Source: Minisyncoccota bacterium
GTDB lineage: Bacteria > Patescibacteriota > Minisyncoccia > Phycocordibacterales > UBA2100
Assembly (NCBI GenBank): GCA_965267345.1
Contig: OZ253947.1
Location: forward strand, 398,665 to 462,664
Length of the DNA stretch: 64,000 bases
Direction of reading: 5' to 3'
The position numbers were made by a program, and so were the translations under genes. The notes under the pieces are model-generated. The model worked only from the letters and a program-made list of their open reading frames with translations. It had not been told where the DNA came from and did no database searches. How positions within the stretch are numbered: position 1 is the stretch's first letter; every line of letters starts with the position of its first letter. This document shows, piece after piece, positions 1 through 64,000 of this stretch.

Positions 1-240
1 TTTGTTTCGCTCGTCTGAATTGTTCTGGCTGAAGAGGTACTGTGCCAACCCCCAGAAAAATGCAAGTACGGCAAGTGAGAGTACGAGCGGAATCAATAAG
101 CTAATAAGGCCTGCAACGGTCGCAATAACGCCGGCGAGTCCATCCCCTGCACGCGCCGCCGTTTGCGCAAACGAAACTGCCGGCAGTGCAAACGCCACTG
201 CGCTTGAAAAAAAGAGGGCTGATACGGTTTTCATGTTCAT
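1..240 (-). CDS. VirB2/TrbC-like (T4SS-pilin-like) small membrane protein, paralog 1. Partial: 3' end runs off the window start.
   Basis: Minus-strand ATG at 238-240 gives MNMKTVSALFFSSAVAFALPAVSFAQ, a signal peptide followed by a hydrophobic helix. The same architecture recurs in the three downstream paralogs. The plus-strand ORF 2..247 is rejected. Confidence 0.5.
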   Translation of the reverse strand, partial: MNMKTVSALFFSSAVAFALPAVSFAQTAARAGDGLAGVIATVAGLISLLIPLVLSLAVLAFFWGLAQYLFSQNNSDERNK

Positions 241-340
241 GTCGTAATATTAAAAGGTTTGATAACTACGTACACTCAATGGTACCTGCACCCATCGCGG
301 GTACAAGCAACTGTACGTAAAATATGTGGATAGTGCGCGC

Positions 341-676
341 CTATGTCGCGCTCAAAAGCGTCTGCTGTAAAATCGTAATAATGCCCCACACGCTTGCCAT
401 AACAAATAAAATGGCAATGCCCCACACCAGTGTCTCTTGAAGTCGCTGCTGTTTTTCCGCGTCACCCTTTTGGGATGCCCACAGGCTTCCCACCACATTC
501 CAGAAAAATATCAGCATGGCAACGCCCACGAGCAGCAATACGCCGTCGTTAATCAGATCAACAATATAGTATGCAAGGTCGGCAAACGTACGCGGCGCGG
601 CAAGCGCCACGTGCGCCGGTATCGCAAGCGCGAGTAGCCCCGTAATTACTCCGTGTGCTGTTGCGCGTGCGTACAT
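341..676 (-). CDS. VirB2/TrbC-like small membrane protein, paralog 2
   Basis: Signal peptide, then two TM helices separated by a short charged loop (SQKGDAEKQQ). The FFW motif is shared with paralog 1. Confidence 0.55.
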   Translation of the reverse strand: MYARATAHGVITGLLALAIPAHVALAAPRTFADLAYYIVDLINDGVLLLVGVAMLIFFWNVVGSLWASQKGDAEKQQRLQETLVWGIAILFVMASVWGIITILQQTLLSAT

Positions 677-683
677 ACCAGCA

Positions 684-1037
684 TTAGCCCGTCACGGCGT
701 CGAGTGTGTTATCGATGAGTTGCGCGAGTGCCCATGCACCCAGCAGCAACGCCATGCCCACAATCGTCCACATAAAGTTGCGCTTGGCCGTCGATAGTTT
801 TTCCGGATTACCCTGTGCAAATACAAAGAGGAATCCGGAATACACGATAAATACGACCGCAATCGGAAAGAGTATAAATACGGCAGCCTCAAGCATTTCT
901 TTAATGAAATCGCCGATGCTGTCGATACGCTGACCGCCAGCAGAGAGCGGATTATTCAATTGCGCTGATGCTTGTACTGGCGCTGCAAGCAGAACGGCTG
1001 CGCAGGTAAAAAAGAGGTGCGTCATATGTCGGTACAT
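684..1037 (-). CDS. VirB2/TrbC-like small membrane protein, paralog 3. Start is uncertain; the ORF extends to 1079.
   Basis: An internal Met gives an ideal signal peptide (MYRHMTHLFFTCAAVLLAAPVQASA-Q). Two TM helices are joined by a loop AQGNPEKLS, the same pattern as paralog 4 (SAQGKGEGIAEAQK). Confidence 0.55.
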   Translation of the reverse strand: MYRHMTHLFFTCAAVLLAAPVQASAQLNNPLSAGGQRIDSIGDFIKEMLEAAVFILFPIAVVFIVYSGFLFVFAQGNPEKLSTAKRNFMWTIVGMALLLGAWALAQLIDNTLDAVTG

Positions 1038-1084
1038 AGTGTGTATGGTAGCACACTGCCGCGCGTCGATGCGTGTCATGTGTA

Positions 1085-1387
1085 TTACTTACGCCACACG
1101 AGGTACGCTAGAAATCCTGCCAAGGCGATGAGTAGTACGGTGGATGAAAACCCTGCAAGCGTGGTGCCTACTAACCGAGCCAGTGCCCAGAGACCAAGCA
1201 CGCCGACGGTAATGGCAATACTGATACCAAATGTCTTTTGTGCTTCAGCGATGCCCTCGCCCTTTCCCTGTGCGCTCACAAAACGAAATCCGCTCCACAC
1301 GAGCAATACGGCAAGAAACGGTAGGCTGATGTACACAATCGCATCAATGAATGCGCTAAATATCTGAACAATCTCGTAGGTCAGCAT
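1085..1387 (-). CDS. VirB2/TrbC-like small membrane protein, paralog 4
   Basis: Three hydrophobic helices. The SGFRFVSAQGKGEG loop is homologous to SGFLFVFAQGNPEK in paralog 3. Confidence 0.55.
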   Translation of the reverse strand: MLTYEIVQIFSAFIDAIVYISLPFLAVLLVWSGFRFVSAQGKGEGIAEAQKTFGISIAITVGVLGLWALARLVGTTLAGFSSTVLLIALAGFLAYLVWRK

Positions 1388-1393
1388 AGACCT

Positions 1394-2710
1394 CTAGGGT
1401 GCGAGTAGTTGTGCCATTTCTTGATTGGCGCGTTGAATAGTGTCAGAAATGCGCAGTGCACCCGACGTCACATCACCGACCATACGTCGAAAGATTGCCT
1501 CGGTTGCGTCAGGCGCCGGATCGTACCACGCATCGGCAATGAGCGCGGCGTTGCGGAATATGAGTGCAACTGGGTCTGTTGGTTCTGTCGCAAGCACGTC
1601 GCGGCGTGGTGACGGCAACCCACGATACTGCGCAAACAGTTTAGAATTTTCCGTACCGGTCAGTACCTGTGCAGCGGTACGCGCGCCGGTGACATTCTGA
1701 CTCGTGCGCGGTACTGCAAGGGCGTACATAGTGCCGAAGGTAACCACGCGCGTGCGGTCGCCTGATTCAATTTGCGGCAGTGGCGCAACATCAAAGTTGA
1801 GATTGCCGTTGCGCGCTTGAATACGTGTGAGGTCGCTTGCCGTACCGACGTAGAGAGCAAGGCGTTCTTGAGCAAACGCATCGATTGAGTTTGGGAGCGA
1901 TCGATTCCACGAGTACACCGACTTTACGGGGTCAGCAAATTCCGTGTAGAAGCGCAGTGCACTCTGTGTCGGCGGCAACCCTGAGCTCGTCTGTCCGACC
2001 GACGTTAAATCGGCAACGAGAGCACCGTCGGCAGTCGTGCCAACAATGGCGCCGCCCGCCTGCAAAATCAGTGTTGCGATGATGTCTTTTGCGTGCGTGA
2101 CATTTCCGTACTCACCAAAGGCAATGGTCGCACGGGTCACGGTATTTGCTTTGTCGCGCTCGGTTATGCGCTCGGCCATCCCAAACAGCTCCCCCCAGTA
2201 CTGCGGCGGTCGTGTGTATCCTGTTTGCGCAAACAGATCACGATTCCAGTAGAGCACCAGCGGGTCAACCGACCACGGCAGTGCATCAATGCCGTCGCCG
2301 GCAATAAACATATCAGCCTCGTTGATAAACGCATCGCGGAAGGCGCGCTCTCCGACAACATCAAACGGGAACGGAATAATCTTGTTTTTATGTTCCGTGA
2401 CATGTGCCTGATCGATAATAAACAAATCAGGGCCCGTGCCATTGGCGAGTGCCTCGGTGATCTCGTCGTAGTAGGTTGCGGGATCTTTCTCTTCATACGA
2501 AACACCGCTTAAGCGCTCATCGTCATTTCGGAGCACACCAAGGTAGCTTTCCACCGTTGCCTCATCAAACGTACCCCAGATGACCACCGTACCAACTTGT
2601 TGCCCACCGCCACCGGCGCTCATCGTCGCGAAAATAAGCACACCGGCAATGATAAAACCGATGAATACAAAAAAGACCACTGTTTGAAAAATGCTTCGCT
2701 TCTCTTTCAT
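1394..2710 (-). CDS. Extracellular solute-binding protein (ABC transporter SBP family 1-like), N-terminally membrane-anchored
   Basis: N-terminal TM, then VVIWGTFDEATVESYL...TGPDLFIIDQAHV, typical of a MalE-type periplasmic binding fold. 438 aa. Confidence 0.5.
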   Translation of the reverse strand: MKEKRSIFQTVVFFVFIGFIIAGVLIFATMSAGGGGQQVGTVVIWGTFDEATVESYLGVLRNDDERLSGVSYEEKDPATYYDEITEALANGTGPDLFIIDQAHVTEHKNKIIPFPFDVVGERAFRDAFINEADMFIAGDGIDALPWSVDPLVLYWNRDLFAQTGYTRPPQYWGELFGMAERITERDKANTVTRATIAFGEYGNVTHAKDIIATLILQAGGAIVGTTADGALVADLTSVGQTSSGLPPTQSALRFYTEFADPVKSVYSWNRSLPNSIDAFAQERLALYVGTASDLTRIQARNGNLNFDVAPLPQIESGDRTRVVTFGTMYALAVPRTSQNVTGARTAAQVLTGTENSKLFAQYRGLPSPRRDVLATEPTDPVALIFRNAALIADAWYDPAPDATEAIFRRMVGDVTSGALRISDTIQRANQEMAQLLAP

Positions 2711-2721
2711 GATTTACCCTA

Positions 2722-3558
2722 TCATACCAGCTCTTGCGCAATTGTGCGTTTGATAAAGTCGGTGTCATCGGCTGTCGGAGCCTGTGCGGCACGTGCCGCT
2801 GCGTCGCTCCCTGCAGCCGATTTGGTGCACACAATGCCGTAGTGGTACTCGCCTGCCGGAAAGTCGCGCTTGAGGACAAATCCGTTATCGGTACACAGCA
2901 GCACTGCTTCGGGACGTCGCACGACAACCTCCTTCGGCGGTCCCACGCCCCCGAATGAATCGCTCCAATCAATGAGTACTAGTGTGCCTGATGGCTTCAG
3001 TGTTCGATAGGCTTCTTTAATGACGGCAATGCGATCTTCAACCTGAAAAAGTGTGTTGGAAATAATGACGACGTCGAGTGTTTCGTCGGCGATTTTTGTT
3101 CCCTCAGATGCTTCGATATTGCCCCATACCACTTCGACATTTTCAAAGCCGCCCTTCACCATTTCATTTTGAATACGGGTGAGGAGCGTCTGCTGCACCT
3201 CGACGGCATACACGCGCCCAGTAGTACCGACGATACGCGCCAGTGGTGCAATGTACTCGCCCGAGCCTGCACCAAAATCAGCAACGTGCATGCCTTCGCG
3301 CACGTGGAGTTGTCGCGCAACCTGCTGTGGCTTCACAAATGTACCCTCCGAGGAGACAGCCTGCTGCATTTGCATTTCATTCGCACTCTTCACCCGCGCA
3401 AATTTTTGTGTTGCCATCCGTGTATCGCCGTCGAGTGTTGGTCCTTTGGGCGTCGCATCCTGCTGGGTACCACCAACGCGAATATCAACGTCGGTCCCCC
3501 CGACGCGAATACGCGTCTGTGCACCGTATGCTGCGTGCGAACGATCCATACCCTCCAA
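2722..3558 (-). CDS. Class I SAM-dependent methyltransferase
   Basis: Motif I VADFGAGSGEY and motif II-like VVIISNTLFQV. The N-terminus has RIRVGGTDVDIRVGGT repeats. Confidence 0.7.
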   Translation of the reverse strand: MEGMDRSHAAYGAQTRIRVGGTDVDIRVGGTQQDATPKGPTLDGDTRMATQKFARVKSANEMQMQQAVSSEGTFVKPQQVARQLHVREGMHVADFGAGSGEYIAPLARIVGTTGRVYAVEVQQTLLTRIQNEMVKGGFENVEVVWGNIEASEGTKIADETLDVVIISNTLFQVEDRIAVIKEAYRTLKPSGTLVLIDWSDSFGGVGPPKEVVVRRPEAVLLCTDNGFVLKRDFPAGEYHYGIVCTKSAAGSDAAARAAQAPTADDTDFIKRTIAQELV

Positions 3559-3618
3559 GTATAGCGCACTCCCCGCCTGTCACGCGCGTACATACATCCA
3601 CACCCAAAACGGTGCGCA

Positions 3619-6120
3619 CTACGCCTTATCTTCCTTTGTGAGTGTCACGATTGAGGCAATAGCATCGCCGGAACGGAGCTTCATAATGCGTACGCCCTGC
3701 GTCTGTCGCCCTTGTAGCTTCAAGTCATCAATCGTTGTTCTGATGACCTGCCCGCGCTTCGAGACCGCAACGAGCTCGCCGGTGTCTGCATCGATGACGC
3801 GTGCGCCAATAAGTTCTTTTGTCTTTGGGGTGATATCAACGGTCTTGATGCCCGATCCTGCACGCTTTTGGACCTTATACTCCTTCATAGCGGTCTTCTT
3901 TCCGTACCCGGTTGCCGATACGACGAGCAGTGCGGCATCTTTCGCTCCCTTTTCCACCACACCGGCACCAATGACGGTGTCATCTTTGCCGAGCTTGATA
4001 CCGCGCACACCTGCAGCGGTGCGTCCCATCTCACGTGTATCGGCTTCAGTGAATCGAACCGCCTGACCGTTTTTGGTGATCAAAACGATGTCGTCACCCT
4101 TGGCAACAAAATGTGCTGAAATGAGTCGGTCACCGCCGGTGAGCTTGATAGCAATAAGGCCACTACGACGCACATCAAAGAATTGCGGTGCCGCTGTTTT
4201 CTTCACCGTTCCCTCGCGCGTCACCATTAACAGTGAGAGCTCTTCTGCATCTTTGATATCTTTCGGCATTGGTAGCACTGACGTCACTTGCTCGTCCTGC
4301 TCAAGCTGCAGGAAATTCATAATTGATTTTCCTTTTGTTGAACGCTTGCCTTCAGGAATTTCATACATCTTCGTCTGGTAGACCTTTCCTTTATCGGTAA
4401 AGAACAGTAGATCAGAGTGTGCGCTTGCGGTGAGGAATGTGGTAACTACATCTTCCTCTTTGGTATTCATATCAATGACCCCAACACCACCACGTCGCTG
4501 CGTACGATACTCGCTCGGATTCGTGCGCTTAATGTAGCCGCCGCGGGTCAGCACGAGTGCAAATGCGTCATCAGGGATGAGGTCTTCCATGGAGAAGTTC
4601 TTGGTGCCGCGCTTCATGATTTTCGTGCGGCGATCGTCACCGTACTTCTCTGCCGCCTCTTTCAGCTCTTTCTTAATTTGATTCATCAGCTTCGTCTTAC
4701 TCTTGAGAATACTCTCGAGCTCAGCGATGAGTGTTTGGAGCTCTTTCAGCTCGTCTTCAATTTTTTGTCGCTCAAGGTTCGCCAGCTTCTGCAGGCGCAT
4801 TTCGAGAATTGCCGTGGCCTGCACGTCAGAGAATTTAAAGGTCTTCATGAGTCCGGCGTGTGCTGTCGGCACGTCCTTACTCTTCTTAATGAGCGCGATC
4901 ACCTTGTCGATATTGGCGAGTGCTTTTTTCAGACCCAGCAAGATGTGCTCACGTGCACGTGCTTTGTCGAGATCAAACTGAGTGCGGCGCGTTACCACCT
5001 CAGTGCGGTGTGCAACGTACGACTCAAGCATCGACTTAAGCGGGAGTGTTTTTGGCACACCGTCAATGAGTGCCACCATGTTGTAGTGGAATGTTTCCTC
5101 AAGTTGGGTGTGCTTGTAAAGGTAATTCAGCACCGACTGCGGGTGTGCTGTTCCCTTCAGATCAATCACCACACGAATATCGGTGGTTGATTCGTCACGA
5201 AGCCCTTTAATACCTTCGAGCTTCTTCTGCTGTACCAGGTCGGCAATTTTTGAAATGAGTGTTGCTTTGTTAACGCGGTATGGAATTGACGTAATGACAA
5301 TCTGGAACGTACCTTTTGCTCCTTCGACGATCTCTGCCTCACCACGCACCACCACACCACCGCGCCCGGTTGCGTATGCATGTGCAATGTCTTTCTGATT
5401 AAAGGCAACACATCCTGTTGGGAAATCAGGTCCCTGAATGTATTTGAGTAGATCCTCAGTCGTGCTCGATGGCGTATCAATCAGGTGCATGATGGCATCG
5501 GTCACCTCGCGCAGGTTGTGTGGCGGTATATTTGTTGCCATACCCACAGCAATACCCAGTGTGCCGTTGAGCAAGAGGTTCGGGAGTGCCGCCGGCAACA
5601 CGGTTGGTTCTTTGTGTGTGTTATCAAAGTTTGGGCGGAAGGTAACGGTATCTTTACCGATATCGCGCAGTAGCTCGACGGCAATGGCCGACATTTTCGC
5701 CTCTGTGTAACGGTACGCAGCTGCCGGGTCGCCATCGATGGAACCAAAGTTACCCTGTCCGATAATGAGCGGATAGCGCATCGAAAAATCCTGCGCGAGG
5801 TTGACCATCGAATCGTAGACGGCAGAGTCGCCGTGCGGGTGGTACTTACCGATTACGTCACCGACAACCGTTGCCGACTTGCGTGTCTTGGCATTCGGCG
5901 TCAGACCCGAGTTGTGCATGGCAAAGAGAATGCGACGATGCACCGGCTTCAGTCCGTCACGCACATCAGGAAGCGCACGTGAGGTAATGACACTCATCGC
6001 GTAGTTCAGATACGCTTCGCGCATCTCGCCACTAATGCCTTGGTTGATGACTCCTGCGCGAGTTACCGGCTGTACGTCATCCTTTTTTTTATCGTCATCT
6101 TTTTTCTTTCGTGCTGCCAT
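3619..6120 (-). CDS. gyrA: DNA gyrase subunit A
   Basis: 833 aa. The N-terminus reads ...[28 protein letters not shown], with the active-site Tyr region and a C-terminal beta-pinwheel repeat region. Confidence 0.93.
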
Positions 6121-6122
6121 AC

Positions 6123-6491
6123 CTACTCGTCGTTTTCTTCGTTGGTAATTATAACGTTCTCCACTGATACGTCACCGTCGCCTTCGGTGCTGATGCGTAC
6201 CGCACGTTTTTGCGCAGCGGTCGCCGTTGCCGACTGTAATTCGCTAAACTGCGTGCGCAGCTCACCCGTCTGCCGCTTCAGTTCTTCAGCAGCCTCGCCG
6301 AGTGACTCAAGTGCGCTTGCTTGCTGTGACTGTACTGTCGGCTGCGGTGCTGCAGTGCCCGATGATGAGAGTACCACAATGCCCCATACGACGAGAAGTA
6401 CTACGCCAACCACAACAGCAACACTCAGTGCGAATGAAAATCGCTCTGCTTCCGGTCGCTGTCGCAATTCGTCAAAAAAACGCATACGCAA
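6123..6491 (-). CDS. Small membrane-anchored coiled-coil protein, co-transcribed upstream of gyrA
   Basis: N-terminal TM ([18 protein letters not shown]) then a coiled-coil. Stop is 2 nt before the gyrA start. The start codon may be TTG at 6491 or ATG at 6485. Confidence 0.5.
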
Positions 6492-6495
6492 TGTC

Positions 6496-7128
6496 TTACG
6501 AGGCGATCAGGACGACGTTACTTGACGCCGCTTCGACATCTTTTCGCTTCACCGTCAGCTTATCAACCGGCTTCAACCCTTCGGCGCCCGCCTCCTTAAG
6601 GAACGTCGTGAGTGCTCCTTTCTCGCCCAGGGCGTCGTAGTGTATCGGAATAATAATCTTAGCTTCCAGCGATACAGCGAGTTCGTGTGCCGCATCCGGC
6701 GCCAACACGCCGTCACCGCCAATTGGCACAAAGAGCACATCGACGCTCTCCATGTCCTCAACCACTGACGCAATACCTTTTTTATCGGACAGCGCACCGA
6801 GGAAGAGTACGTTGATGTCTTCAATGCGAACTGAGTAGATGGTGTTAATCGTCGCCTCAGGAGCATATGCAGATTCGGACGGCACGCCTTTCACGAACAC
6901 ATTCTGTACCTCATACTCACCGGGACCGGTAATGGCGAAGGTTTCTGCGCCGCGCGTAGCCACTTCGGCAACACCATTAAAGTCGGGATGGTTCAGTGAG
7001 ACAAAGGCAATGTCAGCGCTAAAGCGTACCGGCGTGAGCTTTGATTTTTTCGAAATAGGATTGAATACGAGTGTCGTCCCGCCTGAGACGATTTTGATGC
7101 ACTCTCCTGTGTGATGGGTGATGATCAT
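6496..7128 (-). CDS. MBL-fold metal-dependent hydrolase (Lactamase_B_3-like)
   Basis: MIITHHTGECIKIVSGGTTLVFNPI at the N-terminus matches the beta-lactamase-fold UlaG/YtkL-like family. Confidence 0.55.
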   Translation of the reverse strand: MIITHHTGECIKIVSGGTTLVFNPISKKSKLTPVRFSADIAFVSLNHPDFNGVAEVATRGAETFAITGPGEYEVQNVFVKGVPSESAYAPEATINTIYSVRIEDINVLFLGALSDKKGIASVVEDMESVDVLFVPIGGDGVLAPDAAHELAVSLEAKIIIPIHYDALGEKGALTTFLKEAGAEGLKPVDKLTVKRKDVEAASSNVVLIAS

Positions 7129-7329
7129 ATGGCTTCAAAATGCGCGCAGGGTACGCACGCTAACGGGAGCAGTATAGCACGATTTTATTGCGTTTTAATG
7201 CAATTCCATTATAGTAGATACGCCCACGCTGGTGGGTTTTTATTAATCACACCGTACTCGTAACCCTGCGGCACACGACCCGCGGACGCACACAGGTGCA
7301 CAGACCGAGTACGCGTATGTTCAACATTT

Positions 7330-8478
7330 ATGAGTACAACACACGAAGAGGAGGTTGCTTCAGCTGGAAGCAAAAAAGACAGCCTCATGACGGCACTGAT
7401 GAACGATGTGCCGAGTGCACCCGTTGTCGGTGACGTGGTTGAAGGACCGGTTATCGATATCGACCGTGGACGCATCTATATTGATTTGCATCCGTTTGGT
7501 ACGGGTATTATTTACGGCCGTGAGTATCTCTCGGCACGTGACATTCTTAAGAACGTAAACCCTGGCGACACCATCGCCGCAAAGGTTGTTGACGTTGAAA
7601 ATGAGGACGGCTACATCGAAGTATCACTTCGCGAGGCGCGTCAGGCGCTCGTATGGGGCGAAGCTGAAGCCGCACTCAAGAACAAGACATCGCTGGAGCT
7701 TCCGGTGAAGGATGCTAACAAGGGTGGCCTTATTATTGAGTGGCAGGGCATTCAGGGATTCCTCCCTGCGTCGCAGCTTGCTGCCGAGCACTACCCGCGT
7801 GTTCCTGACGGTGACAAGGACAAAATCTACGCTGAGCTGATGCAGCTCGTCGGCGAAAAACTCTCGCTGCAAATCATTACGGCTGACGCAAAAGAGCAGA
7901 AGCTCATCTTTACCGAGAAAGGTGCTGAGGATGAAGACAAGGCAGAGCGTGTCGACAAGAAGTACCACGTTGGCGATGTGTACGAAGGTGAAGTAACCGG
8001 CGCAACTGAGTTTGGCGTCTTCGTCAAACTGGAAGACGGCCTCGAAGGCCTCGTGCACATTTCCGAAATGGACTGGGCACTCGTTGAGGATCCAAAAGCA
8101 CGCTACAAAGTGGGCGAGCATGTCCGCGTGAAAGTCATTGATGTGAAAGACGGCAAAGTCTCACTGTCGATTAAGGCGCTCATTGAAGACCCGTGGAAGG
8201 CAGCGTCTGAAACGTACAAAAAAGGTGACACGGTTGACGCTGTGGTCATCAAGTACAACAAGCACGGTGCACTGGCATCAATTGAAGAAGGCGTCGCAGG
8301 ACTCGTGCACGTGTCTGAGTTCGGCTCAAGTGATGCACTTCGCGAAACACTCAACCTTGGTGGTTCATACACCTTTGTCATCACGCTCTTTGAGCCTGAT
8401 GACCACAAAATGACGCTCTCATATACAGAAGCACACGGCGGTACACCGGCTGCTGATAAAAAAGAAGCTGACGCGTAA
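7330..8478 (+). CDS. rpsA: 30S ribosomal protein S1-like, with four S1 RNA-binding domains
   Basis: Repeated S1 OB-fold motifs (GDVVEGPV..., GDVYEGEVTG..FGVFV, GEHVRVKVIDV, GDTVDAVVIKY...GLVHVSE). The start could be 7387. Confidence 0.75.
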   Translation: MSTTHEEEVASAGSKKDSLMTALMNDVPSAPVVGDVVEGPVIDIDRGRIYIDLHPFGTGIIYGREYLSARDILKNVNPGDTIAAKVVDVENEDGYIEVSLREARQALVWGEAEAALKNKTSLELPVKDANKGGLIIEWQGIQGFLPASQLAAEHYPRVPDGDKDKIYAELMQLVGEKLSLQIITADAKEQKLIFTEKGAEDEDKAERVDKKYHVGDVYEGEVTGATEFGVFVKLEDGLEGLVHISEMDWALVEDPKARYKVGEHVRVKVIDVKDGKVSLSIKALIEDPWKAASETYKKGDTVDAVVIKYNKHGALASIEEGVAGLVHVSEFGSSDALRETLNLGGSYTFVITLFEPDDHKMTLSYTEAHGGTPAADKKEADA

Positions 8479-8497
8479 GTGCGCAGCGCCGCACGCT

Positions 8498-8532
8498 ACA
8501 ACATCGCCTGTCGTTACGACAGGCGATGTTGT
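8498..8532. terminator. Bidirectional stem-loop terminator between convergent rpsA and pth
   Basis: Perfect hairpin acaacatcgcctgtcg ttac gacaggcgatgttgt. Confidence 0.6.
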
Positions 8533-8533
8533 A

Positions 8534-9124
8534 TTAGTTAAAGGTATTCATCGCACGCTCGTGCCCGTGCGCGATAACAGCGTCGAGTGCGCGATGCGCT
8601 GCCTCAATACTCTCGCTGACAACACGTGCTTCCTTTGTCGTAAAATCGCCGAGGACGAAATCGTTGACCGCACGCTCCCCTGCGGGTTTTTTGAGGCGCC
8701 CAAACAGTGACGTTTTGCAAATACCAATGCGTACCCGTACAAAGGCTTTCGTTCCCACGCACTCAATAATTGACGCAACACCCCGATGACCGCCCGTCCC
8801 GCGTCCAAATGAAATGCGAGTCGTACCCAGTGGCAGATCGATGTCGTCATATACGACGATAAGTTGTGCTGCATCGCGTGGGTGTGTCACGTAGGCTGCG
8901 ACGGCGTCACCCGATTTGTTCATATACGTCTCAGGCAACACACAAATGGCCGCCTCTTTCTTGAGCGCCACCTCAGTCACGTACGCATTGGTGTTGCCAT
9001 CGCGTACAAACGGCGGCGCATCGTGTGCAGCTGCGTATTCGCGCACCACGCGTCGGCCGACATTGTGTCGTGTACCATCGTAGGCTTCACCAGGGTTTCC
9101 GAGGCCAACAACTGTCCACTGCAT
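8534..9124 (-). CDS. pth: Peptidyl-tRNA hydrolase
   Basis: MQWTVVGLGNPGEAYDGTRHNVG, the Pth family N-terminal signature. Confidence 0.9.
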   Translation of the reverse strand: MQWTVVGLGNPGEAYDGTRHNVGRRVVREYAAAHDAPPFVRDGNTNAYVTEVALKKEAAICVLPETYMNKSGDAVAAYVTHPRDAAQLIVVYDDIDLPLGTTRISFGRGTGGHRGVASIIECVGTKAFVRVRIGICKTSLFGRLKKPAGERAVNDFVLGDFTTKEARVVSESIEAAHRALDAVIAHGHERAMNTFN

Positions 9125-9179
9125 ATAGGCGAAGCATAGCAGGCAACATCCAAAAAGAGAAACTGTTATGTGTCAACAC

Positions 9180-9202
9180 GCGCGCGGTAGTACAATGGCG
9201 CC
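9180..9202 (+). promoter_or_regulatory. -10-like TACAAT 6 nt upstream of the lepB ATG (candidate leaderless promoter)
   Basis: ggtagTACAATggcgccATG. No Shine-Dalgarno sequence is present. Confidence 0.3.
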
Positions 9203-9862
9203 ATGCAGAACGGTTCACACCTCGACACACACGAGCGTGACGAACGTCGTGATGTTTCTCCAGTGGAAAGTGAGCAGCACGCGAATCAATCGAACTCCAT
9301 CCGTGGCATCCTTTTGTTTGCACTGATCATTCTGGTCATTGTGTTGCCGATTCGCCTGTTTGTCGCCAAGCCGTTTATCGTCAGTGGCACGTCAATGTAT
9401 CCAACCTTTGATACCTGGCACTACCTCATCATCGACCAATTAACGTATCGTTTCGACGAACCGCAACGTGGTGATGTCGTCGTGTTTCGCTTTCCGCAAA
9501 ACCCATCGCGCTTCTTTATTAAGCGCATCATCGCCCTCCCCGAAGAAACGATAACCCTCAACGGCAACGAAGTACGCATTAGCAACGAAGCACACCCAGA
9601 AGGGTTTATACTCGATGAGCCCTACCTCTCACCCGACTACCTTAAGGGCTCACAACTCACCACAACGCTTGGCGACGATGAGTACTTCGTTATGGGCGAC
9701 AACCGTAAAGCAAGTGCCGACTCGCGCTACTGGGGACCGCTTGAACTCGACCGCATTGTTGGCCGTGCATACGTACGCCTCTTCCCATTCACCACTATTG
9801 ATATTCTGCCCGGCTCCACGATGTATGCGGAGCCACTTAGTAGTACTAACGACGCATCATAG
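9203..9862 (+). CDS. lepB: Signal peptidase I
   Basis: GTSMYPTF (the catalytic Ser box), GDVVVFR and GDNRKASADSRYWGPL boxes. Confidence 0.9.
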   Translation: MQNGSHLDTHERDERRDVSPVESEQHANQSNSIRGILLFALIILVIVLPIRLFVAKPFIVSGTSMYPTFDTWHYLIIDQLTYRFDEPQRGDVVVFRFPQNPSRFFIKRIIALPEETITLNGNEVRISNEAHPEGFILDEPYLSPDYLKGSQLTTTLGDDEYFVMGDNRKASADSRYWGPLELDRIVGRAYVRLFPFTTIDILPGSTMYAEPLSSTNDAS

Positions 9863-9863
9863 T

Positions 9864-11018
9864 ATGTTATCGGTACACCACACCGCATGTGGCAGCACTG
9901 GCGAAGTGCTCGATCGTGCCTTGGACGCTATTGAATTTTACGGGTTTACACCACTCGAAACCCTGTTGAAAGAGTATAAGCCGTCGCGCAGCCCAAAACA
10001 GACCGCCTCACCGACACTCGCTCTGTCCGCTGAGCGCAAACTTGCCTCACTCACCAAAAACCTCGTCGCGCACGGCTTTGCAAAAGAGACACTCCCGCGT
10101 TTTGCATACAATATTGATGCAAACAAGCAGTCGGTGACACTCGGCATGCACACCGTCGGCAGCGACGACCCCATTGCCGAGGGCATGCTTCTTGCCACAC
10201 TGGCAACAACGCTCCGCGAAAACGGTATCAACGATTTCACCGTACACCTCAACAGCGTCGGTGATAAAGAATCAGCGGCGCGCTTTGTGCGCGATCTTAC
10301 TGCTTTCCTGCGCACGAAACTCAACGACATGCCAAGCTACGCACGCGACGATATGTCCGGCGGCAACCCCGTCCGTGCATTTCTGCGCCTTGCCGAGAAA
10401 CAGCACGAACTTATTGCTGACGCACCAAGTGCGATGGAGTACCTCAATGACGAAAGTCGCGTGCACTTACGCCATGTGCTCGAATATCTGGAAAACATGA
10501 ACGTGCCGTATGAGCTCAACAGCACTGTGGTCGGCAGCCCTGAATGCTGGCGCCATACCATTTTTGATGTACGCATCCCGACTGAAGAAGGTGACGTGAC
10601 CGTCGCGCACGGTGGCCGTCATAACGCACTCGCACAAAAAGCGTACCGTCTTGAATTGCCGGCCGTCAGCGTCCTTATCGATCACGAAACGCGCGGGCGC
10701 ACGAAACCGAAGCGCCGCAGTCAGCATCAGCCGAAATTCTTCTACGCGCACCTCGGACCACAAGCACGACTGCAGAGCTTTAACGTTTTGGAGAACCTGC
10801 GTACTGCGGGCATTCCCGTCGCACAGATGCTTGCTGCACCAACCATTGGCCTCCAGCTCGAACAGGCGGAACGCTCTGCAGTGCCCTACACGATTATCAT
10901 TGGTCACAAGGAAGCACTCGAGCACTCGGCAATCGTGCGCAATATGCACTCGCGCTCGCAGGTGGTGGTGCCGATTAATCACCTCTCAGGGTACCTTAAG
11001 CGACTCAAAGTGGTGTAG
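9864..11018 (+). CDS. Histidyl-tRNA synthetase-like class II aaRS (divergent)
   Basis: The ATG at 9864 directly follows the lepB stop. A motif-3-like segment AHGGRHNALAQKAYRLELPAVSVLID and a C-terminal HGPT-type anticodon-binding domain (PYTIIIGHKEALEHSAIVRNM) are present. The N-terminal region is atypical. Confidence 0.5.
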   Translation: MLSVHHTACGSTGEVLDRALDAIEFYGFTPLETLLKEYKPSRSPKQTASPTLALSAERKLASLTKNLVAHGFAKETLPRFAYNIDANKQSVTLGMHTVGSDDPIAEGMLLATLATTLRENGINDFTVHLNSVGDKESAARFVRDLTAFLRTKLNDMPSYARDDMSGGNPVRAFLRLAEKQHELIADAPSAMEYLNDESRVHLRHVLEYLENMNVPYELNSTVVGSPECWRHTIFDVRIPTEEGDVTVAHGGRHNALAQKAYRLELPAVSVLIDHETRGRTKPKRRSQHQPKFFYAHLGPQARLQSFNVLENLRTAGIPVAQMLAAPTIGLQLEQAERSAVPYTIIIGHKEALEHSAIVRNMHSRSQVVVPINHLSGYLKRLKVV

Positions 11019-11112
11019 CCGTTGATTCACTTGCATTATTTTTCTTTTGTGGTCTAATGCTTTTGCATCGTCGCGTGGTGCGACGTGTCACCGAGAGAAC
11101 GGAGGTTATCTC

Positions 11113-11274
11113 ATGCGTTATCCGAATCTGCACTCTCCGCCGGCGACCGCCAGCGGTACTGGGATGAAGAACGCCATGACGATCGTCGGCCCGCTGGGTG
11201 CCGGCTTGACCAGCGGCGACGCCGCGCACATCGGGCTCGACCCGGCCGCCGGCAGCCCGCCGGTCGACTGCTAA
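11113..11274 (+). CDS. GC-rich 53-aa mini-ORF (MRYPNLHSPPATASGTGMKNAMTIVGPLGAGLTSGDAAHIGLDPAAGSPPVDC); may be a small RNA instead
   Basis: GGAGG sits 7 nt upstream of the ATG. A stem-loop plus terminator follows. The region is ~70% GC against a ~58% background. Confidence 0.3.
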   Translation: MRYPNLHSPPATASGTGMKNAMTIVGPLGAGLTSGDAAHIGLDPAAGSPPVDC

Positions 11275-11329
11275 CCTAACCTCGGCGCCACTCACTTGAT
11301 GCTCTGACGAGCGTCCGGTGAGTGGAAGT

Positions 11330-11367
11330 CGCCCCCAACCTTACGAGGTTGGGGGCGCATTTCTTTT
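11330..11367 (+). terminator. Rho-independent terminator after the GC-rich mini-ORF
   Basis: cgcccccaacc ttacga ggttgggggcg followed by catttctttt. Confidence 0.55.
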
Positions 11368-11404
11368 GCACTCTCGTGGCTTCTGTGCTAGAGTTTTCCG
11401 CACT

Positions 11405-11656
11405 ATGGCAGTAAACGTAGAAGTAACCAAAGGAACAAACGAAAACACAAACGCAGTGTTGCGCAAATTCACGCAACGCATGCGCAGTTCGGGTATTGTG
11501 CAGCGTATGCGCAAAATTCGCTATCGCTCACGCAAGCCTTCGAAGCTGGTGCAGCGTCAGAGCGCACTGCGCAAACTTGACCGTCGCGAAGACATTGAGC
11601 GACAGGTAAAAGAAGGGAAGCTTGCCGCAAACCCGCGTGACCGACGCCGCCGCTAG
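11405..11656 (+). CDS. rpsU: 30S ribosomal protein S21
   Basis: MAVNVEVTKGTNENTNAVLRKFTQRMRSSGIVQRMRKIRYRSRKPSK..., the basic S21 signature. Confidence 0.85.
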   Translation: MAVNVEVTKGTNENTNAVLRKFTQRMRSSGIVQRMRKIRYRSRKPSKLVQRQSALRKLDRREDIERQVKEGKLAANPRDRRRR

Positions 11657-11658
11657 GC

Positions 11659-12048
11659 ATGGACACCCATTTTGATATTACGCAAACGACACGTGACGCT
11701 CTACCGCGCGTGTCGTTTTCTCATATCAAAGACGCAATCCTCGGATCGCGCTATGAGCTCTCACTTGTACTCATCGGCGACACACTTGCGCGACGCCTCA
11801 ATCGTGAACACAAAGGCAAAGATACGCCGACCAACATTCTCTCATTCCCTCTTTCGCCCACTGAAGGTGAGATCTTCATTAACCTCCGCCGTGCTGAGCG
11901 CGACGCAAAGCATTTCGGCCACACACCGACCCAACACATCGCCTTTCTCTTTATTCACGGCTGCCTGCATCTCAAAGGACGCGAACATGGCGCTGCGATG
12001 GAGCGTAAAGAAGAGGCACTTTTTCAAAAACTCGTACTACAGCAGTAA
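11659..12048 (+). CDS. ybeY: rRNA maturation endoribonuclease YbeY
   Basis: H-x3-H-x5-H zinc motif FIHGCLHLKGREH. The start lies 2 nt after the rpsU stop. Confidence 0.85.
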   Translation: MDTHFDITQTTRDALPRVSFSHIKDAILGSRYELSLVLIGDTLARRLNREHKGKDTPTNILSFPLSPTEGEIFINLRRAERDAKHFGHTPTQHIAFLFIHGCLHLKGREHGAAMERKEEALFQKLVLQQ

Positions 12049-12082
12049 CGTTGTCCGCACATAGCTCATTGAAACGGCGCCG

Positions 12083-13261
12083 TTGCAGGGCTACAATGGC
12101 GTTATGCGCAAAGATGTCGTAGTGGGTATTGATGTGGGCACCTACCACGTAAAAGTGGTGATCGCTGAAGTACCCAAAAACGGCAATCCCCCACACATTA
12201 TCGGCACCGGCTCAGCCGTATCACACGGCGTGCGCCACGGCTACATTGTCGCCCAGAAAGATGTGATCGAGAGTATCGGCAAAGCTGTCGCCCAGGCCGA
12301 GGAACAAGCAGGCGTTAAAGTTGAACGCGCGTACCTCTCTATTGGCGGTGTTGGTTTGGAAGACATTCACTCGCGCGGCGAAGCGATCGTTGCGCAGGCA
12401 AATTCAGAAGTGAGCGATATTGATACCGATAACGCCCTTGCCGACGCCGAATCAAAAATCGAGGGCAACCTTACGAATCGCAAAATCATTCACGCGATTC
12501 CCGTGAGCTACCAACTCGACGGCCAAGCCATCATCGGACGCCCTGTTGGCATGCGCGGCTCAAAAATTGAAGTCGACGCGCTTTTCATCACCATTATCGA
12601 ACAGCACCTCAACGACCTCGTTGCCGCAATTGAAGAAGTAGGTATCGAAGCAATCGACATCATGGCAGCACCTGTGGCCGCCAGTTTAGTGACGCTCACG
12701 AAGCAGCAAAAGATGGTGGGGTGTGTGCTCGCCAACATCGGCGCTGAGACGATCTCCGTTATTGTCTTTGAAGAGAACACGCCAATCTCACTCAAGGTCT
12801 TCCCGATCGGCTCAACTGATATCACGAACGACATTGCACTTGAATTACGCATTCCGCTTACGGAAGCCGAGCAGGTCAAGCGGGGTGTCGTCACCGGCTC
12901 GTCAGTACCTCAGCGTCGCGTCGACGACATTATGGCAAGCAAACTCAAAGAGATGTTTGCCTTCGTGCAGAATCACCTGAAGAACATCGAGCGCGCCGGT
13001 TTGCTGCCGGCCGGCATTATTCTCACCGGTGGCGGCAGTGGCATCGGCATTCTCGAAGACCATGCCCGCGGTGCACTTAAGCTCCCCGCCGAGATTGCCG
13101 GGTTGCACTTAGGGCAGCAGCGTCTCAAAGACGCCACGTGGGCTGTTGCGTACGGTCTGTGCATTTGGGGCGCATCGACGGAAACCGACACTATCGGTAT
13201 CGAGAGTGCGCGCGCGGCGGGAGCTCGTGTTCTTTCATGGTTTAAGCAGTTTTTGCCGTAA
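12083..13261 (+). CDS. ftsA: Cell division protein FtsA
   Basis: Actin-like ATPase fold (VVGIDVGTYHVKVVIAE...ILTGGGSGIGILEDHA). Sits upstream of ftsZ. Confidence 0.88.
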   Translation: MQGYNGVMRKDVVVGIDVGTYHVKVVIAEVPKNGNPPHIIGTGSAVSHGVRHGYIVAQKDVIESIGKAVAQAEEQAGVKVERAYLSIGGVGLEDIHSRGEAIVAQANSEVSDIDTDNALADAESKIEGNLTNRKIIHAIPVSYQLDGQAIIGRPVGMRGSKIEVDALFITIIEQHLNDLVAAIEEVGIEAIDIMAAPVAASLVTLTKQQKMVGCVLANIGAETISVIVFEENTPISLKVFPIGSTDITNDIALELRIPLTEAEQVKRGVVTGSSVPQRRVDDIMASKLKEMFAFVQNHLKNIERAGLLPAGIILTGGGSGIGILEDHARGALKLPAEIAGLHLGQQRLKDATWAVAYGLCIWGASTETDTIGIESARAAGARVLSWFKQFLP

Positions 13262-13388
13262 CTTCACTTTGGCAGGCGTGCCTGCTATGATACGGACATT
13301 AGTGCGTGACCGAGCGGGTCTGCGGGTGTCAATCGACACGCGCTGCGACCGCCTATTGTCAGAAAAACAGTAACAAGAAAAACACATC

Positions 13389-14657
13389 ATGAAGCAAGTA
13401 AAACCGGAAGTTGAAGCATTTGCCCGCATTCGCGTTGTCGGTGTCGGTGGCTCAGGAAAGAATGCCATAAATCACATGATCGACTCGAAAGTGCAGGGTG
13501 TCGACTTCATTGCCATCAACACCGATGCGCAGGATTTGCACTACTCGAAAGCGAAAAAGAAAATTCACATTGGTAAAAACCTGACACGCGGTCTTGGCAC
13601 CGGTATGAATCCTGAACTGGGCCGTCGTGCTGCTGAGGAGACAAAAGAAGAAATCCACGAGGCTCTGAAAGGCTCGGATATGGTCTTTGTGACGGGCGGC
13701 ATGGGTGGTGGCACCGGTACGGGTGCAGCGCCCGTGGTTGCGCAGATTGCCCGTGAATCGGGTGCACTGACGATTGGTATCGTCACCAAACCATTTTCAT
13801 TCGAAGGACAGCAGCGTGCGCGCCTCGCCGCTGACGGTATTGCGAACCTCCAGTCACAGGTAGACGCACTCATTATGATCCCGAACGACCGCCTGCTCAC
13901 GACGGTCGACAAAAACACCGGCATCAAAAATGCGTTTGCGATGTGTGACGACATTTTGAAGCAAGCCGTTGAAGGTATTTCTGACCTCATCACCACTCCG
14001 GGTATCATTAACGTCGACTTTGCCGACATCCGTGCTGTTATGGAATCTGCCGGCTCAGCACTCATGGGTATCGGCACCGCCGCCGGTGAGAGTCGCGCAA
14101 CGAAAGCCGCACAGGCTGCCATCCAGTCGCCACTGCTTGACGTTGCTATCGACGGCGCAACGGGCGTACTGTTTGCCATTGCCGGCGGTGATGACCTCTC
14201 GATGCTTGAAGTACAAGAAGCAGCAACAACCATCACCAACTCAGTTGACCCGGATGCACGCATTATCTTTGGCGCTATCAGCGACAATTCACTCAAGAAG
14301 GGCGAGATCAAGATTACCGTTATCGCGACGGGCTTCCCTGAGGACAACAAGCCGCAGATGACTACTGAAGAGCCGCGTCGTTCGCTCTTCGGTGGCCGCA
14401 CTGAGGAACCGGAACCGACACCGGTTGATGACACACCACCCGCAGTCGAAAAGACTACAGAAGCTGAGGACGAGCCCGTCATTCCAAAGATGCGTCGTCC
14501 TGAGCCAAAGACGCCGACATCACCGGCACCGCGCAAGAGCACGGCACAGCCAAAGAAAGCTGCTGAAACAAAGACGCAGGACGAACCCGATGACGACGAT
14601 GACGATAACGACTGGGGTGCGATTCCGTCGTTCCTGCGTCGCTCAAAGCTCAAATAG
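13389..14657 (+). CDS. ftsZ: Cell division GTPase FtsZ
   Basis: [14 protein letters not shown] and the tubulin signature [16 protein letters not shown]. The C-terminal acidic tail is conserved. Confidence 0.95.
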
Positions 14658-14696
14658 TGCGGTTGGTAGTTTATAGTTGGTAGTTTATAGTTACAG

Positions 14697-14725
14697 GAGT
14701 GCTTCGGCACTCCTTTCTCATTTTC
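14697..14725 (+). terminator. Terminator after ftsZ
   Basis: ggagtgc ttcg gcactcc followed by tttctcatttt. Confidence 0.55.
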
Positions 14726-14750
14726 CTATCACTACTAACCACCAAAACCT

Positions 14751-15668
14751 ATGTACGACATGATTATCATTGGCGCCGGACCGGCAGGAACCACGGCAGC
14801 CGTATACGCGGCGCGCAAGCGCCTCAAGACCGTGCTCATCACACAAGAATGGGGCGGGCAGAGTAATGTCTCAGCTGATATCCAAAACTGGATTGGCACG
14901 CCGCATATTTCAGGCGACGAGCTTGCACAAAGCTTTGAGGCGCACGTAAAGGAGTACGCAGACGACGTCGTTGACATTGTCTCCCCTGCTCGTGCCACAG
15001 GCGTGGCGCGCAGTGACAGCGGCTTTATCGTCACCACCGACAAGGGCGAAACCTACGAAGCACTGACCATCTTTCTTGCCGTCGGCTCGCAGCGACGACG
15101 CCTTCCGGCGAAGGGTGCCGACGAATTCGAGCACAAAGGACTGACCTACTGCGCGACGTGTGACGGTCCCCTCTTTAGTGGTCGCGACGTTGCCGTCATC
15201 GGCGGCGGCAACGCCGGTTTTGAAACCGCAGCACAACTGCTCGAGTACGCGAAAAGTGTGACGTTACTTGAGTACAATGAAGACTTCGTTGCCGATGAAG
15301 TGACCGTCGAGAAGCTACAAAAGAATGACAACTTCACCGGCATCACAAACGCCGAAACAACTGAAATCCTTGGTGAGCAGTTTGTCACCGGTCTCACCTA
15401 TAAAGACCGTGTGTCGGGTGAGGAGCATACGCTCGACGTCGGCGGTGTCTTCGTTGAAATTGGCATGATTCCAAATACCGACATCGTTGCCGATCTAGTT
15501 GAGCTCAATGAGCGCAAGCACATCAAAGTTGACCCGTACACGCAACAAACAACAACAGAGGGTATCTGGGCTGCCGGCGACTGCACTGATGTGCTCTACC
15601 ACCAAAACAACATCGCTGCCGGTGACGCAGTCAAAGCACTCGAAAACATGTACGGCTATCTGCGCTAA
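14751..15668 (+). CDS. trxB: Thioredoxin-disulfide reductase
   Basis: IIIGAGPAGTTAAVYAAR (FAD binding), redox-active CATCDG, and VIGGGNAGFETAAQL (NADPH binding). Confidence 0.9.
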   Translation: MYDMIIIGAGPAGTTAAVYAARKRLKTVLITQEWGGQSNVSADIQNWIGTPHISGDELAQSFEAHVKEYADDVVDIVSPARATGVARSDSGFIVTTDKGETYEALTIFLAVGSQRRRLPAKGADEFEHKGLTYCATCDGPLFSGRDVAVIGGGNAGFETAAQLLEYAKSVTLLEYNEDFVADEVTVEKLQKNDNFTGITNAETTEILGEQFVTGLTYKDRVSGEEHTLDVGGVFVEIGMIPNTDIVADLVELNERKHIKVDPYTQQTTTEGIWAAGDCTDVLYHQNNIAAGDAVKALENMYGYLR

Positions 15669-15686
15669 AGCTACCTACCCCATACG

Positions 15687-15720
15687 AAAAAACCCGCGCG
15701 GCGAACGTGCGGGTTTTTTG
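15687..15720. terminator. Bidirectional terminator between convergent trxB and the 15743..16582 gene
   Basis: aaaaaa cccgcgcg gcgaa cgtgcggg tttttt. Confidence 0.6.
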
Positions 15721-15742
15721 TTTTCGTAAATGAAGTGTCACC

Positions 15743-16582
15743 CTATGCACTGTAACGCATGCGTGTGTAGAGCATCCATGCTCCGACTACCGATGCGAGA
15801 AGTGTTGCAATCAGGACACTAACGTAGGCAGCGTCATTGGTGCCGGTGTAGGGCACTTGTGAGAGCGATACCGTGTTGTAGGTCGCCTGTGGGCCGTACC
15901 CGTACCCCGTGTTCATATATGGTGACGTGTAGTTGTACGGTGCGTAGGTGTGCATGTAGCTGGTCGGTACCACATCAGCGCTACATGTGCGTATCGTACC
16001 ATTACCCCACTCTGCAGTCATGGTGTATGTCTCAGGAACGGTACTCGCAGGGACAATGCGCGATCCCTCACGGCTCACTGTGCCAATGCCGTGGTCAATC
16101 CAGACACGGTCAGCGTTGAGCGCCTTCCATGAGAGTACTGCGGTACCACCCTGCGTGACGTAGTCAGGGCTCACTGAGAGTGAACACTGCTCATCGTAGG
16201 TGTGATTGGTGTTGTACAACCACGGCTGGGTGAGGTGTGGGTACGATGACACGGGATGTGCCACTGCAGTACAGGTGGTGCTGCCGGCGTCGCCGACTGC
16301 AGTAAGGGTGTACACCGTAAGCTGATTTGGGTACACCACAGTTGAGTCCGCGTCGCCAACAATACCGAGCGTGGTAATATGCACGCTTCGCGCATTCGTT
16401 GCCTTCCATGAAAGCGTCGTCCCGCCGTTGTTGTCAGGCTGGATGATCGTATTAAAGACACACGTTGGCGCCGGTGCTGCCTCTGATGCCGTTGGCATTG
16501 CGGTGACACCGAATGCAACAAACAATACCGCAACGACAACGCCGCGCGTGAGATGAGTAAAGCGATTCATAGTGTTGTTCAT
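15743..16582 (-). CDS. Secreted/surface protein with two tandem Ig-like beta-sandwich repeats and a C-terminal TM anchor
   Basis: N-terminal signal peptide. Two internally repeated ~85-aa modules (GGTTLSWKATNARSV... and GGTAVLSWKALNADRV...). C-terminal hydrophobic helix plus a basic tail (VLIATLLASVVGAWMLYTRMRYSA). Confidence 0.5.
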   Translation of the reverse strand: MNNTMNRFTHLTRGVVVAVLFVAFGVTAMPTASEAAPAPTCVFNTIIQPDNNGGTTLSWKATNARSVHITTLGIVGDADSTVVYPNQLTVYTLTAVGDAGSTTCTAVAHPVSSYPHLTQPWLYNTNHTYDEQCSLSVSPDYVTQGGTAVLSWKALNADRVWIDHGIGTVSREGSRIVPASTVPETYTMTAEWGNGTIRTCSADVVPTSYMHTYAPYNYTSPYMNTGYGYGPQATYNTVSLSQVPYTGTNDAAYVSVLIATLLASVVGAWMLYTRMRYSA

Positions 16583-16728
16583 ATTAATAACAAAGGCTCT
16601 TCGTCATAAAAGAGCCATATTCCTACACACTGAATGTGTACTACTCCTAAGAGCAGTGCACAACAGATTTTGTGATTATAATACACTATGAAGCAGTATG
16701 TCAATGGTTAGACCGGACACCTCATGCT

Positions 16729-16803
16729 CTGGTGCGCGATGCAAGAATTGAACTTGCGACCTCTTCGATGTCAACGAAGCGCTCTACCACTGAGCTAATC
16801 GCG
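16729..16803 (-). tRNA. tRNA-Val (anticodon GAC), CCA encoded
   Basis: Cloverleaf GCGCGAT.TA.GCTCAGTGGTAGAGC..CTTCG TTGACAT CGAAG..GGTCGCAAGTTCAATTCTTGC ATCGCGC A CCA. Confidence 0.88.
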
Positions 16804-16841
16804 CATGCGAGGGCGTATAGTAGCGTGACCCTTCCCCTACT

Positions 16842-17342
16842 TCAAGTGTGTTTTGGAGCAAAGTGTCGTCGGATGAGGTGTTGGATCCCGGCAATGACAA
16901 AGATCGCAACGATGTAGGCAATGAGGAGTGTGAGAAATGAGTACGGCGGTCGGTGCATCACACCAAGAATGGTCGCACCCCACCATGACGTAAATGACAC
17001 TGCGGCACCGAGCCACAGTGGCACCCAGCGTTTAGTAAGCGCAATGGCATTTGCCACAATAGCCACAAACATGATGTCTTTAACCTGAATTTTCGCACTG
17101 GTGATCACCCAGTCATTCCCCTGCGCCAGATGCCACCAGACGAGTGCGAGCCCTGAGAGAATGATGAGCGCCATACCCACGCGAATGGTCGTGTAGTTTG
17201 CGTGCATGAGCGCACGCTCGCTCGAGTCCACCTTGCCGTCGCGCAGTGCCTGAATAATCTGCACTTCGGCAATGGTAGCTCCTCCAACACCGAGAATAGT
17301 GCCGGCAATATGTCCGAATACCAGTAGTGTGTGTAGGTCCAT
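16842..17342 (-). CDS. Hypothetical polytopic membrane protein
   Basis: About four predicted TM helices. I chose the start at MDLHTLLVFGHIAG; the ORF extends to 17453. GC is lower than in core genes. Confidence 0.45.
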   Translation of the reverse strand: MDLHTLLVFGHIAGTILGVGGATIAEVQIIQALRDGKVDSSERALMHANYTTIRVGMALIILSGLALVWWHLAQGNDWVITSAKIQVKDIMFVAIVANAIALTKRWVPLWLGAAVSFTSWWGATILGVMHRPPYSFLTLLIAYIVAIFVIAGIQHLIRRHFAPKHT

Positions 17343-17418
17343 ACGGATATTGTACACGGTTATGACAACACCACGCGTGCCAGTGTGCATTACTGTTTTG
17401 AGTTGATATACTCGCACT

Positions 17419-18270
17419 ATGCGCGAATCATTATCGAAATCGTACGATACCATAGGTGAGAAAATCGATGAGAAACTGGCAACACTGCCTCCTGAAATTG
17501 CGGAACAATGGGAGCAGAAGCATGGCCATCTCCCCGCCCAAGAACAGCTCGACGATTTATCACTTTTTTTGCAACGGCGCCAAAATGCACTACGTCACGA
17601 ACACTCCATCAACCAGAAGCCTGAACGCATCGAAACGCTCCACCTCCAGCCTCTGGCGATCGCACAGGTACTCAAAAATATCGAGCAAGGTGACTACGCA
17701 GAACTCGGTGCTGGGCGTGCTGGGCGTGTTATCGCATCGGTGCGTCAACCTGATGTATGCTATAAAATAATGTTCCCGACGGACAGGACGCCACCGGAGA
17801 CAAACGAAATTGGAAAAGAAACCGATCTACAGGATACAATCAGTGAACTCGGTGAGATGCACGGAACTCGTGTACCGAAAGTCTTCTACTTCATCAAAGA
17901 TGGAGACACGCGCGCAATTGCAATGGAACGACTTGACGCAGTACCGCTTCAGGCAGCCCTTGACGGCACTGAAGCGTTTCCTGAGACGTTCGACCCCGAA
18001 CTATTTCTACAGGCACTCTCGCGCTACATTCGCGCACTGAATGAAAAAGGCTTTTATCATCGAGACCTACATGCAGGGAACATTATGATCGACAATGAAA
18101 CGGGTATGCCACGTGTTATTGATTTCGGCTCTGCCACGTTTACTCAGTTTCCAGACGAAGCGTATAGAAAGCGTGTCGTGAAAGGTGGACAAGAAGTAAA
18201 TATTGTGTTAAAATCCGACGTCAGAAGTCTTGAGCTTTTGCAGAACAAAATCCGTAAACGGTTTGAGTAA
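17419..18270 (+). CDS. Atypical eukaryotic-like protein kinase-fold protein
   Basis: Gly-rich loop ELGAGRAGRVIA, beta3 Lys in VCYKIMF, catalytic loop YHRDLHAGNIMID and a DFG motif (VIDFGSA). ~46% GC. Confidence 0.6.
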   Translation: MRESLSKSYDTIGEKIDEKLATLPPEIAEQWEQKHGHLPAQEQLDDLSLFLQRRQNALRHEHSINQKPERIETLHLQPLAIAQVLKNIEQGDYAELGAGRAGRVIASVRQPDVCYKIMFPTDRTPPETNEIGKETDLQDTISELGEMHGTRVPKVFYFIKDGDTRAIAMERLDAVPLQAALDGTEAFPETFDPELFLQALSRYIRALNEKGFYHRDLHAGNIMIDNETGMPRVIDFGSATFTQFPDEAYRKRVVKGGQEVNIVLKSDVRSLELLQNKIRKRFE

Positions 18271-18289
18271 CTAACAGGAGTGCGTCGTC

Positions 18290-18508
18290 ATGGAAATGAC
18301 CAAAACGTTTCTGAAAAAAGCCAAGAAAGCATGCCGCGAGCTGAGCGAAGATCGGCTCCACGTTCCTCTGGAGGACATGGGCGGCTACTTTGTTGCAAAG
18401 AAAAAGACTTCTCTTCCCGAAGGAGCGAACATCATCGCAGAGGAACATGATAATGGCGAAAGCATTGTTATTTACTACTGCGATGAGTGCCCGAACGGGA
18501 CCGACTAA
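18290..18508 (+). CDS. Small hypothetical protein (72 aa), apparently co-transcribed with the kinase-like gene
   Basis: AGGAG lies 9 nt upstream of the ATG. A strong terminator follows. Confidence 0.45.
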   Translation: MEMTKTFLKKAKKACRELSEDRLHVPLEDMGGYFVAKKKTSLPEGANIIAEEHDNGESIVIYYCDECPNGTD

Positions 18509-18512
18509 TATA

Positions 18513-18547
18513 GCGAGCAGATTCCCCCGACTCTGCTCGCTTTTTTA
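18513..18547 (+). terminator. Rho-independent terminator after the kinase/small-ORF pair
   Basis: gcgagcaga ttcccccgac tctgctcgc followed by ttttttat. Confidence 0.65.
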
Positions 18548-18767
18548 TATCTTTGCAAAACGCGTCACTTCCTCCCCATCTACCATCACCATGCGCGAAA
18601 GCGCACCGGTGCACTTACGCGCGAAGAAGTTTCTGAATGTGATGATCAACGGAAGCGACCTCGAACATCCCACCACGACACATTGATAGCACTTATCGCT
18701 GAGCAGCCCGACCATCAGGACGATGCAGAATCATCCAGTCGACGCAAATGATGATAAAGTCCTCAGC

Positions 18768-20687
18768 TTACTGAGTATTTAGTTCTTGCTGAGCGTCTGG
18801 CCAACCCATTTCCGCAAGAAATCGAGACCGCCTCTTTTGCCAACCGCGATAGTCTTTTGCCGTCGATAGAACAAGATGCTGCTTGCAGCGCGTAATGGCT
18901 ACAAAGCAATTCCGGCGCTCTTCCTCCATCTCGGGTGAAGCATCTCCCTTCTTGACGCTCTGCCAGGACGGCATTTCATCTTCCGCTAATCCAACAAGGT
19001 AGACTGTATCGAATTCGAGCCCCTTGGACGAGTGGACGGTCAAGAGGCTGACGGCATCTGGATCTTTAGGAGGTTCTTTTGAACGCAGTGCCAATCCTTG
19101 TACGACCTCCGCCAAATCGGGATTTGGCCCGATTTCCGATCGAATTTCCCGAAGACAAGCGTCCCATGCTCGCTGGTCTTCCACGACGTCGCTCACCGTA
19201 CCATCCTCGATAACCTCAGTTTTCAATAAGAACGGGATGGCCCGTTTGATCACATCGCTCCATCTGCTTCTTGAGTCGATTAACTCGTGAGTAAATTGCG
19301 CAAGATGCTGTGGCGTTGATTCCGGCTCATGTCCAACGACCTCACTCCAATGCTCCAAGAAGCTTTGGCTCGAAGCCTCAGACTCGGCAATCAAAATGGT
19401 TGGATCGAGCTCCATGTCCGCGAAGCGGTTGGCGGCATTCACTAGCGTTGTGAAGACTCTTTTGTTTCGAGGCCGAACAGCTTGATCGAGACAGGACTGA
19501 AGCCACACGAATTGAGGTGACGCAAAGCTATCGCGCCGCTGTGCTATTGCGGCCTTTACGCCTTTGGCCTTCAGCGCGGTGAGTACCGGTTCAAGCAGCG
19601 CCCGGGTTCGGCCGATTACGGCAATTTCTCCATGATCTTCGGCAGAGACTTTAGATATTTCCGTAGCAACAAATTCGCTTTCGTCAGTGCTGTTCTCAAA
19701 TTCGTGGAAGAATATTGTGTCAGGTGCGGCTTCTCGAGTCGGCACAATTTTCTTCTTGTCGGGTGTGCGCTGAGTATTGTGGGAGACAAGGCGGTTAGCG
19801 ATGGAAACAACCTCAGCTGGGCAGCGACGATTTTCCACAAGTTGAATCAGCTCCGGCTTAAAATCATCACGGAACCGCTCAATCTGACGGTAGCTCGCTC
19901 CCGCCCACTGAAAAATTATTTGATCGTCATCAGCGACACACATGACGTTGGAGAATTCCGCGCCTGTCATGTAGTGAAGAAGCCAATACTGGGCTCTCGT
20001 CGTGTCCTGAAATTCGTCAACCATCCAATAGGGATATGTACGGCGGATGCGCTTCGCCACCGCCGGCACCTGGGCAAGTAGCCGGCAGGTCTCCAAAATC
20101 AAGCCGTTAAAATCGAGTGCGTTCTCGGCGCGTAAAGCTTCCTCATACAGTTTGTAGACAGCGGGCATGCGTGGGTTTCGTATGTGTTTGGCCGCTTTAT
20201 CCGGGACTACCAACCGTGCCTTCATTTCATCGATAGCGCGAAGAAAGTGGATGTCCTCAGCGACAAAGTCGCTCCCACTCGCCGCGGCTGCCTCAAGCGC
20301 ATCAGCGAGCAGTGCCTCTCGCTCACGCTCAAGATCGAAAATCCCGAAGTCAGGTTCAATACCGATGTGGGAGCCATGTTGCCGCAAAATTTGAGTGCAA
20401 AAAGCGTGAAATGTTCCAATGAACGTGCGGTCGTCTACGGAACCTGGAACCATTTGTTCCACACGTTCGGCCATTTCGGCGGCAGCTTTCGTCGTGAACG
20501 TAAGCGCGAGGACACGAAAACGCTTTTGTGGAGATTCTTCCAGAAGGCGCGCAAGCCTGGTCGTTAATACACGCGTCTTGCCGGATCCTGGTCCAGCCAA
20601 AACGAGAGCAGCGCCATCGCGCCACATAACGGCTTCGCGCTGGATGTCGCTTAGGCTATCGATTGCATCTTGAAATTCGCTGCTCAT
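18768..20687 (-). CDS. gajB: UvrD/PcrA/Rep-like superfamily-1 DNA helicase (Gabija GajB-like)
   Basis: Motif I AGPGSGKT, motif Ia TFTTKAAAEM, motif II YWMVDEFQDTT, motif VI VHSSKGLEFDTVYLVG. The start overlaps the stop of the upstream OLD-family gene by 4 nt (ATGA). Confidence 0.7.
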   Translation of the reverse strand: MSSEFQDAIDSLSDIQREAVMWRDGAALVLAGPGSGKTRVLTTRLARLLEESPQKRFRVLALTFTTKAAAEMAERVEQMVPGSVDDRTFIGTFHAFCTQILRQHGSHIGIEPDFGIFDLEREREALLADALEAAAASGSDFVAEDIHFLRAIDEMKARLVVPDKAAKHIRNPRMPAVYKLYEEALRAENALDFNGLILETCRLLAQVPAVAKRIRRTYPYWMVDEFQDTTRAQYWLLHYMTGAEFSNVMCVADDDQIIFQWAGASYRQIERFRDDFKPELIQLVENRRCPAEVVSIANRLVSHNTQRTPDKKKIVPTREAAPDTIFFHEFENSTDESEFVATEISKVSAEDHGEIAVIGRTRALLEPVLTALKAKGVKAAIAQRRDSFASPQFVWLQSCLDQAVRPRNKRVFTTLVNAANRFADMELDPTILIAESEASSQSFLEHWSEVVGHEPESTPQHLAQFTHELIDSRSRWSDVIKRAIPFLLKTEVIEDGTVSDVVEDQRAWDACLREIRSEIGPNPDLAEVVQGLALRSKEPPKDPDAVSLLTVHSSKGLEFDTVYLVGLAEDEMPSWQSVKKGDASPEMEEERRNCFVAITRCKQHLVLSTAKDYRGWQKRRSRFLAEMGWPDAQQELNTQ

Positions 20688-22603
20688 GACCCTCTTGTTT
20701 TGAGCCGTTCGATCAAGTCCACGAAAGGCTTCGGCATTTGAGCGGCGAGCTTTGCATCCGCTGCAACCATAGGAGCGAGCTCTGTCATGTAAGCCACCTT
20801 TCTATTTTTCAGGTGGCGCTTGAGCGTATCCAAGTCACACGATTTTGCCGAAGACCCGATGAGATCACAGAGTATGTCACGGAGGAGAGCTTCATGACCG
20901 TCTGCGATGAGTTGCTCCTCCAAATTGTGTGGCGGCGTAAGTGAGGTAACTCGCTCATCGACCTCTGCTTGTGTGAAGCCCCGCTTCACTATCTGCTTAC
21001 AAAATCTCGCACCTTCATCGTCACCATCGACAATCATGTCCCAAGGAATTTCGAAAGCATCCGCGAGAGCTGCATAGATGGCCGGGCTACCGTTGTTCTG
21101 AAAATCAATGACAGCGACGCCGTGCTGATCGAGATCGTATCCCAGGGCCATACCCAATGCATGAAGAAGTAGGTAGTCAGACTGGCCCTCCGCCAATACC
21201 CAGCGACGAGCAAAAAAGATCTCTCCCCGCATACGACGCCCCAGTAAGGCAAGGTCAGCCTCATCCTCCTTCGATATAAGCAACCGACATTCATGTCGAA
21301 ATTCAGCAACAACCTTTTCCATACTGCTGGCGGATGTCGTGGATTTCCAACAGGCTGCCAAATCGGCGGCGAATTTCTCATCGAACCAAAGCGTAGCTGA
21401 CACGGTCCCTGATTTTTCGTCCTTCTTGATCCAATCCAACCGGCGACCAGCTACCAGGTTCTTTACTTCCTCCGTCCACGGAAGATCAGAAACAACGCGT
21501 CGCTTCAGCTTGCTCACTGAAGTGGAACCGTCCACAAATCGTACGTATCGAAGATTGTGTAGCGGTACATTCTGCACAAAATAGGGAGAATGCGTGGTGG
21601 CAATCGACTGTCCCGGTAGCTCACATATGCGTCTCCAGAGCGTGCGTGCTGCCTGTGGGTGCAAGTGAACCTCTGGCTCTTCAATTGCAAAAATTGGCTC
21701 GGCACCCTCAGGAAGGTCACTTGCCAACGCCTGCGCAATTGCCGCCTGAAATAGAAAAATCACCGCTAAGCTTTGGAGACCTTGTCCATGGTGATCGAGC
21801 GGCAGCCACGGATGAAGCTCTTCATTTCGGAGAACCAGACCGGCGCGAGAGAGAAGATCCCACAAATTCAGAGGTAGCATACGGAGTCGTGCCGTGCCGG
21901 GTTTGTCTCCTGATGCTATTTCCGTCGCACGGCCGATCGTCTCCGCAATCTCAGCAAATCGCTTATCAGAGCTAAGAAGCTTCTCATCAAGCTCATCAAG
22001 TTTCTCTTTGACTTCCATCTCTAGTGCTGGGGGCACATTCATCGATTTGAGCAGCCCACCCCAGTAGCGAGATCGTGCAGTGAATTCCGCATCGGCGTCC
22101 CGCAAGGCACCAAGCCAGTAGAAAAGTACGTAGTTGTAGAAGCCAGAAAGATTGATGGAGCGCCGTCTCACCCCCATCGGCTTGCCATCTGGATTCAGAA
22201 ACTCCCACGCCGGCTTGAATGCTTCGTCATCCGGATCCCAGGAGTAGGAGATTGCTATGGCTACCTGGTTCAACCCGTCGGTTGTGAGCGTCACGATGTC
22301 ATCCAGATCTGCGACCATGTCCTCAGGCCACTCATCTGGCTCGGTCTCTTCAAAGACAATTTCTATTCGGGATCCTGGGGCAGAGCGAGGGTCATGCTTC
22401 TTCGGATCCGCTATGTGAATGTCATCTTCGGTGAAGCCTGTACCGCGTTGGCCCCATCGACGAGACAACGCGATTCTGAGCGCCTCCAAAATTGCTGACT
22501 TCCCGGAGTTATTCGCCCCAATTAAAACAGTCGTATCGTCCAACTCGAGGGTGAGTTGGGCGATCGATCGGAAATTCTCAATGTGTAACCGTCGGATCTT
22601 CAT
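20684..22603 (-). CDS. gajA: OLD-family ATP-dependent endonuclease: ABC-type ATPase plus C-terminal TOPRIM (Gabija GajA-like, class 2 OLD)
   Basis: Walker A GANNSGKS, ABC-like signature IFAIEEPEVHLHP, TOPRIM Glu in VLAEGQSDY and DxD in IVDGDDEG. 639 aa. Partnered with the UvrD helicase downstream. Confidence 0.72.
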   Translation of the reverse strand: MKIRRLHIENFRSIAQLTLELDDTTVLIGANNSGKSAILEALRIALSRRWGQRGTGFTEDDIHIADPKKHDPRSAPGSRIEIVFEETEPDEWPEDMVADLDDIVTLTTDGLNQVAIAISYSWDPDDEAFKPAWEFLNPDGKPMGVRRRSINLSGFYNYVLFYWLGALRDADAEFTARSRYWGGLLKSMNVPPALEMEVKEKLDELDEKLLSSDKRFAEIAETIGRATEIASGDKPGTARLRMLPLNLWDLLSRAGLVLRNEELHPWLPLDHHGQGLQSLAVIFLFQAAIAQALASDLPEGAEPIFAIEEPEVHLHPQAARTLWRRICELPGQSIATTHSPYFVQNVPLHNLRYVRFVDGSTSVSKLKRRVVSDLPWTEEVKNLVAGRRLDWIKKDEKSGTVSATLWFDEKFAADLAACWKSTTSASSMEKVVAEFRHECRLLISKEDEADLALLGRRMRGEIFFARRWVLAEGQSDYLLLHALGMALGYDLDQHGVAVIDFQNNGSPAIYAALADAFEIPWDMIVDGDDEGARFCKQIVKRGFTQAEVDERVTSLTPPHNLEEQLIADGHEALLRDILCDLIGSSAKSCDLDTLKRHLKNRKVAYMTELAPMVAADAKLAAQMPKPFVDLIERLKTRGS

Positions 22604-22614
22604 GCGTCACGCTC

Positions 22615-22935
22615 ATGCAAAGGAGCGAGAATTCATTGTATCATGAGCATGCAGATCAAATGCGTACAAACAAATCGAAATACGATATTACGGGAGCTGC
22701 AAATAAGCGCTTGCCGGACCGCAATCCGGAGTTCCCGTTCATACGGGAGCTGTGCGCCCATCTCTCAGAGGAAGAAATCCAAGAGGCCAATGAGAGCTTC
22801 TGGCGTTACACCGAGATCGTACGGGGCATCTTTGACCGCCAGGAACGCGATCGGAAATTTGCTCAGGATGCGGCCGAAATACGGCCGGACGAGGTAGATG
22901 AAGAAGCCTCGAACCATAGTGGCGAATTTTCGTGA
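22615..22935 (+). CDS. Hypothetical small acidic protein, divergent from the Gabija-like operon. Start uncertain; possibly the internal Met at ~22660.
   Basis: The ORF track gives 106 aa. No recognisable motifs. Ends 13 nt before a perfect 10-bp stem-loop. Confidence 0.3.
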   Translation: MQRSENSLYHEHADQMRTNKSKYDITGAANKRLPDRNPEFPFIRELCAHLSEEEIQEANESFWRYTEIVRGIFDRQERDRKFAQDAAEIRPDEVDEEASNHSGEFS

Positions 22936-22948
22936 TCGCAGAACGTAA

Positions 22949-22972
22949 CAGAGCGCTCAATAGAGCGCTCTG
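22949..22972. other. Perfect 10-bp-stem palindrome cagagcgctc-aata-gagcgctctg between the small ORF and tRNA-Glu
   Basis: Read from the sequence. No T-tract follows. Candidate terminator or processing hairpin at the island edge. Confidence 0.5.
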
Positions 22973-23009
22973 GTGCGTCAAGGCACAAAAACTTGATGGA
23001 TTTAATGGC

Positions 23010-23084
23010 TGGTGACCCTACGGGGAATCGAACCCCGATTTCCACCGTGAAAGGGTGGCGTCCTAGCCGTTAGACGATAGGGCC
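23010..23084 (-). tRNA. tRNA-Glu (anticodon TTC), CCA encoded
   Basis: Revcomp GGCCCTA TC GTCTAACGGCTAGGAC GCCACC CTTTCAC GGTGG AAATC GGGGTTCGATTCCCC GTAGGGTC ACCA. Confidence 0.88.
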
Positions 23085-23150
23085 GTACGTGCGGCGCTAC
23101 TATACCGCACTTTTTGGGCATGGGCAAAAAAGTATGCTACCGTTTGTCGC

Positions 23151-23234
23151 GGAGGGTTGCCCGGAATTGGTAACGGACCGCACTCGAAATGCGGCGCGCG
23201 CAAGCGCTTGTGGGTTCGAGTCCCATGCCCTCCG
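23151..23234 (+). tRNA. tRNA-Ser (anticodon CGA), class II with a long variable arm
   Basis: GGAGGGT TG CCCGGAATTGGTAACGGAC CGCA CTCGAAA TGCG, variable arm GCGCGCGCAAGCGCTTG, T-arm TGGGTTCGAGTCCCA, acceptor GCCCTCC G. Closely resembles E. coli serU. Confidence 0.85.
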
Positions 23235-23361
23235 CTCGTTTGTACGTAACTATCTACACGTCCATACCTGCGATTCGAAAAGATGTTTTACTGCACGAGG
23301 ACCGCCCTTACGCAAACCTCTGATACAAGGTCGGTCCTTGTTCTGCTTGCAGGGTGTTTCG

Positions 23362-23387
23362 TACCTACTGAGATATCTCAGTAGGTA
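23362..23387. promoter_or_regulatory. 26-bp perfect palindrome (tacctactgagat|atctcagtaggta) just upstream of a TGTTATACT extended -10 in front of tsaD
   Basis: Perfect dyad symmetry, read from the sequence. Located 25 nt upstream of TGtTATACT at 23412-23420. Confidence 0.4.
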
Positions 23388-23458
23388 TACCAAAGTTAAT
23401 TCAAAAGTTGATGTTATACTACCCTCGCCATGACGTCTGTGCTACCGTACATCGGTAT

Positions 23459-24631
23459 ATGGCAACGATACTAGCGGTTGAGACATCGTGTGACGAGACA
23501 GGCATTGCGATTATTGACACTGAACGCACTGACGAACAAGTGCGCGTGCACGTGCGTGCCGATGCACTGCTCTCACAGGCGGTGCTGCACGCCGAATACG
23601 GCGGTGTGTATCCCACACTCGCCAAACGAGAACACGCAAAAAATCTCGGACCACTCTTCACTGACGCACTGACAAAAGCAGGCCTCTTCATTCCTGCGCA
23701 GGAGTCGATCATGTCACAAGAGAAAATTGGAGAGATTAAAGAATTACTTGAGCGCGAGCCTGAACTATTCGTACACCTTGCCGTACTCCTTGCGAAGCTC
23801 GAAAAGCCACCAATTGACGCCGTCGCGGTCACGAATGGCCCCGGGCTGGAACCAGCACTATGGGTTGGTATCAATTTTGCGCGAGCACTGGGTACCGTGT
23901 GGGATATTCCCGTCGTACCCATCAACCACATGGAAGGGCACATTATCGCGGCCGTTGCCGAGCCGGTAAACGAAACAGAATTCACCATTTCACACCCCAC
24001 CTTCCCTGCCCTAGCACTGCTTATCTCAGGCGGCCACACCGAATTGGTGCTCATGCGCTCGTGGCTTTCATATGAGCGGATTGGCAGTACACGCGATGAC
24101 GCGGCGGGTGAGGCATTTGATAAATCGGCACGACTCATCGGCTTGCCGTACCCTGGTGGTCCGGAAATATCGAAGCTCGCAGAAGCAGCGCGCGCCGAAG
24201 GTCTTGAGCAGCCATTTTCACTTCCACGGCCCATGATCGCCACCAACGACTGTGACTTCTCGTTCTCAGGACTGAAGACGGCTGTCCGTACACTGGTTAC
24301 TGAGGCTGGCACCCTTGATGAAACACAAAAGAAGCAGTTTGCACGTGAACTGGAAGATGCGATTAGCGATGTCTTGGTTGCCAAAACACGCCGTGCAATT
24401 GAAACCTACGGTGTCGCATCACTAATCGTCAGCGGTGGTGTATCGGCAAATACCCACATTCGTACGCAACTTGCCGCTCTCGCTGAAGAATATAACGCAA
24501 CGCTCTTCCTTCCCTCGCCCGACTTGGCAACTGACAATGGGCGCATGATTGCCTTTGCGGCATCAATTCACGACGCTGACTCAGCGCGCGAAAAAGATAT
24601 TCGTGCTGAGGGAAATCTACAACTAGCGTAA
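23459..24631 (+). CDS. tsaD: tRNA N6-adenosine threonylcarbamoyltransferase TsaD (Kae1/YgjD family)
   Basis: MATILAVETSCDETGIAIID, HMEGHI and GGVSANT motifs. The ORF extends upstream to 23408, but the conserved N-terminus begins at 23459. Confidence 0.85.
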   Translation: MATILAVETSCDETGIAIIDTERTDEQVRVHVRADALLSQAVLHAEYGGVYPTLAKREHAKNLGPLFTDALTKAGLFIPAQESIMSQEKIGEIKELLEREPELFVHLAVLLAKLEKPPIDAVAVTNGPGLEPALWVGINFARALGTVWDIPVVPINHMEGHIIAAVAEPVNETEFTISHPTFPALALLISGGHTELVLMRSWLSYERIGSTRDDAAGEAFDKSARLIGLPYPGGPEISKLAEAARAEGLEQPFSLPRPMIATNDCDFSFSGLKTAVRTLVTEAGTLDETQKKQFARELEDAISDVLVAKTRRAIETYGVASLIVSGGVSANTHIRTQLAALAEEYNATLFLPSPDLATDNGRMIAFAASIHDADSAREKDIRAEGNLQLA

Positions 24632-25276
24632 CGCCTGTCGCAGCACAGTGAGAGTTTCCTGCGCCGTCGTATCACGCACGGCGGCTGCAGGAATGCTGAT
24701 ATGCGCAAGTTGGCGATACTGTGCGAGACGGTCTTCCAGTAGGCGCGGGTAACACCGACGCAGTGCCTGCTCTTCCGATTCCCCCGCTTCCAGCGTGAAG
24801 TAGCCACACCACGCAACCGGTTTTGGCTTTTCAAGAAATGCTTCGACGAGCCCGTCGAGTGACTCATCCCCCACATCCAAGTGCACGATAAGGCAGTTGT
24901 CGTGAAGGATGCGCAGTGTTCGCGGCTCGAGGTGTACCACACTACCGGTCGTATCGAATACCAGATTTTTGCCGTTGGTTTGCATCGAAGCGTGACGCGT
25001 AAACTCATTTTCTAATTCTAAGTACCGCGCTTCGCGTTCTGCGTACGTCGGCGTGTCAGGGTAGCCGAGCCACGCAGAAATATCGGCCATATCGTCAAAG
25101 CCGAGCTCGTGCTGTATCTCACCATCAACGTGGTACCACAAAAAATCCTCCGCATCGCGGAGTACTTTTGAGCGAAAACTCTTACCGGCATTCGACATGC
25201 CGATGAATGAGAGCCGGAACGTACCGGCGGCAATATGTGCATCAAATTCTTCCGGTTTTAGTTGTACCGACTGCAT
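24623..25276 (-). CDS. P-loop NTPase / nucleoside(-tide) kinase-like protein (AAA_33-like)
   Basis: Walker A FIGMSNAGKS. 217 aa. Divergent from valS. Confidence 0.4.
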   Translation of the reverse strand: MQSVQLKPEEFDAHIAAGTFRLSFIGMSNAGKSFRSKVLRDAEDFLWYHVDGEIQHELGFDDMADISAWLGYPDTPTYAEREARYLELENEFTRHASMQTNGKNLVFDTTGSVVHLEPRTLRILHDNCLIVHLDVGDESLDGLVEAFLEKPKPVAWCGYFTLEAGESEEQALRRCYPRLLEDRLAQYRQLAHISIPAAAVRDTTAQETLTVLRQALR

Positions 25277-25345
25277 AGTCTTCGCGAGTATAGCATTGAG
25301 CTTTTGTGGCGTACAGTGTGGAAGAAAAAGAGCACCAGTGCTAGT

Positions 25346-27562
25346 ATGAGCGTCATGTCAGACGATGCACACCAGCCACATATTCCGGAAAAGTTTCTCT
25401 CCCCGTACAACCCGCAGGAGACTGAAGATACACTCTATGCCCTCTGGGAGCAGTCGGGGTTTTTTAATCCTGACGTGTGTATCGAAAAAGGTGTCACCGA
25501 TGCCGACGCTGAACCGTTTTCTATTGTACTACCACCCCCAAACGTAACCGGCACCCTCCACATGGGTCACGCTGCTATGCTTGCGGTTGAAGATATCCTC
25601 GTGCGCTACCATCGCATGAGCGGCAAGCGCACGCTCTGGCTTCCGGGTACTGATCATGCCGCCATTGCCACACAGGCAAAGGTGGAAAAAGAGCTGATTA
25701 AGAAAGAGAAAAAGAACCGACACGACCTCGGCCGCGAGGCCTTTCTCAAGCGCGTGGAAGCATTCGCCCAAGAGAGTCACGACACGATTGTACGGCAGGT
25801 GAAAAAAATGGGTGCGTCACTCGACTGGAGTCGCGAAGCCTACACACTGGATGAGGCGCGGGCACATGCCGTGAACACCGCTTTTACGAATATGTACAAC
25901 GCGGGTCTGATTTATCGCGGTGACCGCATTGTCAACTGGGACCCCAAGGGGCAGACCACCATCTCTGACGAAGAAATTGTATACAAGGAAGAACACGGAA
26001 AATTCTACTACTTTACCTATGGTCCTTTCACGATCGGAACAGCACGTCCGGAAACGAAGTTTGCCGACAAGTACATCGTGATGCATCCGGAGGACGAACG
26101 CTATGCACAGTATGAACACGGACAGGAACTTGAGGTGGAGTGGATTAACGGTCCGATAACCGCAACCATCATTAAAGACGAAGCGGCCGACCCTGAAATG
26201 GGTACGGGTGTCATGACCATTACGCCGTGGCACTCTGCCGTCGACTTTGACTTGGCGGAAAAATACGATTTGGCCAAAGAGCAGATTATTGACCAGTACG
26301 GCAAACTTCTCCCCATTGCCGGCGAATTTGCCGGTATGAAGATCACGCAGGCGCGCGAGGAAATTGTAAAAAAACTCGACGAGAAGGGGCTGCTTGTCGA
26401 TATCGATGAAAACTACGTGCACAATATCGCCACAGCCGAGCGCACGGGTGGTGTTGTTGAGCCGCAAATTATGCGCCAGTGGTTTGTGGATGTCACTAAA
26501 CCATTCACCCCACCAAACGCTACTGAGGCGCTCAGCTTAAAGGAGTGGATGACGCGCGTTATTCGCGACGAGGAAATCAGCATTTTGCCCGAACGGTTTG
26601 AGAAAACGTACTTTCACTGGATCGATAACTTGCGCGACTGGTGTATTAGCCGACAACTCTGGTATGGCCACCGTGTCCCCGTATGGTATCGCGGCGAGGA
26701 AATGTACGTGGGTGTCACCGCTCCTGAGGGTGACGGTTGGGAGCAGGATCCCGATACGCTTGATACATGGTTTTCGAGCGGCCTCTGGACATTTTCAACA
26801 CTCGGTTGGCCTGAGGACACCGACGACCTACGTACCTACCACCCCACCACCGTGCTGGAGACTGGCTACGACATCCTCTTCTTCTGGGTCGCGCGTATGA
26901 TTTTGATGAGTGGTTTTCACATGGGTGAGGTACCGTTCCGCTATGTCTATCTGCATGGTCTCGTACGCGACGAAAAGGGGCAGAAAATGAGCAAATCGAT
27001 CGGCAATATTATCGACCCCGTGGACATGATTGATACGTACGGTGCCGACGCGGCACGTCTCTCACTTATTATCGGTGCGGCTGTCGGTAACGACCTGAAA
27101 CTTTCAGAGCAACGGGTAAAAGGATACAAGCACTTTGCCAATAAACTCTGGAACATCACACGCTTTGTACTCACGCACACTACCGATGCTGACGTCTCGA
27201 CACCCCCCGCTCTCACGAGCATTGATGAAGCGCGCCTGTCGCGCCTCACCGAAATTGCGACTGAGGTCACGGGGCACATTGAAAGCTTCCGTCTTGACCT
27301 TGCGGGTGACACGCTCTACCAGTACGTCTGGCACGAAGTGGCAGACACCATTCTTGAGGAGAGCAAGGCGGTGCTCACCGGTGACGATGCAGCGGCACGA
27401 CGCTCGACACAGTACACGCTCGCAACTATTCTTACGACCTCGCTCAAACTACTCCACCCATTCATGCCATTTGTGACGGAGGAAATATGGCAATCACTGC
27501 CGTCGCAATTCCCTGAGCGCGACGCCGATCTCCTCATGGTTGCGTCGTGGCCAACACAATAA
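25346..27562 (+). CDS. valS: Valyl-tRNA synthetase (short form lacking the C-terminal coiled-coil)
   Basis: HIGH box TGTLHMGHA, KMSKS box, TRPET, CISRQLWYGHRVP and DTWFSSGLWTFSTLGWPE all align with E. coli ValS. 739 aa from this start. The ORF begins at 25262. Confidence 0.9.
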   Translation: MSVMSDDAHQPHIPEKFLSPYNPQETEDTLYALWEQSGFFNPDVCIEKGVTDADAEPFSIVLPPPNVTGTLHMGHAAMLAVEDILVRYHRMSGKRTLWLPGTDHAAIATQAKVEKELIKKEKKNRHDLGREAFLKRVEAFAQESHDTIVRQVKKMGASLDWSREAYTLDEARAHAVNTAFTNMYNAGLIYRGDRIVNWDPKGQTTISDEEIVYKEEHGKFYYFTYGPFTIGTARPETKFADKYIVMHPEDERYAQYEHGQELEVEWINGPITATIIKDEAADPEMGTGVMTITPWHSAVDFDLAEKYDLAKEQIIDQYGKLLPIAGEFAGMKITQAREEIVKKLDEKGLLVDIDENYVHNIATAERTGGVVEPQIMRQWFVDVTKPFTPPNATEALSLKEWMTRVIRDEEISILPERFEKTYFHWIDNLRDWCISRQLWYGHRVPVWYRGEEMYVGVTAPEGDGWEQDPDTLDTWFSSGLWTFSTLGWPEDTDDLRTYHPTTVLETGYDILFFWVARMILMSGFHMGEVPFRYVYLHGLVRDEKGQKMSKSIGNIIDPVDMIDTYGADAARLSLIIGAAVGNDLKLSEQRVKGYKHFANKLWNITRFVLTHTTDADVSTPPALTSIDEARLSRLTEIATEVTGHIESFRLDLAGDTLYQYVWHEVADTILEESKAVLTGDDAAARRSTQYTLATILTTSLKLLHPFMPFVTEEIWQSLPSQFPERDADLLMVASWPTQ

Positions 27563-27580
27563 GTGCTACAATAGCACTGT

Positions 27581-28261
27581 ATGGAGCTCTCAACGGTTAT
27601 CCTTGCGGCGCTCGGCGGCATTATCCCCGCACTCATCTGGGTGTGGTTCTGGAACCGCGAAGATGCAAAGCATCCTGAACCGCTGCCCCTTATTATTGCC
27701 GCATTCCTCATCGGTATGGTTGCGGTCGCCATCGTCATTCCCTTCCAAAAAATTGCCGCGACTATGCTCTTCGGGACACCGCTGGTGCTTGCGTGGGCTG
27801 CGATTGAGGAAGTGATAAAATTTCTGCTTGCGTACTTCACTGTCCTTGCACATAAGGCAAACGATGAACCCGTTGACGCACTCATTTACGTCATTACCAT
27901 CGCGCTCGGCTTTGCCGCCGCCGAAAACGCGCTGTTTTTGATTGAGCCGATCAGTACGAGCGGCTTTGTTGACAGCGTGCTCACCGGCAACTTCCGATTC
28001 CTCGGCGCCACCCTGCTGCACGTACTTGCCTCATCATTGGTCGGTATCGCGCTTGGTTTGTCATTCTACAAGAGCCATCTCACGAAGTTTATCTACGGTG
28101 CGATCGGCCTTATCCTCGCAATTGCTTTGCACGGACTCTTCAACTTCCTTATACTGAGGAGCACAGGAGGCGAGCTCATACAGGTATTTAGCATTGTGTG
28201 GGGCGGCCTCATTGTACTGCTGCTTGCTTTTGAAAAAGTAAAACGAATTAGAAGAACCTAA
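27581..28261 (+). CDS. PrsW-family intramembrane metalloprotease
   Basis: Polytopic membrane protein with EEVIKF, FAAAENALF and LHGLFNF, the PrsW/YpdC signature residues. Confidence 0.6.
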   Translation: MELSTVILAALGGIIPALIWVWFWNREDAKHPEPLPLIIAAFLIGMVAVAIVIPFQKIAATMLFGTPLVLAWAAIEEVIKFLLAYFTVLAHKANDEPVDALIYVITIALGFAAAENALFLIEPISTSGFVDSVLTGNFRFLGATLLHVLASSLVGIALGLSFYKSHLTKFIYGAIGLILAIALHGLFNFLILRSTGGELIQVFSIVWGGLIVLLLAFEKVKRIRRT

Positions 28262-28265
28262 CACT

Positions 28266-28799
28266 GTGTCCATGCGTAAGCCATCATTTTTCGAGCGTCT
28301 CACGGGATCAATTGCCCCGGAAGACTACGACGATTTGTTCGAGTCTGAAGATGCGAACGCACGTCGTCCGCATGCTCTTGCAGACGACGAGGAAGAGGCG
28401 CCGCGACACATTACGCCGCAGACTGACGCTGCGAGTACCCCTGAATGGCCACAGGAAGAAGAGGCGCAAGAAGGTGAGCTGGCGGTTGATGTATACCAAA
28501 CACCCGACCACATTGTGGTGAAAGCACTCGTTGCGGGCGTTAATCCGAATAATCTCGACATTTCACTCACGCGCGACATGTTGACCGTACGCGGGCACCG
28601 CGAGGAACATCAGGAAGTTGAGGGTGACAACTACTTCTATCGCGAACTCTACTGGGGCGGATTCACCCGCACCATCGTACTCCCTGAAGAAATTGATGTT
28701 GATGAAGCTGAAGCCAGTACCTCACACGGCATCCTTGTTATCCGTCTGCCGAAAATCAACAAGGATCGCCAAACAAAACTTAAAGTAAAGACTCGGTAA
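28266..28799 (+). CDS. Hsp20/alpha-crystallin family small heat-shock protein
   Basis: Alpha-crystallin domain AVDVYQTPDHIVVKALVAGVNPNNLDISLTRDMLTVRGHREE...GILVIRLPK. Confidence 0.85.
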   Translation: MSMRKPSFFERLTGSIAPEDYDDLFESEDANARRPHALADDEEEAPRHITPQTDAASTPEWPQEEEAQEGELAVDVYQTPDHIVVKALVAGVNPNNLDISLTRDMLTVRGHREEHQEVEGDNYFYRELYWGGFTRTIVLPEEIDVDEAEASTSHGILVIRLPKINKDRQTKLKVKTR

Positions 28800-28800
28800 C

Positions 28801-28829
28801 AAAAAACGCCCCGTGAGGGCGTTTTTTTT
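28801..28829. terminator. Bidirectional terminator between the hsp20 gene and the convergent 28828..29127 gene
   Basis: aaaaaacgccc cgtga gggcgtttttttt. Confidence 0.65.
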
Positions 28830-29127
28830 ATTTCTCCAGTGCTTCGCGCTGTGTTTCAATCGTCTCTTTCCATGTATCAATACTACCGGTGACAAATGCA
28901 TCCTTTTTCTTGCGATAGTTCTCGTAGAGTTTTTCAACCCATTCGGCATCACGCTCAAAAAGCGAAAGGACCGGCATCAAGGCACTTTCTTTTGTGCGAG
29001 CAAAGAGCTCGCTGAACTCACGTTTTGCGTCAAGCGAGAGCGACGACTGCTCGATGATCTCGTGCACTTTTTGAAACGTATTCTTCTCCATTACGTGTAG
29101 TTTTTCACGGCGCTCTGCATTTTGCAA
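28828..29127 (-). CDS. Hypothetical helical protein (99 aa)
   Basis: ORF with a terminator downstream. No recognisable motifs. Confidence 0.4.
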   Translation of the reverse strand: MQNAERREKLHVMEKNTFQKVHEIIEQSSLSLDAKREFSELFARTKESALMPVLSLFERDAEWVEKLYENYRKKKDAFVTGSIDTWKETIETQREALEK

Positions 29128-29138
29128 GTTACCCTATG

Positions 29139-29170
29139 CAAAACAGCCTGCTCACGAGCAGGCTGTTTTG
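29139..29170. terminator. Stem-loop terminator (caaaacagcctgctc acga gcaggctgttttg)
   Basis: Perfect hairpin flanked by A and T runs. Confidence 0.55.
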
Positions 29171-29546
29171 TAGCAGGTAACCGCGCGGTTACTCCGTTGC
29201 AAGCGATGTCATGGTGCGAAACGCAGCAGCAACGTCGCTTGTGTCACCATTGAGCACAGTCTCTTCAAGTTCTTGTGCTCGCGTTGCGTCTAGTGACATA
29301 TCTTTATGTGATGAAAACGATAATTGGAAAAGCATACGCACTCTCGTGTGTGAGATGTTCGTGGCGTATCTCACGAACAATTGCGCGCTCACCCTGCAGG
29401 CAATTATAGCATGTCAGCAGGTTCCATTAGTCCACAGTTTATGACACATGTTTGACGCGTTGTGGAAGCATGTGGCGTTGTGCTCAAAACAGCACGAGCG
29501 AGAAATAGAAAACGTCGAAGCATTGCTCCGACGTCACTATTTCTTG

Positions 29547-29620
29547 TGCTCGGGGGCGGACTCGAACCGCCGACCCTTCGCTCTTCAGGCGAATGCTCTA
29601 GCCAACTGAGCTACCCGAGC
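29547..29620 (-). tRNA. tRNA-Phe (anticodon GAA)
   Basis: Revcomp GCTCGGG TA GCTCAGTTGGCTAGAGC ATTCGC CTGAAGA GCGAA G GGTC GGCGGTTCGAGTCCGCC CCCGAGC A. Confidence 0.88.
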
Positions 29621-29717
29621 AAATGAGGAACAAAACGAGAATAGCATGCGTTCTCATTTTTTCCGAGTGTCGCTCGGGTAAGCGCAGCTTGCCCGAGCAA
29701 ATGATGCGACCCAGTTG

Positions 29718-30020
29718 CTACTGGGTTCCAGAAAAGTCTACACCAGGAATGCTGTTAAGCAAGTCAATGATGCCTTGCATCTGTCCCTGCGCTGACGCAC
29801 CGGTCGACTGCACCTGTGCGGCAACTGTGGCAAATTCGTTAATAGTCGGTGCGACAAATTGAAAATAGAGCCACACGGGAATACCGAGCAACACACCGTA
29901 GAGCACAATCTTGAAGATAAGTCCCCAGAGCGCAGCACGGCGCATTTTGCGGATCATTTTGTTATTTGCCTTGGCAAGTTCGTACGTCTTGCGCAATAGG
30001 TCGTCGTCACGCTGTGGCAT
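29718..30020 (-). CDS. Small membrane protein (about 100 aa) downstream of the NUDIX gene
   Basis: I chose the start at MPQRDDDLLRK; the ORF extends to 30248 and overlaps the NUDIX gene. One TM helix (LWGLIFKIVLYGVLLGIPVWLYF). Confidence 0.4.
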   Translation of the reverse strand: MPQRDDDLLRKTYELAKANNKMIRKMRRAALWGLIFKIVLYGVLLGIPVWLYFQFVAPTINEFATVAAQVQSTGASAQGQMQGIIDLLNSIPGVDFSGTQ

Positions 30021-30045
30021 GCACAGAGTATAGCAAACTCTCGCG

Positions 30046-30477
30046 CTAGCGCAGGCGTTCTGTGTACAGTGACAAAAATTCGGGAAATGCCGAATGCGTC
30101 GGATTCGGTATCGTATCGAGCGTACACCACTCGAGTGCGTCAAACTTATGCGGTTCCCCAATGGCAACACGCGTCGGATCAACCCGCACTTTAAAGTCGA
30201 GACCGATCCAGTGTGTTTTTGCCCCTCCATGTTCGCGGTGCACATCACGGAACCCTAAGAATTCGTAGTCGATCACTTCAGTACAGTACTCTTCTTGTAT
30301 TTCTTTCCGCAGCGTATCTTCAACCGATTCACCGTGCTCAAGTCCACCGCTGCCAATATCCCAACAGCCATGCTCATCGCGACACTGCGCACTGCGCTTT
30401 GCCATGAGAAACTTCCCGTTTCCATCGTGACAGAAAAAGACAACTGAAACCCCCGTGTAATCTTCACCCTTTTTCAC
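30046..30477 (-). CDS. NUDIX hydrolase
   Basis: Nudix box GGLEHGESVEDTLRKEIQEEY. Confidence 0.85.
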   Translation of the reverse strand: MKKGEDYTGVSVVFFCHDGNGKFLMAKRSAQCRDEHGCWDIGSGGLEHGESVEDTLRKEIQEEYCTEVIDYEFLGFRDVHREHGGAKTHWIGLDFKVRVDPTRVAIGEPHKFDALEWCTLDTIPNPTHSAFPEFLSLYTERLR

Positions 30478-30491
30478 CGAATTACTATAGC

Positions 30492-30512
30492 AGTGTCCTC
30501 GGTAGGAGTCGA
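30492..30512. repeat. 21-bp direct duplicate (agtgtcctcggtaggagtcga) of the 3' end of tRNA-Arg: attachment-site-like repeat
   Basis: Identical to 30699-30719, which is the T-loop/acceptor 3' half of the tRNA. Confidence 0.7.
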
Positions 30513-30700
30513 TATCAGCTCACTACGCATTTTTATGTCTTCGGCACGCTCAGACTTAAAAATACCAAGTGGCTCCTATCCGGACTCGCCGACCCAGCCC
30601 TTCTCGAAGGGCTGGGTGCCCCGGGTCCGTCTTTCGCCTCAACCGACGACGTGTTGCTCATGGCAGCAGATGCGTCGCATCTTCTGCGTGAGCATACAAG

Positions 30701-30772
30701 TGTCCTCGGTAGGAGTCGAACCTACATTTGCCCCTTAGGAGGGGGCCGTTCTGTCCGTTGAACTACGAGGAC
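30701..30772 (-). tRNA. tRNA-Arg (anticodon CCT)
   Basis: Revcomp GTCCTCG TA GTTCAACGGACAGAAC G GCCCC CTCCTAA GGGGC AAAT GTAGGTTCGACTCCTAC CGAGGAC A. Confidence 0.85.
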
Positions 30773-30838
30773 TCAGTGGCAAGCCTATCACAAAACGCCC
30801 CAAACGGGGCGTTTTGTAGATGCAAGGTAGGAATCACG

Positions 30839-31078
30839 CTACATCTCAAGGAGTGAGCGAATGCGTCCCTCATCGAAACCAATGACCATGTCGTCACCGA
30901 TGAAGATGACAGGAACGCCCATCTGGCCGCTGCGCGTTACCATTTCTTGCGCCTTTTCCTGATCTTCAGCGACGTTGTGTTCAGTGTACTCAACGCCATT
31001 TTCGGTGAAGAATTCCTTCGCCTGCTGGCAAAAATGGCACGTTGGGGTGCTGTAAATGACTACTGTTTTATCCGTCAT
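30839..31078 (-). CDS. Glutaredoxin/NrdH-like redoxin
   Basis: 79 aa. CHFC active site in VVIYSTPTCHFCQQAKEF, then GVPVIFIGDDMVIGFDE. Confidence 0.8.
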   Translation of the reverse strand: MTDKTVVIYSTPTCHFCQQAKEFFTENGVEYTEHNVAEDQEKAQEMVTRSGQMGVPVIFIGDDMVIGFDEGRIRSLLEM

Positions 31079-31371
31079 ATATGTTGATTACATATTTCTA
31101 ACGGATACAGTATAGCATGCATTGGAAAGATGCAGCCCCGAAAGCGGGCATCAGCTCACTAATTCGCTTACGCTCATAAGTGGCTCCTGCCCAGGCTCGT
31201 CTTCCTCGCTCCATGTACGTCGCTCGGATATGACTCCGCCGCTCGAATCGTCGCGTTGCTCCGATATATTCGCTCTTTTCGATTCCCCACGAAAGCCAAG
31301 TAGTTGGCTTTCTCATCTCCGAGCACGCACATAAAAATACCATTGCACGCAGCGGCATTTTTATGGCGTTG

Positions 31372-31442
31372 TGCGGGATGCGAGAATCGAACTCGCGACT
31401 TAAGCTTGGGAAGCTTACGTTATGCCACTTAACTAATCCCGC
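31372..31442 (-). tRNA. tRNA-Gly (anticodon CCC)
   Basis: Revcomp GCGGGAT TA GTTAAGTGGCATAAC G TAAGC TTCCCAA GCTTA AGTC GCGAGTTCGATTCTCGC ATCCCGC A. Confidence 0.85.
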
Positions 31443-31454
31443 GTGCGCTCTATG

Positions 31455-31838
31455 TTACTCGTCGAAACCAAAAAAGGAAATAACGCGCTGCCACAGGCTT
31501 TGTGATGTCTCCCGTGCCGCTGCTTCCTGTTCCGGTGCATCAACAAGAATAATGAGATGTTCGCCGTCCCGCCCGACGTCAAAACTGTGGCGAATTTCTT
31601 CTTCAAGACCGCGCTCCGTCTCCAGCCGCTGCATCTCGGTGCGCAATGATGATGCGCGCTGCTCGAGCTCGTTGAGCTCCTGCTCAGCCTGCAGGCGATT
31701 TTCTTTGGCAAACCGCGCCTTTTGGTAGACACCCCACGTGCCGCGTACAAACACCACAACCAAAACGAGCAGGAGGAGGAGGCTGATTTTTGAAAAGAGA
31801 ATACGGCGCAGTCGCTGCTTATCAGATACCCCAAGCAT
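31455..31838 (-). CDS. Septum formation initiator (FtsB/DivIC-like)
   Basis: Single N-terminal TM followed by a leucine-zipper-like coiled coil (LQAEQELNELEQRASSLRTEMQRLETE). Confidence 0.5.
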   Translation of the reverse strand: MLGVSDKQRLRRILFSKISLLLLLVLVVVFVRGTWGVYQKARFAKENRLQAEQELNELEQRASSLRTEMQRLETERGLEEEIRHSFDVGRDGEHLIILVDAPEQEAAARETSQSLWQRVISFFGFDE

Positions 31839-32024
31839 ATGCTAGTATTGTACCCTGATAGTGAATGTTCTGCCGACGCAGCCATTTCGCTACAGGGCAT
31901 AGCACCATGAGTTTCTTATTTGATGAAAAATCTAAAAAAGCGATGAAGTGGGTCTGGATTGTTCTGGGCATCCTCATTATCGCCAGTATGGTTGTTGCGT
32001 ATTCACCAGGGCTCTTCACGTAGC

Positions 32025-33806
32025 CTACTCGGAACGCATCACTTTCATGAATGCCTCGTGCGGGATGTGGACTTTCCCGCGCTCGAGCGCTTTCTTCTTT
32101 CCCTTCTTTTGCTTCTCGAGCAGCTTTTTCTTACGTGTCACGTCGCCACCGTATAGATACCCCGTCACATCTTTGCGCAGTGCAGATATTTTTTCACTGG
32201 CAATAATGCGCCCAGACGCCCGTGCCTGAATTTTGACTACAAAGAGCTGTCGTGGAAGCACGTCTTTAAGCTTCCCAACCATGTCACGGGCCTCTTCTTC
32301 GACGCGTCGGCGCGACACAATACGGCTAAATGCCGGTGCAAGCTCTTCGGCAACAAGTATATCGAGCCGTGTCACATCAGCATCACGCATACCCAATGGC
32401 TCATACGACAGCGACCCGAAGCCCGATGAAGCATTTTTAAGTTTATCGAAAAAGTTGCGCATCATCTCACGCAGCGGCATTTCTGCCACCAGCTTTGTGC
32501 GCCCGTCGGGCATGGTCTCGGTTTTCGTCACGGTTGCTTCATGCTCATGTAGTAGCTGCATGCTGCTCCCCAGATACGCGGCCGGTACAATGATGGTTGC
32601 TTCGATCCACTGCTCACGTATGTTCGTTGCCTCCCCGTCATGCGGAAACTGTGTTGGCGTGTACACGTTACGCGTGGTGCCATTTTTCCACGTCACTTCG
32701 TAGACCGTTGTCGGTAACGTCACAATCAGGTCAATATCAAATTCGCGACGAAGGCGTTCGGTAATGATCTCCATGTGCAGCATACCGAGGAAGCCGCAGC
32801 GAAACCCGCGCCCCATCACACCACTCGCCTCTTCCTCATACGAGAGCGACGAATCAACAAGACGCAGCCGCTCGAGCGCTTGACGCAGCAGCGGGAGATC
32901 ATCCTGACTCTCAGGGTACACGCTCGCCCAGATCACCGGATGTGGCTCGCGATAGCCGGAGAGCGCAGGTGTTGCGGCACGCGCTGCAACAACCGTATCA
33001 CCGACATTTACAATTCCCGGTTTTTTAATACCCGTGACAATGTAGCCAATCTCGCCGGCACTGAGCTTTTCCCGTGACTCTTCGGTCGGGTTGAAAATAC
33101 CGGTTTCGAGCGCAGTAAACTGCTCTTGTGCAATCGCAAAACGCAGTTTCTCGCCCTGTGCAATACGGCCGCCGACAACACGCACAAACAAAACGATGCC
33201 GCGATGATCGGAGTATTTAAAGTCAAATATGAGCCCGCGCTGGTCAGCGCCTTCCTCAATTGGTGCCGGCACATCGCGCACAATCCGCTCGAGCAACTCA
33301 GGAACGCCAGCACCCGTCTTTCCGGACGTGGCAATAATATCGTGCTCATCAATGTCGAGTAACAACGAGAGCTCAGCACGAATGTCGTCGACGCGTGCCA
33401 GTGGTGAGTCAACCTTCGACAAAACGGGAATAACGACAAGTCCTTGCTCGCGTGCCAATTGTAGTACCGACAGTGTCTGTGCCTGCACACCCTGTGTCGC
33501 ATCTACGAGCAACACAACACCTTCAACGGCAGACAACGCGCGCGATACTTCGTACGCAAAATCAATATGTCCGGGGGTATCAATGAGATTGATGATGTAT
33601 CGCTCGCCACCCGATGTCCACTCCATGCGCACCGGCTGCATTTTTATGGTAATCCCTCGCTCCCGCTCAAGATCCATCTGGTCAAGCACCTGATCGCGCA
33701 TCTTGCGCTCAGGAATCGTGCCGGTGACCTCGAGCATGCGGTCAGCCAACGTCGATTTACCGTGATCGATGTGGGCAATAATGCTGAAATTTCGTATCTG
33801 TTCCAT
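32025..33806 (-). CDS. lepA: Elongation factor 4 (LepA)
   Basis: G-domain motifs AHIDHGKST, DTPGHIDF and the unique LepA C-terminal domain. 593 aa. Confidence 0.95.
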   Translation of the reverse strand: MEQIRNFSIIAHIDHGKSTLADRMLEVTGTIPERKMRDQVLDQMDLERERGITIKMQPVRMEWTSGGERYIINLIDTPGHIDFAYEVSRALSAVEGVVLLVDATQGVQAQTLSVLQLAREQGLVVIPVLSKVDSPLARVDDIRAELSLLLDIDEHDIIATSGKTGAGVPELLERIVRDVPAPIEEGADQRGLIFDFKYSDHRGIVLFVRVVGGRIAQGEKLRFAIAQEQFTALETGIFNPTEESREKLSAGEIGYIVTGIKKPGIVNVGDTVVAARAATPALSGYREPHPVIWASVYPESQDDLPLLRQALERLRLVDSSLSYEEEASGVMGRGFRCGFLGMLHMEIITERLRREFDIDLIVTLPTTVYEVTWKNGTTRNVYTPTQFPHDGEATNIREQWIEATIIVPAAYLGSSMQLLHEHEATVTKTETMPDGRTKLVAEMPLREMMRNFFDKLKNASSGFGSLSYEPLGMRDADVTRLDILVAEELAPAFSRIVSRRRVEEEARDMVGKLKDVLPRQLFVVKIQARASGRIIASEKISALRKDVTGYLYGGDVTRKKKLLEKQKKGKKKALERGKVHIPHEAFMKVMRSE

Positions 33807-33851
33807 ACCGTTACTCCAAAGATGTCTTAGCTGCGGCGCACGTCCGTGGCG

Positions 33852-35534
33852 CTATACATCTGTACCACGTTCCGTGCCACTTGAGAAGATTGGGACGTAC
33901 TTCCAGAAGCGATTTCCCACGGCGCGACGCACTTCGCGTAATTCACTGTTCCCCAGTAGTGCGAGCACGCACACGCCCGCACCGATACCAACGGTGCCTG
34001 CAGTAAACCCTTGCAGGAAAATGCCGACAAACGTGTCGATATCAACAAGTCGCGCCATCCATTGGAGTACTTCGTGTGCCGCAAAGCCGGCAACAATGGC
34101 TGCGGAGAAACTTTCGAAAAATGCCCGTTCAATACGGCCTGCAATAGCAGTAAAGTCACGACGGAAGAGCCACAAGAAGATGCCTGCATTGATCAGCGCA
34201 AAGAGTGCGAAGGCTAACGGCAGCATGAGCACCTCAGTGCCCGGCAAGCCACTAACACGCAACATATCTTCGATGAAATAACGGAAAAACGGCTCTGTGC
34301 GAAACGCATGTACTAACGCCAGTGCACTCACAATGACACCAATGGCCGTCCCGATGTTTACAATGAGCGGCTTCCACGTACGGCCGGCAGCGTAGTAGCC
34401 ACGGACGAATAACAATGTGAGTGACTGGGCAACAAGCGACACCGCAAACAACGCGAGTGCTGCAGCGGTCAGGCGTGTCGCTGTCCAGTCAAATGCACCG
34501 CCACCGAGCACCACACGCACAATCTGTGCCCGCAACACAATAGTCAGCACGATCAGTGGAATCGACCAGAAAATAATGTGTCGCGCCGCGGCGATCATCT
34601 GCTCAGAAAATTGCGTCACTTTGCCGTGTGAGAAAAATCGCGCGAGCGTGGGAAATGCCGCCACGGAGTAGCTGGCACCGATAATAGCAAGCGGCGCTGA
34701 CTGCAGGTTAAAGGCAAGTGAGAACACCGATACTGATCCTGCACCCATTGTTGCGGCAAACGCAACCAGCGCAAACAGTACAAAGTGATTTGCCGTCAGT
34801 GAAATGGCGCGCGGTACAGATACGGCAGTGATCTGCCAAAGCTCGCGCATATGAATTTTAAACGATGAAAGACGCAGGTACCCAGTGCGCATCACGAATG
34901 GCACCTGTATCGCGACATGGAGAAATGCACCAATGACCACACCATAGGTGATACCCACAACACCATAGTGCGGGTAGAGTGCGACAATACCGAAGATGAT
35001 GGAAAGGTTGTAGAGTAATGGCGCAAGTGCGTACAATAGAAAGCGCCCGTGTGCCTGTGTCACACTCGCCAAGATTCCGGAGAGTCCAAGGAGCATCGGC
35101 TGCGCGAGCAATACGCGACTGAGTGTGATCAACAGTCCATCTTCAAGTGCAACGAGTGTCGGAAAGAAATGAGCTAAAAGCGCGGGAAGTGCAAACCACA
35201 GGACGCCGCTCACCAGCAGTATCAGTACGCTAAAACCCGCAACAACATTGCCGACAATGTCATACCGCTCTTGCGCCGCGTCAATCCGCGTCAGCAGTGG
35301 TACGAGAATAAAGACTGAAACCAGTGATGCAAGTGAGACGTAGACGACGTCAGGAATACGAAACGCAGCGTAGTAGATATCGAGTAAATTGCCGGCACCA
35401 AAAAGTGACGCAAGTAGCCGATCGCGCACGAGTGCAAGCAAGGTTGAGAGCAACGTGAAAAATCCCAAAAGATACGCGGCTTCGTGTAAGCCGCGCGTCT
35501 CCCCCTCCATAAACCGCAAAATACGTCGCATCAT
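33852..35534 (-). CDS. murJ: Lipid II flippase MurJ (MviN)
   Basis: 560 aa, about 14 TM helices. The N-terminal region LLGFFTLLSTLLALVRDRLLASLFGAG matches MurJ. Confidence 0.8.
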   Translation of the reverse strand: MMRRILRFMEGETRGLHEAAYLLGFFTLLSTLLALVRDRLLASLFGAGNLLDIYYAAFRIPDVVYVSLASLVSVFILVPLLTRIDAAQERYDIVGNVVAGFSVLILLVSGVLWFALPALLAHFFPTLVALEDGLLITLSRVLLAQPMLLGLSGILASVTQAHGRFLLYALAPLLYNLSIIFGIVALYPHYGVVGITYGVVIGAFLHVAIQVPFVMRTGYLRLSSFKIHMRELWQITAVSVPRAISLTANHFVLFALVAFAATMGAGSVSVFSLAFNLQSAPLAIIGASYSVAAFPTLARFFSHGKVTQFSEQMIAAARHIIFWSIPLIVLTIVLRAQIVRVVLGGGAFDWTATRLTAAALALFAVSLVAQSLTLLFVRGYYAAGRTWKPLIVNIGTAIGVIVSALALVHAFRTEPFFRYFIEDMLRVSGLPGTEVLMLPLAFALFALINAGIFLWLFRRDFTAIAGRIERAFFESFSAAIVAGFAAHEVLQWMARLVDIDTFVGIFLQGFTAGTVGIGAGVCVLALLGNSELREVRRAVGNRFWKYVPIFSSGTERGTDV

Positions 35535-35550
35535 CGTAGCCTAGCACGGA

Positions 35551-37917
35551 TTAGGATTCCTCAGAAACCGGCAGCTCATCGCGCTCAATCGGCGCTTCCT
35601 CTGCCTCTTCAAAGACACTAAAGGCTGATTCGCCCGCACGCAGTGCTTCGATAATCTGCTGCACTTCTACGTTATCAGGATTCAGTGCGCCGACACGTTC
35701 AAATGCTGCCTGCGCTCCTGCTGCATTTCCGAGTCGATCGTATGAGAGTCCGAGGAAGTACAGTGCATTTGCGTAATCTTCATTAATGCGCACTGCTTCC
35801 TCAAGTGCCTGCGCTGCGCTTTCATATTGTCCGTCGCTGTAGTAGAGCAAGCCGAGCTGGAACAGGAGTCCTGCATTGTCAGGACGCAGGAGTACTGCCG
35901 ATTCGGTCGATCGAATTGCCTCAGTGGTATTGCCTGCCTGAATTTCAATCTGCGAGAGAATAAAGAACGCGTCAGTGTAGTTTGATTTCAATGCCAGTGT
36001 GCGATCGATGTGCTCCCGTGCCAGATCAAGATTTTCTTGTTCCAGTGCAAGGCGTGCAAGGCTCACCGGAATCACCGGTGTGGTCGGGTTGCGCCGCTGA
36101 GCCTCTTCGTACGTAGTGACTGCATTTTCGTATGCGCCCTCCACACCCAACGGAACCAACTGCGCGTAAATATCAGCAAGCAATAGCCAGTGATTGTAGT
36201 TTCCCGATTCAGTATTTGCCGCAGCCTGCGCGGAGCGAATCGTTGCACTTAATTGTGTCTGAAACTCCTGACGCTGTGCAGCAACATCGTCGTCCTGTCG
36301 ATTAAGTATCTCAGAGAGCCGCGCAACGCCAACGTTTGCTTTCAGTTGCTCACTACGTGTTCCGTTACCCAACAGCGTTGCTCGATCAGCGACCGCCACC
36401 GCACGCGCGAAGTCACCTGTATTAGCGATGGCAACTGCACGATTGAGCGTCGCATTTGCGTACACGCGCTCAGCCTCAATAAGAATTGCACTGACAGACA
36501 GCACGCCGACAATTAGTACGCCAAAGGTGAGCGCGACACCATGCGCGTAACCGGCATGCGCCGTGAGTTCGCGAGTGCGTACGACACCACTGGCAGCAGC
36601 AATACCAACTGCAGCACCTGTCAGAATAAACGCACTCGCGAGCACAACGATTTGCGGCACGTAGAAAATCGCCAGTACCCACAGATACGCCGCCGCGCTG
36701 TATGACGATACGGCAATGAGCATGTGCTCACGCTGCAGTGGTCGGTGCACAAGAATTCGAAAACCGAGTACAAGAAATGCCACGAAGAATACAATGAGTG
36801 CCGCACCGACGATAATGCCGCCCGTCACAAAGAGCGTCGGAATCAGACCGATACCGAAGCCGAAATCAACGTTCCAGAATGCCGTTTCGTTGACGACGAG
36901 CGGTTTATGGATGACCCATGCGCGCGAGAATAAGTTCGGCCCAGCTCCCGCAATCCAATTGTCTTGGTAAACAGCATTTCCGACATCAATCGTTGCTTGC
37001 CACGACGGGCGTACATCAAGATACGCAATGTCAAACGTGGCAATGATGCGTTCACCGAGTGTCGTTCCCGCAACGAGAAACAACACTGCAATAAGGGCCA
37101 CAATACCGCCTGAGAGCAATCGCCGTGCGGGAAATGTATGTGCGTAGACACCACTTTCCTGAGAGTATGATGCATCTACCACTGCGTACACCATGAGCAG
37201 AAGCGTGAAGGCAAGCAGCGCACCCCATGCCGCCGCAAGATTTACGAATACCAACGCACCAAGTGCCAACACGAGTACGCTGTAAAGAAAGACGCGATAC
37301 AGTCGCGTAGTACCGACGAGCATGAGATTACTCAGTGCAAGGAGTGCTGCCAAACCGCCAAATACCGCCATGTCATTCCAACTTCCCAGCAGCGTCGCGG
37401 TCACTGTATCTGAAAATATGCTCCCGAATACCCCATCAACGCCGAACAGAATACGGGCAACGTGGAAAAGCCCGAAGAGGAAGAATGAACCCAGTATCGT
37501 CTGCTGGAGGCGTACAACTTGCAGTGGTGTACGCGCTACAAGCGCGACGGTTGCCAGTGCACTAACGCAGACAAAGAGTGCCAGTGTGGTATCACGCTCA
37601 AATCCAAACCCAATGAGTGAACGGATAACAGCATCTGAGAGAAGCGCAGCGATTAGGTGCGCGCCAACGAGACCAATGGCAGACCACAACAGTATCGTAC
37701 TGGGAAATGTGACGCGGTGTTCATTGAGCCGTGCAACTGCCCAAAGCGTGAGCGATGTCATAACGCCAAGGGTGAGTACTCCTAGCTTCGTTAACTGCAA
37801 CACCACAAGGTCTGTCGGTACAAAAACAATCGGCAATGCGAACACGGTCGCCAGTAAAATAAAAAATGCAATGCTATCAAGACGATGTGCGATTCTCATA
37901 GACACACAAAAGCGCAA
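35551..37917 (-). CDS. O-antigen ligase (Wzy_C)-like polytopic membrane protein with a C-terminal TPR-repeat domain
   Basis: More than 10 TM helices in the N-terminal 500 aa. Five or more TPR motifs in the C-terminal 250 aa. Confidence 0.5.
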   Translation of the reverse strand: MRFCVSMRIAHRLDSIAFFILLATVFALPIVFVPTDLVVLQLTKLGVLTLGVMTSLTLWAVARLNEHRVTFPSTILLWSAIGLVGAHLIAALLSDAVIRSLIGFGFERDTTLALFVCVSALATVALVARTPLQVVRLQQTILGSFFLFGLFHVARILFGVDGVFGSIFSDTVTATLLGSWNDMAVFGGLAALLALSNLMLVGTTRLYRVFLYSVLVLALGALVFVNLAAAWGALLAFTLLLMVYAVVDASYSQESGVYAHTFPARRLLSGGIVALIAVLFLVAGTTLGERIIATFDIAYLDVRPSWQATIDVGNAVYQDNWIAGAGPNLFSRAWVIHKPLVVNETAFWNVDFGFGIGLIPTLFVTGGIIVGAALIVFFVAFLVLGFRILVHRPLQREHMLIAVSSYSAAAYLWVLAIFYVPQIVVLASAFILTGAAVGIAAASGVVRTRELTAHAGYAHGVALTFGVLIVGVLSVSAILIEAERVYANATLNRAVAIANTGDFARAVAVADRATLLGNGTRSEQLKANVGVARLSEILNRQDDDVAAQRQEFQTQLSATIRSAQAAANTESGNYNHWLLLADIYAQLVPLGVEGAYENAVTTYEEAQRRNPTTPVIPVSLARLALEQENLDLAREHIDRTLALKSNYTDAFFILSQIEIQAGNTTEAIRSTESAVLLRPDNAGLLFQLGLLYYSDGQYESAAQALEEAVRINEDYANALYFLGLSYDRLGNAAGAQAAFERVGALNPDNVEVQQIIEALRAGESAFSVFEEAEEAPIERDELPVSEES

Positions 37918-37995
37918 TACGCTTTCACATTAATTGATGTAGTAATGGATACAGTATAGCAAGCTTCTCCCGCGCCACGCCATGGGTACAGTGCA

Positions 37996-38025
37996 AAAAC
38001 CCGCTGCGGTATGCAGCGGGTTTTT
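37996..38025. terminator. Stem-loop flanked by A5/T5, the terminator for rnpB
   Basis: aaaaa cccgctgc ggtat gcagcggg ttttt, directly 3' of rnpB on the minus strand. Confidence 0.7.
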
Positions 38026-38406
38026 GACCTGTGTGCCGTCCGTGTCTGTAAGCCGAATTCTGTCCTTGCTGCGCGTGCACCAGAGCGCGGCAATGTGCAA
38101 TCATTTATCTGGGACGTACGTTACCGTACGCCTCGTGCGGCACCCACTCGCGCAAAGCGCGAGAGTACGACCTTGCACGCAGGTAGGAATTTTGCCGTTT
38201 CACCCTTGCCTTGCGACAAGATTATTCCCGAAGGGAATCCGTAGCATCTCTGCTGTGGCGTCACTGTTCGCATCCCTATCCAGCCCACATGTTTGTAGGC
38301 TGGGCGACGGGCGTTACCCGCTACCCTGCTGCCCCGCACGAATGCGAGGCGCGTGTTCGGACTTTCCTCCCCCATGTTGCCATAGAGGCAATTGCCCAAC
38401 ACGGAC
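38026..38406 (-). ncRNA. rnpB: RNase P RNA (bacterial type A, M1 RNA homolog)
   Basis: Minus strand carries GGAGGAAAGTCCG (P4) at 38358-38368, GGTAACGCC, CAGTGACGCCACAGCAGAGATGC, GCAAGGGTGAAACGG, CAGATAAATGA and ACAGAATTCGGCTTACAGAC, co-linear with E. coli M1 RNA. A P1 helix joins 38399-38406 to 38038-38045. Length is about 375 nt. The ends are approximate: the 3' end may lie near 38030. Confidence 0.88.
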
Positions 38407-38412
38407 CCGCGT

Positions 38413-38440
38413 ATTATACAATGCAATACGTTTTTGTAAA
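38413..38440 (-). promoter_or_regulatory. Sigma-70-type promoter for rnpB: TTTACA-16 nt-TATAAT
   Basis: -35 at 38435-38440 and -10 at 38413-38418 on the minus strand. The predicted TSS at about 38406 coincides with the 5' strand of P1. Confidence 0.6.
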
Positions 38441-38527
38441 TAACCCCCATGCTGCACGCAAAAACCCGAGAGTCACACCCTCGAGTTTTTGTACGCACTA
38501 CTTAGAACTCTACGCTGTGAGTGAAGT

Positions 38528-40909
38528 CTATATTTCTATTTCGCAGACTCCCCCTGCACACGCGAGTTCGCGCTTCACATCAGTTTCGTCGCGCTGCTCA
38601 TACGTGAGTAATTTCGCGTAGTCGATGTTTTGCACGGTTTTGAGCATACGCTCATACGCCGCCTTATCAATTGGCTCGTACGGCGCCAGTCGGTATACGT
38701 GGTCGAATCGCGGCAAGAATGAAAGACCACCGACGATATCCCAGTTTTCATACACCCAGTTGGCAACTTGAATCCACTCATCGTTACCGACGGATACCGT
38801 CACCGATGGGTTGTGCTCAGTGTAGTTGAGCTTCACGTCTTTCCAGTGCTCGAGCTGATCGAGTGCGGTGAGGTCGTCTTTGAGGATCGCCCCGTCCGGT
38901 GCCTTAACGGGGAATTCGAGTACAAACGTGTTGGCATTTTCCATCGTCTGCCCTACTTCCGGATGATACGGCACACCTTGATCGCGTACGAGTTTAAAGA
39001 GCGAGTCAGTTGCCGAGATGCGGATGCGACGAATGTAGTACTGCGAGTGACGCGGGTGCATACCTGATGCACAATCGAATGTCTGTGAGACAGTACCTGA
39101 TGGCTTAACACAGGTTGTTGCACTCGACTGCTGAATACCAAGGCGTTTCGCGTACTTTTTATTTGTCTTATTTACTTCCTCTTTCAACTTTTTCAACACG
39201 CTTGGCTTGCGCACCATGTCGGAATCCCACTGCCCCGTCAGCGAGACACCAAGGAGTCGCTCGCTTTCGCAGTTCTTCTTCCACTCATCTGAGAGGTAAT
39301 TGAAGTTCGTCAGCGATGATTGGTACGTACCAAGAATGGTGGCAATGCGTGCTTTGCGCAGCAGTGTTTTTTCGCTATCGCCTCGGCGCGCGATAACTTC
39401 TGAGAGGTTACAGAATTGCTTCGACTGTAGAATGATTTCGCCACACGGATTAGTACCGAGGTTACCGATCTCACCTGCCCATTCAATATCCTTATACTTT
39501 TTCTTGAGGAGGTTAACACGACGCTCAGGAAGCGTATCGATGAGGTTGCCACGATTGAAGATGCCGCGCTCACCGGTTCCACTCTTCATCAGTGCGACCC
39601 ACTCATCCATGAAGGCCTCAGTGTCGGGACGCTCTTCATACACTGCTGAGTTATTTGAGATTGAGCGGTGCGGGTCAGTCATGTAGAACTGGCCTTTCTT
39701 CGCGTCACGCATTGCGTCGTCATCCAAATCAGACAGACTAATCATCGCGCTACGGCGCACGCCGCCGGCAACCACACACTCTCCAATTTTACAGATGATA
39801 TCGTGTGCATCGATATTACGCAGACGACGCCCTTGTCGGTCAAGAATACGCTCACGCGCAAATTGCATGAGGCTTCGGAGTGGCTCAGGACCCGAGCTTT
39901 TACCGCCCATTGTTTTGAGTCGCGCACCGGCCGGTCGAATCTTTGAGTAGTCGAAGTGGATGTCTTTGCCGTTGTACCACGTCTTCAAACCAAGTGTCAG
40001 TGCATCACACCACCCTTCCTTCGAGTCGCCGACAACGTGCGTTTTTACCGTCTCGCCCGTTTGCTTTTTAATTTGCGGTAACTGCTGAATGTTCTGACTC
40101 TCCACGGCAAATCCCACACCTGTACCACACATGGACAAGTACATAATTTCTGCAAAGTCCTCAATTTGTGTTGGCGCAATGAATGAACAGTTGTACGCCG
40201 CAACGTTACAACGACGCGCTGCGTGGCCGGCAAACTGCATCAAACGCATTGACGGCATCACTTCCTGTTTGAGAATTGCTTCACGCACCTCGGCGTACTC
40301 CTTGTCAGTGAGCTTTTTTCCGAGATTCTCGCGCATGAAATTGATGTAGCGATCTACCGTTTCAATCCATGTCTCGCGCCTATTTTCTTCCGGAATCCAT
40401 CGTGCATACGTGCGCAAATACACAAATTCACCAAGCGGGTTCTCTTTGAAGTACTTCTTACTCTCCTCGGTGAGCTTGCGTACGTGCTCAGGCACCTGCA
40501 CACCGTCGTCGAGCCGTCGTTTTGCGCGCTCGGCGCGGTAGAGGATGTACGCTTTTGCGGTGTCAACGTAGTCAGAGAGAATCAGTTGACGCTCCACTTC
40601 GTCTTGTGTCCCCTCAACCGTGGGAAGAAAGTCTTTGTGCTTGCGCGCAGTGCGCACCAAATCGCTCACGACGCGGTGTGCCACCATCGTCGCCTCTTCA
40701 GAAGAGCCCTCCCCCGTTACCGCCATCGCTTTGGTGATGGCCCGCTCAATTTTTTCAAAGTCGAACGGTACAATACGCCCATCGCGCTTGCGTACTTTCG
40801 GAACAAATTTGTTGTATCGCCCCTGCTGCGTTGCGGTTAATGATGAGCCTGAGCTCTTTTTAGAGCGAGTCGTCTTTTCGCTCTTCATGGATGAAGATTT
40901 CTTAGTCAT
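38528..40909 (-). CDS. nrdJ: Adenosylcobalamin-dependent (class II) ribonucleotide reductase
   Basis: 793 aa. Carries RNR class II features, including the active-site region NLSEVIARRGDS..CGEIIL...NPCGEI and a C-terminal thiol pair. N-terminal ATP-cone-like region. Confidence 0.82.
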   Translation of the reverse strand: MTKKSSSMKSEKTTRSKKSSGSSLTATQQGRYNKFVPKVRKRDGRIVPFDFEKIERAITKAMAVTGEGSSEEATMVAHRVVSDLVRTARKHKDFLPTVEGTQDEVERQLILSDYVDTAKAYILYRAERAKRRLDDGVQVPEHVRKLTEESKKYFKENPLGEFVYLRTYARWIPEENRRETWIETVDRYINFMRENLGKKLTDKEYAEVREAILKQEVMPSMRLMQFAGHAARRCNVAAYNCSFIAPTQIEDFAEIMYLSMCGTGVGFAVESQNIQQLPQIKKQTGETVKTHVVGDSKEGWCDALTLGLKTWYNGKDIHFDYSKIRPAGARLKTMGGKSSGPEPLRSLMQFARERILDRQGRRLRNIDAHDIICKIGECVVAGGVRRSAMISLSDLDDDAMRDAKKGQFYMTDPHRSISNNSAVYEERPDTEAFMDEWVALMKSGTGERGIFNRGNLIDTLPERRVNLLKKKYKDIEWAGEIGNLGTNPCGEIILQSKQFCNLSEVIARRGDSEKTLLRKARIATILGTYQSSLTNFNYLSDEWKKNCESERLLGVSLTGQWDSDMVRKPSVLKKLKEEVNKTNKKYAKRLGIQQSSATTCVKPSGTVSQTFDCASGMHPRHSQYYIRRIRISATDSLFKLVRDQGVPYHPEVGQTMENANTFVLEFPVKAPDGAILKDDLTALDQLEHWKDVKLNYTEHNPSVTVSVGNDEWIQVANWVYENWDIVGGLSFLPRFDHVYRLAPYEPIDKAAYERMLKTVQNIDYAKLLTYEQRDETDVKRELACAGGVCEIEI

Positions 40910-41045
40910 GCGCGCACATTATGTTAGTTGCTAAGCGTCGTTCAAGTAACCTTTTTCATTCTACAACTTTGCACGCCGACCCGAGCATCTCTTTCTGTGG
41001 AAAACAGACGAAAATGCGCAATAAGCTACATCCAAGCGCGTGTGT

Positions 41046-41543
41046 CTAGAGTCCGAGGCGGTCGAGACCCTCGACACGATCACCGATATCGATGTTGTAC
41101 ACCTCCGAAAAGCCCCCCACGACCTCCAAAATGTAGGTCGCGTCAGCGTCGGGCTCGAACACATCCGGATATGACTCAGGTTGTGCATTCTTCCATGCAT
41201 CAACAATCACACCCTGCTCGTTGAGCCAGTACACATCAAGTGGGAAGCGCATACCGCGCATCCAAATGGCGTAGCGTCCCGCCGCTTCAAAGACAAACAA
41301 TAGTCCCTGATCCGGCGGTAGTGTCGCCCGACCGGACAGACCTTGGACACGCTCTGCCTCACTGTCGGCAATTTCAACTCGGAGCGGTGTGCCATCGATC
41401 GTGATGGTATGCAGTCCCGTGAGTCCCGACACACCGCCGTTAGTAGTACTATCGCCGCCGAGGAACCCCAGAGAAAAGAGCCCGACGAGCCCTGCAATCA
41501 GGATAACGACACTAATGAGTATTGGCTTGTCAGCGTCGTACAT
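41046..41543 (-). CDS. DUF192-domain protein (COG1430), membrane-anchored
   Basis: N-terminal TM, then LRVEIADSEAERVQGLSGR...GLLFVF...AIWMRGMRFPLDVYWL, typical of DUF192. Confidence 0.6.
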   Translation of the reverse strand: MYDADKPILISVVILIAGLVGLFSLGFLGGDSTTNGGVSGLTGLHTITIDGTPLRVEIADSEAERVQGLSGRATLPPDQGLLFVFEAAGRYAIWMRGMRFPLDVYWLNEQGVIVDAWKNAQPESYPDVFEPDADATYILEVVGGFSEVYNIDIGDRVEGLDRLGL

Positions 41544-41590
41544 GCGCTCTTAGTATAGCAAAAGTGTCACTCGTCGTGCACAATACGCAC

Positions 41591-42301
41591 ATGGATACCA
41601 TTACCTACCCCGTACGCATTAATCGCTACCTATATCAAAAGAAGATTTGCTCGCGACGCGAAGCTGACCGCCTCATCGAGGCCGGAAAGGTATTCGTGAA
41701 CGGCACACCGGCAGTACTCGGTCAGCAGGTGCACGAGGGCGACACCGTCACCGTGTCTGGCGATGTTACATCGCGACGCTACCGCTACGTGCTGTATCAC
41801 AAACCGCGCGGCATCGTGAGCCATAACCCGCAGCGCGACGAAAAAAGTATTCATGACGTGGTACAGCTCAATGCGCGCATGGTACCCATTGGTCGCCTCG
41901 ACAAGGAGTCACGCGGATTAATGCTCCTCTCTGATGACGGCCGTATCGTACACACACTTTTGAGTCCCGAATATGAACACGAGCGCACGTATGACGTCAC
42001 TGTCGACAAATACGTCAAAGAGCAGGCGCTCAAACGCCTCGCCCGCGGCGTATCTATCGAAGGGTACGTGACCAAGCCGGCACAGGTCACACGCATTGAT
42101 GATACGCGATTTCGCCTGACACTCACCGAAGGAAAAAAGCATCAAGTTCGCCGTATGTGTGCAGCCCTTGGCTACACGGTGACCGACTTGCAGCGCGTCA
42201 GCATACTCCATCTGCCACTTGATGTACCTGAGGGAGCACTTCGTGACCTCACACCTGCCGAGGAGGCGGCATTGCTCCGCGCAGCCGGTATTACGACGTA
42301 G
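41591..42301 (+). CDS. Pseudouridine synthase, RsuA/RluB family (S4 domain plus catalytic domain)
   Basis: S4-like N-terminus (RINRYLYQKKICSRREADRLIEAGKVFVNG). Catalytic Asp motif GRLDKESRGLMLLSDDG. I chose the start at MDTITYPV; the ORF begins at 41522. Confidence 0.8.
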   Translation: MDTITYPVRINRYLYQKKICSRREADRLIEAGKVFVNGTPAVLGQQVHEGDTVTVSGDVTSRRYRYVLYHKPRGIVSHNPQRDEKSIHDVVQLNARMVPIGRLDKESRGLMLLSDDGRIVHTLLSPEYEHERTYDVTVDKYVKEQALKRLARGVSIEGYVTKPAQVTRIDDTRFRLTLTEGKKHQVRRMCAALGYTVTDLQRVSILHLPLDVPEGALRDLTPAEEAALLRAAGITT

Positions 42302-42303
42302 CG

Positions 42304-42912
42304 TTACTCGAACGCACTCTGCGGCATAAGCGCGTAGTACCAGAGCGCCACGGCTTCGCGAAATACAAAAAACAGCTCGCGTGAGTACCGCCCCTGCCGA
42401 TACTCGCTTCCCTGCAGCTCATAGTCCCGCACGTCGTAACGCTGCGCGAGCATATGAATGCGCGCTAAGTGAAAGTCATTTGATACGAGCACGTAGGAAC
42501 GGTCGGGAGTGAGATGAGCAAGTGTCTGCTGCGTATTCACACCATGGTAATCAGCTTCGATATCTTCGTCAGCAACGCCGCGCTCTCGTGCGACATCGTA
42601 CATCACGTCCACTTCGTGCCGTCCGTACACTGACGGCGCTCCTGAAAAAATGAGGCACGACACGGCACCCTCTTCGTATATATCAACCGCTTCATGGACA
42701 CGGTCAGAGAGTGCGTGCGAAGCAACACCACCGGGCCAGACTGCAGCGCCAAATACAACGGCACACGTATGTGCGCCAGATGCCTGTGCGTCGTAAAACG
42801 AGACGATATACAAAATGGTGCCGCCGATAGTAAATACACACAGGCTAATGACACCGATGAGGTATGTTCCGATTTTTTTCACGCGAGTGTTCAGTGTAGC
42901 ACTCTCACGCAC
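42304..42912 (-). CDS. DUF218/YdcF-like (SanA/ElyC family) membrane-anchored protein
   Basis: N-terminal TM. AVVFGAAVWPGGVASHALSDRVHEAV...LIFSG matches the DUF218 core. Confidence 0.55.
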   Translation of the reverse strand: MRESATLNTRVKKIGTYLIGVISLCVFTIGGTILYIVSFYDAQASGAHTCAVVFGAAVWPGGVASHALSDRVHEAVDIYEEGAVSCLIFSGAPSVYGRHEVDVMYDVARERGVADEDIEADYHGVNTQQTLAHLTPDRSYVLVSNDFHLARIHMLAQRYDVRDYELQGSEYRQGRYSRELFFVFREAVALWYYALMPQSAFE

Positions 42913-43499
42913 TACCGACGAGAGGTGTCGTCAGCGGCACGCTCGGCAACACGCGCAAGCATGCGATTCCGCGACACGTCGTCCCGTCGTTTAAACATCT
43001 CCGAGAAAATATCAAATGAGAGCAAATCAATGCCACAAAATCCGAGTACACCGTGTTTCCAGCGCTGCGCTGCGGCAAAACGGAAGAGAAAATAGACCCA
43101 CCACGCCCCGTCGGCTGTCGCAAAGATGCGTGCGACACGACCTTCAAGCAATTCGTGGCGCAATCCGCCCTTTTCGTACTTGTACGCAAATCCTGACGAA
43201 AAGTTTTGATCGAGAAAGTTTTTTAAAATTGCGGGCGGTCCGAACCACCAAATAGGAAAGACAAACACAACTTCCTGTGCCCATAATATTTTTTCCTGAA
43301 TCAGTTTGTGTGTCGCATTTGGCTCGCAGTCAGTCTTTATGTTTTCGAAAGCAAGAAATGGTTGTGCGTACTTCTTTTTGTACAAGTCCATTATGAAGAC
43401 CGTATCCCCGCACTTCTCTTTCTCCTGCTTATAGCGATTCGCAATTTTGTGCGTAAAGCCATATGAAGCGGGGTGAGCCGTCACAATGAGCACGTTCAT
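42912..43499 (-). CDS. Flavodoxin-like fold NAD(P)H-dependent oxidoreductase (NQO/MdaB/KefF-like)
   Basis: MNVLIVTAHPASYGFTHKIANRY...VVFVFPIWWFGPPAILKNFLD, the Flavodoxin_2 signature. Confidence 0.65.
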   Translation of the reverse strand: MNVLIVTAHPASYGFTHKIANRYKQEKEKCGDTVFIMDLYKKKYAQPFLAFENIKTDCEPNATHKLIQEKILWAQEVVFVFPIWWFGPPAILKNFLDQNFSSGFAYKYEKGGLRHELLEGRVARIFATADGAWWVYFLFRFAAAQRWKHGVLGFCGIDLLSFDIFSEMFKRRDDVSRNRMLARVAERAADDTSRR

Positions 43500-43553
43500 G
43501 CATGTATTGTACGGCGGATCGCACCGTCATGCGAAACGCGTATGTGGACGAAG

Positions 43554-44738
43554 CTAAAAACGTTCCAGCTCGATGCGTGCAAACATGTCACGTGTGAGTG
43601 CATTGCTGTCGTATGCACGCTCCGCGGCGTGCACATCAGCAAGATACGCACTGGTAGCCGGCTTGCGTGGCATAAAAAGTGTGCAGGTATCATCATGCCG
43701 CTGGAGTGAAATATCATGCGTTCCAATGTGCTTCGCGCGCGCAATGATTTCATTTTTATGCATACCTGCGAGCGGACGCAGTACCGGAAGTGAGGTTGCG
43801 TCTTCAATAGCGCCAATATTTTCAAGTGTTTGCGATGCGACCTGCCCCACCGACTCACCCGTTATGAGTGCGGCGGCACCGTGTGCCTGTGCCCACTTTT
43901 CCGCCACACGCATCATGGCTCGTCGGTACAGAATCACCCGCAGTTTTTCCGGTGCTGCAAAGGCAATAGCTTTTTGCGCTTCAAGAAACGGCACCATGGC
44001 AAGCGTCAGCGGACCGCACGACGTGCGCAACACATTCGCTATGCTGCGCACCTTCTCGCGCGCCGCATCGGAAGTCTGTGGGTATGCGTGAAAATGCATA
44101 AGCATCGGTGTGACGCCACGTGTCGCACACATCCACGCCGCCACCGGCGAATCGAATCCTCCCGACAGAAGTGCGACACCCGCACCAACTGACCCGACCG
44201 GCAGCCCCGATACACCGCGGTGTTTTGCGTAGAGATGCACCTCGTTATGAAAAACGTCAACGCACAGGGTGAGGTCTGAGTTGGTGAGCTGCACGCGTGC
44301 ACTGTCGCCTAGACTCAGACGCACTGCCTCCCCAAGGGCTACTTCAATATCGTGTGATGTATGCGGAAATGCTTTATCGAGCCGGCGGGCCGTAACGCGA
44401 AATGTCGTAAATGTGCCCGCAAGCTCCTGTGCATATGCCGCTGCCTGCTCCTCCATCTGCTCAAGTGTCGGCTGCACGCGATAGCCAATGCCATACACGG
44501 CGACACCCGGCGTGTGTGCAAGCACATCAGCAACTGCCGTCCGCATATCGTCCGGCCACGGAGTGGGCGCATCGTGGGGCCGAATCGTAATACGTCCCCA
44601 GCGATTCTCGACGGTCATCGGATACCCACGGAATGAGAGGTTTTCCGCAATGGCGCGTGCCAGTGCGCGCTCAAACCGGTCACGATTCGCGCCCTTCAGT
44701 GCAATGTCGTCGTAGTGTACGATGCCAATCATTTCCAT
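43554..44738 (-). CDS. thiI: tRNA 4-thiouridine synthase ThiI
   Basis: THUMP-like N-terminus. PP-loop ALLSGGFDSPVAAW. 394 aa. Confidence 0.8.
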   Translation of the reverse strand: MEMIGIVHYDDIALKGANRDRFERALARAIAENLSFRGYPMTVENRWGRITIRPHDAPTPWPDDMRTAVADVLAHTPGVAVYGIGYRVQPTLEQMEEQAAAYAQELAGTFTTFRVTARRLDKAFPHTSHDIEVALGEAVRLSLGDSARVQLTNSDLTLCVDVFHNEVHLYAKHRGVSGLPVGSVGAGVALLSGGFDSPVAAWMCATRGVTPMLMHFHAYPQTSDAAREKVRSIANVLRTSCGPLTLAMVPFLEAQKAIAFAAPEKLRVILYRRAMMRVAEKWAQAHGAAALITGESVGQVASQTLENIGAIEDATSLPVLRPLAGMHKNEIIARAKHIGTHDISLQRHDDTCTLFMPRKPATSAYLADVHAAERAYDSNALTRDMFARIELERF

Positions 44739-44773
44739 GGCGGTACTCTAGCACACTATGGTATTATCCGGCG

Positions 44774-45958
44774 ATGAGCGTCGCATTTTCAGATCGCATT
44801 CAAAAAGTACCGACATCGTTTCTCCGCGAGGTATTCAAGGTGATCGCCGATGAGCGCATCATCTCGTTTGGTGGCGGTCTGCCAAACCCGCACCTCTTCC
44901 CGACGGACGCCTTCGCGCGCGCGGCTGACGCAACACTGCGCGAGGCACCGCACGCTGCGCTTCAGTACAGCACAACCGAAGGAATCCCCGAGTTGCGCGA
45001 AATTATTGCTGCTTCGTATGCGCGTAAAGACGGTATCGGCATCCACCCCGATGAAGTCATTATCACTAATGGCTCACAACAAGGACTCGACCTGCTCGGC
45101 AAAGCACTCATCAACAAAGGTGACACCGTTATGGTTGAAGACCCGACCTACCTCGCAGCCTTACAGGCGTTTTCAATGTATCAGGCAACTTTTATACCCG
45201 TACCACTTCGCGAATCGGGTATGGACACAGAGGTACTCGCAGCAACACTGAGTGAACACGGAAACCCAAAACTGCTGTACACTATTCCGAATTTTCATAA
45301 CCCCAGCGGCATCACCTACGACGAACACACACGACAGCGCGTCGCGCAGTCCATTAATCCCGAAGAAACGCTTCTGATAGAAGACGATCCGTACGGCGAA
45401 ATACGCTTTGAGGGAGAACGCGGTACCCCGTTTGCCAAGCTCACTCCGAGTGCAGTGCTCCTCGGATCATTTTCAAAAATTGTCGCACCGGGAGTGCGAC
45501 TGGGGTGGATAGTGGTACGTGACCCGGCACTGCGCGCAAAAGTGTACACGGCAAAGCAAGCTTCGGACCTGCACTCCAGTACGCTCATACAGCACATGGT
45601 GTATCGCTACTACCGCGATAATGACAGCGATGCGCACGTGCGCGATATTGCCGCAGCCTATAAAGAACAGCGCGATGTCATGCTGAAGGCATTTGACGAA
45701 TATCTTGGCGATCGTGCGAGCTACACAACACCGCAGGGTGGCATGTTTACGTGGGTCACGCTCCCTGAGCACATTGATGCAATGCAGCTGTTTGATCTGG
45801 CAATCGACGAGGGTGTGGCATTTGTTCCAGGCGAGGCATTCTTTACGGGACCCGCACAGAAAAACACCATGCGCGTTAACTACACAAACTCAACACCTGA
45901 GGAAATTCGGGAGGGCGTACAGCGCCTTACGCGCGCCATTGACCGCTACGACGCGTAG
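44774..45958 (+). CDS. PLP-dependent aminotransferase (class I/II, AAT_I family)
   Basis: I chose the start at MSVAFSDRIQK; the ORF begins at 44633. Conserved features: NPSG, LLGSFSKIVAPGVRLGW (PLP Lys). Confidence 0.75.
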   Translation: MSVAFSDRIQKVPTSFLREVFKVIADERIISFGGGLPNPHLFPTDAFARAADATLREAPHAALQYSTTEGIPELREIIAASYARKDGIGIHPDEVIITNGSQQGLDLLGKALINKGDTVMVEDPTYLAALQAFSMYQATFIPVPLRESGMDTEVLAATLSEHGNPKLLYTIPNFHNPSGITYDEHTRQRVAQSINPEETLLIEDDPYGEIRFEGERGTPFAKLTPSAVLLGSFSKIVAPGVRLGWIVVRDPALRAKVYTAKQASDLHSSTLIQHMVYRYYRDNDSDAHVRDIAAAYKEQRDVMLKAFDEYLGDRASYTTPQGGMFTWVTLPEHIDAMQLFDLAIDEGVAFVPGEAFFTGPAQKNTMRVNYTNSTPEEIREGVQRLTRAIDRYDA

Positions 45959-46313
45959 GTACCTGCGACCACTCATTGAGCATCAGTGCAACGGCAAGTG
46001 CCGCAATGCTGATATCGCGGAAAATAATATTCATCTGCACGGTATTGAAAGCGATGATGAGTACCAAATACGCGAGTGCGATAGCACTTGGCCAAAACAC
46101 ACGCTTGCCAAAGATCAGCCACGCGGCAATCAACAGTTCAGTGATTCCAAATAGGTGCAGCACGAGCATTTCCTGACCGGCAATTGCATCAAGAAACCAT
46201 GCAGGAAAGTATCCGAGCCACGCATATGGGGTAAACCATGCCGACACGGCAGGATACACAAAGGCAAACGCGAGCCCGATGCGCAGTATCCTCTCCGTCC
46301 ATGTGCCGTACAT
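45927..46313 (-). CDS. DoxX-family membrane protein
   Basis: 128 aa. Four TM helices with the DoxX-like pattern (ILRIGLAFAFVYPAVSAW...). Confidence 0.5.
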   Translation of the reverse strand: MYGTWTERILRIGLAFAFVYPAVSAWFTPYAWLGYFPAWFLDAIAGQEMLVLHLFGITELLIAAWLIFGKRVFWPSAIALAYLVLIIAFNTVQMNIIFRDISIAALAVALMLNEWSQVPTRRSGQWRA

Positions 46314-46316
46314 ATG

Positions 46317-46814
46317 CTATTCAACGATAATTGAACCCGTGTGCGAGGCGCGTACGTGATTGTGGAATCCCCACTCACCCGCGTGTGTGAAGGTAAACTC
46401 CCAAAACTCTGCGGCCTGCAGTGGTCGACATGTATCAAATGACGTACCGAGGCAGTCATCGTCTGATGTCTCCGGATAGCGCGTATGTGTCGGATGGTCG
46501 TCACCACCAACCCACAGACCTCGTGAGCTATTGTTGACGAAACGGACCGTCTCCCCTTGTGCAATCGTCGTCACTGCAGGCTCAAATCCGTCGTCAGTGT
46601 ATGAGACCAGAGCATGAAAGACGGGATCACCTATCGGCTCTTCATCGTCTGTCGTTTCTGTCATTGTGTCAGCTGTCGTGTCGTCGTGTTCGGTTATTGC
46701 CATAGTATCGTCTGCAGTCGGTGCTTCTGCAGGTGTGTGCATAAGCATCCATACTCCAATAGCAATGACGACTGCGCCGGCAATAAGCAGTACGACTGAT
46801 AGTTTTGTTGACAT
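46317..46814 (-). CDS. Secreted cupredoxin-like domain protein
   Basis: Signal/TM at the N-terminus, an acidic linker, then TTIAQGETVRFVNNSSRGLWVGGDDHPTH...EWGFHNHVRASHTGSIIVE, a plastocyanin/EfeO-like beta-sandwich. Confidence 0.4.
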   Translation of the reverse strand: MSTKLSVVLLIAGAVVIAIGVWMLMHTPAEAPTADDTMAITEHDDTTADTMTETTDDEEPIGDPVFHALVSYTDDGFEPAVTTIAQGETVRFVNNSSRGLWVGGDDHPTHTRYPETSDDDCLGTSFDTCRPLQAAEFWEFTFTHAGEWGFHNHVRASHTGSIIVE

Positions 46815-46835
46815 AGGTGTTACGTGTATTCGCTG

Positions 46836-47885
46836 TTAATCTTTTTTCATATGCACGTCCCGTTGTGGGAATGGAATTTCAATACCCGCTTCACGGAATT
46901 TTGCATCAACAGTCATCCGCAAATCGCTCGTCGTGCCAAACACATCCAGCGCGCTCGGTACGCGACAGTAGAGCACAAAATCCAGTGATGAGTCACCAAA
47001 GTTGATGAAAAATACTGCCGGTTCAGGATCATCCACCACTGTCTCATGTTCGCGGGCTGCCTCAAGCAGGAGTGCTTTTACTTTTTCGATATCGCTGCCA
47101 TACGCAACACCGATGTTGAGCGACACGCGTCCGGTGTCGGGTCCCGTCGTCTTGTTCGTAATTGCCTCATTGGCGATCACTGCATTCGGAATGGTCACCT
47201 CCGAGTCATCAAACGTGCGAATGCGTGTACTGCGCAGTCCGACGTTCGCGACAATGCCCATTTTTCCTGAGCCGAGCTCAACAAAGTCCCCTACTGAATA
47301 CGGTTTGTCTGCGAGAATAAACACACCCGAGATGATGTTTGCCAGCGTGTCTTTTGCGGCAAATCCAACGGCAATACCAATCACACCGGCACTGGCAAGC
47401 CATGCGGTGATATTGATGTCCCACACTAAAAAGAGTGCGTAAATTGCCGCAGCAGCGACAATAATAAAGGCAATGTTGTTAAACAGCGGCAGTGTCTGAT
47501 CGTTGACCGCTTTAAAGCGCCGTGCGTGTGCAAACTCATCAAGTACAATACGCACCGCACGCGTAATCGCGAAACCAACAATGAGCACGACAAGGCTCTG
47601 AAGTGCTTGGTCAACGAGTGCATCAACTGTTGCCGAGAGTTCGAGTCTGTTGAGTGCGAGGGCGACGCCACCGAGTAAAATAATGTAAAACACCGGACGC
47701 TGAAACGCAGCAATGAGCTTGTCATCAACATCAGTACTTGTTTTACCCGTGAGGTAGCGGACGATGCCTGAGACAAATGGCAAGACAACCAGTGCCACCA
47801 GTGCAGAGGCAGCGATAATCAGCAGTGCCTGTACGTATACGTGGTAGCCGGATAATTGCGGGATTGTTTGCAGGTATTCACTCAT
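46836..47885 (-). CDS. Mechanosensitive ion channel, MscS family
   Basis: Three TM helices, then the conserved MscS pore-helix/beta-domain (GVFILADKPYSVGDFVELGSGKMGIVANVGLRSTRIRTFDDSEVTIPN). I chose the start at MSEYLQ; the ORF extends to 48056. Confidence 0.8.
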   Translation of the reverse strand: MSEYLQTIPQLSGYHVYVQALLIIAASALVALVVLPFVSGIVRYLTGKTSTDVDDKLIAAFQRPVFYIILLGGVALALNRLELSATVDALVDQALQSLVVLIVGFAITRAVRIVLDEFAHARRFKAVNDQTLPLFNNIAFIIVAAAAIYALFLVWDINITAWLASAGVIGIAVGFAAKDTLANIISGVFILADKPYSVGDFVELGSGKMGIVANVGLRSTRIRTFDDSEVTIPNAVIANEAITNKTTGPDTGRVSLNIGVAYGSDIEKVKALLLEAAREHETVVDDPEPAVFFINFGDSSLDFVLYCRVPSALDVFGTTSDLRMTVDAKFREAGIEIPFPQRDVHMKKD

Positions 47886-47936
47886 ATGCGGCCATTGTAG
47901 CACGTTCGATGCAGTGTGCATGGTATGCTTGAGGTA

Positions 47937-48317
47937 ATGAAAACGGCTGAAACAGACCCGCTCACTCCTGAAGAAGAACGCGTTATTGAACAGAAAGGTA
48001 CCGAAGCACCATTCTCTGGGGCGTTTGTAGCGCACGACGACGTGGGTACCTACCACTGCCGTAAGTGCGGCGCGGCACTATACCGCTCAGGCGATAAATT
48101 TGATGCGCACTGTGGCTGGCCGAGTTTTGACGATGAAATTGAAGGAGCGGTAGTGCGTACACTCGACGCCGATGGCGTGCGCACCGAAATCACCTGTGCT
48201 GCATGCGGCGCGCACCTCGGACACGTCTTCACCGGTGAACAACTCACTGAAAAGGATGTGCGCCATTGCGTGAATTCTATTTCGCTGACGTTTGAACCAT
48301 CTGCGCATGAAAACTGA
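47937..48317 (+). CDS. msrB: Peptide-methionine (R)-S-oxide reductase MsrB
   Basis: GAGGT lies 4 nt upstream of ATG(MKTAE). Two CxxC zinc pairs (CRKCGAAL, CAACGAHLGHVF). The start overlaps msrA by ATGA. Confidence 0.88.
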   Translation: MKTAETDPLTPEEERVIEQKGTEAPFSGAFVAHDDVGTYHCRKCGAALYRSGDKFDAHCGWPSFDDEIEGAVVRTLDADGVRTEITCAACGAHLGHVFTGEQLTEKDVRHCVNSISLTFEPSAHEN

Positions 48318-48792
48318 GAAAGCCATATTTGCCGCAGGGTGTTTCTGGGGTGTCCAGTACCACTTCGACACACACGACGGTGTCGTGTCGACCCGTGTCG
48401 GCTACACTGGCGGCTCTGTTGAGAATCCGACGTACGAACAGGTGTGTACCGGCGACACGGGACACCGCGAAGCCATTGAAGTGCTCTTCGACCCCGACGT
48501 TACTTCTTTTGAAGCACTCGCGAGGCTCTTTTTCGAAACGCACGATTTCTCGCAAGTCGGCGGCCAAGGCCCCGACATCGGCTCGCAGTACACCTCTGCG
48601 ATCTACTACACGACAGACGAGCAAAAAAAGATCGCTGAACGACTCATTGCAGAGCTTGAAACGCACGGCAAGACCGTCACGACCGACATACTCCCCGCCG
48701 AGCCGTTTTATCCGGCAGAAGACTACCACCAGAAATACTATGAAAAGACGGGTGGTGCGCCCTACTGCCACGTCTATGTTAAACAGTTTTAG
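48307..48792 (+). CDS. msrA: Peptide-methionine (S)-S-oxide reductase MsrA
   Basis: AIFAAGCFWGVQ active-site motif. The ORF begins at 48292. Confidence 0.88.
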   Translation: MKTEKAIFAAGCFWGVQYHFDTHDGVVSTRVGYTGGSVENPTYEQVCTGDTGHREAIEVLFDPDVTSFEALARLFFETHDFSQVGGQGPDIGSQYTSAIYYTTDEQKKIAERLIAELETHGKTVTTDILPAEPFYPAEDYHQKYYEKTGGAPYCHVYVKQF

Positions 48793-48793
48793 T

Positions 48794-49615
48794 ATGTACC
48801 GTGCTGCACTGCTCGTCGTTAGCATGCTCGTTCTCCCAACTACGGCACTCGCCGCATTAAATGCAGGTGTGGTCAGCGGCATCTGGTTCTCACAGCAGCC
48901 ACCGAATGCCGAGAGCGCAACGCGTATATTTACCGCCGTCCAAAACCAAAGTCAGGAAACCATCGACGGTTCCGTTGCTTTTTTAGTTGATGACGAAATT
49001 ATTGGCACCGCGGCGTTCGTTGCCGCACCGAATGAGGTGCAGTCGGTCTCAACAACCTACACATTCTCCGCCGGCACCCACCGTGTGAGTGCCTACATTA
49101 CTTCAGTCAATCAGGGCGCCGTTGCCGCTGCTGTTGTTCCTGAAGTACGCGTTGACATACCCGAACCCAGTACCAGTGACCTACCGCCGGACAATAGTGC
49201 TGCTACGCAGCCGACGCAGCGCGCTGACGCACACAATGCAATCGTGGCTGCTCGCGATACAGTGCGCGGTGTGCGTGACACCATTGCCCCACGCATGGAA
49301 TCAACCGCACAACGCGTTGAAGACTTCCGCGATACCCTACTGACACCAACGACCGCTACGAGCACCGCACCTACTGATGATACGACTACCTCGGACGAAC
49401 CCGTAAGTGCACAGCCGTTGCGGGCGCATTCGCCGCGCGAATTGGTAAATGCCTCACGCGACATTATTGCCACCGAAAATGTAGCATGGTGGCGAAAAGT
49501 ACTTGGCATCATGCTCTCTGCAGGTGCACTGCTTATTCGCTACTGGATGTGGCTCCTTATCCTCATCGTTGCCTTCGTCTTTTGGCGCATCATTCGGAAC
49601 AATAGGATTTCCTAG
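48794..49615 (+). CDS. Hypothetical secreted/membrane protein (N-terminal signal, C-terminal TM)
   Basis: ATG lies 1 nt after the msrA stop. Signal peptide MYRAALLVVSMLVLPTTALAA. C-terminal TM WLLILIVAFVFW. Thr/Ala-rich. Confidence 0.5.
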   Translation: MYRAALLVVSMLVLPTTALAALNAGVVSGIWFSQQPPNAESATRIFTAVQNQSQETIDGSVAFLVDDEIIGTAAFVAAPNEVQSVSTTYTFSAGTHRVSAYITSVNQGAVAAAVVPEVRVDIPEPSTSDLPPDNSAATQPTQRADAHNAIVAARDTVRGVRDTIAPRMESTAQRVEDFRDTLLTPTTATSTAPTDDTTTSDEPVSAQPLRAHSPRELVNASRDIIATENVAWWRKVLGIMLSAGALLIRYWMWLLILIVAFVFWRIIRNNRIS

Positions 49616-49904
49616 ACACCCTCGTGTGAATCATCACTGCAACTACACGGCTTTAGGGATTTGCTGAACTGATCACAGTCCTGTCGCTGACACACGGCAC
49701 TCTGCCCGGCAACTCCACTACACGAGCCAGTGCAGACGTAGTGCGACGCTTATGCTGCGTCAATATGTCCGTGTGCTTCTTCATTCATATAAAAACCATA
49801 GCGCGTATACGCTGATATTCAACATCACCATCCCCACCTTGCTACTGAGCTCAGTAGATACGTATTTCACCACCACACAGCAGTTTGCTATAGTGCATCT
49901 CCAC

Positions 49905-49989
49905 GGAGGAGTGGCCGAGTGGTTTAAGGCGCACGCCTGGAACGCGTGTTGGGGGCAACCCCTCGGAGGTTCGAATCCTCTCTCCTCCG
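49905..49989 (+). tRNA. tRNA-Ser (anticodon GGA), class II with a long variable arm
   Basis: GGAGGAG TG GCCGAGTGGTTTAAGGC GCACGC CTGGAAC GCGTG, variable arm TTGGGGGCAACCCCTC, T-arm GGAGGTTCGAATCCTCT, acceptor CTCCTCC G. Confidence 0.82.
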
Positions 49990-50168
49990 CATATGCAAAT
50001 AGGATGGCTTTTTAGGCCACCTATTTTGGATACTCATGCAGAAGGAAGCGGAGCTTCCGAAGGGATTCGAAAAGAGCGAGTATATCGGAGTGTAGCGACG
50101 ATTCGAGCGGCGGGGTCGCGTCGCTTAGTATTTTAAGGAACGACAGTGATGTAAAATACTTAGCAGAG

Positions 50169-50654
50169 GTGACCGAGTCCCTCCCTCTCCGCAAAGTAGA
50201 CACACGAGTCTGCTACAATACATTCGTGGCACACACTCGAAACAAAACACAGGCAACACAAACATCGGTACGCGACTATATTGCGTCGCTCCCCGATGAT
50301 GCACGTCGTGATGCAAAGACTCTTCTGAAGATTTTCAAAGATGCAACAGGTGCACAGCCTGTGGTGTGGGGCGCTATGGTCGGTTTTGGCAACTATCACT
50401 ACGTATACGACTCAGGACGTGAGGGCGACTTTTTCGCGACGGGCTTTGCCCTCCGCAAAAGCGGCCCCGTCGTCTACATCATGCCCGGATATACCGACTA
50501 CGCATCACTGCTTACAAAGCTCGGCCCGCATACGCTCGGAAAGTCGTGCCTCTACATCAAGCGTTTGGAAGCCATAGATGCTGACGTCCTTACAAAACTG
50601 ATCAAAACAGGCATACGCGACCTTGCAAAAAAGTATCCCGTAACGATGAAATAG
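50169..50654 (+). CDS. DUF1801 (YdhG/YdeI-like) domain protein
   Basis: VRDYIASLPDDARRDAKTLLKIFKDATGAQPVVWGAMVGFGNYHY matches DUF1801. The start is uncertain: GTG at 50169, no SD. Confidence 0.55.
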   Translation: MTESLPLRKVDTRVCYNTFVAHTRNKTQATQTSVRDYIASLPDDARRDAKTLLKIFKDATGAQPVVWGAMVGFGNYHYVYDSGREGDFFATGFALRKSGPVVYIMPGYTDYASLLTKLGPHTLGKSCLYIKRLEAIDADVLTKLIKTGIRDLAKKYPVTMK

Positions 50655-50655
50655 T

Positions 50656-51135
50656 ATGGCGCGCTTTCCAAAAAAAGTGTCGTGGGACGATATCGCGCAA
50701 CGCGACCTGTGGGGGCGACGCATCATTCTCGACGTTGACGGTGTCCTCATGGCCGACGGCGAAACGACGATGCCTGCGTACGTACAACGTATCCTTGCAC
50801 CGATCATTGCCCACAATGAAGTAGTCATTGTGTCGAACTCTCCGAAGCGTTCACGCTGTCGCTACGTCAGTGAGACACTCGGCATACCGTGGATTAATAC
50901 CCACTACCGCAAGCCATTTCCCAGTATTTTGAAAAAAGTGCATTTTGAAACCGACGCGCCACTTGTAGTGATCGGCGACAAAGTACTCACCGACGGGCTC
51001 TTCGCGCACTTCATTAACGCCGAGTTCCTGATGCTCGAGCGTCGTACATCAGTGAGCGACAGCTTCCTGATGCGTCTCAACTACGCTATAGAAGATGCGC
51101 TCTACGCCTGTGGGCGCTGGCTCGTGCGCGACTAG
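50656..51135 (+). CDS. HAD-superfamily phosphatase (subfamily IIIA, YqeG-like)
   Basis: Motif I ILDVDGVLM. Motif II VVIVSNSP. Motif IV VVIGDKVLTD. Confidence 0.75.
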   Translation: MARFPKKVSWDDIAQRDLWGRRIILDVDGVLMADGETTMPAYVQRILAPIIAHNEVVIVSNSPKRSRCRYVSETLGIPWINTHYRKPFPSILKKVHFETDAPLVVIGDKVLTDGLFAHFINAEFLMLERRTSVSDSFLMRLNYAIEDALYACGRWLVRD

Positions 51136-52031
51136 ACGCGTGCACGCAGACCCATCAACGCCTCAATGCGCTTTTCAACGGGCGGGTGTGTTGAGAAAAG
51201 ATTCTGCATCGTTTTACCCTTCTTTCCGCTTGGGCCAAATGGATTACTGATGAACAAGTGTGCGGTTGCGCTTGAGGCACGCTTCATTGGTGCCTCATAG
51301 CTACTAATTTTCTGCAGCGCCGAGGCAAGACCGTCGGGGTAGCGCGTCAGCAATGCACCGGAAGCGTCAGCCAAGTACTCACGTTTGCGCGACACCGCAA
51401 GTTGCATCAGCTGGGCCATAATCGGGCCGAGTATCAGCAGCGCAACACCGGCGATGAGCAGTATTGGGTTGTTATTCTCGCGATTGCTGCCACCAAAGAG
51501 TGTCATGTGCCAGATCATGTCGACAATAACTGCAATGAAGCCCACTAGCACCACAGCCACTGACATAACGAGAATATCGCGATTGCCAATGTGTGAAAGT
51601 TCGTGTGCCAACACACCTTCAAGCTCAACTTTCGAGAGCATGGCGAGCAATCCTGTCGTCACCGCCACAGCAGCGTGCTCAGGGTTACGCCCCGTTGCAA
51701 AGGCATTCGGCGCCGGATCGTCGATGACGTACACGCGCGGCTTTGGCAATCCGGCGGTAATGGCAAGATTCTCTACCGTGTTATGTAGATCACGATACTG
51801 ATCTTCAGGCGCTTCTTTTGCGCCAGCAGCAGAAATGGCAATTTTGTCGGAAAACCAGAACGAGCTCACGTTCATGATGAGCGCGAAGAGAACGGCAATG
51901 ATGAGAATAAACGGATGACCGAAGTACTCGGAGGCAAACCAGCCAATACCGATGACCAACCCAATAAACACGACCATGAGCAGCCACGTTTTGCGAATGT
52001 TTGCACTTTGATGTGTGTAGAGTGATGCCAT
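51132..52031 (-). CDS. htpX: Zinc metalloprotease HtpX
   Basis: HEXXH in LAHELSHIGNRD. Four TM helices. The M48 family C-terminal region FSTHPPVEKRIEAL. Confidence 0.88.
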   Translation of the reverse strand: MASLYTHQSANIRKTWLLMVVFIGLVIGIGWFASEYFGHPFILIIAVLFALIMNVSSFWFSDKIAISAAGAKEAPEDQYRDLHNTVENLAITAGLPKPRVYVIDDPAPNAFATGRNPEHAAVAVTTGLLAMLSKVELEGVLAHELSHIGNRDILVMSVAVVLVGFIAVIVDMIWHMTLFGGSNRENNNPILLIAGVALLILGPIMAQLMQLAVSRKREYLADASGALLTRYPDGLASALQKISSYEAPMKRASSATAHLFISNPFGPSGKKGKTMQNLFSTHPPVEKRIEALMGLRARV

Positions 52032-52041
52032 CTGATACTTT

Positions 52042-52377
52042 TTATTTCACTGACTCAAGAAATATGCGGCCGGCGAAGCCCCCGCGTTCGGCGACGCGCT
52101 CGGCGCGCACGCGCTCAATATCGTCCGCAGTGATGTCAAACTCGGCAAGTACCGCATTGAATACCTCTTGCAGGTCTGCAAGTTCGGCACGAAATTGCTC
52201 AGACGAAGGGTCATACCCTGCCTGACGCGCTTCCTCGGCCTCTTCAATTAGTTTATAGAGTAGTTCGCGCCGATACTCGTCGCTATCCATAACACGCGTG
52301 GTAGGAAGTTCCCCATTCTCACGAATAATGTCAGGAATGCCGTCGCGCACTAACTTACCGTACCGCTTGCCAACCAT
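52042..52377 (-). CDS. MazG-like nucleotide pyrophosphohydrolase domain protein
   Basis: 111 aa. EEAEE...ELADLQEVFNAV pattern, consistent with the all-alpha NTP-PPase/MazG fold. Confidence 0.45.
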   Translation of the reverse strand: MVGKRYGKLVRDGIPDIIRENGELPTTRVMDSDEYRRELLYKLIEEAEEARQAGYDPSSEQFRAELADLQEVFNAVLAEFDITADDIERVRAERVAERGGFAGRIFLESVK

Positions 52378-52380
52378 AAG

Positions 52381-52941
52381 CTAGAAGCTGACCGGTACCG
52401 GTTCGCGTGCCGCCTCTTCGCCCTCGTCGAGTTCGAAGAAGTCTCGCTGTGAGAAGCTAAAGAGTTTCGCAATGATGTTCTGTGGGAAGGACTCGATTGC
52501 CGTATTTAGGTCGCGTACGTTCGTGTTGTAAAAGCGACGTGCCGCCTGAATCTTATTTTCAGTGTCGGTCAGTTCGCGCTGCAGCTCCAAAAAGTTCTCA
52601 TTGGCCTTCAAATCAGGATAGTTTTCTGATACCGCAAACAGCGACTTAAGTGCGCCACTGAGCATGTTCTCGGCTTCCTGTTTCTCCTGCACGCCCTCTG
52701 CGTTCATCGCGCGCGTACGCATTTCAGTTACTTGGCTCAGTGTCTCCTTCTCGTGCGTTGCGTACCCTTTTACGGTCTCAATTAAATTCGGAATGAGGTC
52801 GTAGCGACGCTTCAGCTGCACGTCAATATCCGCCCATGCTTCCTGCGTGCGGTTGATGAGGCGAATAAAAGCGTTATACGCAATAATCACCCATAGTGCG
52901 AGGATGACGAAAATGGCTCCAATTACGTAAAGAATGGTCAT
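52381..52941 (-). CDS. lemA: LemA family protein
   Basis: N-terminal TM. LINRTQEAWADIDVQLKRRYDLIPNLIETVKGYATHEKETL, the LemA signature. Confidence 0.85.
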   Translation of the reverse strand: MTILYVIGAIFVILALWVIIAYNAFIRLINRTQEAWADIDVQLKRRYDLIPNLIETVKGYATHEKETLSQVTEMRTRAMNAEGVQEKQEAENMLSGALKSLFAVSENYPDLKANENFLELQRELTDTENKIQAARRFYNTNVRDLNTAIESFPQNIIAKLFSFSQRDFFELDEGEEAAREPVPVSF

Positions 52942-52958
52942 GATACGTTTCTATTCTG

Positions 52959-52978
52959 GTAACGCCGTTAGTATAGCA
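52959..52978 (-). promoter_or_regulatory. Extended -10 motif copy (TGCTATACTAACGGCGTTAC) upstream of lemA
   Basis: One of four near-identical 20-nt motifs on the minus strand. The others are at 7160-7179, 31100-31119 and 37941-37960. Confidence 0.4.
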
Positions 52979-52989
52979 TGAAACACTCT

Positions 52990-53961
52990 CTAGCGCGCTA
53001 CAACAGCATTTGGTGGCTGCTCACCATTGGCAAACGTAATAATATTTTCGGCAGCGATGCGGCTCATCGCGCCACGTGTTTCCTCGGTCGCCGAGGCAAT
53101 GTGCGGTGTCAGCACCACGTTTTCCAGCTCAGATAAACCATCAGCAAGCTGGGGTTCATTTTCAAACACATCCAGTGCTGCACCTTTAATGGTGTTAGTT
53201 CTCAGTGCATCAACCAGTGCTGCTTCGTCAATAACCGGTCCACGCGATGAGTTCACCAGATACGCTGTCGGTTTCATAAGCGCAAGCCGCTCTGCGTTGA
53301 GCAGATGGCGCGTAGAATCAAGCAGTGGCACGTGGACCGTAACAACGTCAGCCTCTTTCAGGAGCTCTTCCGGCGTTGCCTTAAACTGTGCAGCGACACT
53401 CGATTCAATCTCCGCGTTTTGTTCGATGTCGTAGTACATAATGCGCATACCTAAGCCTTTGTGGGCAATCTCGGCAACCCGAGATCCGATACGTCCCGCC
53501 CCAAGAATGCCGAGTGTCTTCCCCTTCATGTCGGTCCCAAGCAGTAACATTGGTGCCCAGCCATCGTACTTCCCTGCGCGCGTAAAGCGGTCAGCTTCGG
53601 CAATGCGATTCATTGCCGCCATCATGAGTGACACCGTGTGTTCAGCGACCGTTTCTGTGAGAACGCCGGGGGTATTGGTGATGGTGACTCCCCGCTCTTT
53701 CGCAGCATCAAGATCAATATTGTTATAGCCGACGGCGTAATTCGCAAAGATTTTTGCATTCGGTGCTGCATCAAAAACTGCTGCGTCGATCGTGTCGGTC
53801 AGCAGACACAACACGGCCTCGGGGTCATGTTCCGTGAGAGCCGCAATGAGCTCGTCATGTGTAAGCACGCCGTCTTTGTCACTCACGGTGACACTGTGCC
53901 CTGCCTCCTGCAGGAGCTTTAATCCCTCATCAGGTATGCGTCGAGTTACGAAGATTCTCAT
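52990..53961 (-). CDS. D-isomer-specific 2-hydroxyacid dehydrogenase (glyoxylate/hydroxypyruvate reductase-like)
   Basis: NAD-binding GILGAGRIGSRVA. Catalytic R/E/H triad region. 323 aa. Confidence 0.85.
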   Translation of the reverse strand: MRIFVTRRIPDEGLKLLQEAGHSVTVSDKDGVLTHDELIAALTEHDPEAVLCLLTDTIDAAVFDAAPNAKIFANYAVGYNNIDLDAAKERGVTITNTPGVLTETVAEHTVSLMMAAMNRIAEADRFTRAGKYDGWAPMLLLGTDMKGKTLGILGAGRIGSRVAEIAHKGLGMRIMYYDIEQNAEIESSVAAQFKATPEELLKEADVVTVHVPLLDSTRHLLNAERLALMKPTAYLVNSSRGPVIDEAALVDALRTNTIKGAALDVFENEPQLADGLSELENVVLTPHIASATEETRGAMSRIAAENIITFANGEQPPNAVVAR

Positions 53962-54155
53962 GATGCGTCAAGTACTAATTTCTAAATTTTAAATGCTAAA
54001 CAAATTCTACATTCAAATGTCATAATCGAGAAACAATGCTTCCAAATATCTTCATTAATTCTGTACTTTCATTCAGCAACCGTTCCTTTGTTTGAGATGA
54101 GTCTTCAAGATCGTACTGTGTGCGCCTTTCCGTCATTTCTCCCTTTGTTCATTGT

Positions 54156-55040
54156 TTAGGATTTTTCTTTTGGTATTTCGTAATTCATAAATAATGTCAG
54201 CCGCTCTTGCACCACTTCAGTGACAGCATCGCGCCCTTTGTCCAAGTAGCGGTACGGTGCAATCTCCTCCGAGTTTTCAGCGAGTGCCGTTTCGATACCC
54301 TTGCGATACGCCACACGAATTTCAGTATTGATGTGCACCATGTTCATGCCGGCAGCAATCGCTTTCACAAAGTCCTCGTCGGTAATTCCCGAGCCACCGT
54401 GCAGTACAAAGTCAGTGTCCGGCAGTGCGGCACGCAGCGCAGCTATGAGTTCAATGTTAAGCGCCGGATTTGAGCGCCCCTTGAGCATGCCGTGAAGATT
54501 GCCAACCGCCGGTGCCAGCGCACTCACTCCCGTCCGCTCCACGTACGCCATAGCATCGTCTGCCGTCGGCAGTGCTGCGGCGACCACATCATCGGGCACA
54601 TCATCCAATACTTTTGATGACGTTCCGATGTAGCCGAGCTCTCCTTCCACTATCACGTCACGTCCTGAGTCATTGGCATAGTCCACCACTTCACGTGTCT
54701 TTTCGATGTTTTCTTCAAGCGGCAGTTTCGTACCGTCGAAAATAACGGAATCGAACCCTGCATCAATTGCCCGCTTGCAGCCGTCAATGTCGTGTGTGTG
54801 ATCAGCATTCAGAAAGATTGGAATCTGAAACTCTTCGCGAGCCGCCGCAACCATGGCCACAGCCTTTTTAAGCCCAACAAACTCACGCTCACCTTCTGAA
54901 ACGCCGATAACCACAGCGACATCGAGTTCTCGCGCTGCAGCAGCAATCGCATTAAGTTGTGTTGAATCTGAGATATTAAAGTGTCCGAGCGCTACGCGCC
55001 GTGCGCGCGCATCTTCAAGTGTTTCGCGTAATGTATGCAT
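54156..55040 (-). CDS. fba: Class II fructose-bisphosphate aldolase
   Basis: GHFNISDSTQLNAIAAAARE..., DHTHDID and HGGSGI motifs. 294 aa. Confidence 0.88.
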   Translation of the reverse strand: MHTLRETLEDARARRVALGHFNISDSTQLNAIAAAARELDVAVVIGVSEGEREFVGLKKAVAMVAAAREEFQIPIFLNADHTHDIDGCKRAIDAGFDSVIFDGTKLPLEENIEKTREVVDYANDSGRDVIVEGELGYIGTSSKVLDDVPDDVVAAALPTADDAMAYVERTGVSALAPAVGNLHGMLKGRSNPALNIELIAALRAALPDTDFVLHGGSGITDEDFVKAIAAGMNMVHINTEIRVAYRKGIETALAENSEEIAPYRYLDKGRDAVTEVVQERLTLFMNYEIPKEKS

Positions 55041-55062
55041 ACCCTCAGTATAGCGAAGAGGT

Positions 55063-55135
55063 AGTTGGTAGTGAGCAGTTGGTAGTGGATAGTCTCGCTA
55101 TCCACTGCTCATCGCTCACTGCTCATCGCTCACCT
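55063..55135. repeat. Divergent-promoter spacer with two 14-bp-period tandem repeats (agttggtagtgagc/agttggtagtggat and cactgctcatcgct x2) flanking a short hairpin (ggatag tctcg ctatcc)
   Basis: Read from the sequence. Lies between divergent fba and the pfkB-family kinase gene. Both genes have TATACT 6-8 nt upstream of their ATG. Confidence 0.6.
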
Positions 55136-55152
55136 AGCTATACTGACAGTAT

Positions 55153-56145
55153 ATGACCAATCAATTGACATTCGTCGCTCTCGGCGACATCACCACTGAT
55201 GCATTTATCAAACTCCGTGAAGGCGTTCGCGTTGAAAAAGAACCAACCGGTAAAGAACTCTGCATGCGCTTCGGCGACAAACTCGAATACGACGATGTTA
55301 CTGTCGTGCCGGCCGTCGGCAATGCCGGCAATGCTGCTGTCTCAGCGTACCGCCTCGGCCTTGCCGCAGCGCTTGTGACCGACATTGGCGACGACCAGTT
55401 TGGCAAAGACAAACTCCAAGCACTCACCGATGAAGGCGTCGATACCACGTACGTCGAGGTCCACGAAGGCATGCAGAGCAACTATCACTACGTGCTTCGC
55501 TTTGGTCCTGAGCGCACCATCCTCATTAAGCACCACGAGTATCCGTATGCAATTCCCGCATTTCCGACCCCTCCAAAGTGGATCTACTTCTCAAGTGTCG
55601 GCGAACACGGCCTCCAGTACCATCACGATTTGGCAGCGTATGTGAAAGAAAACGATGTGAAGCTCGCCTTCCAACCGGGTAGTTTTCAAATCTCACTCGG
55701 CGCTGAGGCAATTGCCGATGTGTACAAGGCCACTGAGCTCTTTTTCTGCAATAAAGAAGAGGCGCAGCGTATTCTCAAAAGTGACAGTGCCGACATCACC
55801 GAGCTCCTTGCGGGCGTTCGTGAGCTTGGTCCAACCATTGCAGTTATCACCGACGGGCCCGACGGTGCGTATGCGTCTGACGGTACGGGTGTCTGGAAAA
55901 TGCCAATGTACCCTGACCCTGCACCGCCTGTCGACCGCACGGGTGCGGGCGATTCATTCTCAAGTACCGTCACCGCAATGCTCGCTGAAGGTATGGATCT
56001 GCCTGAAGCACTCCGTCGTGGACCAATTAACTCTATGTCCGTCGTACAGCACATTGGCGCCCAAAAAGGACTGCTCACCCGCGAGCAACTCGAAGACTAC
56101 CTTGCCGAAGCACCTGCTGACTACACACTCGAGCAATTGGCGTAA
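55153..56145 (+). CDS. PfkB-family carbohydrate kinase (ribokinase-like)
   Basis: N-terminal GG motif region VPAVGNAGNAAV and C-terminal DRTGAGDSFSSTV (the PfkB signature 2). Confidence 0.8.
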   Translation: MTNQLTFVALGDITTDAFIKLREGVRVEKEPTGKELCMRFGDKLEYDDVTVVPAVGNAGNAAVSAYRLGLAAALVTDIGDDQFGKDKLQALTDEGVDTTYVEVHEGMQSNYHYVLRFGPERTILIKHHEYPYAIPAFPTPPKWIYFSSVGEHGLQYHHDLAAYVKENDVKLAFQPGSFQISLGAEAIADVYKATELFFCNKEEAQRILKSDSADITELLAGVRELGPTIAVITDGPDGAYASDGTGVWKMPMYPDPAPPVDRTGAGDSFSSTVTAMLAEGMDLPEALRRGPINSMSVVQHIGAQKGLLTREQLEDYLAEAPADYTLEQLA

Positions 56146-56171
56146 GAGCGCCAAGGGCATACAATGGGTGT

Positions 56172-56630
56172 ATGCGATACGCATCCGGACAACGCGGTTT
56201 TACACTGATTGAACTACTGGTAGTGGTTGCCATTATTGGCATGCTCTCATCTGTTGTCCTTGCGTCACTCAACAGCGCACGCACCAATGCACGTGACGCA
56301 CGGCGCATGCAAGATCTTACGTCACTGACGCGTGCACTTGAACTCTACGCAACCGACAACGTCGGCACATACCCCGCTCACTCTGACGGCACCGTCTCGG
56401 GCGACCTGAGCACCCTCGTATCAAACAACTACATCCCTGCACTGCCAGCTGATCCGCGCTACAGCGGTGGTGCGAATGACTATAAATACTGTCGCGGCTC
56501 AAATAGCGGCACGTATGATCTCGCCGCATACATTGAGGGCGCCAATCAGTGGTGTCGCTTCTCACACGCTGCTGTGCCAGTCACCAGTTGCCTCAGTGAT
56601 ATCTCAAGTTTTTGTGGTGACGTTATCTAG
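56172..56630 (+). CDS. Type IV pilin / pseudopilin (prepilin-type N-terminal cleavage/methylation domain)
   Basis: QRGFTLIELLVVVAIIGMLSSVVLASL, the class III signal peptide with G-1 and E+5. C-terminal Cys pair. Confidence 0.85.
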   Translation: MRYASGQRGFTLIELLVVVAIIGMLSSVVLASLNSARTNARDARRMQDLTSLTRALELYATDNVGTYPAHSDGTVSGDLSTLVSNNYIPALPADPRYSGGANDYKYCRGSNSGTYDLAAYIEGANQWCRFSHAAVPVTSCLSDISSFCGDVI

Positions 56631-57619
56631 GCTTTTCGCTGACGTACCCGCTCGACTGCAGCCACGATGCTCGGCGCATCGAGCTTGTAGTGAGCGATGA
56701 GCTCGTCAGGTGTACCTGATTGACCAAATTCATCTTTCACGCCGACGAACTCCATTGGTACCGGCGCATGTTGTGCCAGTACTTCTGCAACGGTACTGCC
56801 AAGCCCTCCTGCTGCCTGATGCTCCTCAACCGTTACCACGGCACCTGCCTGCTTTGCAACCGTAACTACCTGTTCTTCTTCGAGCGGTTTAATGGTGTGC
56901 ACATTGAGTACGGTTGTCGACACACCTTTGTCCTCAAGTTCGCGTGCGGCGCGAAGCGCATGATGTAAGAGTGGCCCACAGCCAATAATGGCTACCTCAG
57001 GACTCTCACTCTCCCACAGCAATTGGGCTTTGCCGATTTCAAATGGTGATTCGGGTGTTGTGATAACGGGTGTTTTTTCGCGAGCAAGGCGAATGTACAC
57101 AGGCGCATCAATGTCTGCAGCCGCGAGTGTGGCTTTGCGTGCCTCATGCGCATCGCATGGAGCAATGACGACCATGCGCGGAATGACCCGCGTAATGGCG
57201 ATATCTTCAATTGCCTGATGCGTGCCGCCATCAGGGCCCACCGACACACCGGCGTGACTCCCGACAATTTTCACTGCACGATCGTTGTAGCAAATCGTTG
57301 TGCGAATCTGCTCCCAGTTCCGCCCAGGACTAAACATGGCGTATGAGGTAATAAACGGAATCTTCCCTGCAGCAGCCATACCTGATGCCACGACGGCTAA
57401 ATCCTGCTCGGCAACACCCATCTGCACAAAACGCTCAGGATACTTGTCGGCAAAGTCTTTCATGCGAGTTGAACCCGTTAAGTCAGCACATAATCCGACA
57501 ACTGCTGCATTGGCATCGGCTGCTTCGACGAGCCCGTCGCCAAAACCATTGCGCAGCGCCACCTGCTCAACATCATCATCAAATATTTTTGTATTTAGTC
57601 GTGCATTTTTAGCAAGCAT
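56627..57619 (-). CDS. tkt: Transketolase, C-terminal subunit (pyrimidine-binding and C-terminal domains)
   Basis: Conserved start at MLAKNARL...; the ORF extends to 57853, and that extension overlaps the 4HB gene so is rejected. The conserved core is FVQMGVAEQDLAVVASGMAAAGKIPF. Confidence 0.85.
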   Translation of the reverse strand: MLAKNARLNTKIFDDDVEQVALRNGFGDGLVEAADANAAVVGLCADLTGSTRMKDFADKYPERFVQMGVAEQDLAVVASGMAAAGKIPFITSYAMFSPGRNWEQIRTTICYNDRAVKIVGSHAGVSVGPDGGTHQAIEDIAITRVIPRMVVIAPCDAHEARKATLAAADIDAPVYIRLAREKTPVITTPESPFEIGKAQLLWESESPEVAIIGCGPLLHHALRAARELEDKGVSTTVLNVHTIKPLEEEQVVTVAKQAGAVVTVEEHQAAGGLGSTVAEVLAQHAPVPMEFVGVKDEFGQSGTPDELIAHYKLDAPSIVAAVERVRQRKA

Positions 57620-57638
57620 AGAGGTATGAGCTGTGAGA

Positions 57639-58001
57639 TTAGAGCTTTTTAATGAATACGTATAGCATCTTCTGTACTTCCTCAAGCAAGGATTCAGTTG
57701 TACGGTCAGTAACGTGGTAGATCTCCCTAGCAAGTAGTAATTGTGTTTCAAGCTCCGCTGCCGATCCTGCTGATATTGATAAAAATTGCCGATAGTCCTT
57801 GTCTGTTTTCCGCTGGGAACCTTCTGCGATATTCGAAGGAATTGAAACAGCACAGCGGCGCATTTGAATTGCTAAGCCGAACCGCTCATCAGTTGGGAGT
57901 TCTTTTGACAACAGATATACGTTTTTCGTAAGTGCCATTGCCTTCTCCCATACCGTTAATTTTTTGAAATCGCGTACCATATCCTTTTGCTCATTGCTCA
58001 C
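57639..58001 (-). CDS. Four-helix-bundle protein (TIGR02436 / 23S rRNA-intervening-sequence protein family) inserted between the transketolase subunit genes
   Basis: DFKKLTVWEKAMALTKNVYLLSKELPTDERFGLAIQMRRCAVSIPSNIAEGSQRKTDKDYRQFLSISAGSAAELETQLLLA matches the family consensus. ~43% GC against ~58% flanks. Confidence 0.85.
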   Translation of the reverse strand: MSNEQKDMVRDFKKLTVWEKAMALTKNVYLLSKELPTDERFGLAIQMRRCAVSIPSNIAEGSQRKTDKDYRQFLSISAGSAAELETQLLLAREIYHVTDRTTESLLEEVQKMLYVFIKKL

Positions 58002-58025
58002 GCCTCACTGCTCAGGGCTAATGCA

Positions 58026-58889
58026 CTACTCATGTTCACTCATTATTTTCCCACCAAGCGTGCGTAGTTCGTGCAACGCCGCATCGGCTTCTTCCTTATT
58101 TGGTGGCTTACCGTGCCAGTGGTAGTCACGCTCAAATTCTTTCACCCCCTTCCCAGGAATCGTGTGGGCAATAATCACCGAGGGCTTGTCATTAACCGAT
58201 TGCGCTTCCCCGATTGCGTCGTTCATGTCGGTAAAACTGTGTCCGTCAGCATCCTGCACATGCCACCCGAAACTCTCAAACTTTTCCTTGAGTGGCTCAA
58301 GTGGCATCACGTCCCACGTAAAGCCGTCAATCTGGATGCCGTTGCGATCGACAATAGCAATAAGGTTTTGGAGGCGCTCGCGACCGGCGAGCATTGCCGA
58401 CTCCCACACCACCCCGCACTCGAGTTCACCGTCGCTCATGAGTGTGTAGACGTAGTGGTGTGCCTGCCGATTCGCATCAATGCGCGCGGCAAGCGCCATC
58501 CCAACCGCCTGTCCCAGACCCGAGCCAAGCGGCCCCGAGCTCACCTCAATGCCGAGTAGCCACTCGCGATGCGGATGCCCTTGCAAACGTGAGCCAAGTT
58601 TGCGCAGTGTTTTGAGTTCCTCCACTGGAAAGTAGTCGGCACGTGCCATCGCTGCGTACTGCACAGGACAAATGTGTCCGTTGGAGAGCACAACACGATC
58701 ACGCTCTTCCCAGTCGGGATTCTGTGGGTCGTGCGTGAGTCGATGAAAATACAGCAGCGTGAAAATGTCAGCCATCCCGAGCGGTCCGGCTGTGTGCCCA
58801 CTGCCCGCTTCAAGCAGCATTTCAATAATGTCCTGACGAATCGTATTCGCCATTGCTGCGAGCTCCTGTACCTTTTCGTCGGTTAGCAT
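58026..58889 (-). CDS. tkt: Transketolase, N-terminal subunit (TPP-binding)
   Basis: GSGHTAGPLGMADIF, the TPP-binding GDGELECG and HHYVYTLMSDGE. Confidence 0.88.
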   Translation of the reverse strand: MLTDEKVQELAAMANTIRQDIIEMLLEAGSGHTAGPLGMADIFTLLYFHRLTHDPQNPDWEERDRVVLSNGHICPVQYAAMARADYFPVEELKTLRKLGSRLQGHPHREWLLGIEVSSGPLGSGLGQAVGMALAARIDANRQAHHYVYTLMSDGELECGVVWESAMLAGRERLQNLIAIVDRNGIQIDGFTWDVMPLEPLKEKFESFGWHVQDADGHSFTDMNDAIGEAQSVNDKPSVIIAHTIPGKGVKEFERDYHWHGKPPNKEEADAALHELRTLGGKIMSEHE

Positions 58890-58948
58890 ACTACCGCTAT
58901 TGTAGCATTGCCGCTGAGCAAATACGGAGGGTCCCTATCCACTTTCTG

Positions 58949-61033
58949 CTATCTCCGCCCCTGATTATAGAGTCGCTGAACTTCAGAAGCAGATAACCTG
59001 CGGTTATACAGCCGCACATTGTCGACGGAACCATTGATAATCTGTGATACTCCTCCTTGCCCTATGCCAATGCGAAGATTCCCTGACCCGGTATGCGTCG
59101 TGGTTGTGGTGAGAACAAGCTCACCATCAATGTAGAGTAATGTTCCGTTCGACACCCCCGAATCAAATACTGAAACAACGTGGTGCCACTCGCCGTCATC
59201 TAAACTGACGCCGGTACTTCTAAATGCAGGTGTGCCGTTATCATACACACCAAATATACCGCCCCATAAGTACATCCCATAGACTTGCGACTTCGTTATG
59301 ATACCGCGAAACGAGGAGCCGGGATTTGTTGTCTTTACCCACGCACTCACCGTACCGGTATTAATTTGTGCCGCAGCAGGAGCGCCCATCTCAACGTAGC
59401 TGTCATCAACATCGTTAAATGTGAGTGCTTGGCCAATCACTCCTATCGTCTTCTCTGGGCTATTTGTTAGTGTTCCATCCATACTGCTGCCACTCCTATC
59501 AATTGCGGTCGTCGTTGATACGTCAGGGCCATCAAAACTCCACAGACCGATAAGGCCATCAGCTAATGACCCCGTGCCGTTCGTGGTGGCAACTTCACTG
59601 GGGCGGTTTGCGTTGTAGATCCGTTTGAGTTCTGCTTCGGTAATTGCTCTGTTATAAAAACGTACATCATCAAGCACGAAGTCAACTGTATTTCTCGAGT
59701 CACTTCGCATGCGTATACCACCATAGCCTGTGCCCGAGGTTGCAGACTGCAATGTAACATTGTCAATCTCGATACCATTTTTGTAAATGGTAAGGTCAGT
59801 GCCGTTTTTGATACCCACGATATGTACCCATTCGTCCTGCTCGACGGTACCCGCTGGAGTATTCAAACCATCGTTTCCACTCACGTCAGTGCTTGACCGC
59901 CAGTGAAGCGCCCCGTCAGCAGAATTATTGAAGTACACGGCGGGAATCCTTCCGCCCGTTCCATCGCTTGCGGACGTGCCGTCTCCATTACCGACAATAA
60001 GATTCCAATTGTTATCAAGTGCAGTCGTTTGTCGTATCCAAAACGCGAGCGTGTAGTCAGTTATATGCAGCGCGGCGTTATCAGCAGTGGTGACACTATC
60101 CGTATCCTCAAAAAGCATACCCTGACCTGCGATCCCACGCGTAACTACAGCGCCAGTAATTGTTCCATCAATGTTGTTGCCACTGCGGTCTTCTAGTGTT
60201 GTTCCCGAAACATCCTTCCCATCAAACGCCCACCAGCCCACCAGGCCGCTAATATCTTCAAGTTGGCGGCTACGGCCGACAACTATGCGACCACGCTCAT
60301 ATAACGCTTGTATCTCACTCGCGCCCATTGCTCGATTATAGATACGCATTTCGTCAATGACTCCTGAAAAATCTTGTGGCACAGCACCATTGTTGGTTCT
60401 CCCGATTGCAAGGGACGCAGCTGTCACCGTTGGTGCAGTAACTGTTCCGCTGTTGGTAAACGAACCGTTTACATAAAAACTGAGGGTCGTTCCTGAGCGC
60501 ACGATAGTAACATGACTCCACTGATCCAAAGGCACACTGCCAGTAGTACCCGCAACCGACTTAAAAGACCCATCATACCACTGCATGTACGGGTACTGGC
60601 TGGGTGCATTATAAAAGAGCGAGTATTGAAGGTCAGATCCCTGTCCAACCCGCAGAGCGGCCTGCGCGGTATCGTAATAGGATGACGATGGCTTAATCCA
60701 AGCTGAAATGGTGACATCGCCTGAAATAGCAAGCTCTGGATTCGTCGATCCTGCAGGTACCACAACGGTCTGATTATTGTCTGTGTCACTCCCATCAAAA
60801 AATAAAGCTGTGTCTCTTTTTCCCGTCACCCAACTTGGCCCGCCTGACAAATTTCCGTGATTCGTGTTGCCACTGAAATCAGTGGCAACAGAACCCGATC
60901 CATCATCAAACGACCAATAGGCTACCAGTCCCAAGTTATTCGGCGGTGCACTTATCGACCCTGCTGCTGCCGTATGTGGGAGGGCGGTTACCAGAAAACC
61001 AATAGCAATGAGTACAAAAAAACGCTGCTGCAT
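58949..61033 (-). CDS. Large secreted protein with three LamG-like (Laminin_G_3 / concanavalin-A-like) domains
   Basis: Signal peptide. Three repeats of the W(S/A)FDG..(D/G)VS..T..D.SG....G(T/N)L... pattern characteristic of LamG_3 domains. 694 aa. Confidence 0.75.
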   Translation of the reverse strand: MQQRFFVLIAIGFLVTALPHTAAAGSISAPPNNLGLVAYWSFDDGSGSVATDFSGNTNHGNLSGGPSWVTGKRDTALFFDGSDTDNNQTVVVPAGSTNPELAISGDVTISAWIKPSSSYYDTAQAALRVGQGSDLQYSLFYNAPSQYPYMQWYDGSFKSVAGTTGSVPLDQWSHVTIVRSGTTLSFYVNGSFTNSGTVTAPTVTAASLAIGRTNNGAVPQDFSGVIDEMRIYNRAMGASEIQALYERGRIVVGRSRQLEDISGLVGWWAFDGKDVSGTTLEDRSGNNIDGTITGAVVTRGIAGQGMLFEDTDSVTTADNAALHITDYTLAFWIRQTTALDNNWNLIVGNGDGTSASDGTGGRIPAVYFNNSADGALHWRSSTDVSGNDGLNTPAGTVEQDEWVHIVGIKNGTDLTIYKNGIEIDNVTLQSATSGTGYGGIRMRSDSRNTVDFVLDDVRFYNRAITEAELKRIYNANRPSEVATTNGTGSLADGLIGLWSFDGPDVSTTTAIDRSGSSMDGTLTNSPEKTIGVIGQALTFNDVDDSYVEMGAPAAAQINTGTVSAWVKTTNPGSSFRGIITKSQVYGMYLWGGIFGVYDNGTPAFRSTGVSLDDGEWHHVVSVFDSGVSNGTLLYIDGELVLTTTTTHTGSGNLRIGIGQGGVSQIINGSVDNVRLYNRRLSASEVQRLYNQGRR

Positions 61034-61037
61034 ACTA

Positions 61038-61604
61038 CTATTCTACCGCAAATGTCGACAGCATCTCGCCCAATACTGGTGCCATACTACGACTTGACGA
61101 GACTTGGTAGAGGAAATCGCCATGCACGAACCATGCATGTGCTTCGCTCCCGTTAAAGAAGCCGACGCCCTGTATCGTGTCGCCAATCACGATCTGTGCA
61201 GGACGCTCCATCGCTAAGTCCGGCAAATCGGCACGAATACGCCCAATCGTAAGCAGCCCTACTTCATCAAATGGCGTTATAAAAAGTTGCACACCCTGTC
61301 GCGGATTGTCCCGCTTTTGAAACAGCACCGCTTCCCCTTCACCCTCAGGAAACACGCCGACCGTGAACCCTTCCGGGTGTATTACACTAAATGCAGGATA
61401 TTCGTGAATGTAGCGCCCGTCTTCAGTACGCGGAGTTGGCAGCGGCACTGCCGTATCAGCAGTATCTGTCGCAGCTGTCATGCTGCCAGATACTGACGCA
61501 GGCTGCTGTGCGTTTTCTGTCGGAGCGTACACCCCATACGCAAGCGCCCCGATACTCCCGATCGCCACAATTACCATCGCAGTATATGCAAGACGTATGC
61601 GCAT
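61038..61604 (-). CDS. Hypothetical secreted protein (188 aa)
   Basis: N-terminal TM/signal (MRIRLAYTAMVIVAIGSIGALAYGVYA). No recognisable motifs. Confidence 0.45.
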   Translation of the reverse strand: MRIRLAYTAMVIVAIGSIGALAYGVYAPTENAQQPASVSGSMTAATDTADTAVPLPTPRTEDGRYIHEYPAFSVIHPEGFTVGVFPEGEGEAVLFQKRDNPRQGVQLFITPFDEVGLLTIGRIRADLPDLAMERPAQIVIGDTIQGVGFFNGSEAHAWFVHGDFLYQVSSSRSMAPVLGEMLSTFAVE

Positions 61605-61630
61605 TCCCTGTAGTATACCAAGGTGCGCTC

Positions 61631-62326
61631 TTATACAGTAGCCGCTGCACGTGCGAGATGCTCATACGACGCTACGGGATCATTCGCCTGCATAATGGCC
61701 GAGCCGATTCCCACGCGCTGCACACCGACGCGCATGAGCTCGGGAAGTATCGTTTCAGTAATACCGCCATCAGCGGCAATAGTGAGCTGCGGATACTGCT
61801 CTGTCAGAGTCCGAATACGATCAAGGGCGCGTTCGTCAAACGCATGTCCTTGGTAGCCAATTTCGGCGATACTCATCACCTGTACACTTTCGATATGTCC
61901 GCTTTCAATAAGCGGCACAACAGACTCGATACTGGTGTCGAGCATGAGACTAACGCCAACAGCAACATCTTGCTGACGCAGTGTTGCGGCAAAATCAATC
62001 GCTTCCTCAGGTGTGGCGAAGCTTTCAACATGGAAAATGATGCGACGCGCACCCGCCGCAACAAAGTGCTCTGCAACGACTGCAGGGTTCTGCACCATAA
62101 GGTGTATTTCATAGAGCACTGTGTCGGCTGCCGGAAGTGTAGGGACGTCAGCAACAGTAAGTTCACCATCAGTCACGCGATACGGAAAGCTACACGACGG
62201 CACAAAAACACCGTCCATGACGTCAATCTGTACTGCATCGACAACCGCCGTAAGCGGCTCGAGTGCGTGCGTGAGTTCCTCCCACGTGGTAGCCATTACC
62301 GCAGGAAGTACCTGACACGTCGCCAT
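61631..62326 (-). CDS. rpe: Ribulose-phosphate 3-epimerase
   Basis: DVMDGVFVP, HLMV and the GGI motifs of the RPE family. Confidence 0.8.
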   Translation of the reverse strand: MATCQVLPAVMATTWEELTHALEPLTAVVDAVQIDVMDGVFVPSCSFPYRVTDGELTVADVPTLPAADTVLYEIHLMVQNPAVVAEHFVAAGARRIIFHVESFATPEEAIDFAATLRQQDVAVGVSLMLDTSIESVVPLIESGHIESVQVMSIAEIGYQGHAFDERALDRIRTLTEQYPQLTIAADGGITETILPELMRVGVQRVGIGSAIMQANDPVASYEHLARAAATV

Positions 62327-62328
62327 AG

Positions 62329-62589
62329 CTAAGATGTAGTAAACGCAACGGGTTGCGGCACTGGCGGCAATTCAGTGTTTTCGCGCGGCCAGAATACAAA
62401 TGCGAGAATCGCTGCCACAACGCCGATGGCAATGAGTACGAATGCTGCCTGTCGTGCATCTTTTGCCAAACCCGCACGGATCACTATTTTCGTAAGTGCT
62501 GACATGCGCGGTCCGCGTGGGCCGCGGGCATACTGCATTCCAGGTTCATCGAATTGCACATTGTTCGCCATATATCGGTATTGTATCAC
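62329..62589 (-). CDS. Small hypothetical membrane protein (86 aa)
   Basis: Single TM (AFVLIAIGVVAAILAFVFW). Sits between rpe and rpiB. Confidence 0.35.
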   Translation of the reverse strand: MIQYRYMANNVQFDEPGMQYARGPRGPRMSALTKIVIRAGLAKDARQAAFVLIAIGVVAAILAFVFWPRENTELPPVPQPVAFTTS

Positions 62590-63143
62590 TCTGCCTCTTC
62601 CGACAAACGTGGTGTGTGCACAGCATCTACCTTTGCCATACGGCGCACGTGCCGCTCATCGCCGCTAAAAGCTGTTTCCAGCCACTGCTGCACTGCTTCC
62701 TTTGCCACATCGACGGTCACAAAGCGCGCCCCGATACTCAACACATTCGCGTCATTGTGGGCGCGTGCTGACGTAATGATATTAAGCTGCTCGCCCGTCG
62801 CGTCAGTTTGTGTCGTTGCCGGCTCACCGTAAAATACGGCTGCGCGTACGCCTTTAAAGCGGTTTGCGACCATCGCCTCACCCTGCCCTGACCCGCCCAG
62901 CACGATGCCGAGATGGCCATCTCGGGTATCCGAGATGCGCTGCGCAAGCGGCACAACGTAGTCGGGATAGTCGTCCAGCTCGTTATATTCATAGGCACCG
63001 CAGTCCTCCACCGAAAACCCAAGCTCATCGCGCACAAACGCCATAAGCTCTTCTTTCAAAGAGAATCCTGCGTGATCTGAGGCAAAAAGTATGTTGCGAG
63101 CAGTTGGGAGTTGGGAGTCTGTAGTTGGGAGTTCTTGATTCAT
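62586..63143 (-). CDS. rpiB: Ribose-5-phosphate isomerase B (RpiB/LacA/LacB family). The N-terminal 17 aa are encoded by a gttgggagt repeat tract, so the start may be downstream.
   Basis: ILFASDHAGFSLKEEL...GIVLGGSGQGEAMVANRFKGVRAAVFYG, the RpiB signature. Confidence 0.8.
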   Translation of the reverse strand: MNQELPTTDSQLPTARNILFASDHAGFSLKEELMAFVRDELGFSVEDCGAYEYNELDDYPDYVVPLAQRISDTRDGHLGIVLGGSGQGEAMVANRFKGVRAAVFYGEPATTQTDATGEQLNIITSARAHNDANVLSIGARFVTVDVAKEAVQQWLETAFSGDERHVRRMAKVDAVHTPRLSEEAE

Positions 63144-63155
63144 ACATTCTCAAAA

Positions 63156-64000
63156 CTATTCGTCCGTCACGTGCTTGCTTGAGGCAAGCACGTGACGGAC
63201 GAGCGCATTCGCGTATCCCATCTCATTGTCGTACCACGCAAGTACTTTCACTAACGTGTCACCGACAACACGCGTCATGCCAAGGTCAGCAATTGACGCA
63301 TGGGTGTTGCCGATAATATCGGTTGAAACCAACGGGTCAGTGGTGACTGCAAAAAGCCCCTGCCACTTCTCCTGTTCTGCTGCCGTGCGCAACACATCAT
63401 TCACCTCTTCAGCTGTTGTTTCGCGCTTGGCAATAAAGGTCACATCGGCAATGGAGCCGGCCGGCACCGGCACGCGCAGCGCAATGCCGTCAAACTTATT
63501 ACTGAGTTGCGTGTGTGCCTGCGTTGTTGCCACTGCTGCACCGGTTGATGTCGGAATAATATTCACTGCTGCTGCCCGACCGCGTCGCGGGTCTTTTCCT
63601 GACGGACCGTCAACCGTTCGCTGTGTTGCGGTGTAGCCATGCACGGTGTTGAGCATTGCTTTTTCAATGCCAATCGCCTCGTCGAGAATACCTACCAGCG
63701 GGCTGCCCGCATTTGTGGTACATGAAGCGTTCGAGGTAATAGTGCACGTTTTAAGTGCATCATCATTCACACCCATAAGCACCGTTGCGCCGTCCACACC
63801 TGCGGCAGCTGGGTCGTCTTTGACGGGCGCGGAAATGACGATGCGCTTCGCCCCCGCAGTGAAGTGTGCCTTTGCCTTTTCGTAGCTGGTGAACACCCCC
63901 GTTGCTTCAACGACAACGTCAATATTCATAGCAGCCCACGGGAGCTGCGCTGGGTCTTTCTCCTGCACAAATTGCACACCTTCAAATGCCCGCAGTACGT
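63156..64000 (-). CDS. gap: Glyceraldehyde-3-phosphate dehydrogenase. 5'-partial: the N-terminus lies beyond the window end.
   Basis: ASCTTNAGSPLVGILDE (the active-site Cys region) and the C-terminal WYDNEMGYANALVRHV. Confidence 0.88.
   Translation of the reverse strand, partial: VLRAFEGVQFVQEKDPAQLPWAAMNIDVVVEATGVFTSYEKAKAHFTAGAKRIVISAPVKDDPAAAGVDGATVLMGVNDDALKTCTITSNASCTTNAGSPLVGILDEAIGIEKAMLNTVHGYTATQRTVDGPSGKDPRRGRAAAVNIIPTSTGAAVATTQAHTQLSNKFDGIALRVPVPAGSIADVTFIAKRETTAEEVNDVLRTAAEQEKWQGLFAVTTDPLVSTDIIGNTHASIADLGMTRVVGDTLVKVLAWYDNEMGYANALVRHVLASSKHVTDE

Follow-up and report, generated by a model that had tools for sequence, protein, structure and literature searches.

The window analysed here is a 64,000-nucleotide stretch of a contig (OZ253947.1) from a Minisyncoccota bacterium, and the interval of interest runs from a tRNA-Val gene to a divergent tRNA-Glu/tRNA-Ser pair (Table 1). 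Between these anchors lie a multi-pass membrane protein (mem203), a short protein kinase followed by a 72-residue open reading frame, the two genes of a Gabija defence system and a small acidic ORF (orf106), while the t6A transferase gene tsaD follows to the right. The three tRNA genes claimed by the first-pass annotation are all present, although its coordinates were one base off, and an Rfam scan of the whole window returned tRNAs only and no other RNA family. That annotation had treated 16729-23234 as a single genomic island; the interval is instead a mosaic, and its parts differ in distribution among related genomes.

Table 1. Features of the tRNA-bracketed interval and its right-hand neighbour, in window coordinates
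Feature	Position	Strand	Evidence and remarks
tRNA-Val(GAC)	16730-16804	-	ARAGORN; Rfam 74 bits; conserved anchor on the left side of the synteny
mem203, multi-pass membrane protein, 203 aa	16842-17453	-	ORF and translation; fills the slot between tRNA-Val and kinase
Kinase, minimal ePK-like, 283 aa	17419-18270	+	Pfam Pkinase 6.4e-13
Kinase catalytic residues	G-loop aa 96-104, K116, E134, H214-R-D216, N221, D235-F-G237		residue numbering of the kinase
Putative partner protein, 72 aa	18290-18508	+	one helix and a four-stranded sheet
Intrinsic terminator	18512-18547	+	ends the operon of kinase and small ORF
Putative inserted segment	18549-23009		spacer, gajB, gajA, orf106; from operon terminator to tRNA-Glu 3' end
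gajB (UvrD-type helicase)	18768-20687	-	PADLOC GajB 2.9e-240; Pfam UvrD-helicase, UvrD_C
gajA (ABC-ATPase and OLD-TOPRIM nuclease)	20684-22603	-	PADLOC GajA 2.4e-231; Pfam AAA_15, OLD-like_TOPRIM
orf106, putative gene, acidic, 106 aa	22615-22935	+	divergent from gajA
Palindrome, perfect 10-bp stem	22949-22972		CAGAGCGCTC aata GAGCGCTCTG; between orf106 and tRNA-Glu
tRNA-Glu(TTC)	23010-23084	-	ARAGORN, Rfam
tRNA-Ser(CGA)	23151-23235	+	ARAGORN, Rfam
Divergent tRNA-Glu(TTC)/tRNA-Ser(CGA) pair	23010-23235		whole unit inverted relative to L056, L001 and L008
TsaD, bacterial-type t6A transferase	23408-24631	+	Pfam TsaD 1.3e-76; syntenic right-hand neighbour

The Gabija genes form a canonical two-gene cassette with full-length matches to both the GajA and GajB models, the GajA match covering residues 1-635 of 639. 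The two genes are co-oriented and overlap by 4 nt, and the system is unusual only in its Patescibacteria-like host lineage and its location in a tRNA-Glu slot. The neighbouring orf106 has no family match in Pfam, NCBIfam, PADLOC or PHROG and no plasmid match. It is also absent from L051, a locus that shares the Gabija genes, and from every other locus compared; it is no part of the conserved Gabija cassette. The adjacent palindrome has no T tract (dG -25.5, z -5.9). The divergent acidic ORF and the perfect 10-bp stem earlier placed at the tRNA-Glu edge are both as described.

At the left edge, the annotated start of mem203 overlaps that of the kinase by 35 nt, and an internal Met near residue 38 is therefore probably the true start. 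The protein matches no family in Pfam, NCBIfam, PADLOC or PHROG, has no counterpart across the fetched loci and is lineage-specific. The slot that it fills measures 64-80 nt in two related genomes (L001 and L056) and holds TsaC in a third (L008). At the right edge, TsaD is collinear with its counterpart in L001, and its true start is likely the ATG at about 23459.

A minimal kinase and its proposed small partner

The kinase belongs to the protein kinase-like superfamily and matches the Pkinase profile PF00069 at 49.1 bits (curated cutoff 31.7; E 6.4e-13). Its motifs LGAGRAGRV, VCYK, HRDLHAGNIMID and DFG are conserved among homologues, and Pfam and motifs together confirm the initial description of a 283-residue kinase-fold protein with a Gly-rich loop, the VCYK lysine and DFG. 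Across 18 homologues, K116, E134, H214, D216, N221 and the DFG motif are invariant, and G97 and G99 are invariant or nearly so; the residues for ATP binding and phosphotransfer are all intact. The fold is nevertheless incomplete compared with a full bilobal kinase. After an N-terminal three-helix extension (aa 4-64), the core spans aa ~79-283 with a truncated C-lobe, and in the AlphaFold2 model only ~45 residues follow DFG, folded as a hairpin and a single helix. It shows no APE motif, and the complete arrangement with an APE activation segment and helices alphaF-alphaI is missing.

Compared with Hanks-type kinases such as PknB (PF00069), the core is thus only ~190-200 residues long, and its catalytic loop reads HRDLHxGN, with His replacing the usual Lys. 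The protein also adds the three-helix extension and a partner of 70-90 residues, encoded downstream or fused. Assignments as Bud32 or RIO were considered and rejected, since neither sequence model reached its cutoff and the fold search lacked specificity. The RIO model PF01163 yields 16.9 bits where 22 are required, and the N-terminal extension differs from the RIO-specific N-terminal helix and winged helix; Bud32 is not among the top structural matches. The family comprises 478 clusters at E<=1e-30 and is an unnamed group of short Patescibacteria kinases with a truncated C-lobe. Longer members carry N-terminal extensions without Pfam domains, while their C-terminal extensions are the small protein itself.

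The small ORF starts 19 nt 3' of the kinase, with AGGAG placed 9 nt before its ATG. It is followed by a terminator of the form AGCGAGCAGA-N10-TCTGCTCGCT with a 10-bp stem and a subsequent T run (dG -18.5, z -6.5), so the first-pass description of a 72-residue ORF with its own Shine-Dalgarno sequence and a strong terminator holds; L056 has an equivalent terminator after its small ORF. This arrangement recurs widely: a same-strand ORF of 68-94 aa follows the kinase in 20 of ~23 distinct loci, at distances of -4 to +121 nt, and HMM comparison shows these ORFs to be homologous to each other. In L001, L008, L016 and L059 the two genes overlap by 4 nt. One locus (L012) encodes a 331-aa kinase of the same type with no small ORF downstream.

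The pairing extends to natural fusions, which join kinase and small protein in at least four representatives. When scored against the small-protein HMM, the C-terminal tails of the kinases P0199, P0258, P0275 and P0266 beat 1000 of 1000 shuffles, and the fused ORF of P0258 contains no internal stop at the DNA level. A fold search recovered no recognisable fold relative of the small protein, and a word-indexed homologue search returned only the query sequences. The ~20 sequences gathered are too few for a co-variation analysis of the pair. From gene order and fusions, we infer that the small protein is a cognate small subunit of the kinase, and the two would constitute one two-part enzyme in which the small protein serves as a detachable C-terminal domain.

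Conservation of the kinase operon and origin of the Gabija genes

Comparison with relatives, which are Saccharibacteria and Patescibacteria MAGs, separates the contents of the interval. Three related Patescibacteria genomes (L056, L001 and L008), whose kinases are 42-53% identical to this one, carry tRNA-Val, kinase, small ORF, tRNA-Ser and tRNA-Glu at the same site, without Gabija, orf106 or mem203. In these genomes, the distance from the small ORF to the tRNA-Ser and tRNA-Glu genes is within 38-250 nt. At the DNA level, FtsA-FtsZ-TrxB to the left and TsaD-ValRS to the right are collinear, whereas the tRNA pair is inverted; by blastn, window positions 23010-23235 align to L056 positions 7157-6944 in reverse orientation. 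The first-pass annotation had placed the kinase and small ORF among the island's cargo, and had named the same gene content between these tRNAs in related genomes as grounds for abandoning that view. Such content is what these relatives carry for the kinase pair.

Kinase identity to the three relatives (53, 50 and 42%) tracks that of the flanking housekeeping proteins, namely FtsZ (76 and 60% in the first and third), TrxB (72 and 57% in the same two), TsaD (57%) and ValRS (50%), and therefore fits vertical descent. The tRNA-Val gene also flanks the kinase module in L001, L008, L056, L025, L020, L023 and L059. In ~25 other loci the pair sits in housekeeping contexts, with neighbours that include ribosomal protein operons, aminoacyl-tRNA synthetases, PolA, NrdR, RNase Y, HU, TsaC, TsaD and TsaE. 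GajA and GajB homologues are absent from all of these loci, and no defence gene recurs beside the kinase, all neighbours being housekeeping genes, with PADLOC covering part of them. Together, kinase and small ORF make up an ancient operon that has been passed on vertically and is found across the Patescibacteria lineage.

The Gabija genes have a different history. The segment 18549-23009 abuts the 3' end of tRNA-Glu and is missing from the three relatives, so presence and absence at a tRNA target single out Gabija and orf106 only, and not the kinase pair. The earlier proposal of foreign DNA at the tRNA-Glu 3' end accordingly stands, as the site is empty or differently filled in relatives, but the inclusion of the kinase pair in it does not. 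Likewise, the tRNA-Glu 3' end does face the inserted genes, with no direct repeat at the far edge, as first noted. No integrase ORF lies in the interval, and a search for att-like repeats, direct or inverted, at the edges of the interval and of Gabija gave no more than chance-level matches (12-27 nt), the best flanking inverted-repeat pair having one arm within the gajA coding sequence. Other insertion scars are likewise absent from the flanks of Gabija. The Gabija genes are probably foreign and inserted beside tRNA-Glu, as judged against relatives with kinase identities of only 42-53%; those relatives may instead have lost Gabija.

The wider distribution of Gabija points in the same direction as the empty sites. 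The nearest GajA relatives are 71% identical and lie in non-syntenic defence islands. One of them comes from a different organism, whose genome also has genes for sulfite oxidase and cytochrome c, and is adjacent to an integrase and a TIR protein; another GajA relative adjoins a transposase fragment. Nucleotide similarity to L051 is confined to 18888-22603, within the gajAB genes. No kinase of the present family occurs near Gabija's closest relatives.

Base composition does not mark an island. The first-pass annotation had contrasted an island of ~46-52% GC with flanks of ~58-60%, but the flanks reach only 52-54% and none attains 58-60%. The window as a whole has 52.8% GC, its 60 genes average 53.3 +/- 1.8%, and the interval has 51.7% against 53.8% in the left 10 kb and 52.2% in the right 10 kb. 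The Gabija genes are typical of the genome (gajA 52.5%, gajB 52.8%, z -0.3 to -0.4), and a GC and codon test for an island found neither a flank contrast nor atypical Gabija composition. The kinase (48.5%, z -2.6) and the 72-aa ORF (48.4%) are the lowest of the neighbourhood, which could hint at a foreign origin; two further genes in the window are about as GC-poor (48.5% and 49.7%). As an argument for an island, GC thus points the wrong way, since the inserted Gabija genes are typical and the conserved kinase is low.

Competing readings of the kinase module

The first-pass annotation suggested that the kinase and small ORF are an uncharacterised companion or a stand-alone defence or toxin module. 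In this reading they would be a defence sensor or effector that cooperates with Gabija, or an abortive-infection or toxin-antitoxin module on the same island. The small ORF's stop codon does lie only 260 nt from that of gajB, the pair is low in GC, and the order of an enzyme gene followed by a small ORF bears a superficial likeness to toxin-antitoxin pairs. There are also weak PADLOC kinase matches (mad6 6.5e-11, PD-T4-6 1.3e-8 and MkoA) and a PHROG kinase match (7.5e-8). However, the PADLOC matches are limited to the universal catalytic core (aa ~138-253) and are weaker than that to Pfam Pkinase, and even the best defence-kinase models, at 32-40 bits, cover aa ~77-253 of longer or different profiles. 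The protein shares this catalytic core with PD-T4-6, MADS Mad6, Mokosh MkoA, BREX PglW and Stk2, but lacks their accessory domains and does not co-occur with defence genes elsewhere. The kinase operon and the Gabija genes converge with a strong terminator between them, and natural fusions would be unexpected for a toxin and its antitoxin. Together with the vertical descent of the kinase, the housekeeping context of its homologues and the lack of mutual association in either direction, these points leave the defence reading unsupported and highly improbable; the empty-site comparison largely refutes it.

A use of the kinase on a host cell, as an effector-type minimal kinase similar to OspG, NleH or HopBF1 with the small protein as chaperone or activator, is very unlikely as well. 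Patescibacteria are typically episymbionts, and Pfam OspG_kinase gives a weak match (4.5e-4), but generic cellular kinases match better than effectors do. The loci inspected showed neither a signal peptide nor secretion-system genes in the vicinity. Sequence similarity to these effectors is sub-threshold; the gene is a chromosomal core gene of free-living or episymbiotic Patescibacteria, and its family is widely retained at a syntenic core position and not confined to one host-associated clade.

A link to t6A synthesis is less improbable, though still unlikely on balance. The pair might be a previously unrecognised accessory of TsaD and TsaC, an ATP-driven switch that would be a convergent or very distant counterpart of KEOPS Bud32 with its small partner and would possibly dock on the lineage-specific insertion of ~50 aa that the TsaD proteins here carry. 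TsaC lies directly upstream on the same strand with gaps of 12-13 nt in L008/L014, L015 and L059, and is divergent and adjacent in L025. TsaD lies 1-4 kb off in the window (0.9 kb without Gabija), L001, L020, L022/23, L025 and L059, and TsaE is 3.4 kb upstream in L002/3. These loci are spread over different deep branches of the kinase tree (30-45% identity); as in Bud32, the C-lobe is minimal and a small partner accompanies the kinase, and NCBIfam arch_bud32 is the second-best weak match of the kinase (1.4e-5). Against this, the Bud32 model TIGR03724 yields only 24.7 bits with a cutoff of 125, and the small protein resembles none of Cgi121, Pcc1 and Gon7. The neighbouring transferase is a bacterial TsaD (TIGR03723, 344 bits, cutoff 296) and not Kae1, as in KEOPS, and TsaE is kept in at least one genome with the module. 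TsaD and/or TsaC occur within 0-4 kb in ~8 of ~19 informative loci, but tRNA-Val(GAC), which is no t6A substrate, is linked just as persistently, so the association may reflect inherited synteny and not function. Many family members also have no nearby t6A gene (Paceibacterota, Magasanikbacteria, L054, L055, L057). A literature search found no paper on a link between such a kinase module and t6A, and nothing linking Patescibacteria to Bud32-like or minimal kinases.

The explanation that we hold with good confidence is a mosaic of a vertically inherited two-part kinase operon and a separately acquired Gabija cassette at tRNA-Glu. The kinase would be a minimal Hanks/ePK-like enzyme that has neither an activation segment nor the half of the C-lobe that binds substrate, and the small alpha/beta protein its dedicated partner, made in step with it. 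The partner may dock on the truncated C-lobe and supply or gate substrate binding or activity. The minimal kinases Bud32 and OspG need a bound partner, and the proposed pair may be similar by analogy. The most likely role of the module is a regulatory housekeeping one, in which it would act as a protein kinase or as an ATPase switch linked to translation or to tRNA function; a part in phage defence is not likely. The gajA-gajB genes, possibly with orf106, would have been acquired horizontally into a variable slot at the tRNA-Glu 3' end; either the tRNA-Ser/Glu segment was then inverted with Gabija, or the insertion took place in an already inverted copy. The position of Gabija beside the kinase operon would thus be an accident of location.

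The only defence system at this locus is an ordinary Gabija that sits in a tRNA-Glu hotspot; the kinase should be listed neither as an accessory of Gabija nor as a new defence gene. The analysis also brings out an unnamed and fairly large family of minimal Patescibacteria kinases, with hundreds of clusters at 50% identity and a partner of ~70 aa that is encoded alongside or fused. The genomes of Patescibacteria are reduced, most of their conserved genes are essential, and to our knowledge very little of their signalling machinery has been described. It would be architecturally unusual for a kinase to be split so that its C-terminal module forms a polypeptide of its own, and the recurring position of the family beside TsaC, TsaD and tRNA genes provides a concrete lead to its function.

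Gene content and base composition of the tRNA-bracketed interval

The interval contains three tRNA genes, a kinase gene followed by a small ORF, a Gabija anti-phage pair and two ORFs without family matches. The first-pass annotation described it as a low-GC island between tRNA genes. The features it reported are real, and every kinase motif it listed (LGAGRAGRV, VCYK, HRDLHAGNIMID and DFG) is found in the translation, but the compositional contrast is absent and the boundaries are wrong. The annotated start of the membrane protein mem203 overlaps the kinase start on the opposite strand by 35 nt.

Features of the interval, with window coordinates and supporting evidence
Feature	Position	Strand	Evidence
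tRNA-Val(GAC)	16730-16804	-	ARAGORN and Rfam agree
mem203, 203-aa multi-pass membrane protein	16842-17453	-	No family match
283-aa kinase	17419-18270	+	Pfam Pkinase 6.4e-13
72-aa ORF	18290-18508	+	AGGAG 9 nt 5' of ATG
Terminator, 10-bp stem and T run	18512-18547		dG -18.5, z -6.5
GajB	18768-20687	-	PADLOC 2.9e-240
GajA	20684-22603	-	PADLOC 2.4e-231
orf106, 106-aa acidic ORF	22615-22935	+	No family match
Perfect 10-bp-stem palindrome	22949-22972		dG -25.5, z -5.9
tRNA-Glu(TTC)	23010-23084	-	ARAGORN and Rfam agree
tRNA-Ser(CGA)	23151-23235	+	ARAGORN and Rfam agree

Overall GC content is 52.8%, with all 2-kb bins within 50-56% and a mean of 53.3 +/- 1.8% across 60 ORF-defined genes. The interval has 51.7% GC, against 53.8% in the 10 kb to its left and 52.2% in the 10 kb to its right, and none of the compared regions approaches the 58-60% claimed for the flanks. 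GajA (52.5%) and GajB (52.8%) match the genome (z -0.3 to -0.4). Low GC within the interval is confined to the kinase (48.5%, z -2.6) and the 72-aa ORF (48.4%), and two further genes in the window are comparably low (48.5% and 49.7%).

Synteny and the limits of the inserted DNA

Kinase loci were gathered from the relatives returned by a word-indexed search and from genome and metagenome scans. Three relatives, L056, L001 (a Saccharibacteria MAG) and L008 (a Patescibacteria MAG), share this locus, with kinase identities of 53, 50 and 42%. In L056, the gene order is YbeY, FtsA, FtsZ, TrxB, an ORF, tRNA-Val(GAC), kinase, a 69-aa ORF, a terminator, tRNA-Ser(CGA) and tRNA-Glu(TTC), with tRNA-Ser beginning 38 nt past the stop codon of the small ORF. 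L001 carries tRNA-Val, kinase, a 71-aa ORF, tRNA-Ser, tRNA-Glu, about 1.25 kb of small ORFs, TsaD and ValRS, and L008 carries tRNA-Val, TsaC, kinase, a 69-aa ORF, tRNA-Ser and tRNA-Glu. The tRNA-Val to tRNA-Glu interval is thus not empty in relatives: it holds the kinase and small ORF and lacks Gabija. Blastn shows the window to be collinear with these relatives on either side: the left-hand matches are FtsA, FtsZ and TrxB, and the right-hand ones are TsaD, ValRS and the two genes after it. Kinase identity parallels that of its neighbors (FtsZ 76 and 60%, TrxB 72 and 57%, TsaD 57%, ValRS 50%), and no homologue of GajA, GajB, mem203 or orf106 occurs in any fetched kinase locus.

Because the pair occupies the same site in relatives that lack Gabija, between collinear flanks, the kinase and small ORF are resident, vertically inherited genes, and the inserted DNA is most likely 18549-23009, touching the 3' end of tRNA-Glu. 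The proposed insertion at tRNA-Glu therefore stands, limited to Gabija plus orf106, with the kinase pair outside it. The tRNA-Glu/Ser pair (23010-23235), together with its 66-nt spacer, is inverted as one unit relative to L056, L001 and L008 by blastn. Among relatives, this spacer ranges from 55 to about 430 nt. In the simplest history, the cargo would have entered a variable slot downstream of tRNA-Glu and would then have been inverted together with tRNA-Ser and tRNA-Glu as one segment. That slot holds unrelated small ORFs in L001 and pyrimidine-synthesis genes in L008. No integrase lies in the interval, and a search for att-like repeats found none, in agreement with the direct repeat already reported missing. 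The gap separating tRNA-Val from the kinase is a second variable slot, holding mem203 in the window, only 64-80 nt in L001 and L056, and TsaC in L008 and L059. The kinase operon is therefore constant between two variable slots.

Additional observations concern the right flank. A 217-aa P-loop protein (24623-25276, minus strand), with weak shikimate- or homoserine-kinase-like matches only, separates TsaD from ValRS and overlaps the end of each; L001 lacks a counterpart and has ValRS directly after TsaD. Here too, the block seems to have gained a lineage-specific gene. TsaD itself is long in this lineage, with 389-407 aa where the profiles span about 314 aa (window 23408-24631, L001 3367-4587, L020 10668-11837, L025 4860-6050). 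The match to the TsaD models is broken into two parts, implying that about 45-60 aa are inserted after profile position ~60; in the window protein these are roughly residues 76-128. The annotated TTG start of this protein is probably too early, and an ATG near 23459 begins MATILAVETS. Just upstream of TsaD, at 23362-23387, a perfect 13+13 bp loopless palindrome (TACCTACTGAGAT/ATCTCAGTAGGTA) is a candidate operator or terminator-like element.

The best GajA relatives are 71% identical. One of them (L051) has a tyrosine integrase, a TIR-domain protein and a transposase as neighbors, and its genome encodes sulfite oxidase and cytochrome c, a gene content that is not Patescibacteria-like; another close relative adjoins a transposase fragment. 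Nucleotide similarity between the window and L051 is limited to gajAB (18888-22603, 66.6%), leaving orf106 outside the common cassette. The surrounding L051 region (1976-12297) is defence-island-like, with an S24 peptidase, tyrosine integrase, methyltransferase fragment and DDE transposase around the GajA/GajB relative, and a 605-aa protein with a weak TIR_2 match followed by a 518-aa unknown. More distant relatives (54-61% identity) come from Uhrbacteria, other Patescibacteria, Pedobacter and Acidiphilium, so the cassette moves widely. The Gabija pair here is ordinary and foreign, a new member of a known system.

The kinase family and its small partner

The AlphaFold2 model of the kinase (pLDDT 84.9) consists of three N-terminal helices (aa 4-64) and a kinase core that ends about 45 residues past DFG in a beta-hairpin and one helix; the activation segment and helices alphaF-alphaI are absent from it. 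All ATP-binding and phosphotransfer residues (K116, E134, H214, D216, N221 and D235-F-G) are invariant in 18 homologues. None of the named kinase families fits. A PDB-sequence profile search gives generic matches only (for example PknB, 5e-11), the NCBIfam UbiB match is far below threshold (1.9e-6), and PADLOC matches to the defence kinases mad6 and PD-T4-6 are limited to the universal catalytic core. The Bud32/KEOPS-like identity raised in the first-pass annotation fails at 24.7 bits against an NCBIfam arch_bud32 cutoff of 125. The word-indexed search returned 18 relatives, whereas searching exhaustively with an HMM gave 478 clusters (50% identity) at E<=1e-30 and 1768 at E<=1e-10, so rarity judged from the word search alone is misleading. 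Nearly all of the 150 best HMM matches are 200-330 aa long. The family is thus sizeable, distinct and unnamed.

Of about 23 distinct family loci whose downstream sequence is long enough, 20 carry an ORF of 68-94 aa on the kinase strand, beginning -4 to +121 nt after the kinase stop; in L001, L008, L016 and L059 it overlaps the kinase gene by 4 nt. An HMM recognises these ORFs as one family, with an N-terminal helix (F..A..A...L) followed by strands that close in an aromatic-x-hydrophobic-Gly/Cys hairpin. Among the 150 best representatives, four (P0199, P0258, P0275 and P0266) carry C-terminal tails resembling the small protein, each outscoring all 1000 composition-matched shuffles against its HMM. 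The DNA encoding P0258 (L057, 2603-3586) has neither an internal stop nor a separate small ORF downstream, and L012, a Saccharibacteria MAG, encodes a 331-aa kinase of the same type (3293-4288). No recognisable small ORF was found in L004 (8001-8861) or L027 (7194-7883), although both have room for one downstream, where L004 shows about 600 nt of non-coding DNA and L027 only an implausible 97-aa ORF. The partner could have been lost, frameshifted or become very divergent there.

Gene fusion and translational coupling are classic evidence for a physical complex. Fusion in some lineages and coupling in others therefore suggest that the small protein belongs with the kinase in one predicted complex, where it may serve as a detachable C-terminal domain, completing the truncated C-lobe or gating it.

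Genomic neighborhoods and a possible link to t6A

The kinase pair has housekeeping neighbors: the S19-L22-S3 ribosomal operon in L054; NusB, RNase III and an aminoacyl-tRNA synthetase in L055; PolA, TsaE and AspRS in L002; NrdR and NrdD in L004; and HU, RNase Y and ClpP in Paceibacterota loci. In the Magasanikbacteria MAG L053 (5976-7786), genes for KaiB and KaiC-like ATPases, the latter fragmented, lie divergently upstream of the pair. The fused forms in L012 and L057 (327-331 aa) sit between tRNA-Arg(TCT) and tRNA-Val(TAC), followed by an RluA-type pseudouridine synthase and L19, again a tRNA/translation context. No defence island occurs among the fetched kinase loci. The first-pass proposal of a defence companion or toxin module is not supported, given the pair's conservation, its housekeeping neighbors and the lack of Gabija in the other fetched loci; the pair adjoins Gabija by accident of location, and nothing ties it to defence.

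A role in synthesis of the tRNA modification t6A, with the kinase and small protein working as Bud32 does with its own small partner, is an attractive hypothesis because the linked loci come from distant branches of the kinase tree (30-45% identity). In L008/L014, L015 and L059, TsaC directly precedes the kinase on the same strand, 12-13 nt away, and in L025 it is the adjacent divergent gene. TsaD is found within 1-4 kb of the kinase in the window, L001, L020, L022/23, L025 and L059, and TsaE 3.4 kb upstream in L002/3. However, tRNA-Val(GAC), which is no t6A substrate, adjoins the kinase just as persistently, suggesting an old syntenic block rather than functional coupling. TsaD here belongs to the bacterial type and scores 344 bits with TIGR03723 (cutoff 296), TsaE is kept in at least one genome carrying the kinase module, and many family members have no t6A gene close by. 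No specific resemblance to Bud32 or Cgi121 was found in either the kinase or the small protein. The t6A role is therefore unlikely.

Collectively, the kinase and small ORF appear to form a conserved two-part minimal kinase of Patescibacteria. Whether split or fused, it adds an undescribed variant to a known class of enzymes; its interest is modest, and would be higher if the t6A link were true.

What the first reader, a model, noticed from the sequence alone, without database searches (positions are those of the whole stretch)
18768..22603. Gabija-like two-gene defence module: OLD-family ATPase-TOPRIM nuclease coupled to a UvrD-type helicase
The 639-aa protein at 20684-22603 carries Walker A (GANNSGKS), the ABC/OLD signature IFAIEEPEVHLHP and a TOPRIM with Glu (LAEGQSD) plus DxD (DGDDEG). 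Its stop overlaps by ATGA the start of a 639-aa SF1 helicase with UvrD motifs I, Ia, II and VI. An OLD nuclease with an adjacent UvrD/PcrA-like helicase is the class 2 OLD / Gabija (GajA-GajB) architecture. The pair sits in a lower-GC stretch of about 6 kb bounded by tRNA-Val and tRNA-Glu/tRNA-Ser. If the host is Patescibacteria/CPR-like, as other genes in the window suggest, that lineage is generally described as poor in innate defence systems. The GajB-like protein is about 140 aa longer than the Bacillus GajB I have in mind.
Basis: partly seen in the sequence, partly recalled or inferred. Interest (0 to 1): 0.75.

Follow-up and report, generated by a model that had tools for sequence, protein, structure and literature searches.

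The report
Ordinary Gabija defence operon in CPR bacterium
Two overlapping genes form a typical Gabija anti-phage defence pair (an OLD-type ATPase-nuclease and a UvrD-like helicase), inserted beside a tRNA gene in a small Patescibacteria-type genome; it is real, but Gabija is a known system that has already been recorded in this lineage.

Summary
PADLOC models match both end to end (GajA 768 bits, GajB 797 bits). Pfam finds AAA_15, AAA_21 and OLD-like TOPRIM in one, and UvrD-helicase plus UvrD_C in the other. The helicase scores far below all housekeeping PcrA/UvrD/Rep cut-offs.

Three syntenic relatives share the FtsA-FtsZ-TrxB...tRNA-Glu/tRNA-Ser-TsaD-ValRS backbone but lack both genes, so the pair was inserted beside tRNA-Glu. 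The closest homolog (71%) lies in a non-CPR defence island. The tandem arrangement recurs in all seven other contexts examined, two of them other Patescibacteria.

The GC dip is negligible (z about -0.4). The idea that CPR lack such systems is outdated: a 2025 survey lists Gabija in about 1.5% of Paceibacteria genomes.

This subtype is distant from the studied Bacillus system. Its GajB keeps a full UvrD-size core, which explains the extra 140 aa, but it lacks the GIG motif. Verdict: a correctly identified new member of a known kind, of low interest.

The parts
20684..22603 (-). gajA: class 2 OLD-family ATPase-nuclease, 639 aa. ABC-type ATPase with Walker A G29-S36 (K35), signature-like HHGQGLQSL 271-279, Walker B/D-loop 304-316 and H-loop TTHSPYF 336-342. 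A subfamily-specific alpha/beta module spans about 357-455. TOPRIM residues are E472, G505 and D526xD528, followed by a C-terminal helical bundle at 561-638.
   Evidence: E472 aligns with the Bacillus GajA E379 motif. The Bacillus active-site residues come from PMC10781630.
18768..20687 (-). gajB: SF1A UvrD/PcrA/Rep-like helicase, 639 aa, with all motifs (Q, I, Ia, II DEFQD, III, IV, V, VI) intact. It has a full-size 1A/1B/2A/2B core, no GIG motif, and a shortened post-motif-VI hairpin.
20684..20687 (-). ATGA overlap of the gajA stop and the gajB start, implying translational coupling. An AAGAGGG Shine-Dalgarno-like sequence lies just upstream.
   Evidence: The same 4-bp overlap occurs in L081, L090, L094 and L095.
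22604..23009 (-). 406-bp region upstream of gajA, between gajA and the 3' end of tRNA-Glu. It holds a possible extended -10 promoter (TGaTACAAT at 22643-22635, inferred by eye only) and the divergent orphan ORF orf106 (22615-22935, + strand).
   Evidence: The consensus scan found no promoter here. orf106 has a coding-like GC1/2/3 pattern but no homolog in any fetched locus, Pfam or PHROGs.
22943..22978 (.). Strong palindromic hairpin just downstream of tRNA-Glu and orf106. It is a possible terminator or insulator at the edge of the insertion.
   Evidence: (I9) and 78: the 85-nt fold is -29.8 kcal/mol, z -5.1, and 0 of 200 shuffles fold as well.
23010..23084 (-). tRNA-Glu(UUC). Its 3' end is the right-hand boundary of the insertion. 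It is conserved next to tRNA-Ser and TsaD in relatives.
18548..18767 (-). Non-coding stretch downstream of gajB, containing a palindrome at 18593-18622. This is the likely end of the gajAB transcript and the left edge of the insertion.
   Evidence: I1; z -2.6.
18512..18547 (+). Intrinsic terminator (hairpin followed by TTTTTT) that ends the convergent kin283-orf72 unit. It marks the left neighbour of the Gabija insert.
   Evidence: I4; -18.7 kcal/mol, z -6.0.
16730..16804 (-). tRNA-Val(GAC), the outer landmark of the hypervariable slot between tRNA-Val and tRNA-Glu. It is not part of the system.

Best explanation
This is a horizontally acquired two-gene Gabija (class 2 OLD) anti-phage operon. 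About 4.5 kb (roughly 18548-23009) was inserted next to the 3' end of tRNA-Glu, in a hypervariable slot of an otherwise syntenic chromosome of a Parcubacteria-type Patescibacteria.

Shown here: both genes are intact and translationally coupled. GajA has a complete ABC-ATPase site and a complete Toprim two-metal site (E472, G505, D526xD528). GajB has every SF1A ATPase and translocase motif. The pair is conserved as a unit across phyla. Close relatives of the host lack it at this locus.

Inferred from the Bacillus cereus system and other class 2 OLD enzymes (PMC10781630, PMC10568477, PMC8136825): GajA oligomerises through the helical insert in its ATPase domain and GajB docks onto it. The ATPase domain senses nucleotide status. 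During phage infection the Toprim nuclease nicks or cleaves DNA. GajB's DNA-dependent NTPase or translocase activity helps activate or amplify the response, which stops phage replication, possibly at the cost of the infected cell.

This subtype is distant from the Bacillus one, and its GajB is UvrD-sized. Sequence specificity, nucleotide inhibition and stoichiometry may therefore differ.
For: - PADLOC models match end to end: GajA PDLC00062 at 767.6 bits and GajB PDLC00114 at 797.2 bits.
- Pfam finds AAA_15, DUF2813, AAA_21 and OLD-like_TOPRIM in one protein, and UvrD-helicase plus UvrD_C in the other.
- Catalytic residues are invariant across the subfamily.
- E472 maps onto Bacillus GajA E379. 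The E-to-DxD spacing is 54 residues here and 53 in Bacillus.
- The GajA model (pLDDT 79) matches TsOLD and BcGajA best. The GajB model (pLDDT 86.6) matches UvrD, PcrA and Rep at TM 0.72-0.75.
- Tandem GajA plus a 630-642-aa helicase occurs in L081, L089, L090/91, L092/93, L094 and L095.
- 46 of the top 120 GajA hits share a contig length with a top-120 GajB hit.
- Homolog contexts are defence or mobile: integrase, TIR and transposase in L081; RM and HigBA in L092; Abi_C and a serine recombinase in L090; a plasmid in L095.
- Relatives L084, L085 and L087 (FtsZ 77%, TsaD 65-67% identical) have the same backbone and the same three tRNAs, but no OLD or UvrD gene.
- The nearest GajA (71%) and GajB (66.5%) are in a non-CPR genome.
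Against: - There is no functional evidence of any kind: no expression data, nuclease assay or phage challenge.
- Similarity to the only mechanistically dissected Gabija is weak. BcGajA matches at E 5e-6 over the N-terminus only, and BcGajB at 1.5e-10, so the mechanism is extrapolated.
- No integrase, att repeat or tRNA fragment marks the insertion.
- Composition is not foreign. Acquisition therefore rests on synteny and on the phyletic pattern.
- The consensus scan found no clear promoter.
- The C-terminal helical region after the DxD is 111 aa, shorter than the 144 aa in BcGajA and BpOLD. The class-2 Toprim insert is therefore not clearly met.
Confidence: 0.85

Rival explanations
1. The pair has a housekeeping DNA-repair role. 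The helicase would be the genome's UvrD/PcrA, and the ATPase a RecF/SbcC/Rad50-like repair partner.
For: GajB is more similar to PcrA and UvrD (2e-69; profile 1.9e-98) than to Bacillus GajB, and it has a full UvrD-size fold. No other UvrD-like gene is present in the 64-kb window. The rest of the genome was not available.
Against: It scores far below the NCBIfam equivalog cut-offs: PcrA 332 against 911, UvrD 275 against 1144, Rep 293 against 951. It is absent at this locus in three syntenic relatives. The closest homologs are in unrelated phyla and always next to GajA. The UvrD GIG motif is deleted. The ATPase has a TOPRIM nuclease domain, and RecF and Rad50 match only its first 45-64 residues.
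Confidence: 0.04
2. A class 1 (stand-alone) OLD nuclease happens to sit beside an unrelated helicase, so this is not a two-component system.
For: The best PDB sequence match for GajA is the class 1 Thermus OLD, 6p74 (6e-18; profile 1.2e-27), ahead of Bacillus GajA. The region after the DxD (111 aa) is closer in length to class 1 (94 aa) than to class 2 (144 aa).
Against: The ATGA overlap implies co-translation. GajA and GajB identities to homologs run in parallel: 71 and 66.5% in L081, 61 and 60% in Uhrbacteria, 56 and 57% in the Patescibacteria contig. Class is defined by gene context (PMC10568477).
Confidence: 0.03
3. The pair is part of a larger multi-gene defence island that also includes the adjacent Ser/Thr-kinase-like gene (17419-18270) and the orphan ORFs. 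Gabija would then work with, or be regulated by, these neighbours.
For: kin283 gives weak PADLOC hits to mad6 (6.5e-11) and PD-T4-6 kinases (1.3e-8), and a PHROG Ser/Thr kinase hit. It has the lowest GC in the neighbourhood (0.484, z -2.6). Gabija homologs sit among other defence genes elsewhere.
Against: The kinase hits cover only the generic catalytic core. A kinase-like gene (32% identical) occupies the same slot in relative L084, which has no Gabija. kin283, orf72 and orf106 have no counterparts in any other Gabija locus. kin283-orf72 is a separate convergent unit with its own terminator.
Confidence: 0.06
4. The segment is an assembly or binning artefact: non-CPR DNA chimerically joined into a CPR contig.
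For: The nearest homologs (66-71%) are on contigs that look non-CPR. The source is an uncultured metagenome assembly.
Against: The segment is internal, with syntenic CPR genes and conserved tRNAs on both sides within one contiguous sequence. GC and codon usage match the host. The identical proteins are recorded on one 644,490-bp contig. Other Patescibacteria carry the same subtype.
Confidence: 0.02

Closest known systems
Bacillus cereus VD045 Gabija (GajA-GajB; PDB 8SM3, 8U7I, 8J4T, 8JQB)
   Same: Two-gene operon with an OLD-family ABC-ATPase plus Toprim nuclease followed by an SF1A UvrD-like protein. The Toprim triad is the same (E, G, DxD), with E-to-DxD spacing of 54 against 53 residues. 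The ATPase domain carries a helical insert. The full-length fold matches at Foldseek E about 1e-20.
   Different: Sequence similarity is very low: phmmer E 5e-6 over the first 69 residues for GajA, and 1.5e-10 over about 80 residues for GajB. GajA here is 61 aa longer. It has an extra, confidently modelled alpha/beta module of about 90 aa before the Toprim, and a helical tail about 33 aa shorter. GajB here is about 140 aa longer and superposes on full UvrD, PcrA and Rep; BcGajB is not among the top 50 fold matches.
Class 2 OLD nucleases of Burkholderia pseudomallei and Xanthomonas campestris (PDB 6NK8, 6NJV) with their tandem helicases
   Same: [quoted passage not shown] The Toprim core aligns at profile E 3e-8 over residues 445-538. 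The host is also diderm-type and non-Bacillus.
   Different: Only the Toprim region is solved. Those proteins have 144 residues after the DxD, against 111 here. The reported biochemistry is non-specific endo- and exonuclease activity, ATP hydrolysis, and cleavage unaffected by ATP (PMC10568477). It is unknown whether that or the Bacillus behaviour applies here.
Thermus scotoductus class 1 OLD (PDB 6P74)
   Same: It is the best PDB sequence match to GajA across the ATPase, signature/Walker B and Toprim regions (6e-18; profile 1.2e-27) and the best fold match.
   Different: TsOLD is a stand-alone gene with no helicase partner. It lacks the roughly 67 extra residues between the ATPase and the Toprim.
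Housekeeping UvrD, PcrA and Rep helicases (PDB 2IS1, 1PJR, 4C2U, 1UAA)
   Same: The profile aligns end to end (7-627 against E. coli UvrD 5-636). TM is 0.72-0.75. All helicase motifs and all four subdomains are present.
   Different: It scores below every NCBIfam equivalog cut-off. An 8-residue deletion removes the 2B 'RGIG' motif. The separation-pin hairpin is about 4 residues shorter, and there is no C-terminal extension. The gene is coupled to an OLD nuclease and is absent from syntenic relatives.
Gabija loci already recorded in Patescibacteria (aquifer defensome survey PMC12259885; loci L090 and L092 here)
   Same: L090 and L092 carry the same subtype (GajA 56-61% identical), in ultrasmall CPR genomes, next to other defence or mobile genes. 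L090 also lies near a tRNA-Glu.
   Different: The window copy has no recombinase, RM or toxin-antitoxin neighbours. Its nearest relative is non-CPR (71%) rather than these CPR copies, which suggests a separate acquisition.

Membership tests
Gabija / class 2 OLD system | GajA is an OLD-family protein with an N-terminal ABC-type ATPase (Walker A, Walker B, H-loop) | tested here: met
   Pfam AAA_15 6.1e-34 and AAA_21 3.7e-20. G29, K35, E308-E311, H313-P316 and H338 are invariant in 18 homologs. The fold matches TsOLD and BcGajA.
Gabija / class 2 OLD system | C-terminal Toprim nuclease domain with a complete active site (invariant Glu, Gly, DxD) | tested here: met
   PF20469 OLD-like_TOPRIM 1.3e-13 over 463-528. 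E472 aligns to BcGajA E379. D526 is invariant; D528 and G505 are at least 90% conserved. The defining residues come from PMC10781630.
Gabija / class 2 OLD system | [quoted passage not shown] | tested here: met
   ATGA overlap. UvrD-helicase 1.5e-66 and UvrD_C 9e-33. The adjacency is conserved in seven other contexts. The definition comes from PMC10568477.
Gabija / class 2 OLD system | Both proteins match curated Gabija profile models (PADLOC) | tested here: met
   GajA PDLC00062 scores 767.6 bits over 1-635/639. GajB PDLC00114 scores 797.2 bits over 2-631/635. The next-best non-Gabija models score much lower: AriA 117, Old 116, RTasHel 255 bits.
Gabija / class 2 OLD system | Class-2-specific helical insert that enlarges the Toprim region by about 50 aa relative to class 1 | tested here: inconclusive
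   There are 111 residues after the DxD, against 94 in TsOLD and 144 in BpOLD, XccOLD and BcGajA, counted from the alignments. The model shows a helical bundle at 561-638. I made no residue-level structural superposition.
Gabija / class 2 OLD system | GajA tetramer plus four GajB in a 4:4 supramolecular complex | not testable with these tools
   Only monomer modelling was available. The putative dimerisation insert (169-274) is modelled at pLDDT below 50.
Gabija / class 2 OLD system | Protection against phage that requires both genes | not testable with these tools
   This needs an experiment. No member of this subtype is known to me to have been tested.
Housekeeping UvrD/PcrA/Rep | Score above the NCBIfam equivalog cut-off | tested here: not met
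   PcrA 332 against 911.2; Rep 293 against 951; UvrD 275 against 1144; DNA helicase II 284 against 965.
Housekeeping UvrD/PcrA/Rep | Conserved presence and synteny in related genomes | tested here: not met
   No tblastn hit to GajB or GajA in L082, L084, L085 or L087, although the flanks are conserved.
Housekeeping UvrD/PcrA/Rep | GIG motif in subdomain 2B, needed for dsDNA binding and unwinding | tested here: not met
   The profile alignment to D. radiodurans UvrD shows an 8-residue gap over 'GRPRRGIG'. The window sequence there is NAANRFAD, at 417-424. The role of the motif comes from PMC10681800.
Class 1 OLD (stand-alone) | A single gene, not associated with a partner helicase | tested here: not met
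   It is always followed by the helicase.
Class 3 OLD (retron Eco8), PARIS AriA and Septu PtuA | Adjacent reverse transcriptase and ncRNA, AriB, or PtuB HNH partner | tested here: not met
   Rfam finds only tRNAs in the window. The neighbours are GajB and orphan ORFs. NCBIfam retron_eff_Eco8 scores 50 against 250, and PtuA 48 against 500.

The most novel reading that the evidence does not exclude
This widespread, untested Gabija subtype (PADLOC GajA PDLC00062 with GajB PDLC00114) may work differently from the Bacillus paradigm. It has a UvrD-sized GajB with a complete 2B domain, and an extra alpha/beta module in GajA. GajB could act as a genuine translocase or helicase that feeds DNA to the OLD nuclease, rather than as a helicase-dead NTPase. 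In a nucleotide-scavenging epibiont, nucleotide sensing would then be tied to supply from the host bacterium, which would link defence to the symbiotic state.
Probability: 0.12. Interest if true: 0.45.

Novelty: new member of a known kind. Interest (0 to 1): 0.15.

Why it matters
It matters little beyond correct annotation. It is one more documented case of an ultrasmall, reduced-genome Patescibacteria spending about 0.6% of a roughly 0.64-Mb genome on an innate defence operon acquired by horizontal transfer into a tRNA-flanked hypervariable slot. That fits recent surveys, which find CPR defence density per Mb to be high rather than low.

The modestly useful point concerns the subtype. It is common across phyla and is far from the only mechanistically studied Gabija. 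It has a UvrD-complete GajB, so it would be a reasonable second model system for testing how general the Bacillus mechanism is.

Tried and rejected
- att sites: I looked for direct repeats and tRNA-fragment duplicates that would mark an integrase-mediated insertion. None was found, only a 17-nt inverted chance match inside kin283.
- Composition: I tested GC, GC3 and codon usage as evidence of foreign origin. None is significant.
- Own contig: I tried to retrieve the window's own contig by exact-protein look-up. It is not on record, although identical proteins (P0001, P0249, P0127) are in the protein database on a 644,490-bp contig.
The host could therefore not be named to genus. The source names for closer TsaD relatives were truncated.
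- Other scans: the metagenome scan with GajA gave one locus. The viral-contig scan and the phage-record search gave nothing, so there is no evidence that phages carry this subtype.
- Flanking ORFs: I checked whether orf106, orf72 and the kinase belong to the system. They have no homologs in other Gabija loci, Pfam or PHROGs.
- Shared hotspot: I considered that the Uhrbacteria locus L092 shares an FtsZ...TsaD hotspot with the window. Its FtsZ-like fragment is only 29-32% identical, so I dropped this.
- Window-wide check: Pfam on ten other large ORFs found GyrA, RNR, LepA, MurJ and similar genes, but no further helicase or defence gene.

Full report
**Observation.** gajA-like is at 20684-22603(-) and gajB-like at 18768-20687(-). 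Each is 639 aa with a single terminal stop. The gajA stop and gajB start overlap as ATGA, and an AAGAGGG ribosome-binding-like sequence lies just upstream. Every quoted motif is present at the stated kind of position. tRNA-Val, tRNA-Glu and tRNA-Ser flank the region, as ARAGORN and Rfam both confirm. The one sub-claim that does not hold is the 'lower-GC stretch'. Region 16805-23009 has GC 0.517 against 0.528 window-wide. gajA and gajB have GC 0.525 and 0.527 against a gene background of 0.533 +/- 0.019, and their codon usage deviates only mildly (z -1.3 and -1.45).

**Family assignment.** Pfam places the first protein in AAA_15, DUF2813 and AAA_21, with an OLD-like_TOPRIM domain at 463-528. 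It places the second in UvrD-helicase plus UvrD_C. PADLOC models match both end to end: GajA PDLC00062 at 767.6 bits over 1-635 of 639, and GajB PDLC00114 at 797.2 bits over 2-631 of 635. Non-Gabija models score far lower. NCBIfam housekeeping equivalogs are all far below cut-off, for example PcrA at 332 against 911 and UvrD at 275 against 1144. RecF and Rad50 match only the first 45-64 residues.

**Conserved sites.** In an 18-member GajA alignment the Walker A (G29, K35), Walker B/D-loop (E308-P316), H-loop (H338) and Toprim E472 and D526 are invariant; D528 and G505 are at least 90% conserved. A profile search of the PDB aligns E472 with the 'LLIEGPSE' glutamate of Bacillus GajA. Antine et al. 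identify that glutamate as catalytic E379, alongside G409 and D432xD434 (PMC10781630). The E-to-DxD spacing is 54 residues here and 53 there. In GajB, motifs Q, I, Ia, II (DEFQD), III, IV, V and VI are invariant across 22 homologs. Both enzymes are predicted to be catalytically competent.

**Structure.** The GajA model (pLDDT 79, pTM 0.76) matches full-length Thermus OLD and Bacillus GajA at E about 1e-20, followed by the retron Eco8 OLD. Its ATPase insert at 169-274, probably the dimerisation domain, is modelled poorly. Compared with Thermus OLD it has roughly 67 extra residues between the ATPase and the Toprim, modelled confidently as a small alpha/beta module. Its helical tail after the DxD is 111 aa, against 94 in class 1 TsOLD and 144 in BpOLD and BcGajA. 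The 'class 2 Toprim insert' criterion (PMC10568477) is therefore inconclusive.

The GajB model (pLDDT 86.6, pTM 0.82) superposes on full-length UvrD, PcrA and Rep at TM 0.72-0.75 over about 650 columns. Bacillus GajB is not among the top 50 matches. The profile aligns end to end with E. coli UvrD (7-627 against 5-636). An 8-residue deletion removes the 2B 'RGIG' motif, and the hairpin after motif VI is about 4 residues shorter than in PcrA. Oh et al. reported that BcGajB lacks the GIG motif, gating helix and separation pin, and has no helicase activity (PMC10681800). This subtype sits between UvrD and BcGajB.

**The pair is a unit.** GajA homologs number in the thousands, and the top hits are 54-71% identical across phyla: Pedobacter, Acidiphilium, Rhizobiaceae, Uhrbacteria and a 'Patescibacteria group bacterium'. 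In every context examined, the OLD gene is immediately followed by a 630-642-aa UvrD-type helicase, usually with the same 4-bp overlap. These contexts are L081, L089, L090/91, L092/93, L094 and the Methylocystis plasmid locus L095. The independent GajB homolog list mirrors the GajA list: 46 of the top 120 share a contig length. The surroundings are defence or mobile. L081 has an integrase, a TIR protein and a transposase. L092 has an RM system and HigBA. L090 has Abi_C, a large serine recombinase and a tRNA-Glu. L095 is on a plasmid. No phage or viral-contig copy was found.

**Host and insertion.** Proteins identical to the window's GajA, GajB and TsaD are recorded on one 644,490-bp contig. 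TsaD relatives at 63-69% identity lie on contigs of 0.33-0.75 Mb. Named relatives are Parcubacteria or Patescibacteria. The host is therefore a Parcubacteria-type CPR bacterium, though the genus is unresolved.

Three relatives (L084, L085, L087; FtsZ about 77% and TsaD 65-67% identical) share the backbone FtsA-FtsZ-TrxB ... tRNA-Val ... tRNA-Glu/tRNA-Ser-TsaD-SKI-ValRS-PrsW-HSP20. None has an OLD or UvrD gene. In L084 the order is tRNA-Val, mem203 homolog, a 70-aa ORF, a kinase-like gene, then tRNA-Glu. In the window, orf72, gajB, gajA and orf106 lie between the kinase and tRNA-Glu. The slot between tRNA-Val and tRNA-Glu holds different, non-homologous genes in each relative.

The Gabija insert is about 4.5 kb. 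It runs from the terminator after orf72 (18512-18547, z -6.0) to the 3' end of tRNA-Glu, with a strong hairpin at 22943-22978 (z -5.1) at its right edge. No att repeat, tRNA fragment or recombinase remains. The nearest GajA (71%) and GajB (66.5%) are in a non-CPR genome rather than in the other CPR carriers (56-61%), which points to an independent horizontal acquisition.

**Mechanism (inferred).** By analogy with Bacillus Gabija and other class 2 OLD enzymes (PMC10781630, PMC10568477, PMC8136825), GajA would oligomerise and GajB would dock onto it. The ATPase domain would sense nucleotide status, and the Toprim would cut DNA by two-metal catalysis during infection. GajB's NTPase or translocase activity would contribute to activation. 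Class 2 OLDs already differ among themselves: BcGajA is a site-specific nickase inhibited by ATP, whereas BpOLD is non-specific, hydrolyses ATP and is not affected by ATP concentration. This subtype is distant from both, so specificity, nucleotide control and stoichiometry remain open.

**Novelty.** Gabija is among the commonest defence systems, estimated at about 8.5% to more than 15% of genomes. The premise that CPR lack such systems is outdated. A DefenseFinder survey of 3,004 groundwater CPR genomes found fewer systems per genome but higher density per Mb. Its source data list Gabija at a frequency of 0.0146 in Paceibacteria and 0.0121 in ABY1, including an 'RM,Gabija,SoFIC' island in a Paceibacteria genome (PMC12259885). 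Two more Patescibacteria carriers of this same subtype turned up here. Standard tools would call this locus automatically.

**Verdict.** The finding is correctly identified but ordinary: a new member of a known kind. The only mildly interesting aspect is that this widespread UvrD-complete subtype has not been studied mechanistically.

Noticed in passing
window 15669-23408; loci L082, L084, L085, L087, L090: The interval between TrxB and TsaD is a hypervariable slot studded with tRNA-Val, tRNA-Glu and tRNA-Ser, and it carries different non-homologous cargo in each relative. In L082 a large serine recombinase abuts the tRNA-Ser/tRNA-Glu pair. In L090, a different Patescibacteria, a Gabija island with Abi_C and a serine recombinase lies next to a tRNA-Glu. 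tRNA-Glu may be a recurrent integration site in this lineage.
   Followed up: partly
window 17419-18270 (+): This 283-aa Ser/Thr-kinase-like protein (Pkinase 6.4e-13) gives weak hits to the defence kinases mad6 and PD-T4-6. It has the lowest GC of the neighbourhood (0.484, z -2.6). It is only 32% identical to the kinase-like gene in the same slot of L084, and it lies in the opposite orientation. It is fast-evolving and of unknown role.
   Followed up: partly
window 22615-22935 (+) and 18290-18508 (+): Two small ORFs (106 and 72 aa) flank the Gabija pair. Both have coding-like GC1>GC3>GC2 patterns but no homolog in Pfam, PHROGs (apart from one marginal hit, E 0.002) or any fetched locus. orf106 starts 11 bp from the gajA start on the opposite strand, so the gajA promoter would have to lie inside it.
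   Followed up: partly
window 22943-22978: A near-perfect palindrome (CAGAGCGCTC-TATT-GAGCGCTCTG) within a longer stem lies just 3' of tRNA-Glu. The fold is -29.8 kcal/mol, z -5.1. Neither strand has a U-tract after it, and its function is unknown.
   Followed up: partly
window 20684-22603 (-), GajA residues about 357-455: This subfamily-specific module lies between the ATPase and the Toprim. It consists of three strands, then helices, and is modelled at pLDDT 84-96, with invariant W376, F407 and C418. It has no counterpart in Thermus OLD by alignment, and its role is unknown.
   Followed up: no
window 15743-16582 (-); L084 3599-4708 and 6821-7573; L087 4377-5264 and 7709-8530: A 279-aa predicted secreted or membrane-anchored protein with internal repeats belongs to a small paralogous family present in two or three copies in relatives (34-48% identity). 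It is probably a variable cell-surface protein of these epibionts.
   Followed up: no
window 20684-22603, 18768-20687, 23408-24631: Proteins identical to the window's GajA, GajB and TsaD are in the protein database (P0001, P0249, P0127) on one 644,490-bp contig from NCBI/ENA. Even so, the exact-sequence contig look-up returned 'not on record', so I could not retrieve the source record or its taxonomy.
   Followed up: yes

Follow-up and report, generated by a model that had tools for sequence, protein, structure and literature searches.

An element downstream of tRNA-Arg in a Patescibacteria genome resembles the tRNA-linked repeats of Escherichia coli

The 64-kb stretch of DNA analyzed here, termed the window, harbors a tRNA-Arg(CCT) gene followed on the same strand by a small repeat-bounded element and by a gene for a NUDIX hydrolase, which we regard as context outside the element (Table 1). 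The 21-mer AGTGTCCTCGGTAGGAGTCGA is present in exactly two copies within the window, spaced by 186 bp (30513–30698) and thereby delimiting a repeat unit of 207 bp. No third copy was found in the window with up to three mismatches allowed, and 100 shuffles indicated that no chance matches are to be expected even at three mismatches. The exact 21-bp duplicate of the tRNA-Arg end with about 186 bp between the copies, which an earlier note on this DNA had pointed out, was thus confirmed by search and by shuffling. The repeat does not comprise the 3' half of the tRNA, as stated there, but its last 19 nt from T55 to the discriminator A together with 2 trailer nucleotides (CT). As the tRNA-Arg gene is located on the minus strand, the 186-bp interval constitutes the 3' flank of the tRNA, and the element (30699..30492), a single unit corresponding to 1.1 copies, directly adjoins the tRNA 3' end.

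Table 1 Positions of the features at the tRNA-Arg locus and of the sister elements in the window.
Feature	Position	Strand	Basis and details
tRNA-Arg(CCT), no encoded CCA	30700/30701..30772	minus	ARAGORN; Rfam tRNA model, 67 bits
Copy 1 of the 21-mer (a)	30699..30719	minus	T55 (T-loop) to discriminator A73 plus 2 trailer nt
H1, 19-bp imperfect hairpin directly after the tRNA	30652..30698	minus	Folds; no U-run in the window Arg copy
a', antisense of the tRNA 3' end	30632..30651	minus	~15/20 nt, one gap; folds, duplex test
H2, 19-bp hairpin holding a perfect 9-bp stem (30592–30617)	30581..30629	minus	Folds
Module M, conserved long hairpin	30505..30595	minus	Alignment A1, RNAalifold, covariance model R1 (82 bits)
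Copy 2 of the 21-mer (a, downstream copy)	30492..30512	minus	Exact repeat search
Candidate NUDIX promoter	30484..30512	minus	Consensus match; −35 TCGACT, 17-nt spacer, TG-TATAGT −10
NUDIX hydrolase gene (context, outside the element)	30046..30477	minus	Starts 15 nt after copy 2
Sister element 3' of tRNA-Gly(CCC)	31130..31370	minus	M 31141–31206; 52-nt module 31236–31287
Sister element 3' of tRNA-Ser(GGA)	49991..50193	plus	Terminator-like H1; 52-nt module 50062–50113; M 50092–50180

Folding of the interval as RNA, as the earlier note had proposed, yielded an energy of −95.9 kcal/mol, corresponding to z = −6.2 relative to dinucleotide shuffles. Inclusion of tRNA-Arg lowered the z-score further to −7.3 and altered the minimum-energy structure, in which the distal copy a pairs with the 5' part of the tRNA and the proximal copy with a'. 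Read 5' to 3' on the minus strand, the parts follow each other in the order H1, a', H2, M and second a. In the predicted fold, residues 30638–30650 of a' pair with 30495–30508 of the downstream copy, thereby closing a multi-branched structure. The likewise noted perfect 9-bp stem nested in a longer stem is indeed found inside H2, with the arms ACCCAGCCC (30592–30600) and GGGCTGGGT (30609–30617) and with the loop TTCGAGAA on the RNA strand. The base of module M pairs with the first nucleotides of the downstream copy (GAGUC with GACUC). For seven of seven tRNA-linked elements the sense strand folded better than the antisense strand, by 1–15 kcal/mol. Judged from these models, the 207-bp unit would behave structurally like an insertion in the T-loop that supplies its own replacement 3' end.

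Homologues of LepA assign the host to the Candidatus Kaiserbacteria within the Patescibacteria (CPR). We compared the locus with a set of fetched loci (denoted by L-numbers), where L009 and L018 stem from more distant Patescibacteria and L086 and L088 from related Kaiserbacteria. The relatives exhibit a conserved order of LepA, DivIC, in part tRNA-Gly, glutaredoxin, tRNA-Arg, a small membrane protein and tRNA-Phe; a protein identical to the window glutaredoxin is not on record. Ten relative loci contain tRNA-Arg without the element (L018, L084, L090, L092, L093, L094, L097, L101/L102), and at these element-free loci the promoter of the next gene directly follows the tRNA. In L088, tRNA-Arg is followed by 294 nt, a copy of the tRNA end with 2/18 mismatches and a terminator, module M being positioned just before the copy. 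L086 and L099/L100 contain a 159-nt unit composed of terminator, hairpin and M at 1.3 copies, and L098 contains 2.3 copies of this unit downstream of tRNA-Arg (7848–8214), which are 100% identical to each other. As the LepA proteins encoded by L098 and L099/L100 are identical and the loci differ by a single 159-nt unit, the tandem copy number varies within one species. The repeat of L086/L098 extends through about 50 nt of terminator, and an A-U to G-C compensatory change in hairpin H2' separates these two close relatives.

The same architecture was found after tRNA-Gly in the more distant genomes, with 153 nt and a perfect copy of the tRNA end (20 nt) in L009 and with 119 nt and a diverged copy in L018, in both cases with the layout of tRNA, hairpin, antisense copy, interior and direct copy starting in the T-loop. 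The element size therefore ranges from 119 to 294 nt across the copies. The direct copy starts at tRNA position 55–56 in the window Arg element, L009, L088 and the tRNA-Ser(GGA) element, and at position 61 in L086/L098. A hairpin equivalent to H1 is terminator-like in L018, L088, L086 and the Ser(GGA) element. The loci that share this architecture (L009, L018, L088, L086 and L098–L100) derive from independent assemblies of different studies.

The closest relative, L087 (85% LepA identity), exhibits a different arrangement at 3941–4137, where an intact tRNA-Arg(CCT) with encoded CCA (3977–4051) is nested inside a second, decayed tRNA-Arg(CCT), whose 5' fragment gctcctgtagttcaatggaca and 3' half (anticodon stem to taggagca) are situated on either side. 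The acceptor strand of this split pseudo-tRNA is the same as that in the 5' strand of M.

Besides the direct copy, each clear element contains an inverted copy of the 3' end of its own tRNA, matching at 17/17 positions in L009, 10/10 in L018, about 13/16 in L088 and about 15/20 in the window Arg element. This segment is located 45–80 nt after the tRNA end in all elements except L018. We assessed the pairing by comparing the duplex energy between the direct copy and the interior with that obtained for 1000 shuffles of the interior. The number of shuffles performing equally well was 36 for the window Arg element, 0 for L009, 16 for L088, 98 for Ser(GGA) and 96 for L018, resulting in a combined p value (Fisher) of 4e-5 for the five CPR elements and of 8e-6 for six elements including the E. 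coli RtT repeat described below. For the window Arg copy alone, the complementarity between a' and a is only modestly significant. The closing helix varies in length between 10 and 17 bp, as opposed to a strict 12-bp minihelix. In each case the inverted copy as well as the direct one matches the adjoining tRNA, which a transposon end of fixed sequence cannot explain. In L018, the inverted copy forms with the tRNA-Gly end, around a terminator-like hairpin, a 21-bp perfect palindrome (10385–10436), tatcccgcacaataaaaaaac gaaa gtttttttattgtgcgggata, which would compete with the acceptor stem in a read-through transcript.

Module M adopts the form CGAGUCCGGAUAGGAGCCACUU–variable apical hairpin–AGUGAGCUGAUA, alternatively written as CGAGYCYGGRYAGGAGCCACTT, variable apical hairpin, AGTGAGCTGA. 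Five copies were identified, located in the window Arg, Gly(CCC) and Ser(GGA) elements and downstream of tRNA-Arg in L086 and L088, and RNAalifold analysis of these copies showed compensatory changes on both sides for 10 of 28 base pairs. Besides the Arg element, the covariance model R1 scored the Gly copy with 60 bits and the Ser(GGA) copy with 61 bits; as R1 was built from those sequences, the scores are not independent, and the independent support for a shared module M is provided by the alignment and the compensatory pairs. The proposed alignment of the interval to the other tRNA-linked elements hence substantiated the idea that sequence modules are common to the Arg, Gly and Ser elements, M being the one shared by all three. 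A search with R1 through 667 kb, covering the window and the CPR loci, retrieved no copies beyond the five used to build the model, all of which are tRNA-linked. The closest match to the Gly copy of the window is the Arg copy of L086.

The two sister elements within the window share a further common stretch of 52 nt with 88% identity. The Ser(GGA) element ends in a diverged copy of the tRNA end (50175–50192, 6/18 mismatches), and no clear copy of the tRNA-Gly end was found in the tRNA-Gly(CCC) element, in which M is followed by the hairpin gatgcccgctttcggggctgcatc. The Gly element is absent in L087, where tRNA-Gly is located 90 nt from the glutaredoxin gene.

Additional features were observed at other tRNA genes. 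The 3' flank of tRNA-Ser(CGA) (23236–23400, plus strand) starts with a motif of the 52-nt module, gcgattcgaaaaga, and contains the perfect palindrome tacctactgagatatctcagtaggta; a similar palindrome, ctcagtagatatctac, is found in L093 just before tRNA-Phe (~9900–9935). Directly 3' of tRNA-Glu(TTC) (23084..23010), the segment 18768–22603 (minus strand) encodes an OLD-family ATPase/TOPRIM nuclease (20684–22603) and a UvrD-like helicase (18768–20687), a Gabija-like defence pair that may form an island at this tRNA.

The element resembles the tRNA-linked repeats (TLRs) of E. coli, which include RtT/rttR and rrA/rrB/rrF. In total, 22 TLRs have been described, distributed over ten loci that contain one to five each (PMC8144298). 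Their hallmark is an identical repeat, over 18–19 bp, of the 3' terminus of the gene for a stable RNA just upstream (PMC8144298). The copies at rrn operons are situated between two terminators, and are made by read-through and processed, and owing to the repeated 3' end they are probably processed by RNases in the same manner as the upstream stable RNA (PMC8144298). Although known since 1978, E. coli TLRs have mostly not been assigned a function or an origin, and no function is known for them except for the binding of RrA/B/F to Hfq and CsrA in vitro (PMC8144298). Within the literature searched, we found no description of TLRs outside enterobacteria.

As a direct comparison we used the tyrT-tyrV locus of E. 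coli K-12 (L096), which yielded four matches to the RtT family (RF00391) at 133–138 bits. Each RtT copy ends in AATCCTTCCCCCACCACCA, identical to the last 19 nt of tRNA-Tyr from T-loop position 58, and the RF00391 consensus is closed by GgGaaGGAU paired to AUCCuuCcC, the copied tRNA-Tyr end, with the antisense segment positioned 56–70 nt after the tRNA. The CPR elements have the same properties: they are located immediately 3' of a stable RNA gene on the same strand, their last ~19–21 nt repeat the gene's 3' end from the T-loop onwards (21 identical nucleotides for the window Arg element), and an internal antisense segment 45–80 nt after the tRNA closes the structure with the copy, in the window element within a predicted fold. 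Likewise, related copies are found at different tRNAs, each tailored to its own tRNA. The four RtT copies at tyrT-tyrV moreover parallel the tandem arrays of the Kaiserbacteria (159 nt at 1.3–2.3 copies), and some copies lie between two terminators, as in L009 and L088.

On the other hand, the CPR hosts belong to a different phylum, M is unrelated in sequence to the E. coli repeats, the window copy is a single unit, and CCA is not encoded in the window element, whose copy ends in the genomic trailer ACT instead. The RtT model matched neither at its gathering threshold nor at E ≤ 10 in the window segment 30400–31460 and in L009 10600–10790, and Rfam as a whole retrieved only tRNAs at both the gathering threshold and E ≤ 10. 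The likeness is therefore one of architecture, for which homology is not demonstrable, and given the missing model match we classify the elements as working like TLRs and not as members of RF00391. A small ORF is present both in the E. coli repeat, where it is termed tpr, and in the window element, where 42 Ser/Arg/Pro/Gly-rich residues could be encoded on the sense strand (30661..30533, minus); we found no similarity of this ORF to Tpr and rejected the coding reading, and no credible ORF was found within the 186 bp. Small RNAs are also released from tRNA precursor trailers, as in the case of 3'ETS-leuZ (cited in PMC8144298), but these short trailers contain neither a copy of the tRNA end nor an antisense closing helix. 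By eye, purine-rich GGCGA/GAGCGA/CGAAAG motifs are visible in all TLR-like elements and in E. coli RtT, exemplified by GAGGCGAAAGACGG (window), GAGGCGAGAGUCGCGG (L009), GGCGAGAAGCGAAAGG (L018) and GGGCGAAGCGCGC (E. coli).

The downstream copy of the 21-mer coincides with the only promoter-like site in the region, a candidate promoter for the NUDIX gene whose −35 element consists of the first 6 nt of the copy. One such site was found where 1.0 was expected. The conservation of the downstream copy could instead reflect a −35 role in this putative promoter. Many genes in the window and in the relatives are preceded by an extended −10-like motif, TGCTATACT or TGNTATAGT, which is found just upstream of the start codons of the glutaredoxin, small membrane protein and NUDIX genes. 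The sequence flanking the downstream copy (GCTATAGTA) resembles that flanking the element-free sites (GCTATACTA); this likeness was traced to the generic extended −10 motif of the lineage and thus provides no evidence for collinear flanks.

The reading we prefer, to which we assign about even confidence, is that the element is a non-coding TLR-type unit fused to the 3' end of tRNA-Arg, consisting of H1, a', H2, M and a, which is transcribed and processed and whose gain, loss and amplification are driven by recombination. Given that it has the layout of the E. coli TLRs, the element was probably not left behind by a lost prophage. According to the proposed mechanism, the T-loop of the tRNA gene would mark the start of the DNA unit, and transcription of the element would occur together with tRNA-Arg or by read-through from it, although the terminator-like H1 in several relatives would limit co-transcription. 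The pairing of a' with a would form a helix resembling the acceptor/T-arm, ending in the discriminator and trailer of the tRNA itself. The tRNA 3'-end machinery (RNase Z) would then trim the end of this helix, and the CCA-adding enzyme would probably add CCA, giving rise to a stable RNA of about 150–200 nt with module M as its cargo. At the DNA level, recombination between the copies of the tRNA end may lead to gain, loss and tandem amplification of the unit.

The earlier note had interpreted the two copies as the attL/attR signature of a tyrosine-integrase element. In integrase att sites at tRNA genes, the repeated sequence spans the segment from the T-loop to the end of the tRNA. We consider it possible but rather doubtful that a miniature or decayed integrative element is present here and that a tyrosine recombinase (Xer- or integrase-type) crossed over in the T-loop. 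It is similarly doubtful that the element supplied the replacement tRNA 3' end as attL, displacing the original one to attR, and that M and a' represent arm or hairpin sequences of attP, the element being mobilized in trans or a deletion remnant. This reading is consistent with the start of the repeat in the T-loop, at positions 55–61 in the window Arg element, L009, L088, Ser(GGA) and L086/L098 and at position 58 in E. coli, with the ten relative loci devoid of the element, and with the movement of M between tRNA identities, as indicated by the Gly copy being closest to an Arg copy of another genome. Integrative elements that target tRNA genes and their integrase-less derivatives, such as cis-mobilizable elements (CIMEs), likewise exhibit repeats starting in the T-loop, element-free relatives and an intact tRNA.

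A related precedent is CTX-phi-type (Xer-dependent) integration, which uses a folded single-stranded hairpin as attP. There, too, inverted target-like copies lie close to each other and could fold to mimic the chromosomal site, and the same order would be left behind; by this analogy, the order of tRNA(a), H1, a', interior and a would be expected from a circle with a folded a/a' attP. The junction of such a circular form would read ...GCTGATA/TCGACTCC...ACACT/TGTATG..., that is ...AGTGAGCTGATA/TCGACTCCTACCGAGGACACT/TGTATGCTC.... In contrast to CTX-phi, however, the target would be the tRNA T-arm and not dif, and phage genes are missing.

Several results argue against an integrative origin. A Pfam scan identified no integrase, transposase or reverse transcriptase, and no recombinase in general, within the 186 bp or among the 30 window ORFs scanned. 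Searching for the tRNA-Arg end elsewhere, as had also been suggested, was not fruitful, as the 19-mer of the tRNA 3' end (contained in the 21-mer) yielded no match in viral contigs and five in metagenome contigs, of which two fall in a coding sequence unrelated to it and three in tRNA-Arg genes that lack the element. The viral and metagenome contigs yielded no gene-carrying relative sharing the att site or its arms, only the tRNA portion of the query was matched by blastn in the phage and plasmid collections, and no direct repeats other than the small elements themselves were detected within 9 kb of 108 tRNAs in the fetched loci. A single viral match to the M pattern is located inside an ORF of a high-GC phage contig and was judged to be due to chance. 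Furthermore, random decay of larger elements should give a wide size range, whereas all copies fall between 119 and 294 nt. The L086/L098 repeat, running through the terminator and forming a tandem array, fits unequal crossing-over better than site-specific excision, and the folding bias towards the sense strand along with G-U pairs suggests selection on one strand. Compared with integrative elements and CIMEs, the element thus lacks integrase and cargo genes, spans merely 186 bp, and differs by its antisense att copy, its tandem variation and the selection for a single-strand fold. Of the att interpretation, the repeat from the T-loop to the tRNA end and the existence of relatives without the element hold up; the absence of a recombinase and of a larger version, the invariably small size, the antisense copy, the conserved hairpin module and the tandem variation speak against the remainder. 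What the data show is not a larger element in decay, while site-specific or hairpin-mediated insertion may still be the route by which TLR-type units spread.

Alternatively, the element could be a non-functional by-product of a tandem duplication of tRNA and trailer, after which the second tRNA body was deleted and the remainder drifted by unequal crossing-over, as has long been assumed for the 178-bp repeats of E. coli tyrT. We regard this as unlikely. Tandem behavior is indeed evident within one species from the identical 159-nt units at 1.3 versus 2.3 copies, the split pseudo-tRNA-Arg around the live tRNA-Arg in L087 attests to tRNA-gene rearrangement at the locus, and the 5' strand of M looks like the 3' end of a tRNA (GAGTCCGGATAGGAGCCA) and shares its acceptor strand with the L087 pseudo-tRNA. 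However, there is no tRNA body 5' of the downstream copy, as neither ARAGORN nor the Rfam tRNA model, even at E ≤ 10, detected one in 30492–30699. Duplication moreover fails to explain the antisense copy of the local tRNA at the same distance in every clear element, the compensatory changes in M and H2', and the presence of M at three tRNA identities. A chance match or an assembly artefact, for which nothing speaks but the general risk of metagenome-assembled contigs, is extremely improbable given that no chance matches are expected and that independent assemblies exhibit the same architecture.

Other classes of elements were considered and rejected. A MITE or IS-derived transposon is incompatible with a' and a following the local tRNA, with a repeat of 20–50 bp and with copies solely after tRNAs. 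ARAGORN found no tmRNA or two-piece tmRNA, and no reverse transcriptase is located nearby that would point to a retron non-coding RNA. An IS110 bridge RNA or a TnpB/IscB guide RNA was dismissed as genes for a recombinase or nuclease are missing and the presumptive guide is engaged in base pairing, a CAST homing spacer as Cas and Tns genes are absent, and a primer-binding site as the antisense segment mismatches the mature CCA end.

Returning to the TLR-type reading, a broader version of it would regard TLR-type units as a cross-phylum class of tRNA-gene elements of about 120–300 nt, which enter at the T-loop and are expressed as tRNA-tailed RNAs; at present we view this generalization as improbable. 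Each unit would carry a replacement tRNA 3' end together with its antisense copy, and might enter via a folded a/a' hairpin mimicking the tRNA gene, or in the form of a circle of one unit length that inserts again and is amplified in tandem. The same architecture in E. coli and in minimal-genome Patescibacteria suggests either strong convergent selection or a shared mechanism. As gain, loss and amplification take place between close relatives, origin and function become testable by comparative genomics and metatranscriptomics. The locus also calls for caution, in that short duplications of tRNA ends are not always prophage scars. If the cross-phylum reading is true, the E. coli TLRs, unexplained since 1978, and the CPR elements would be the same kind of thing.
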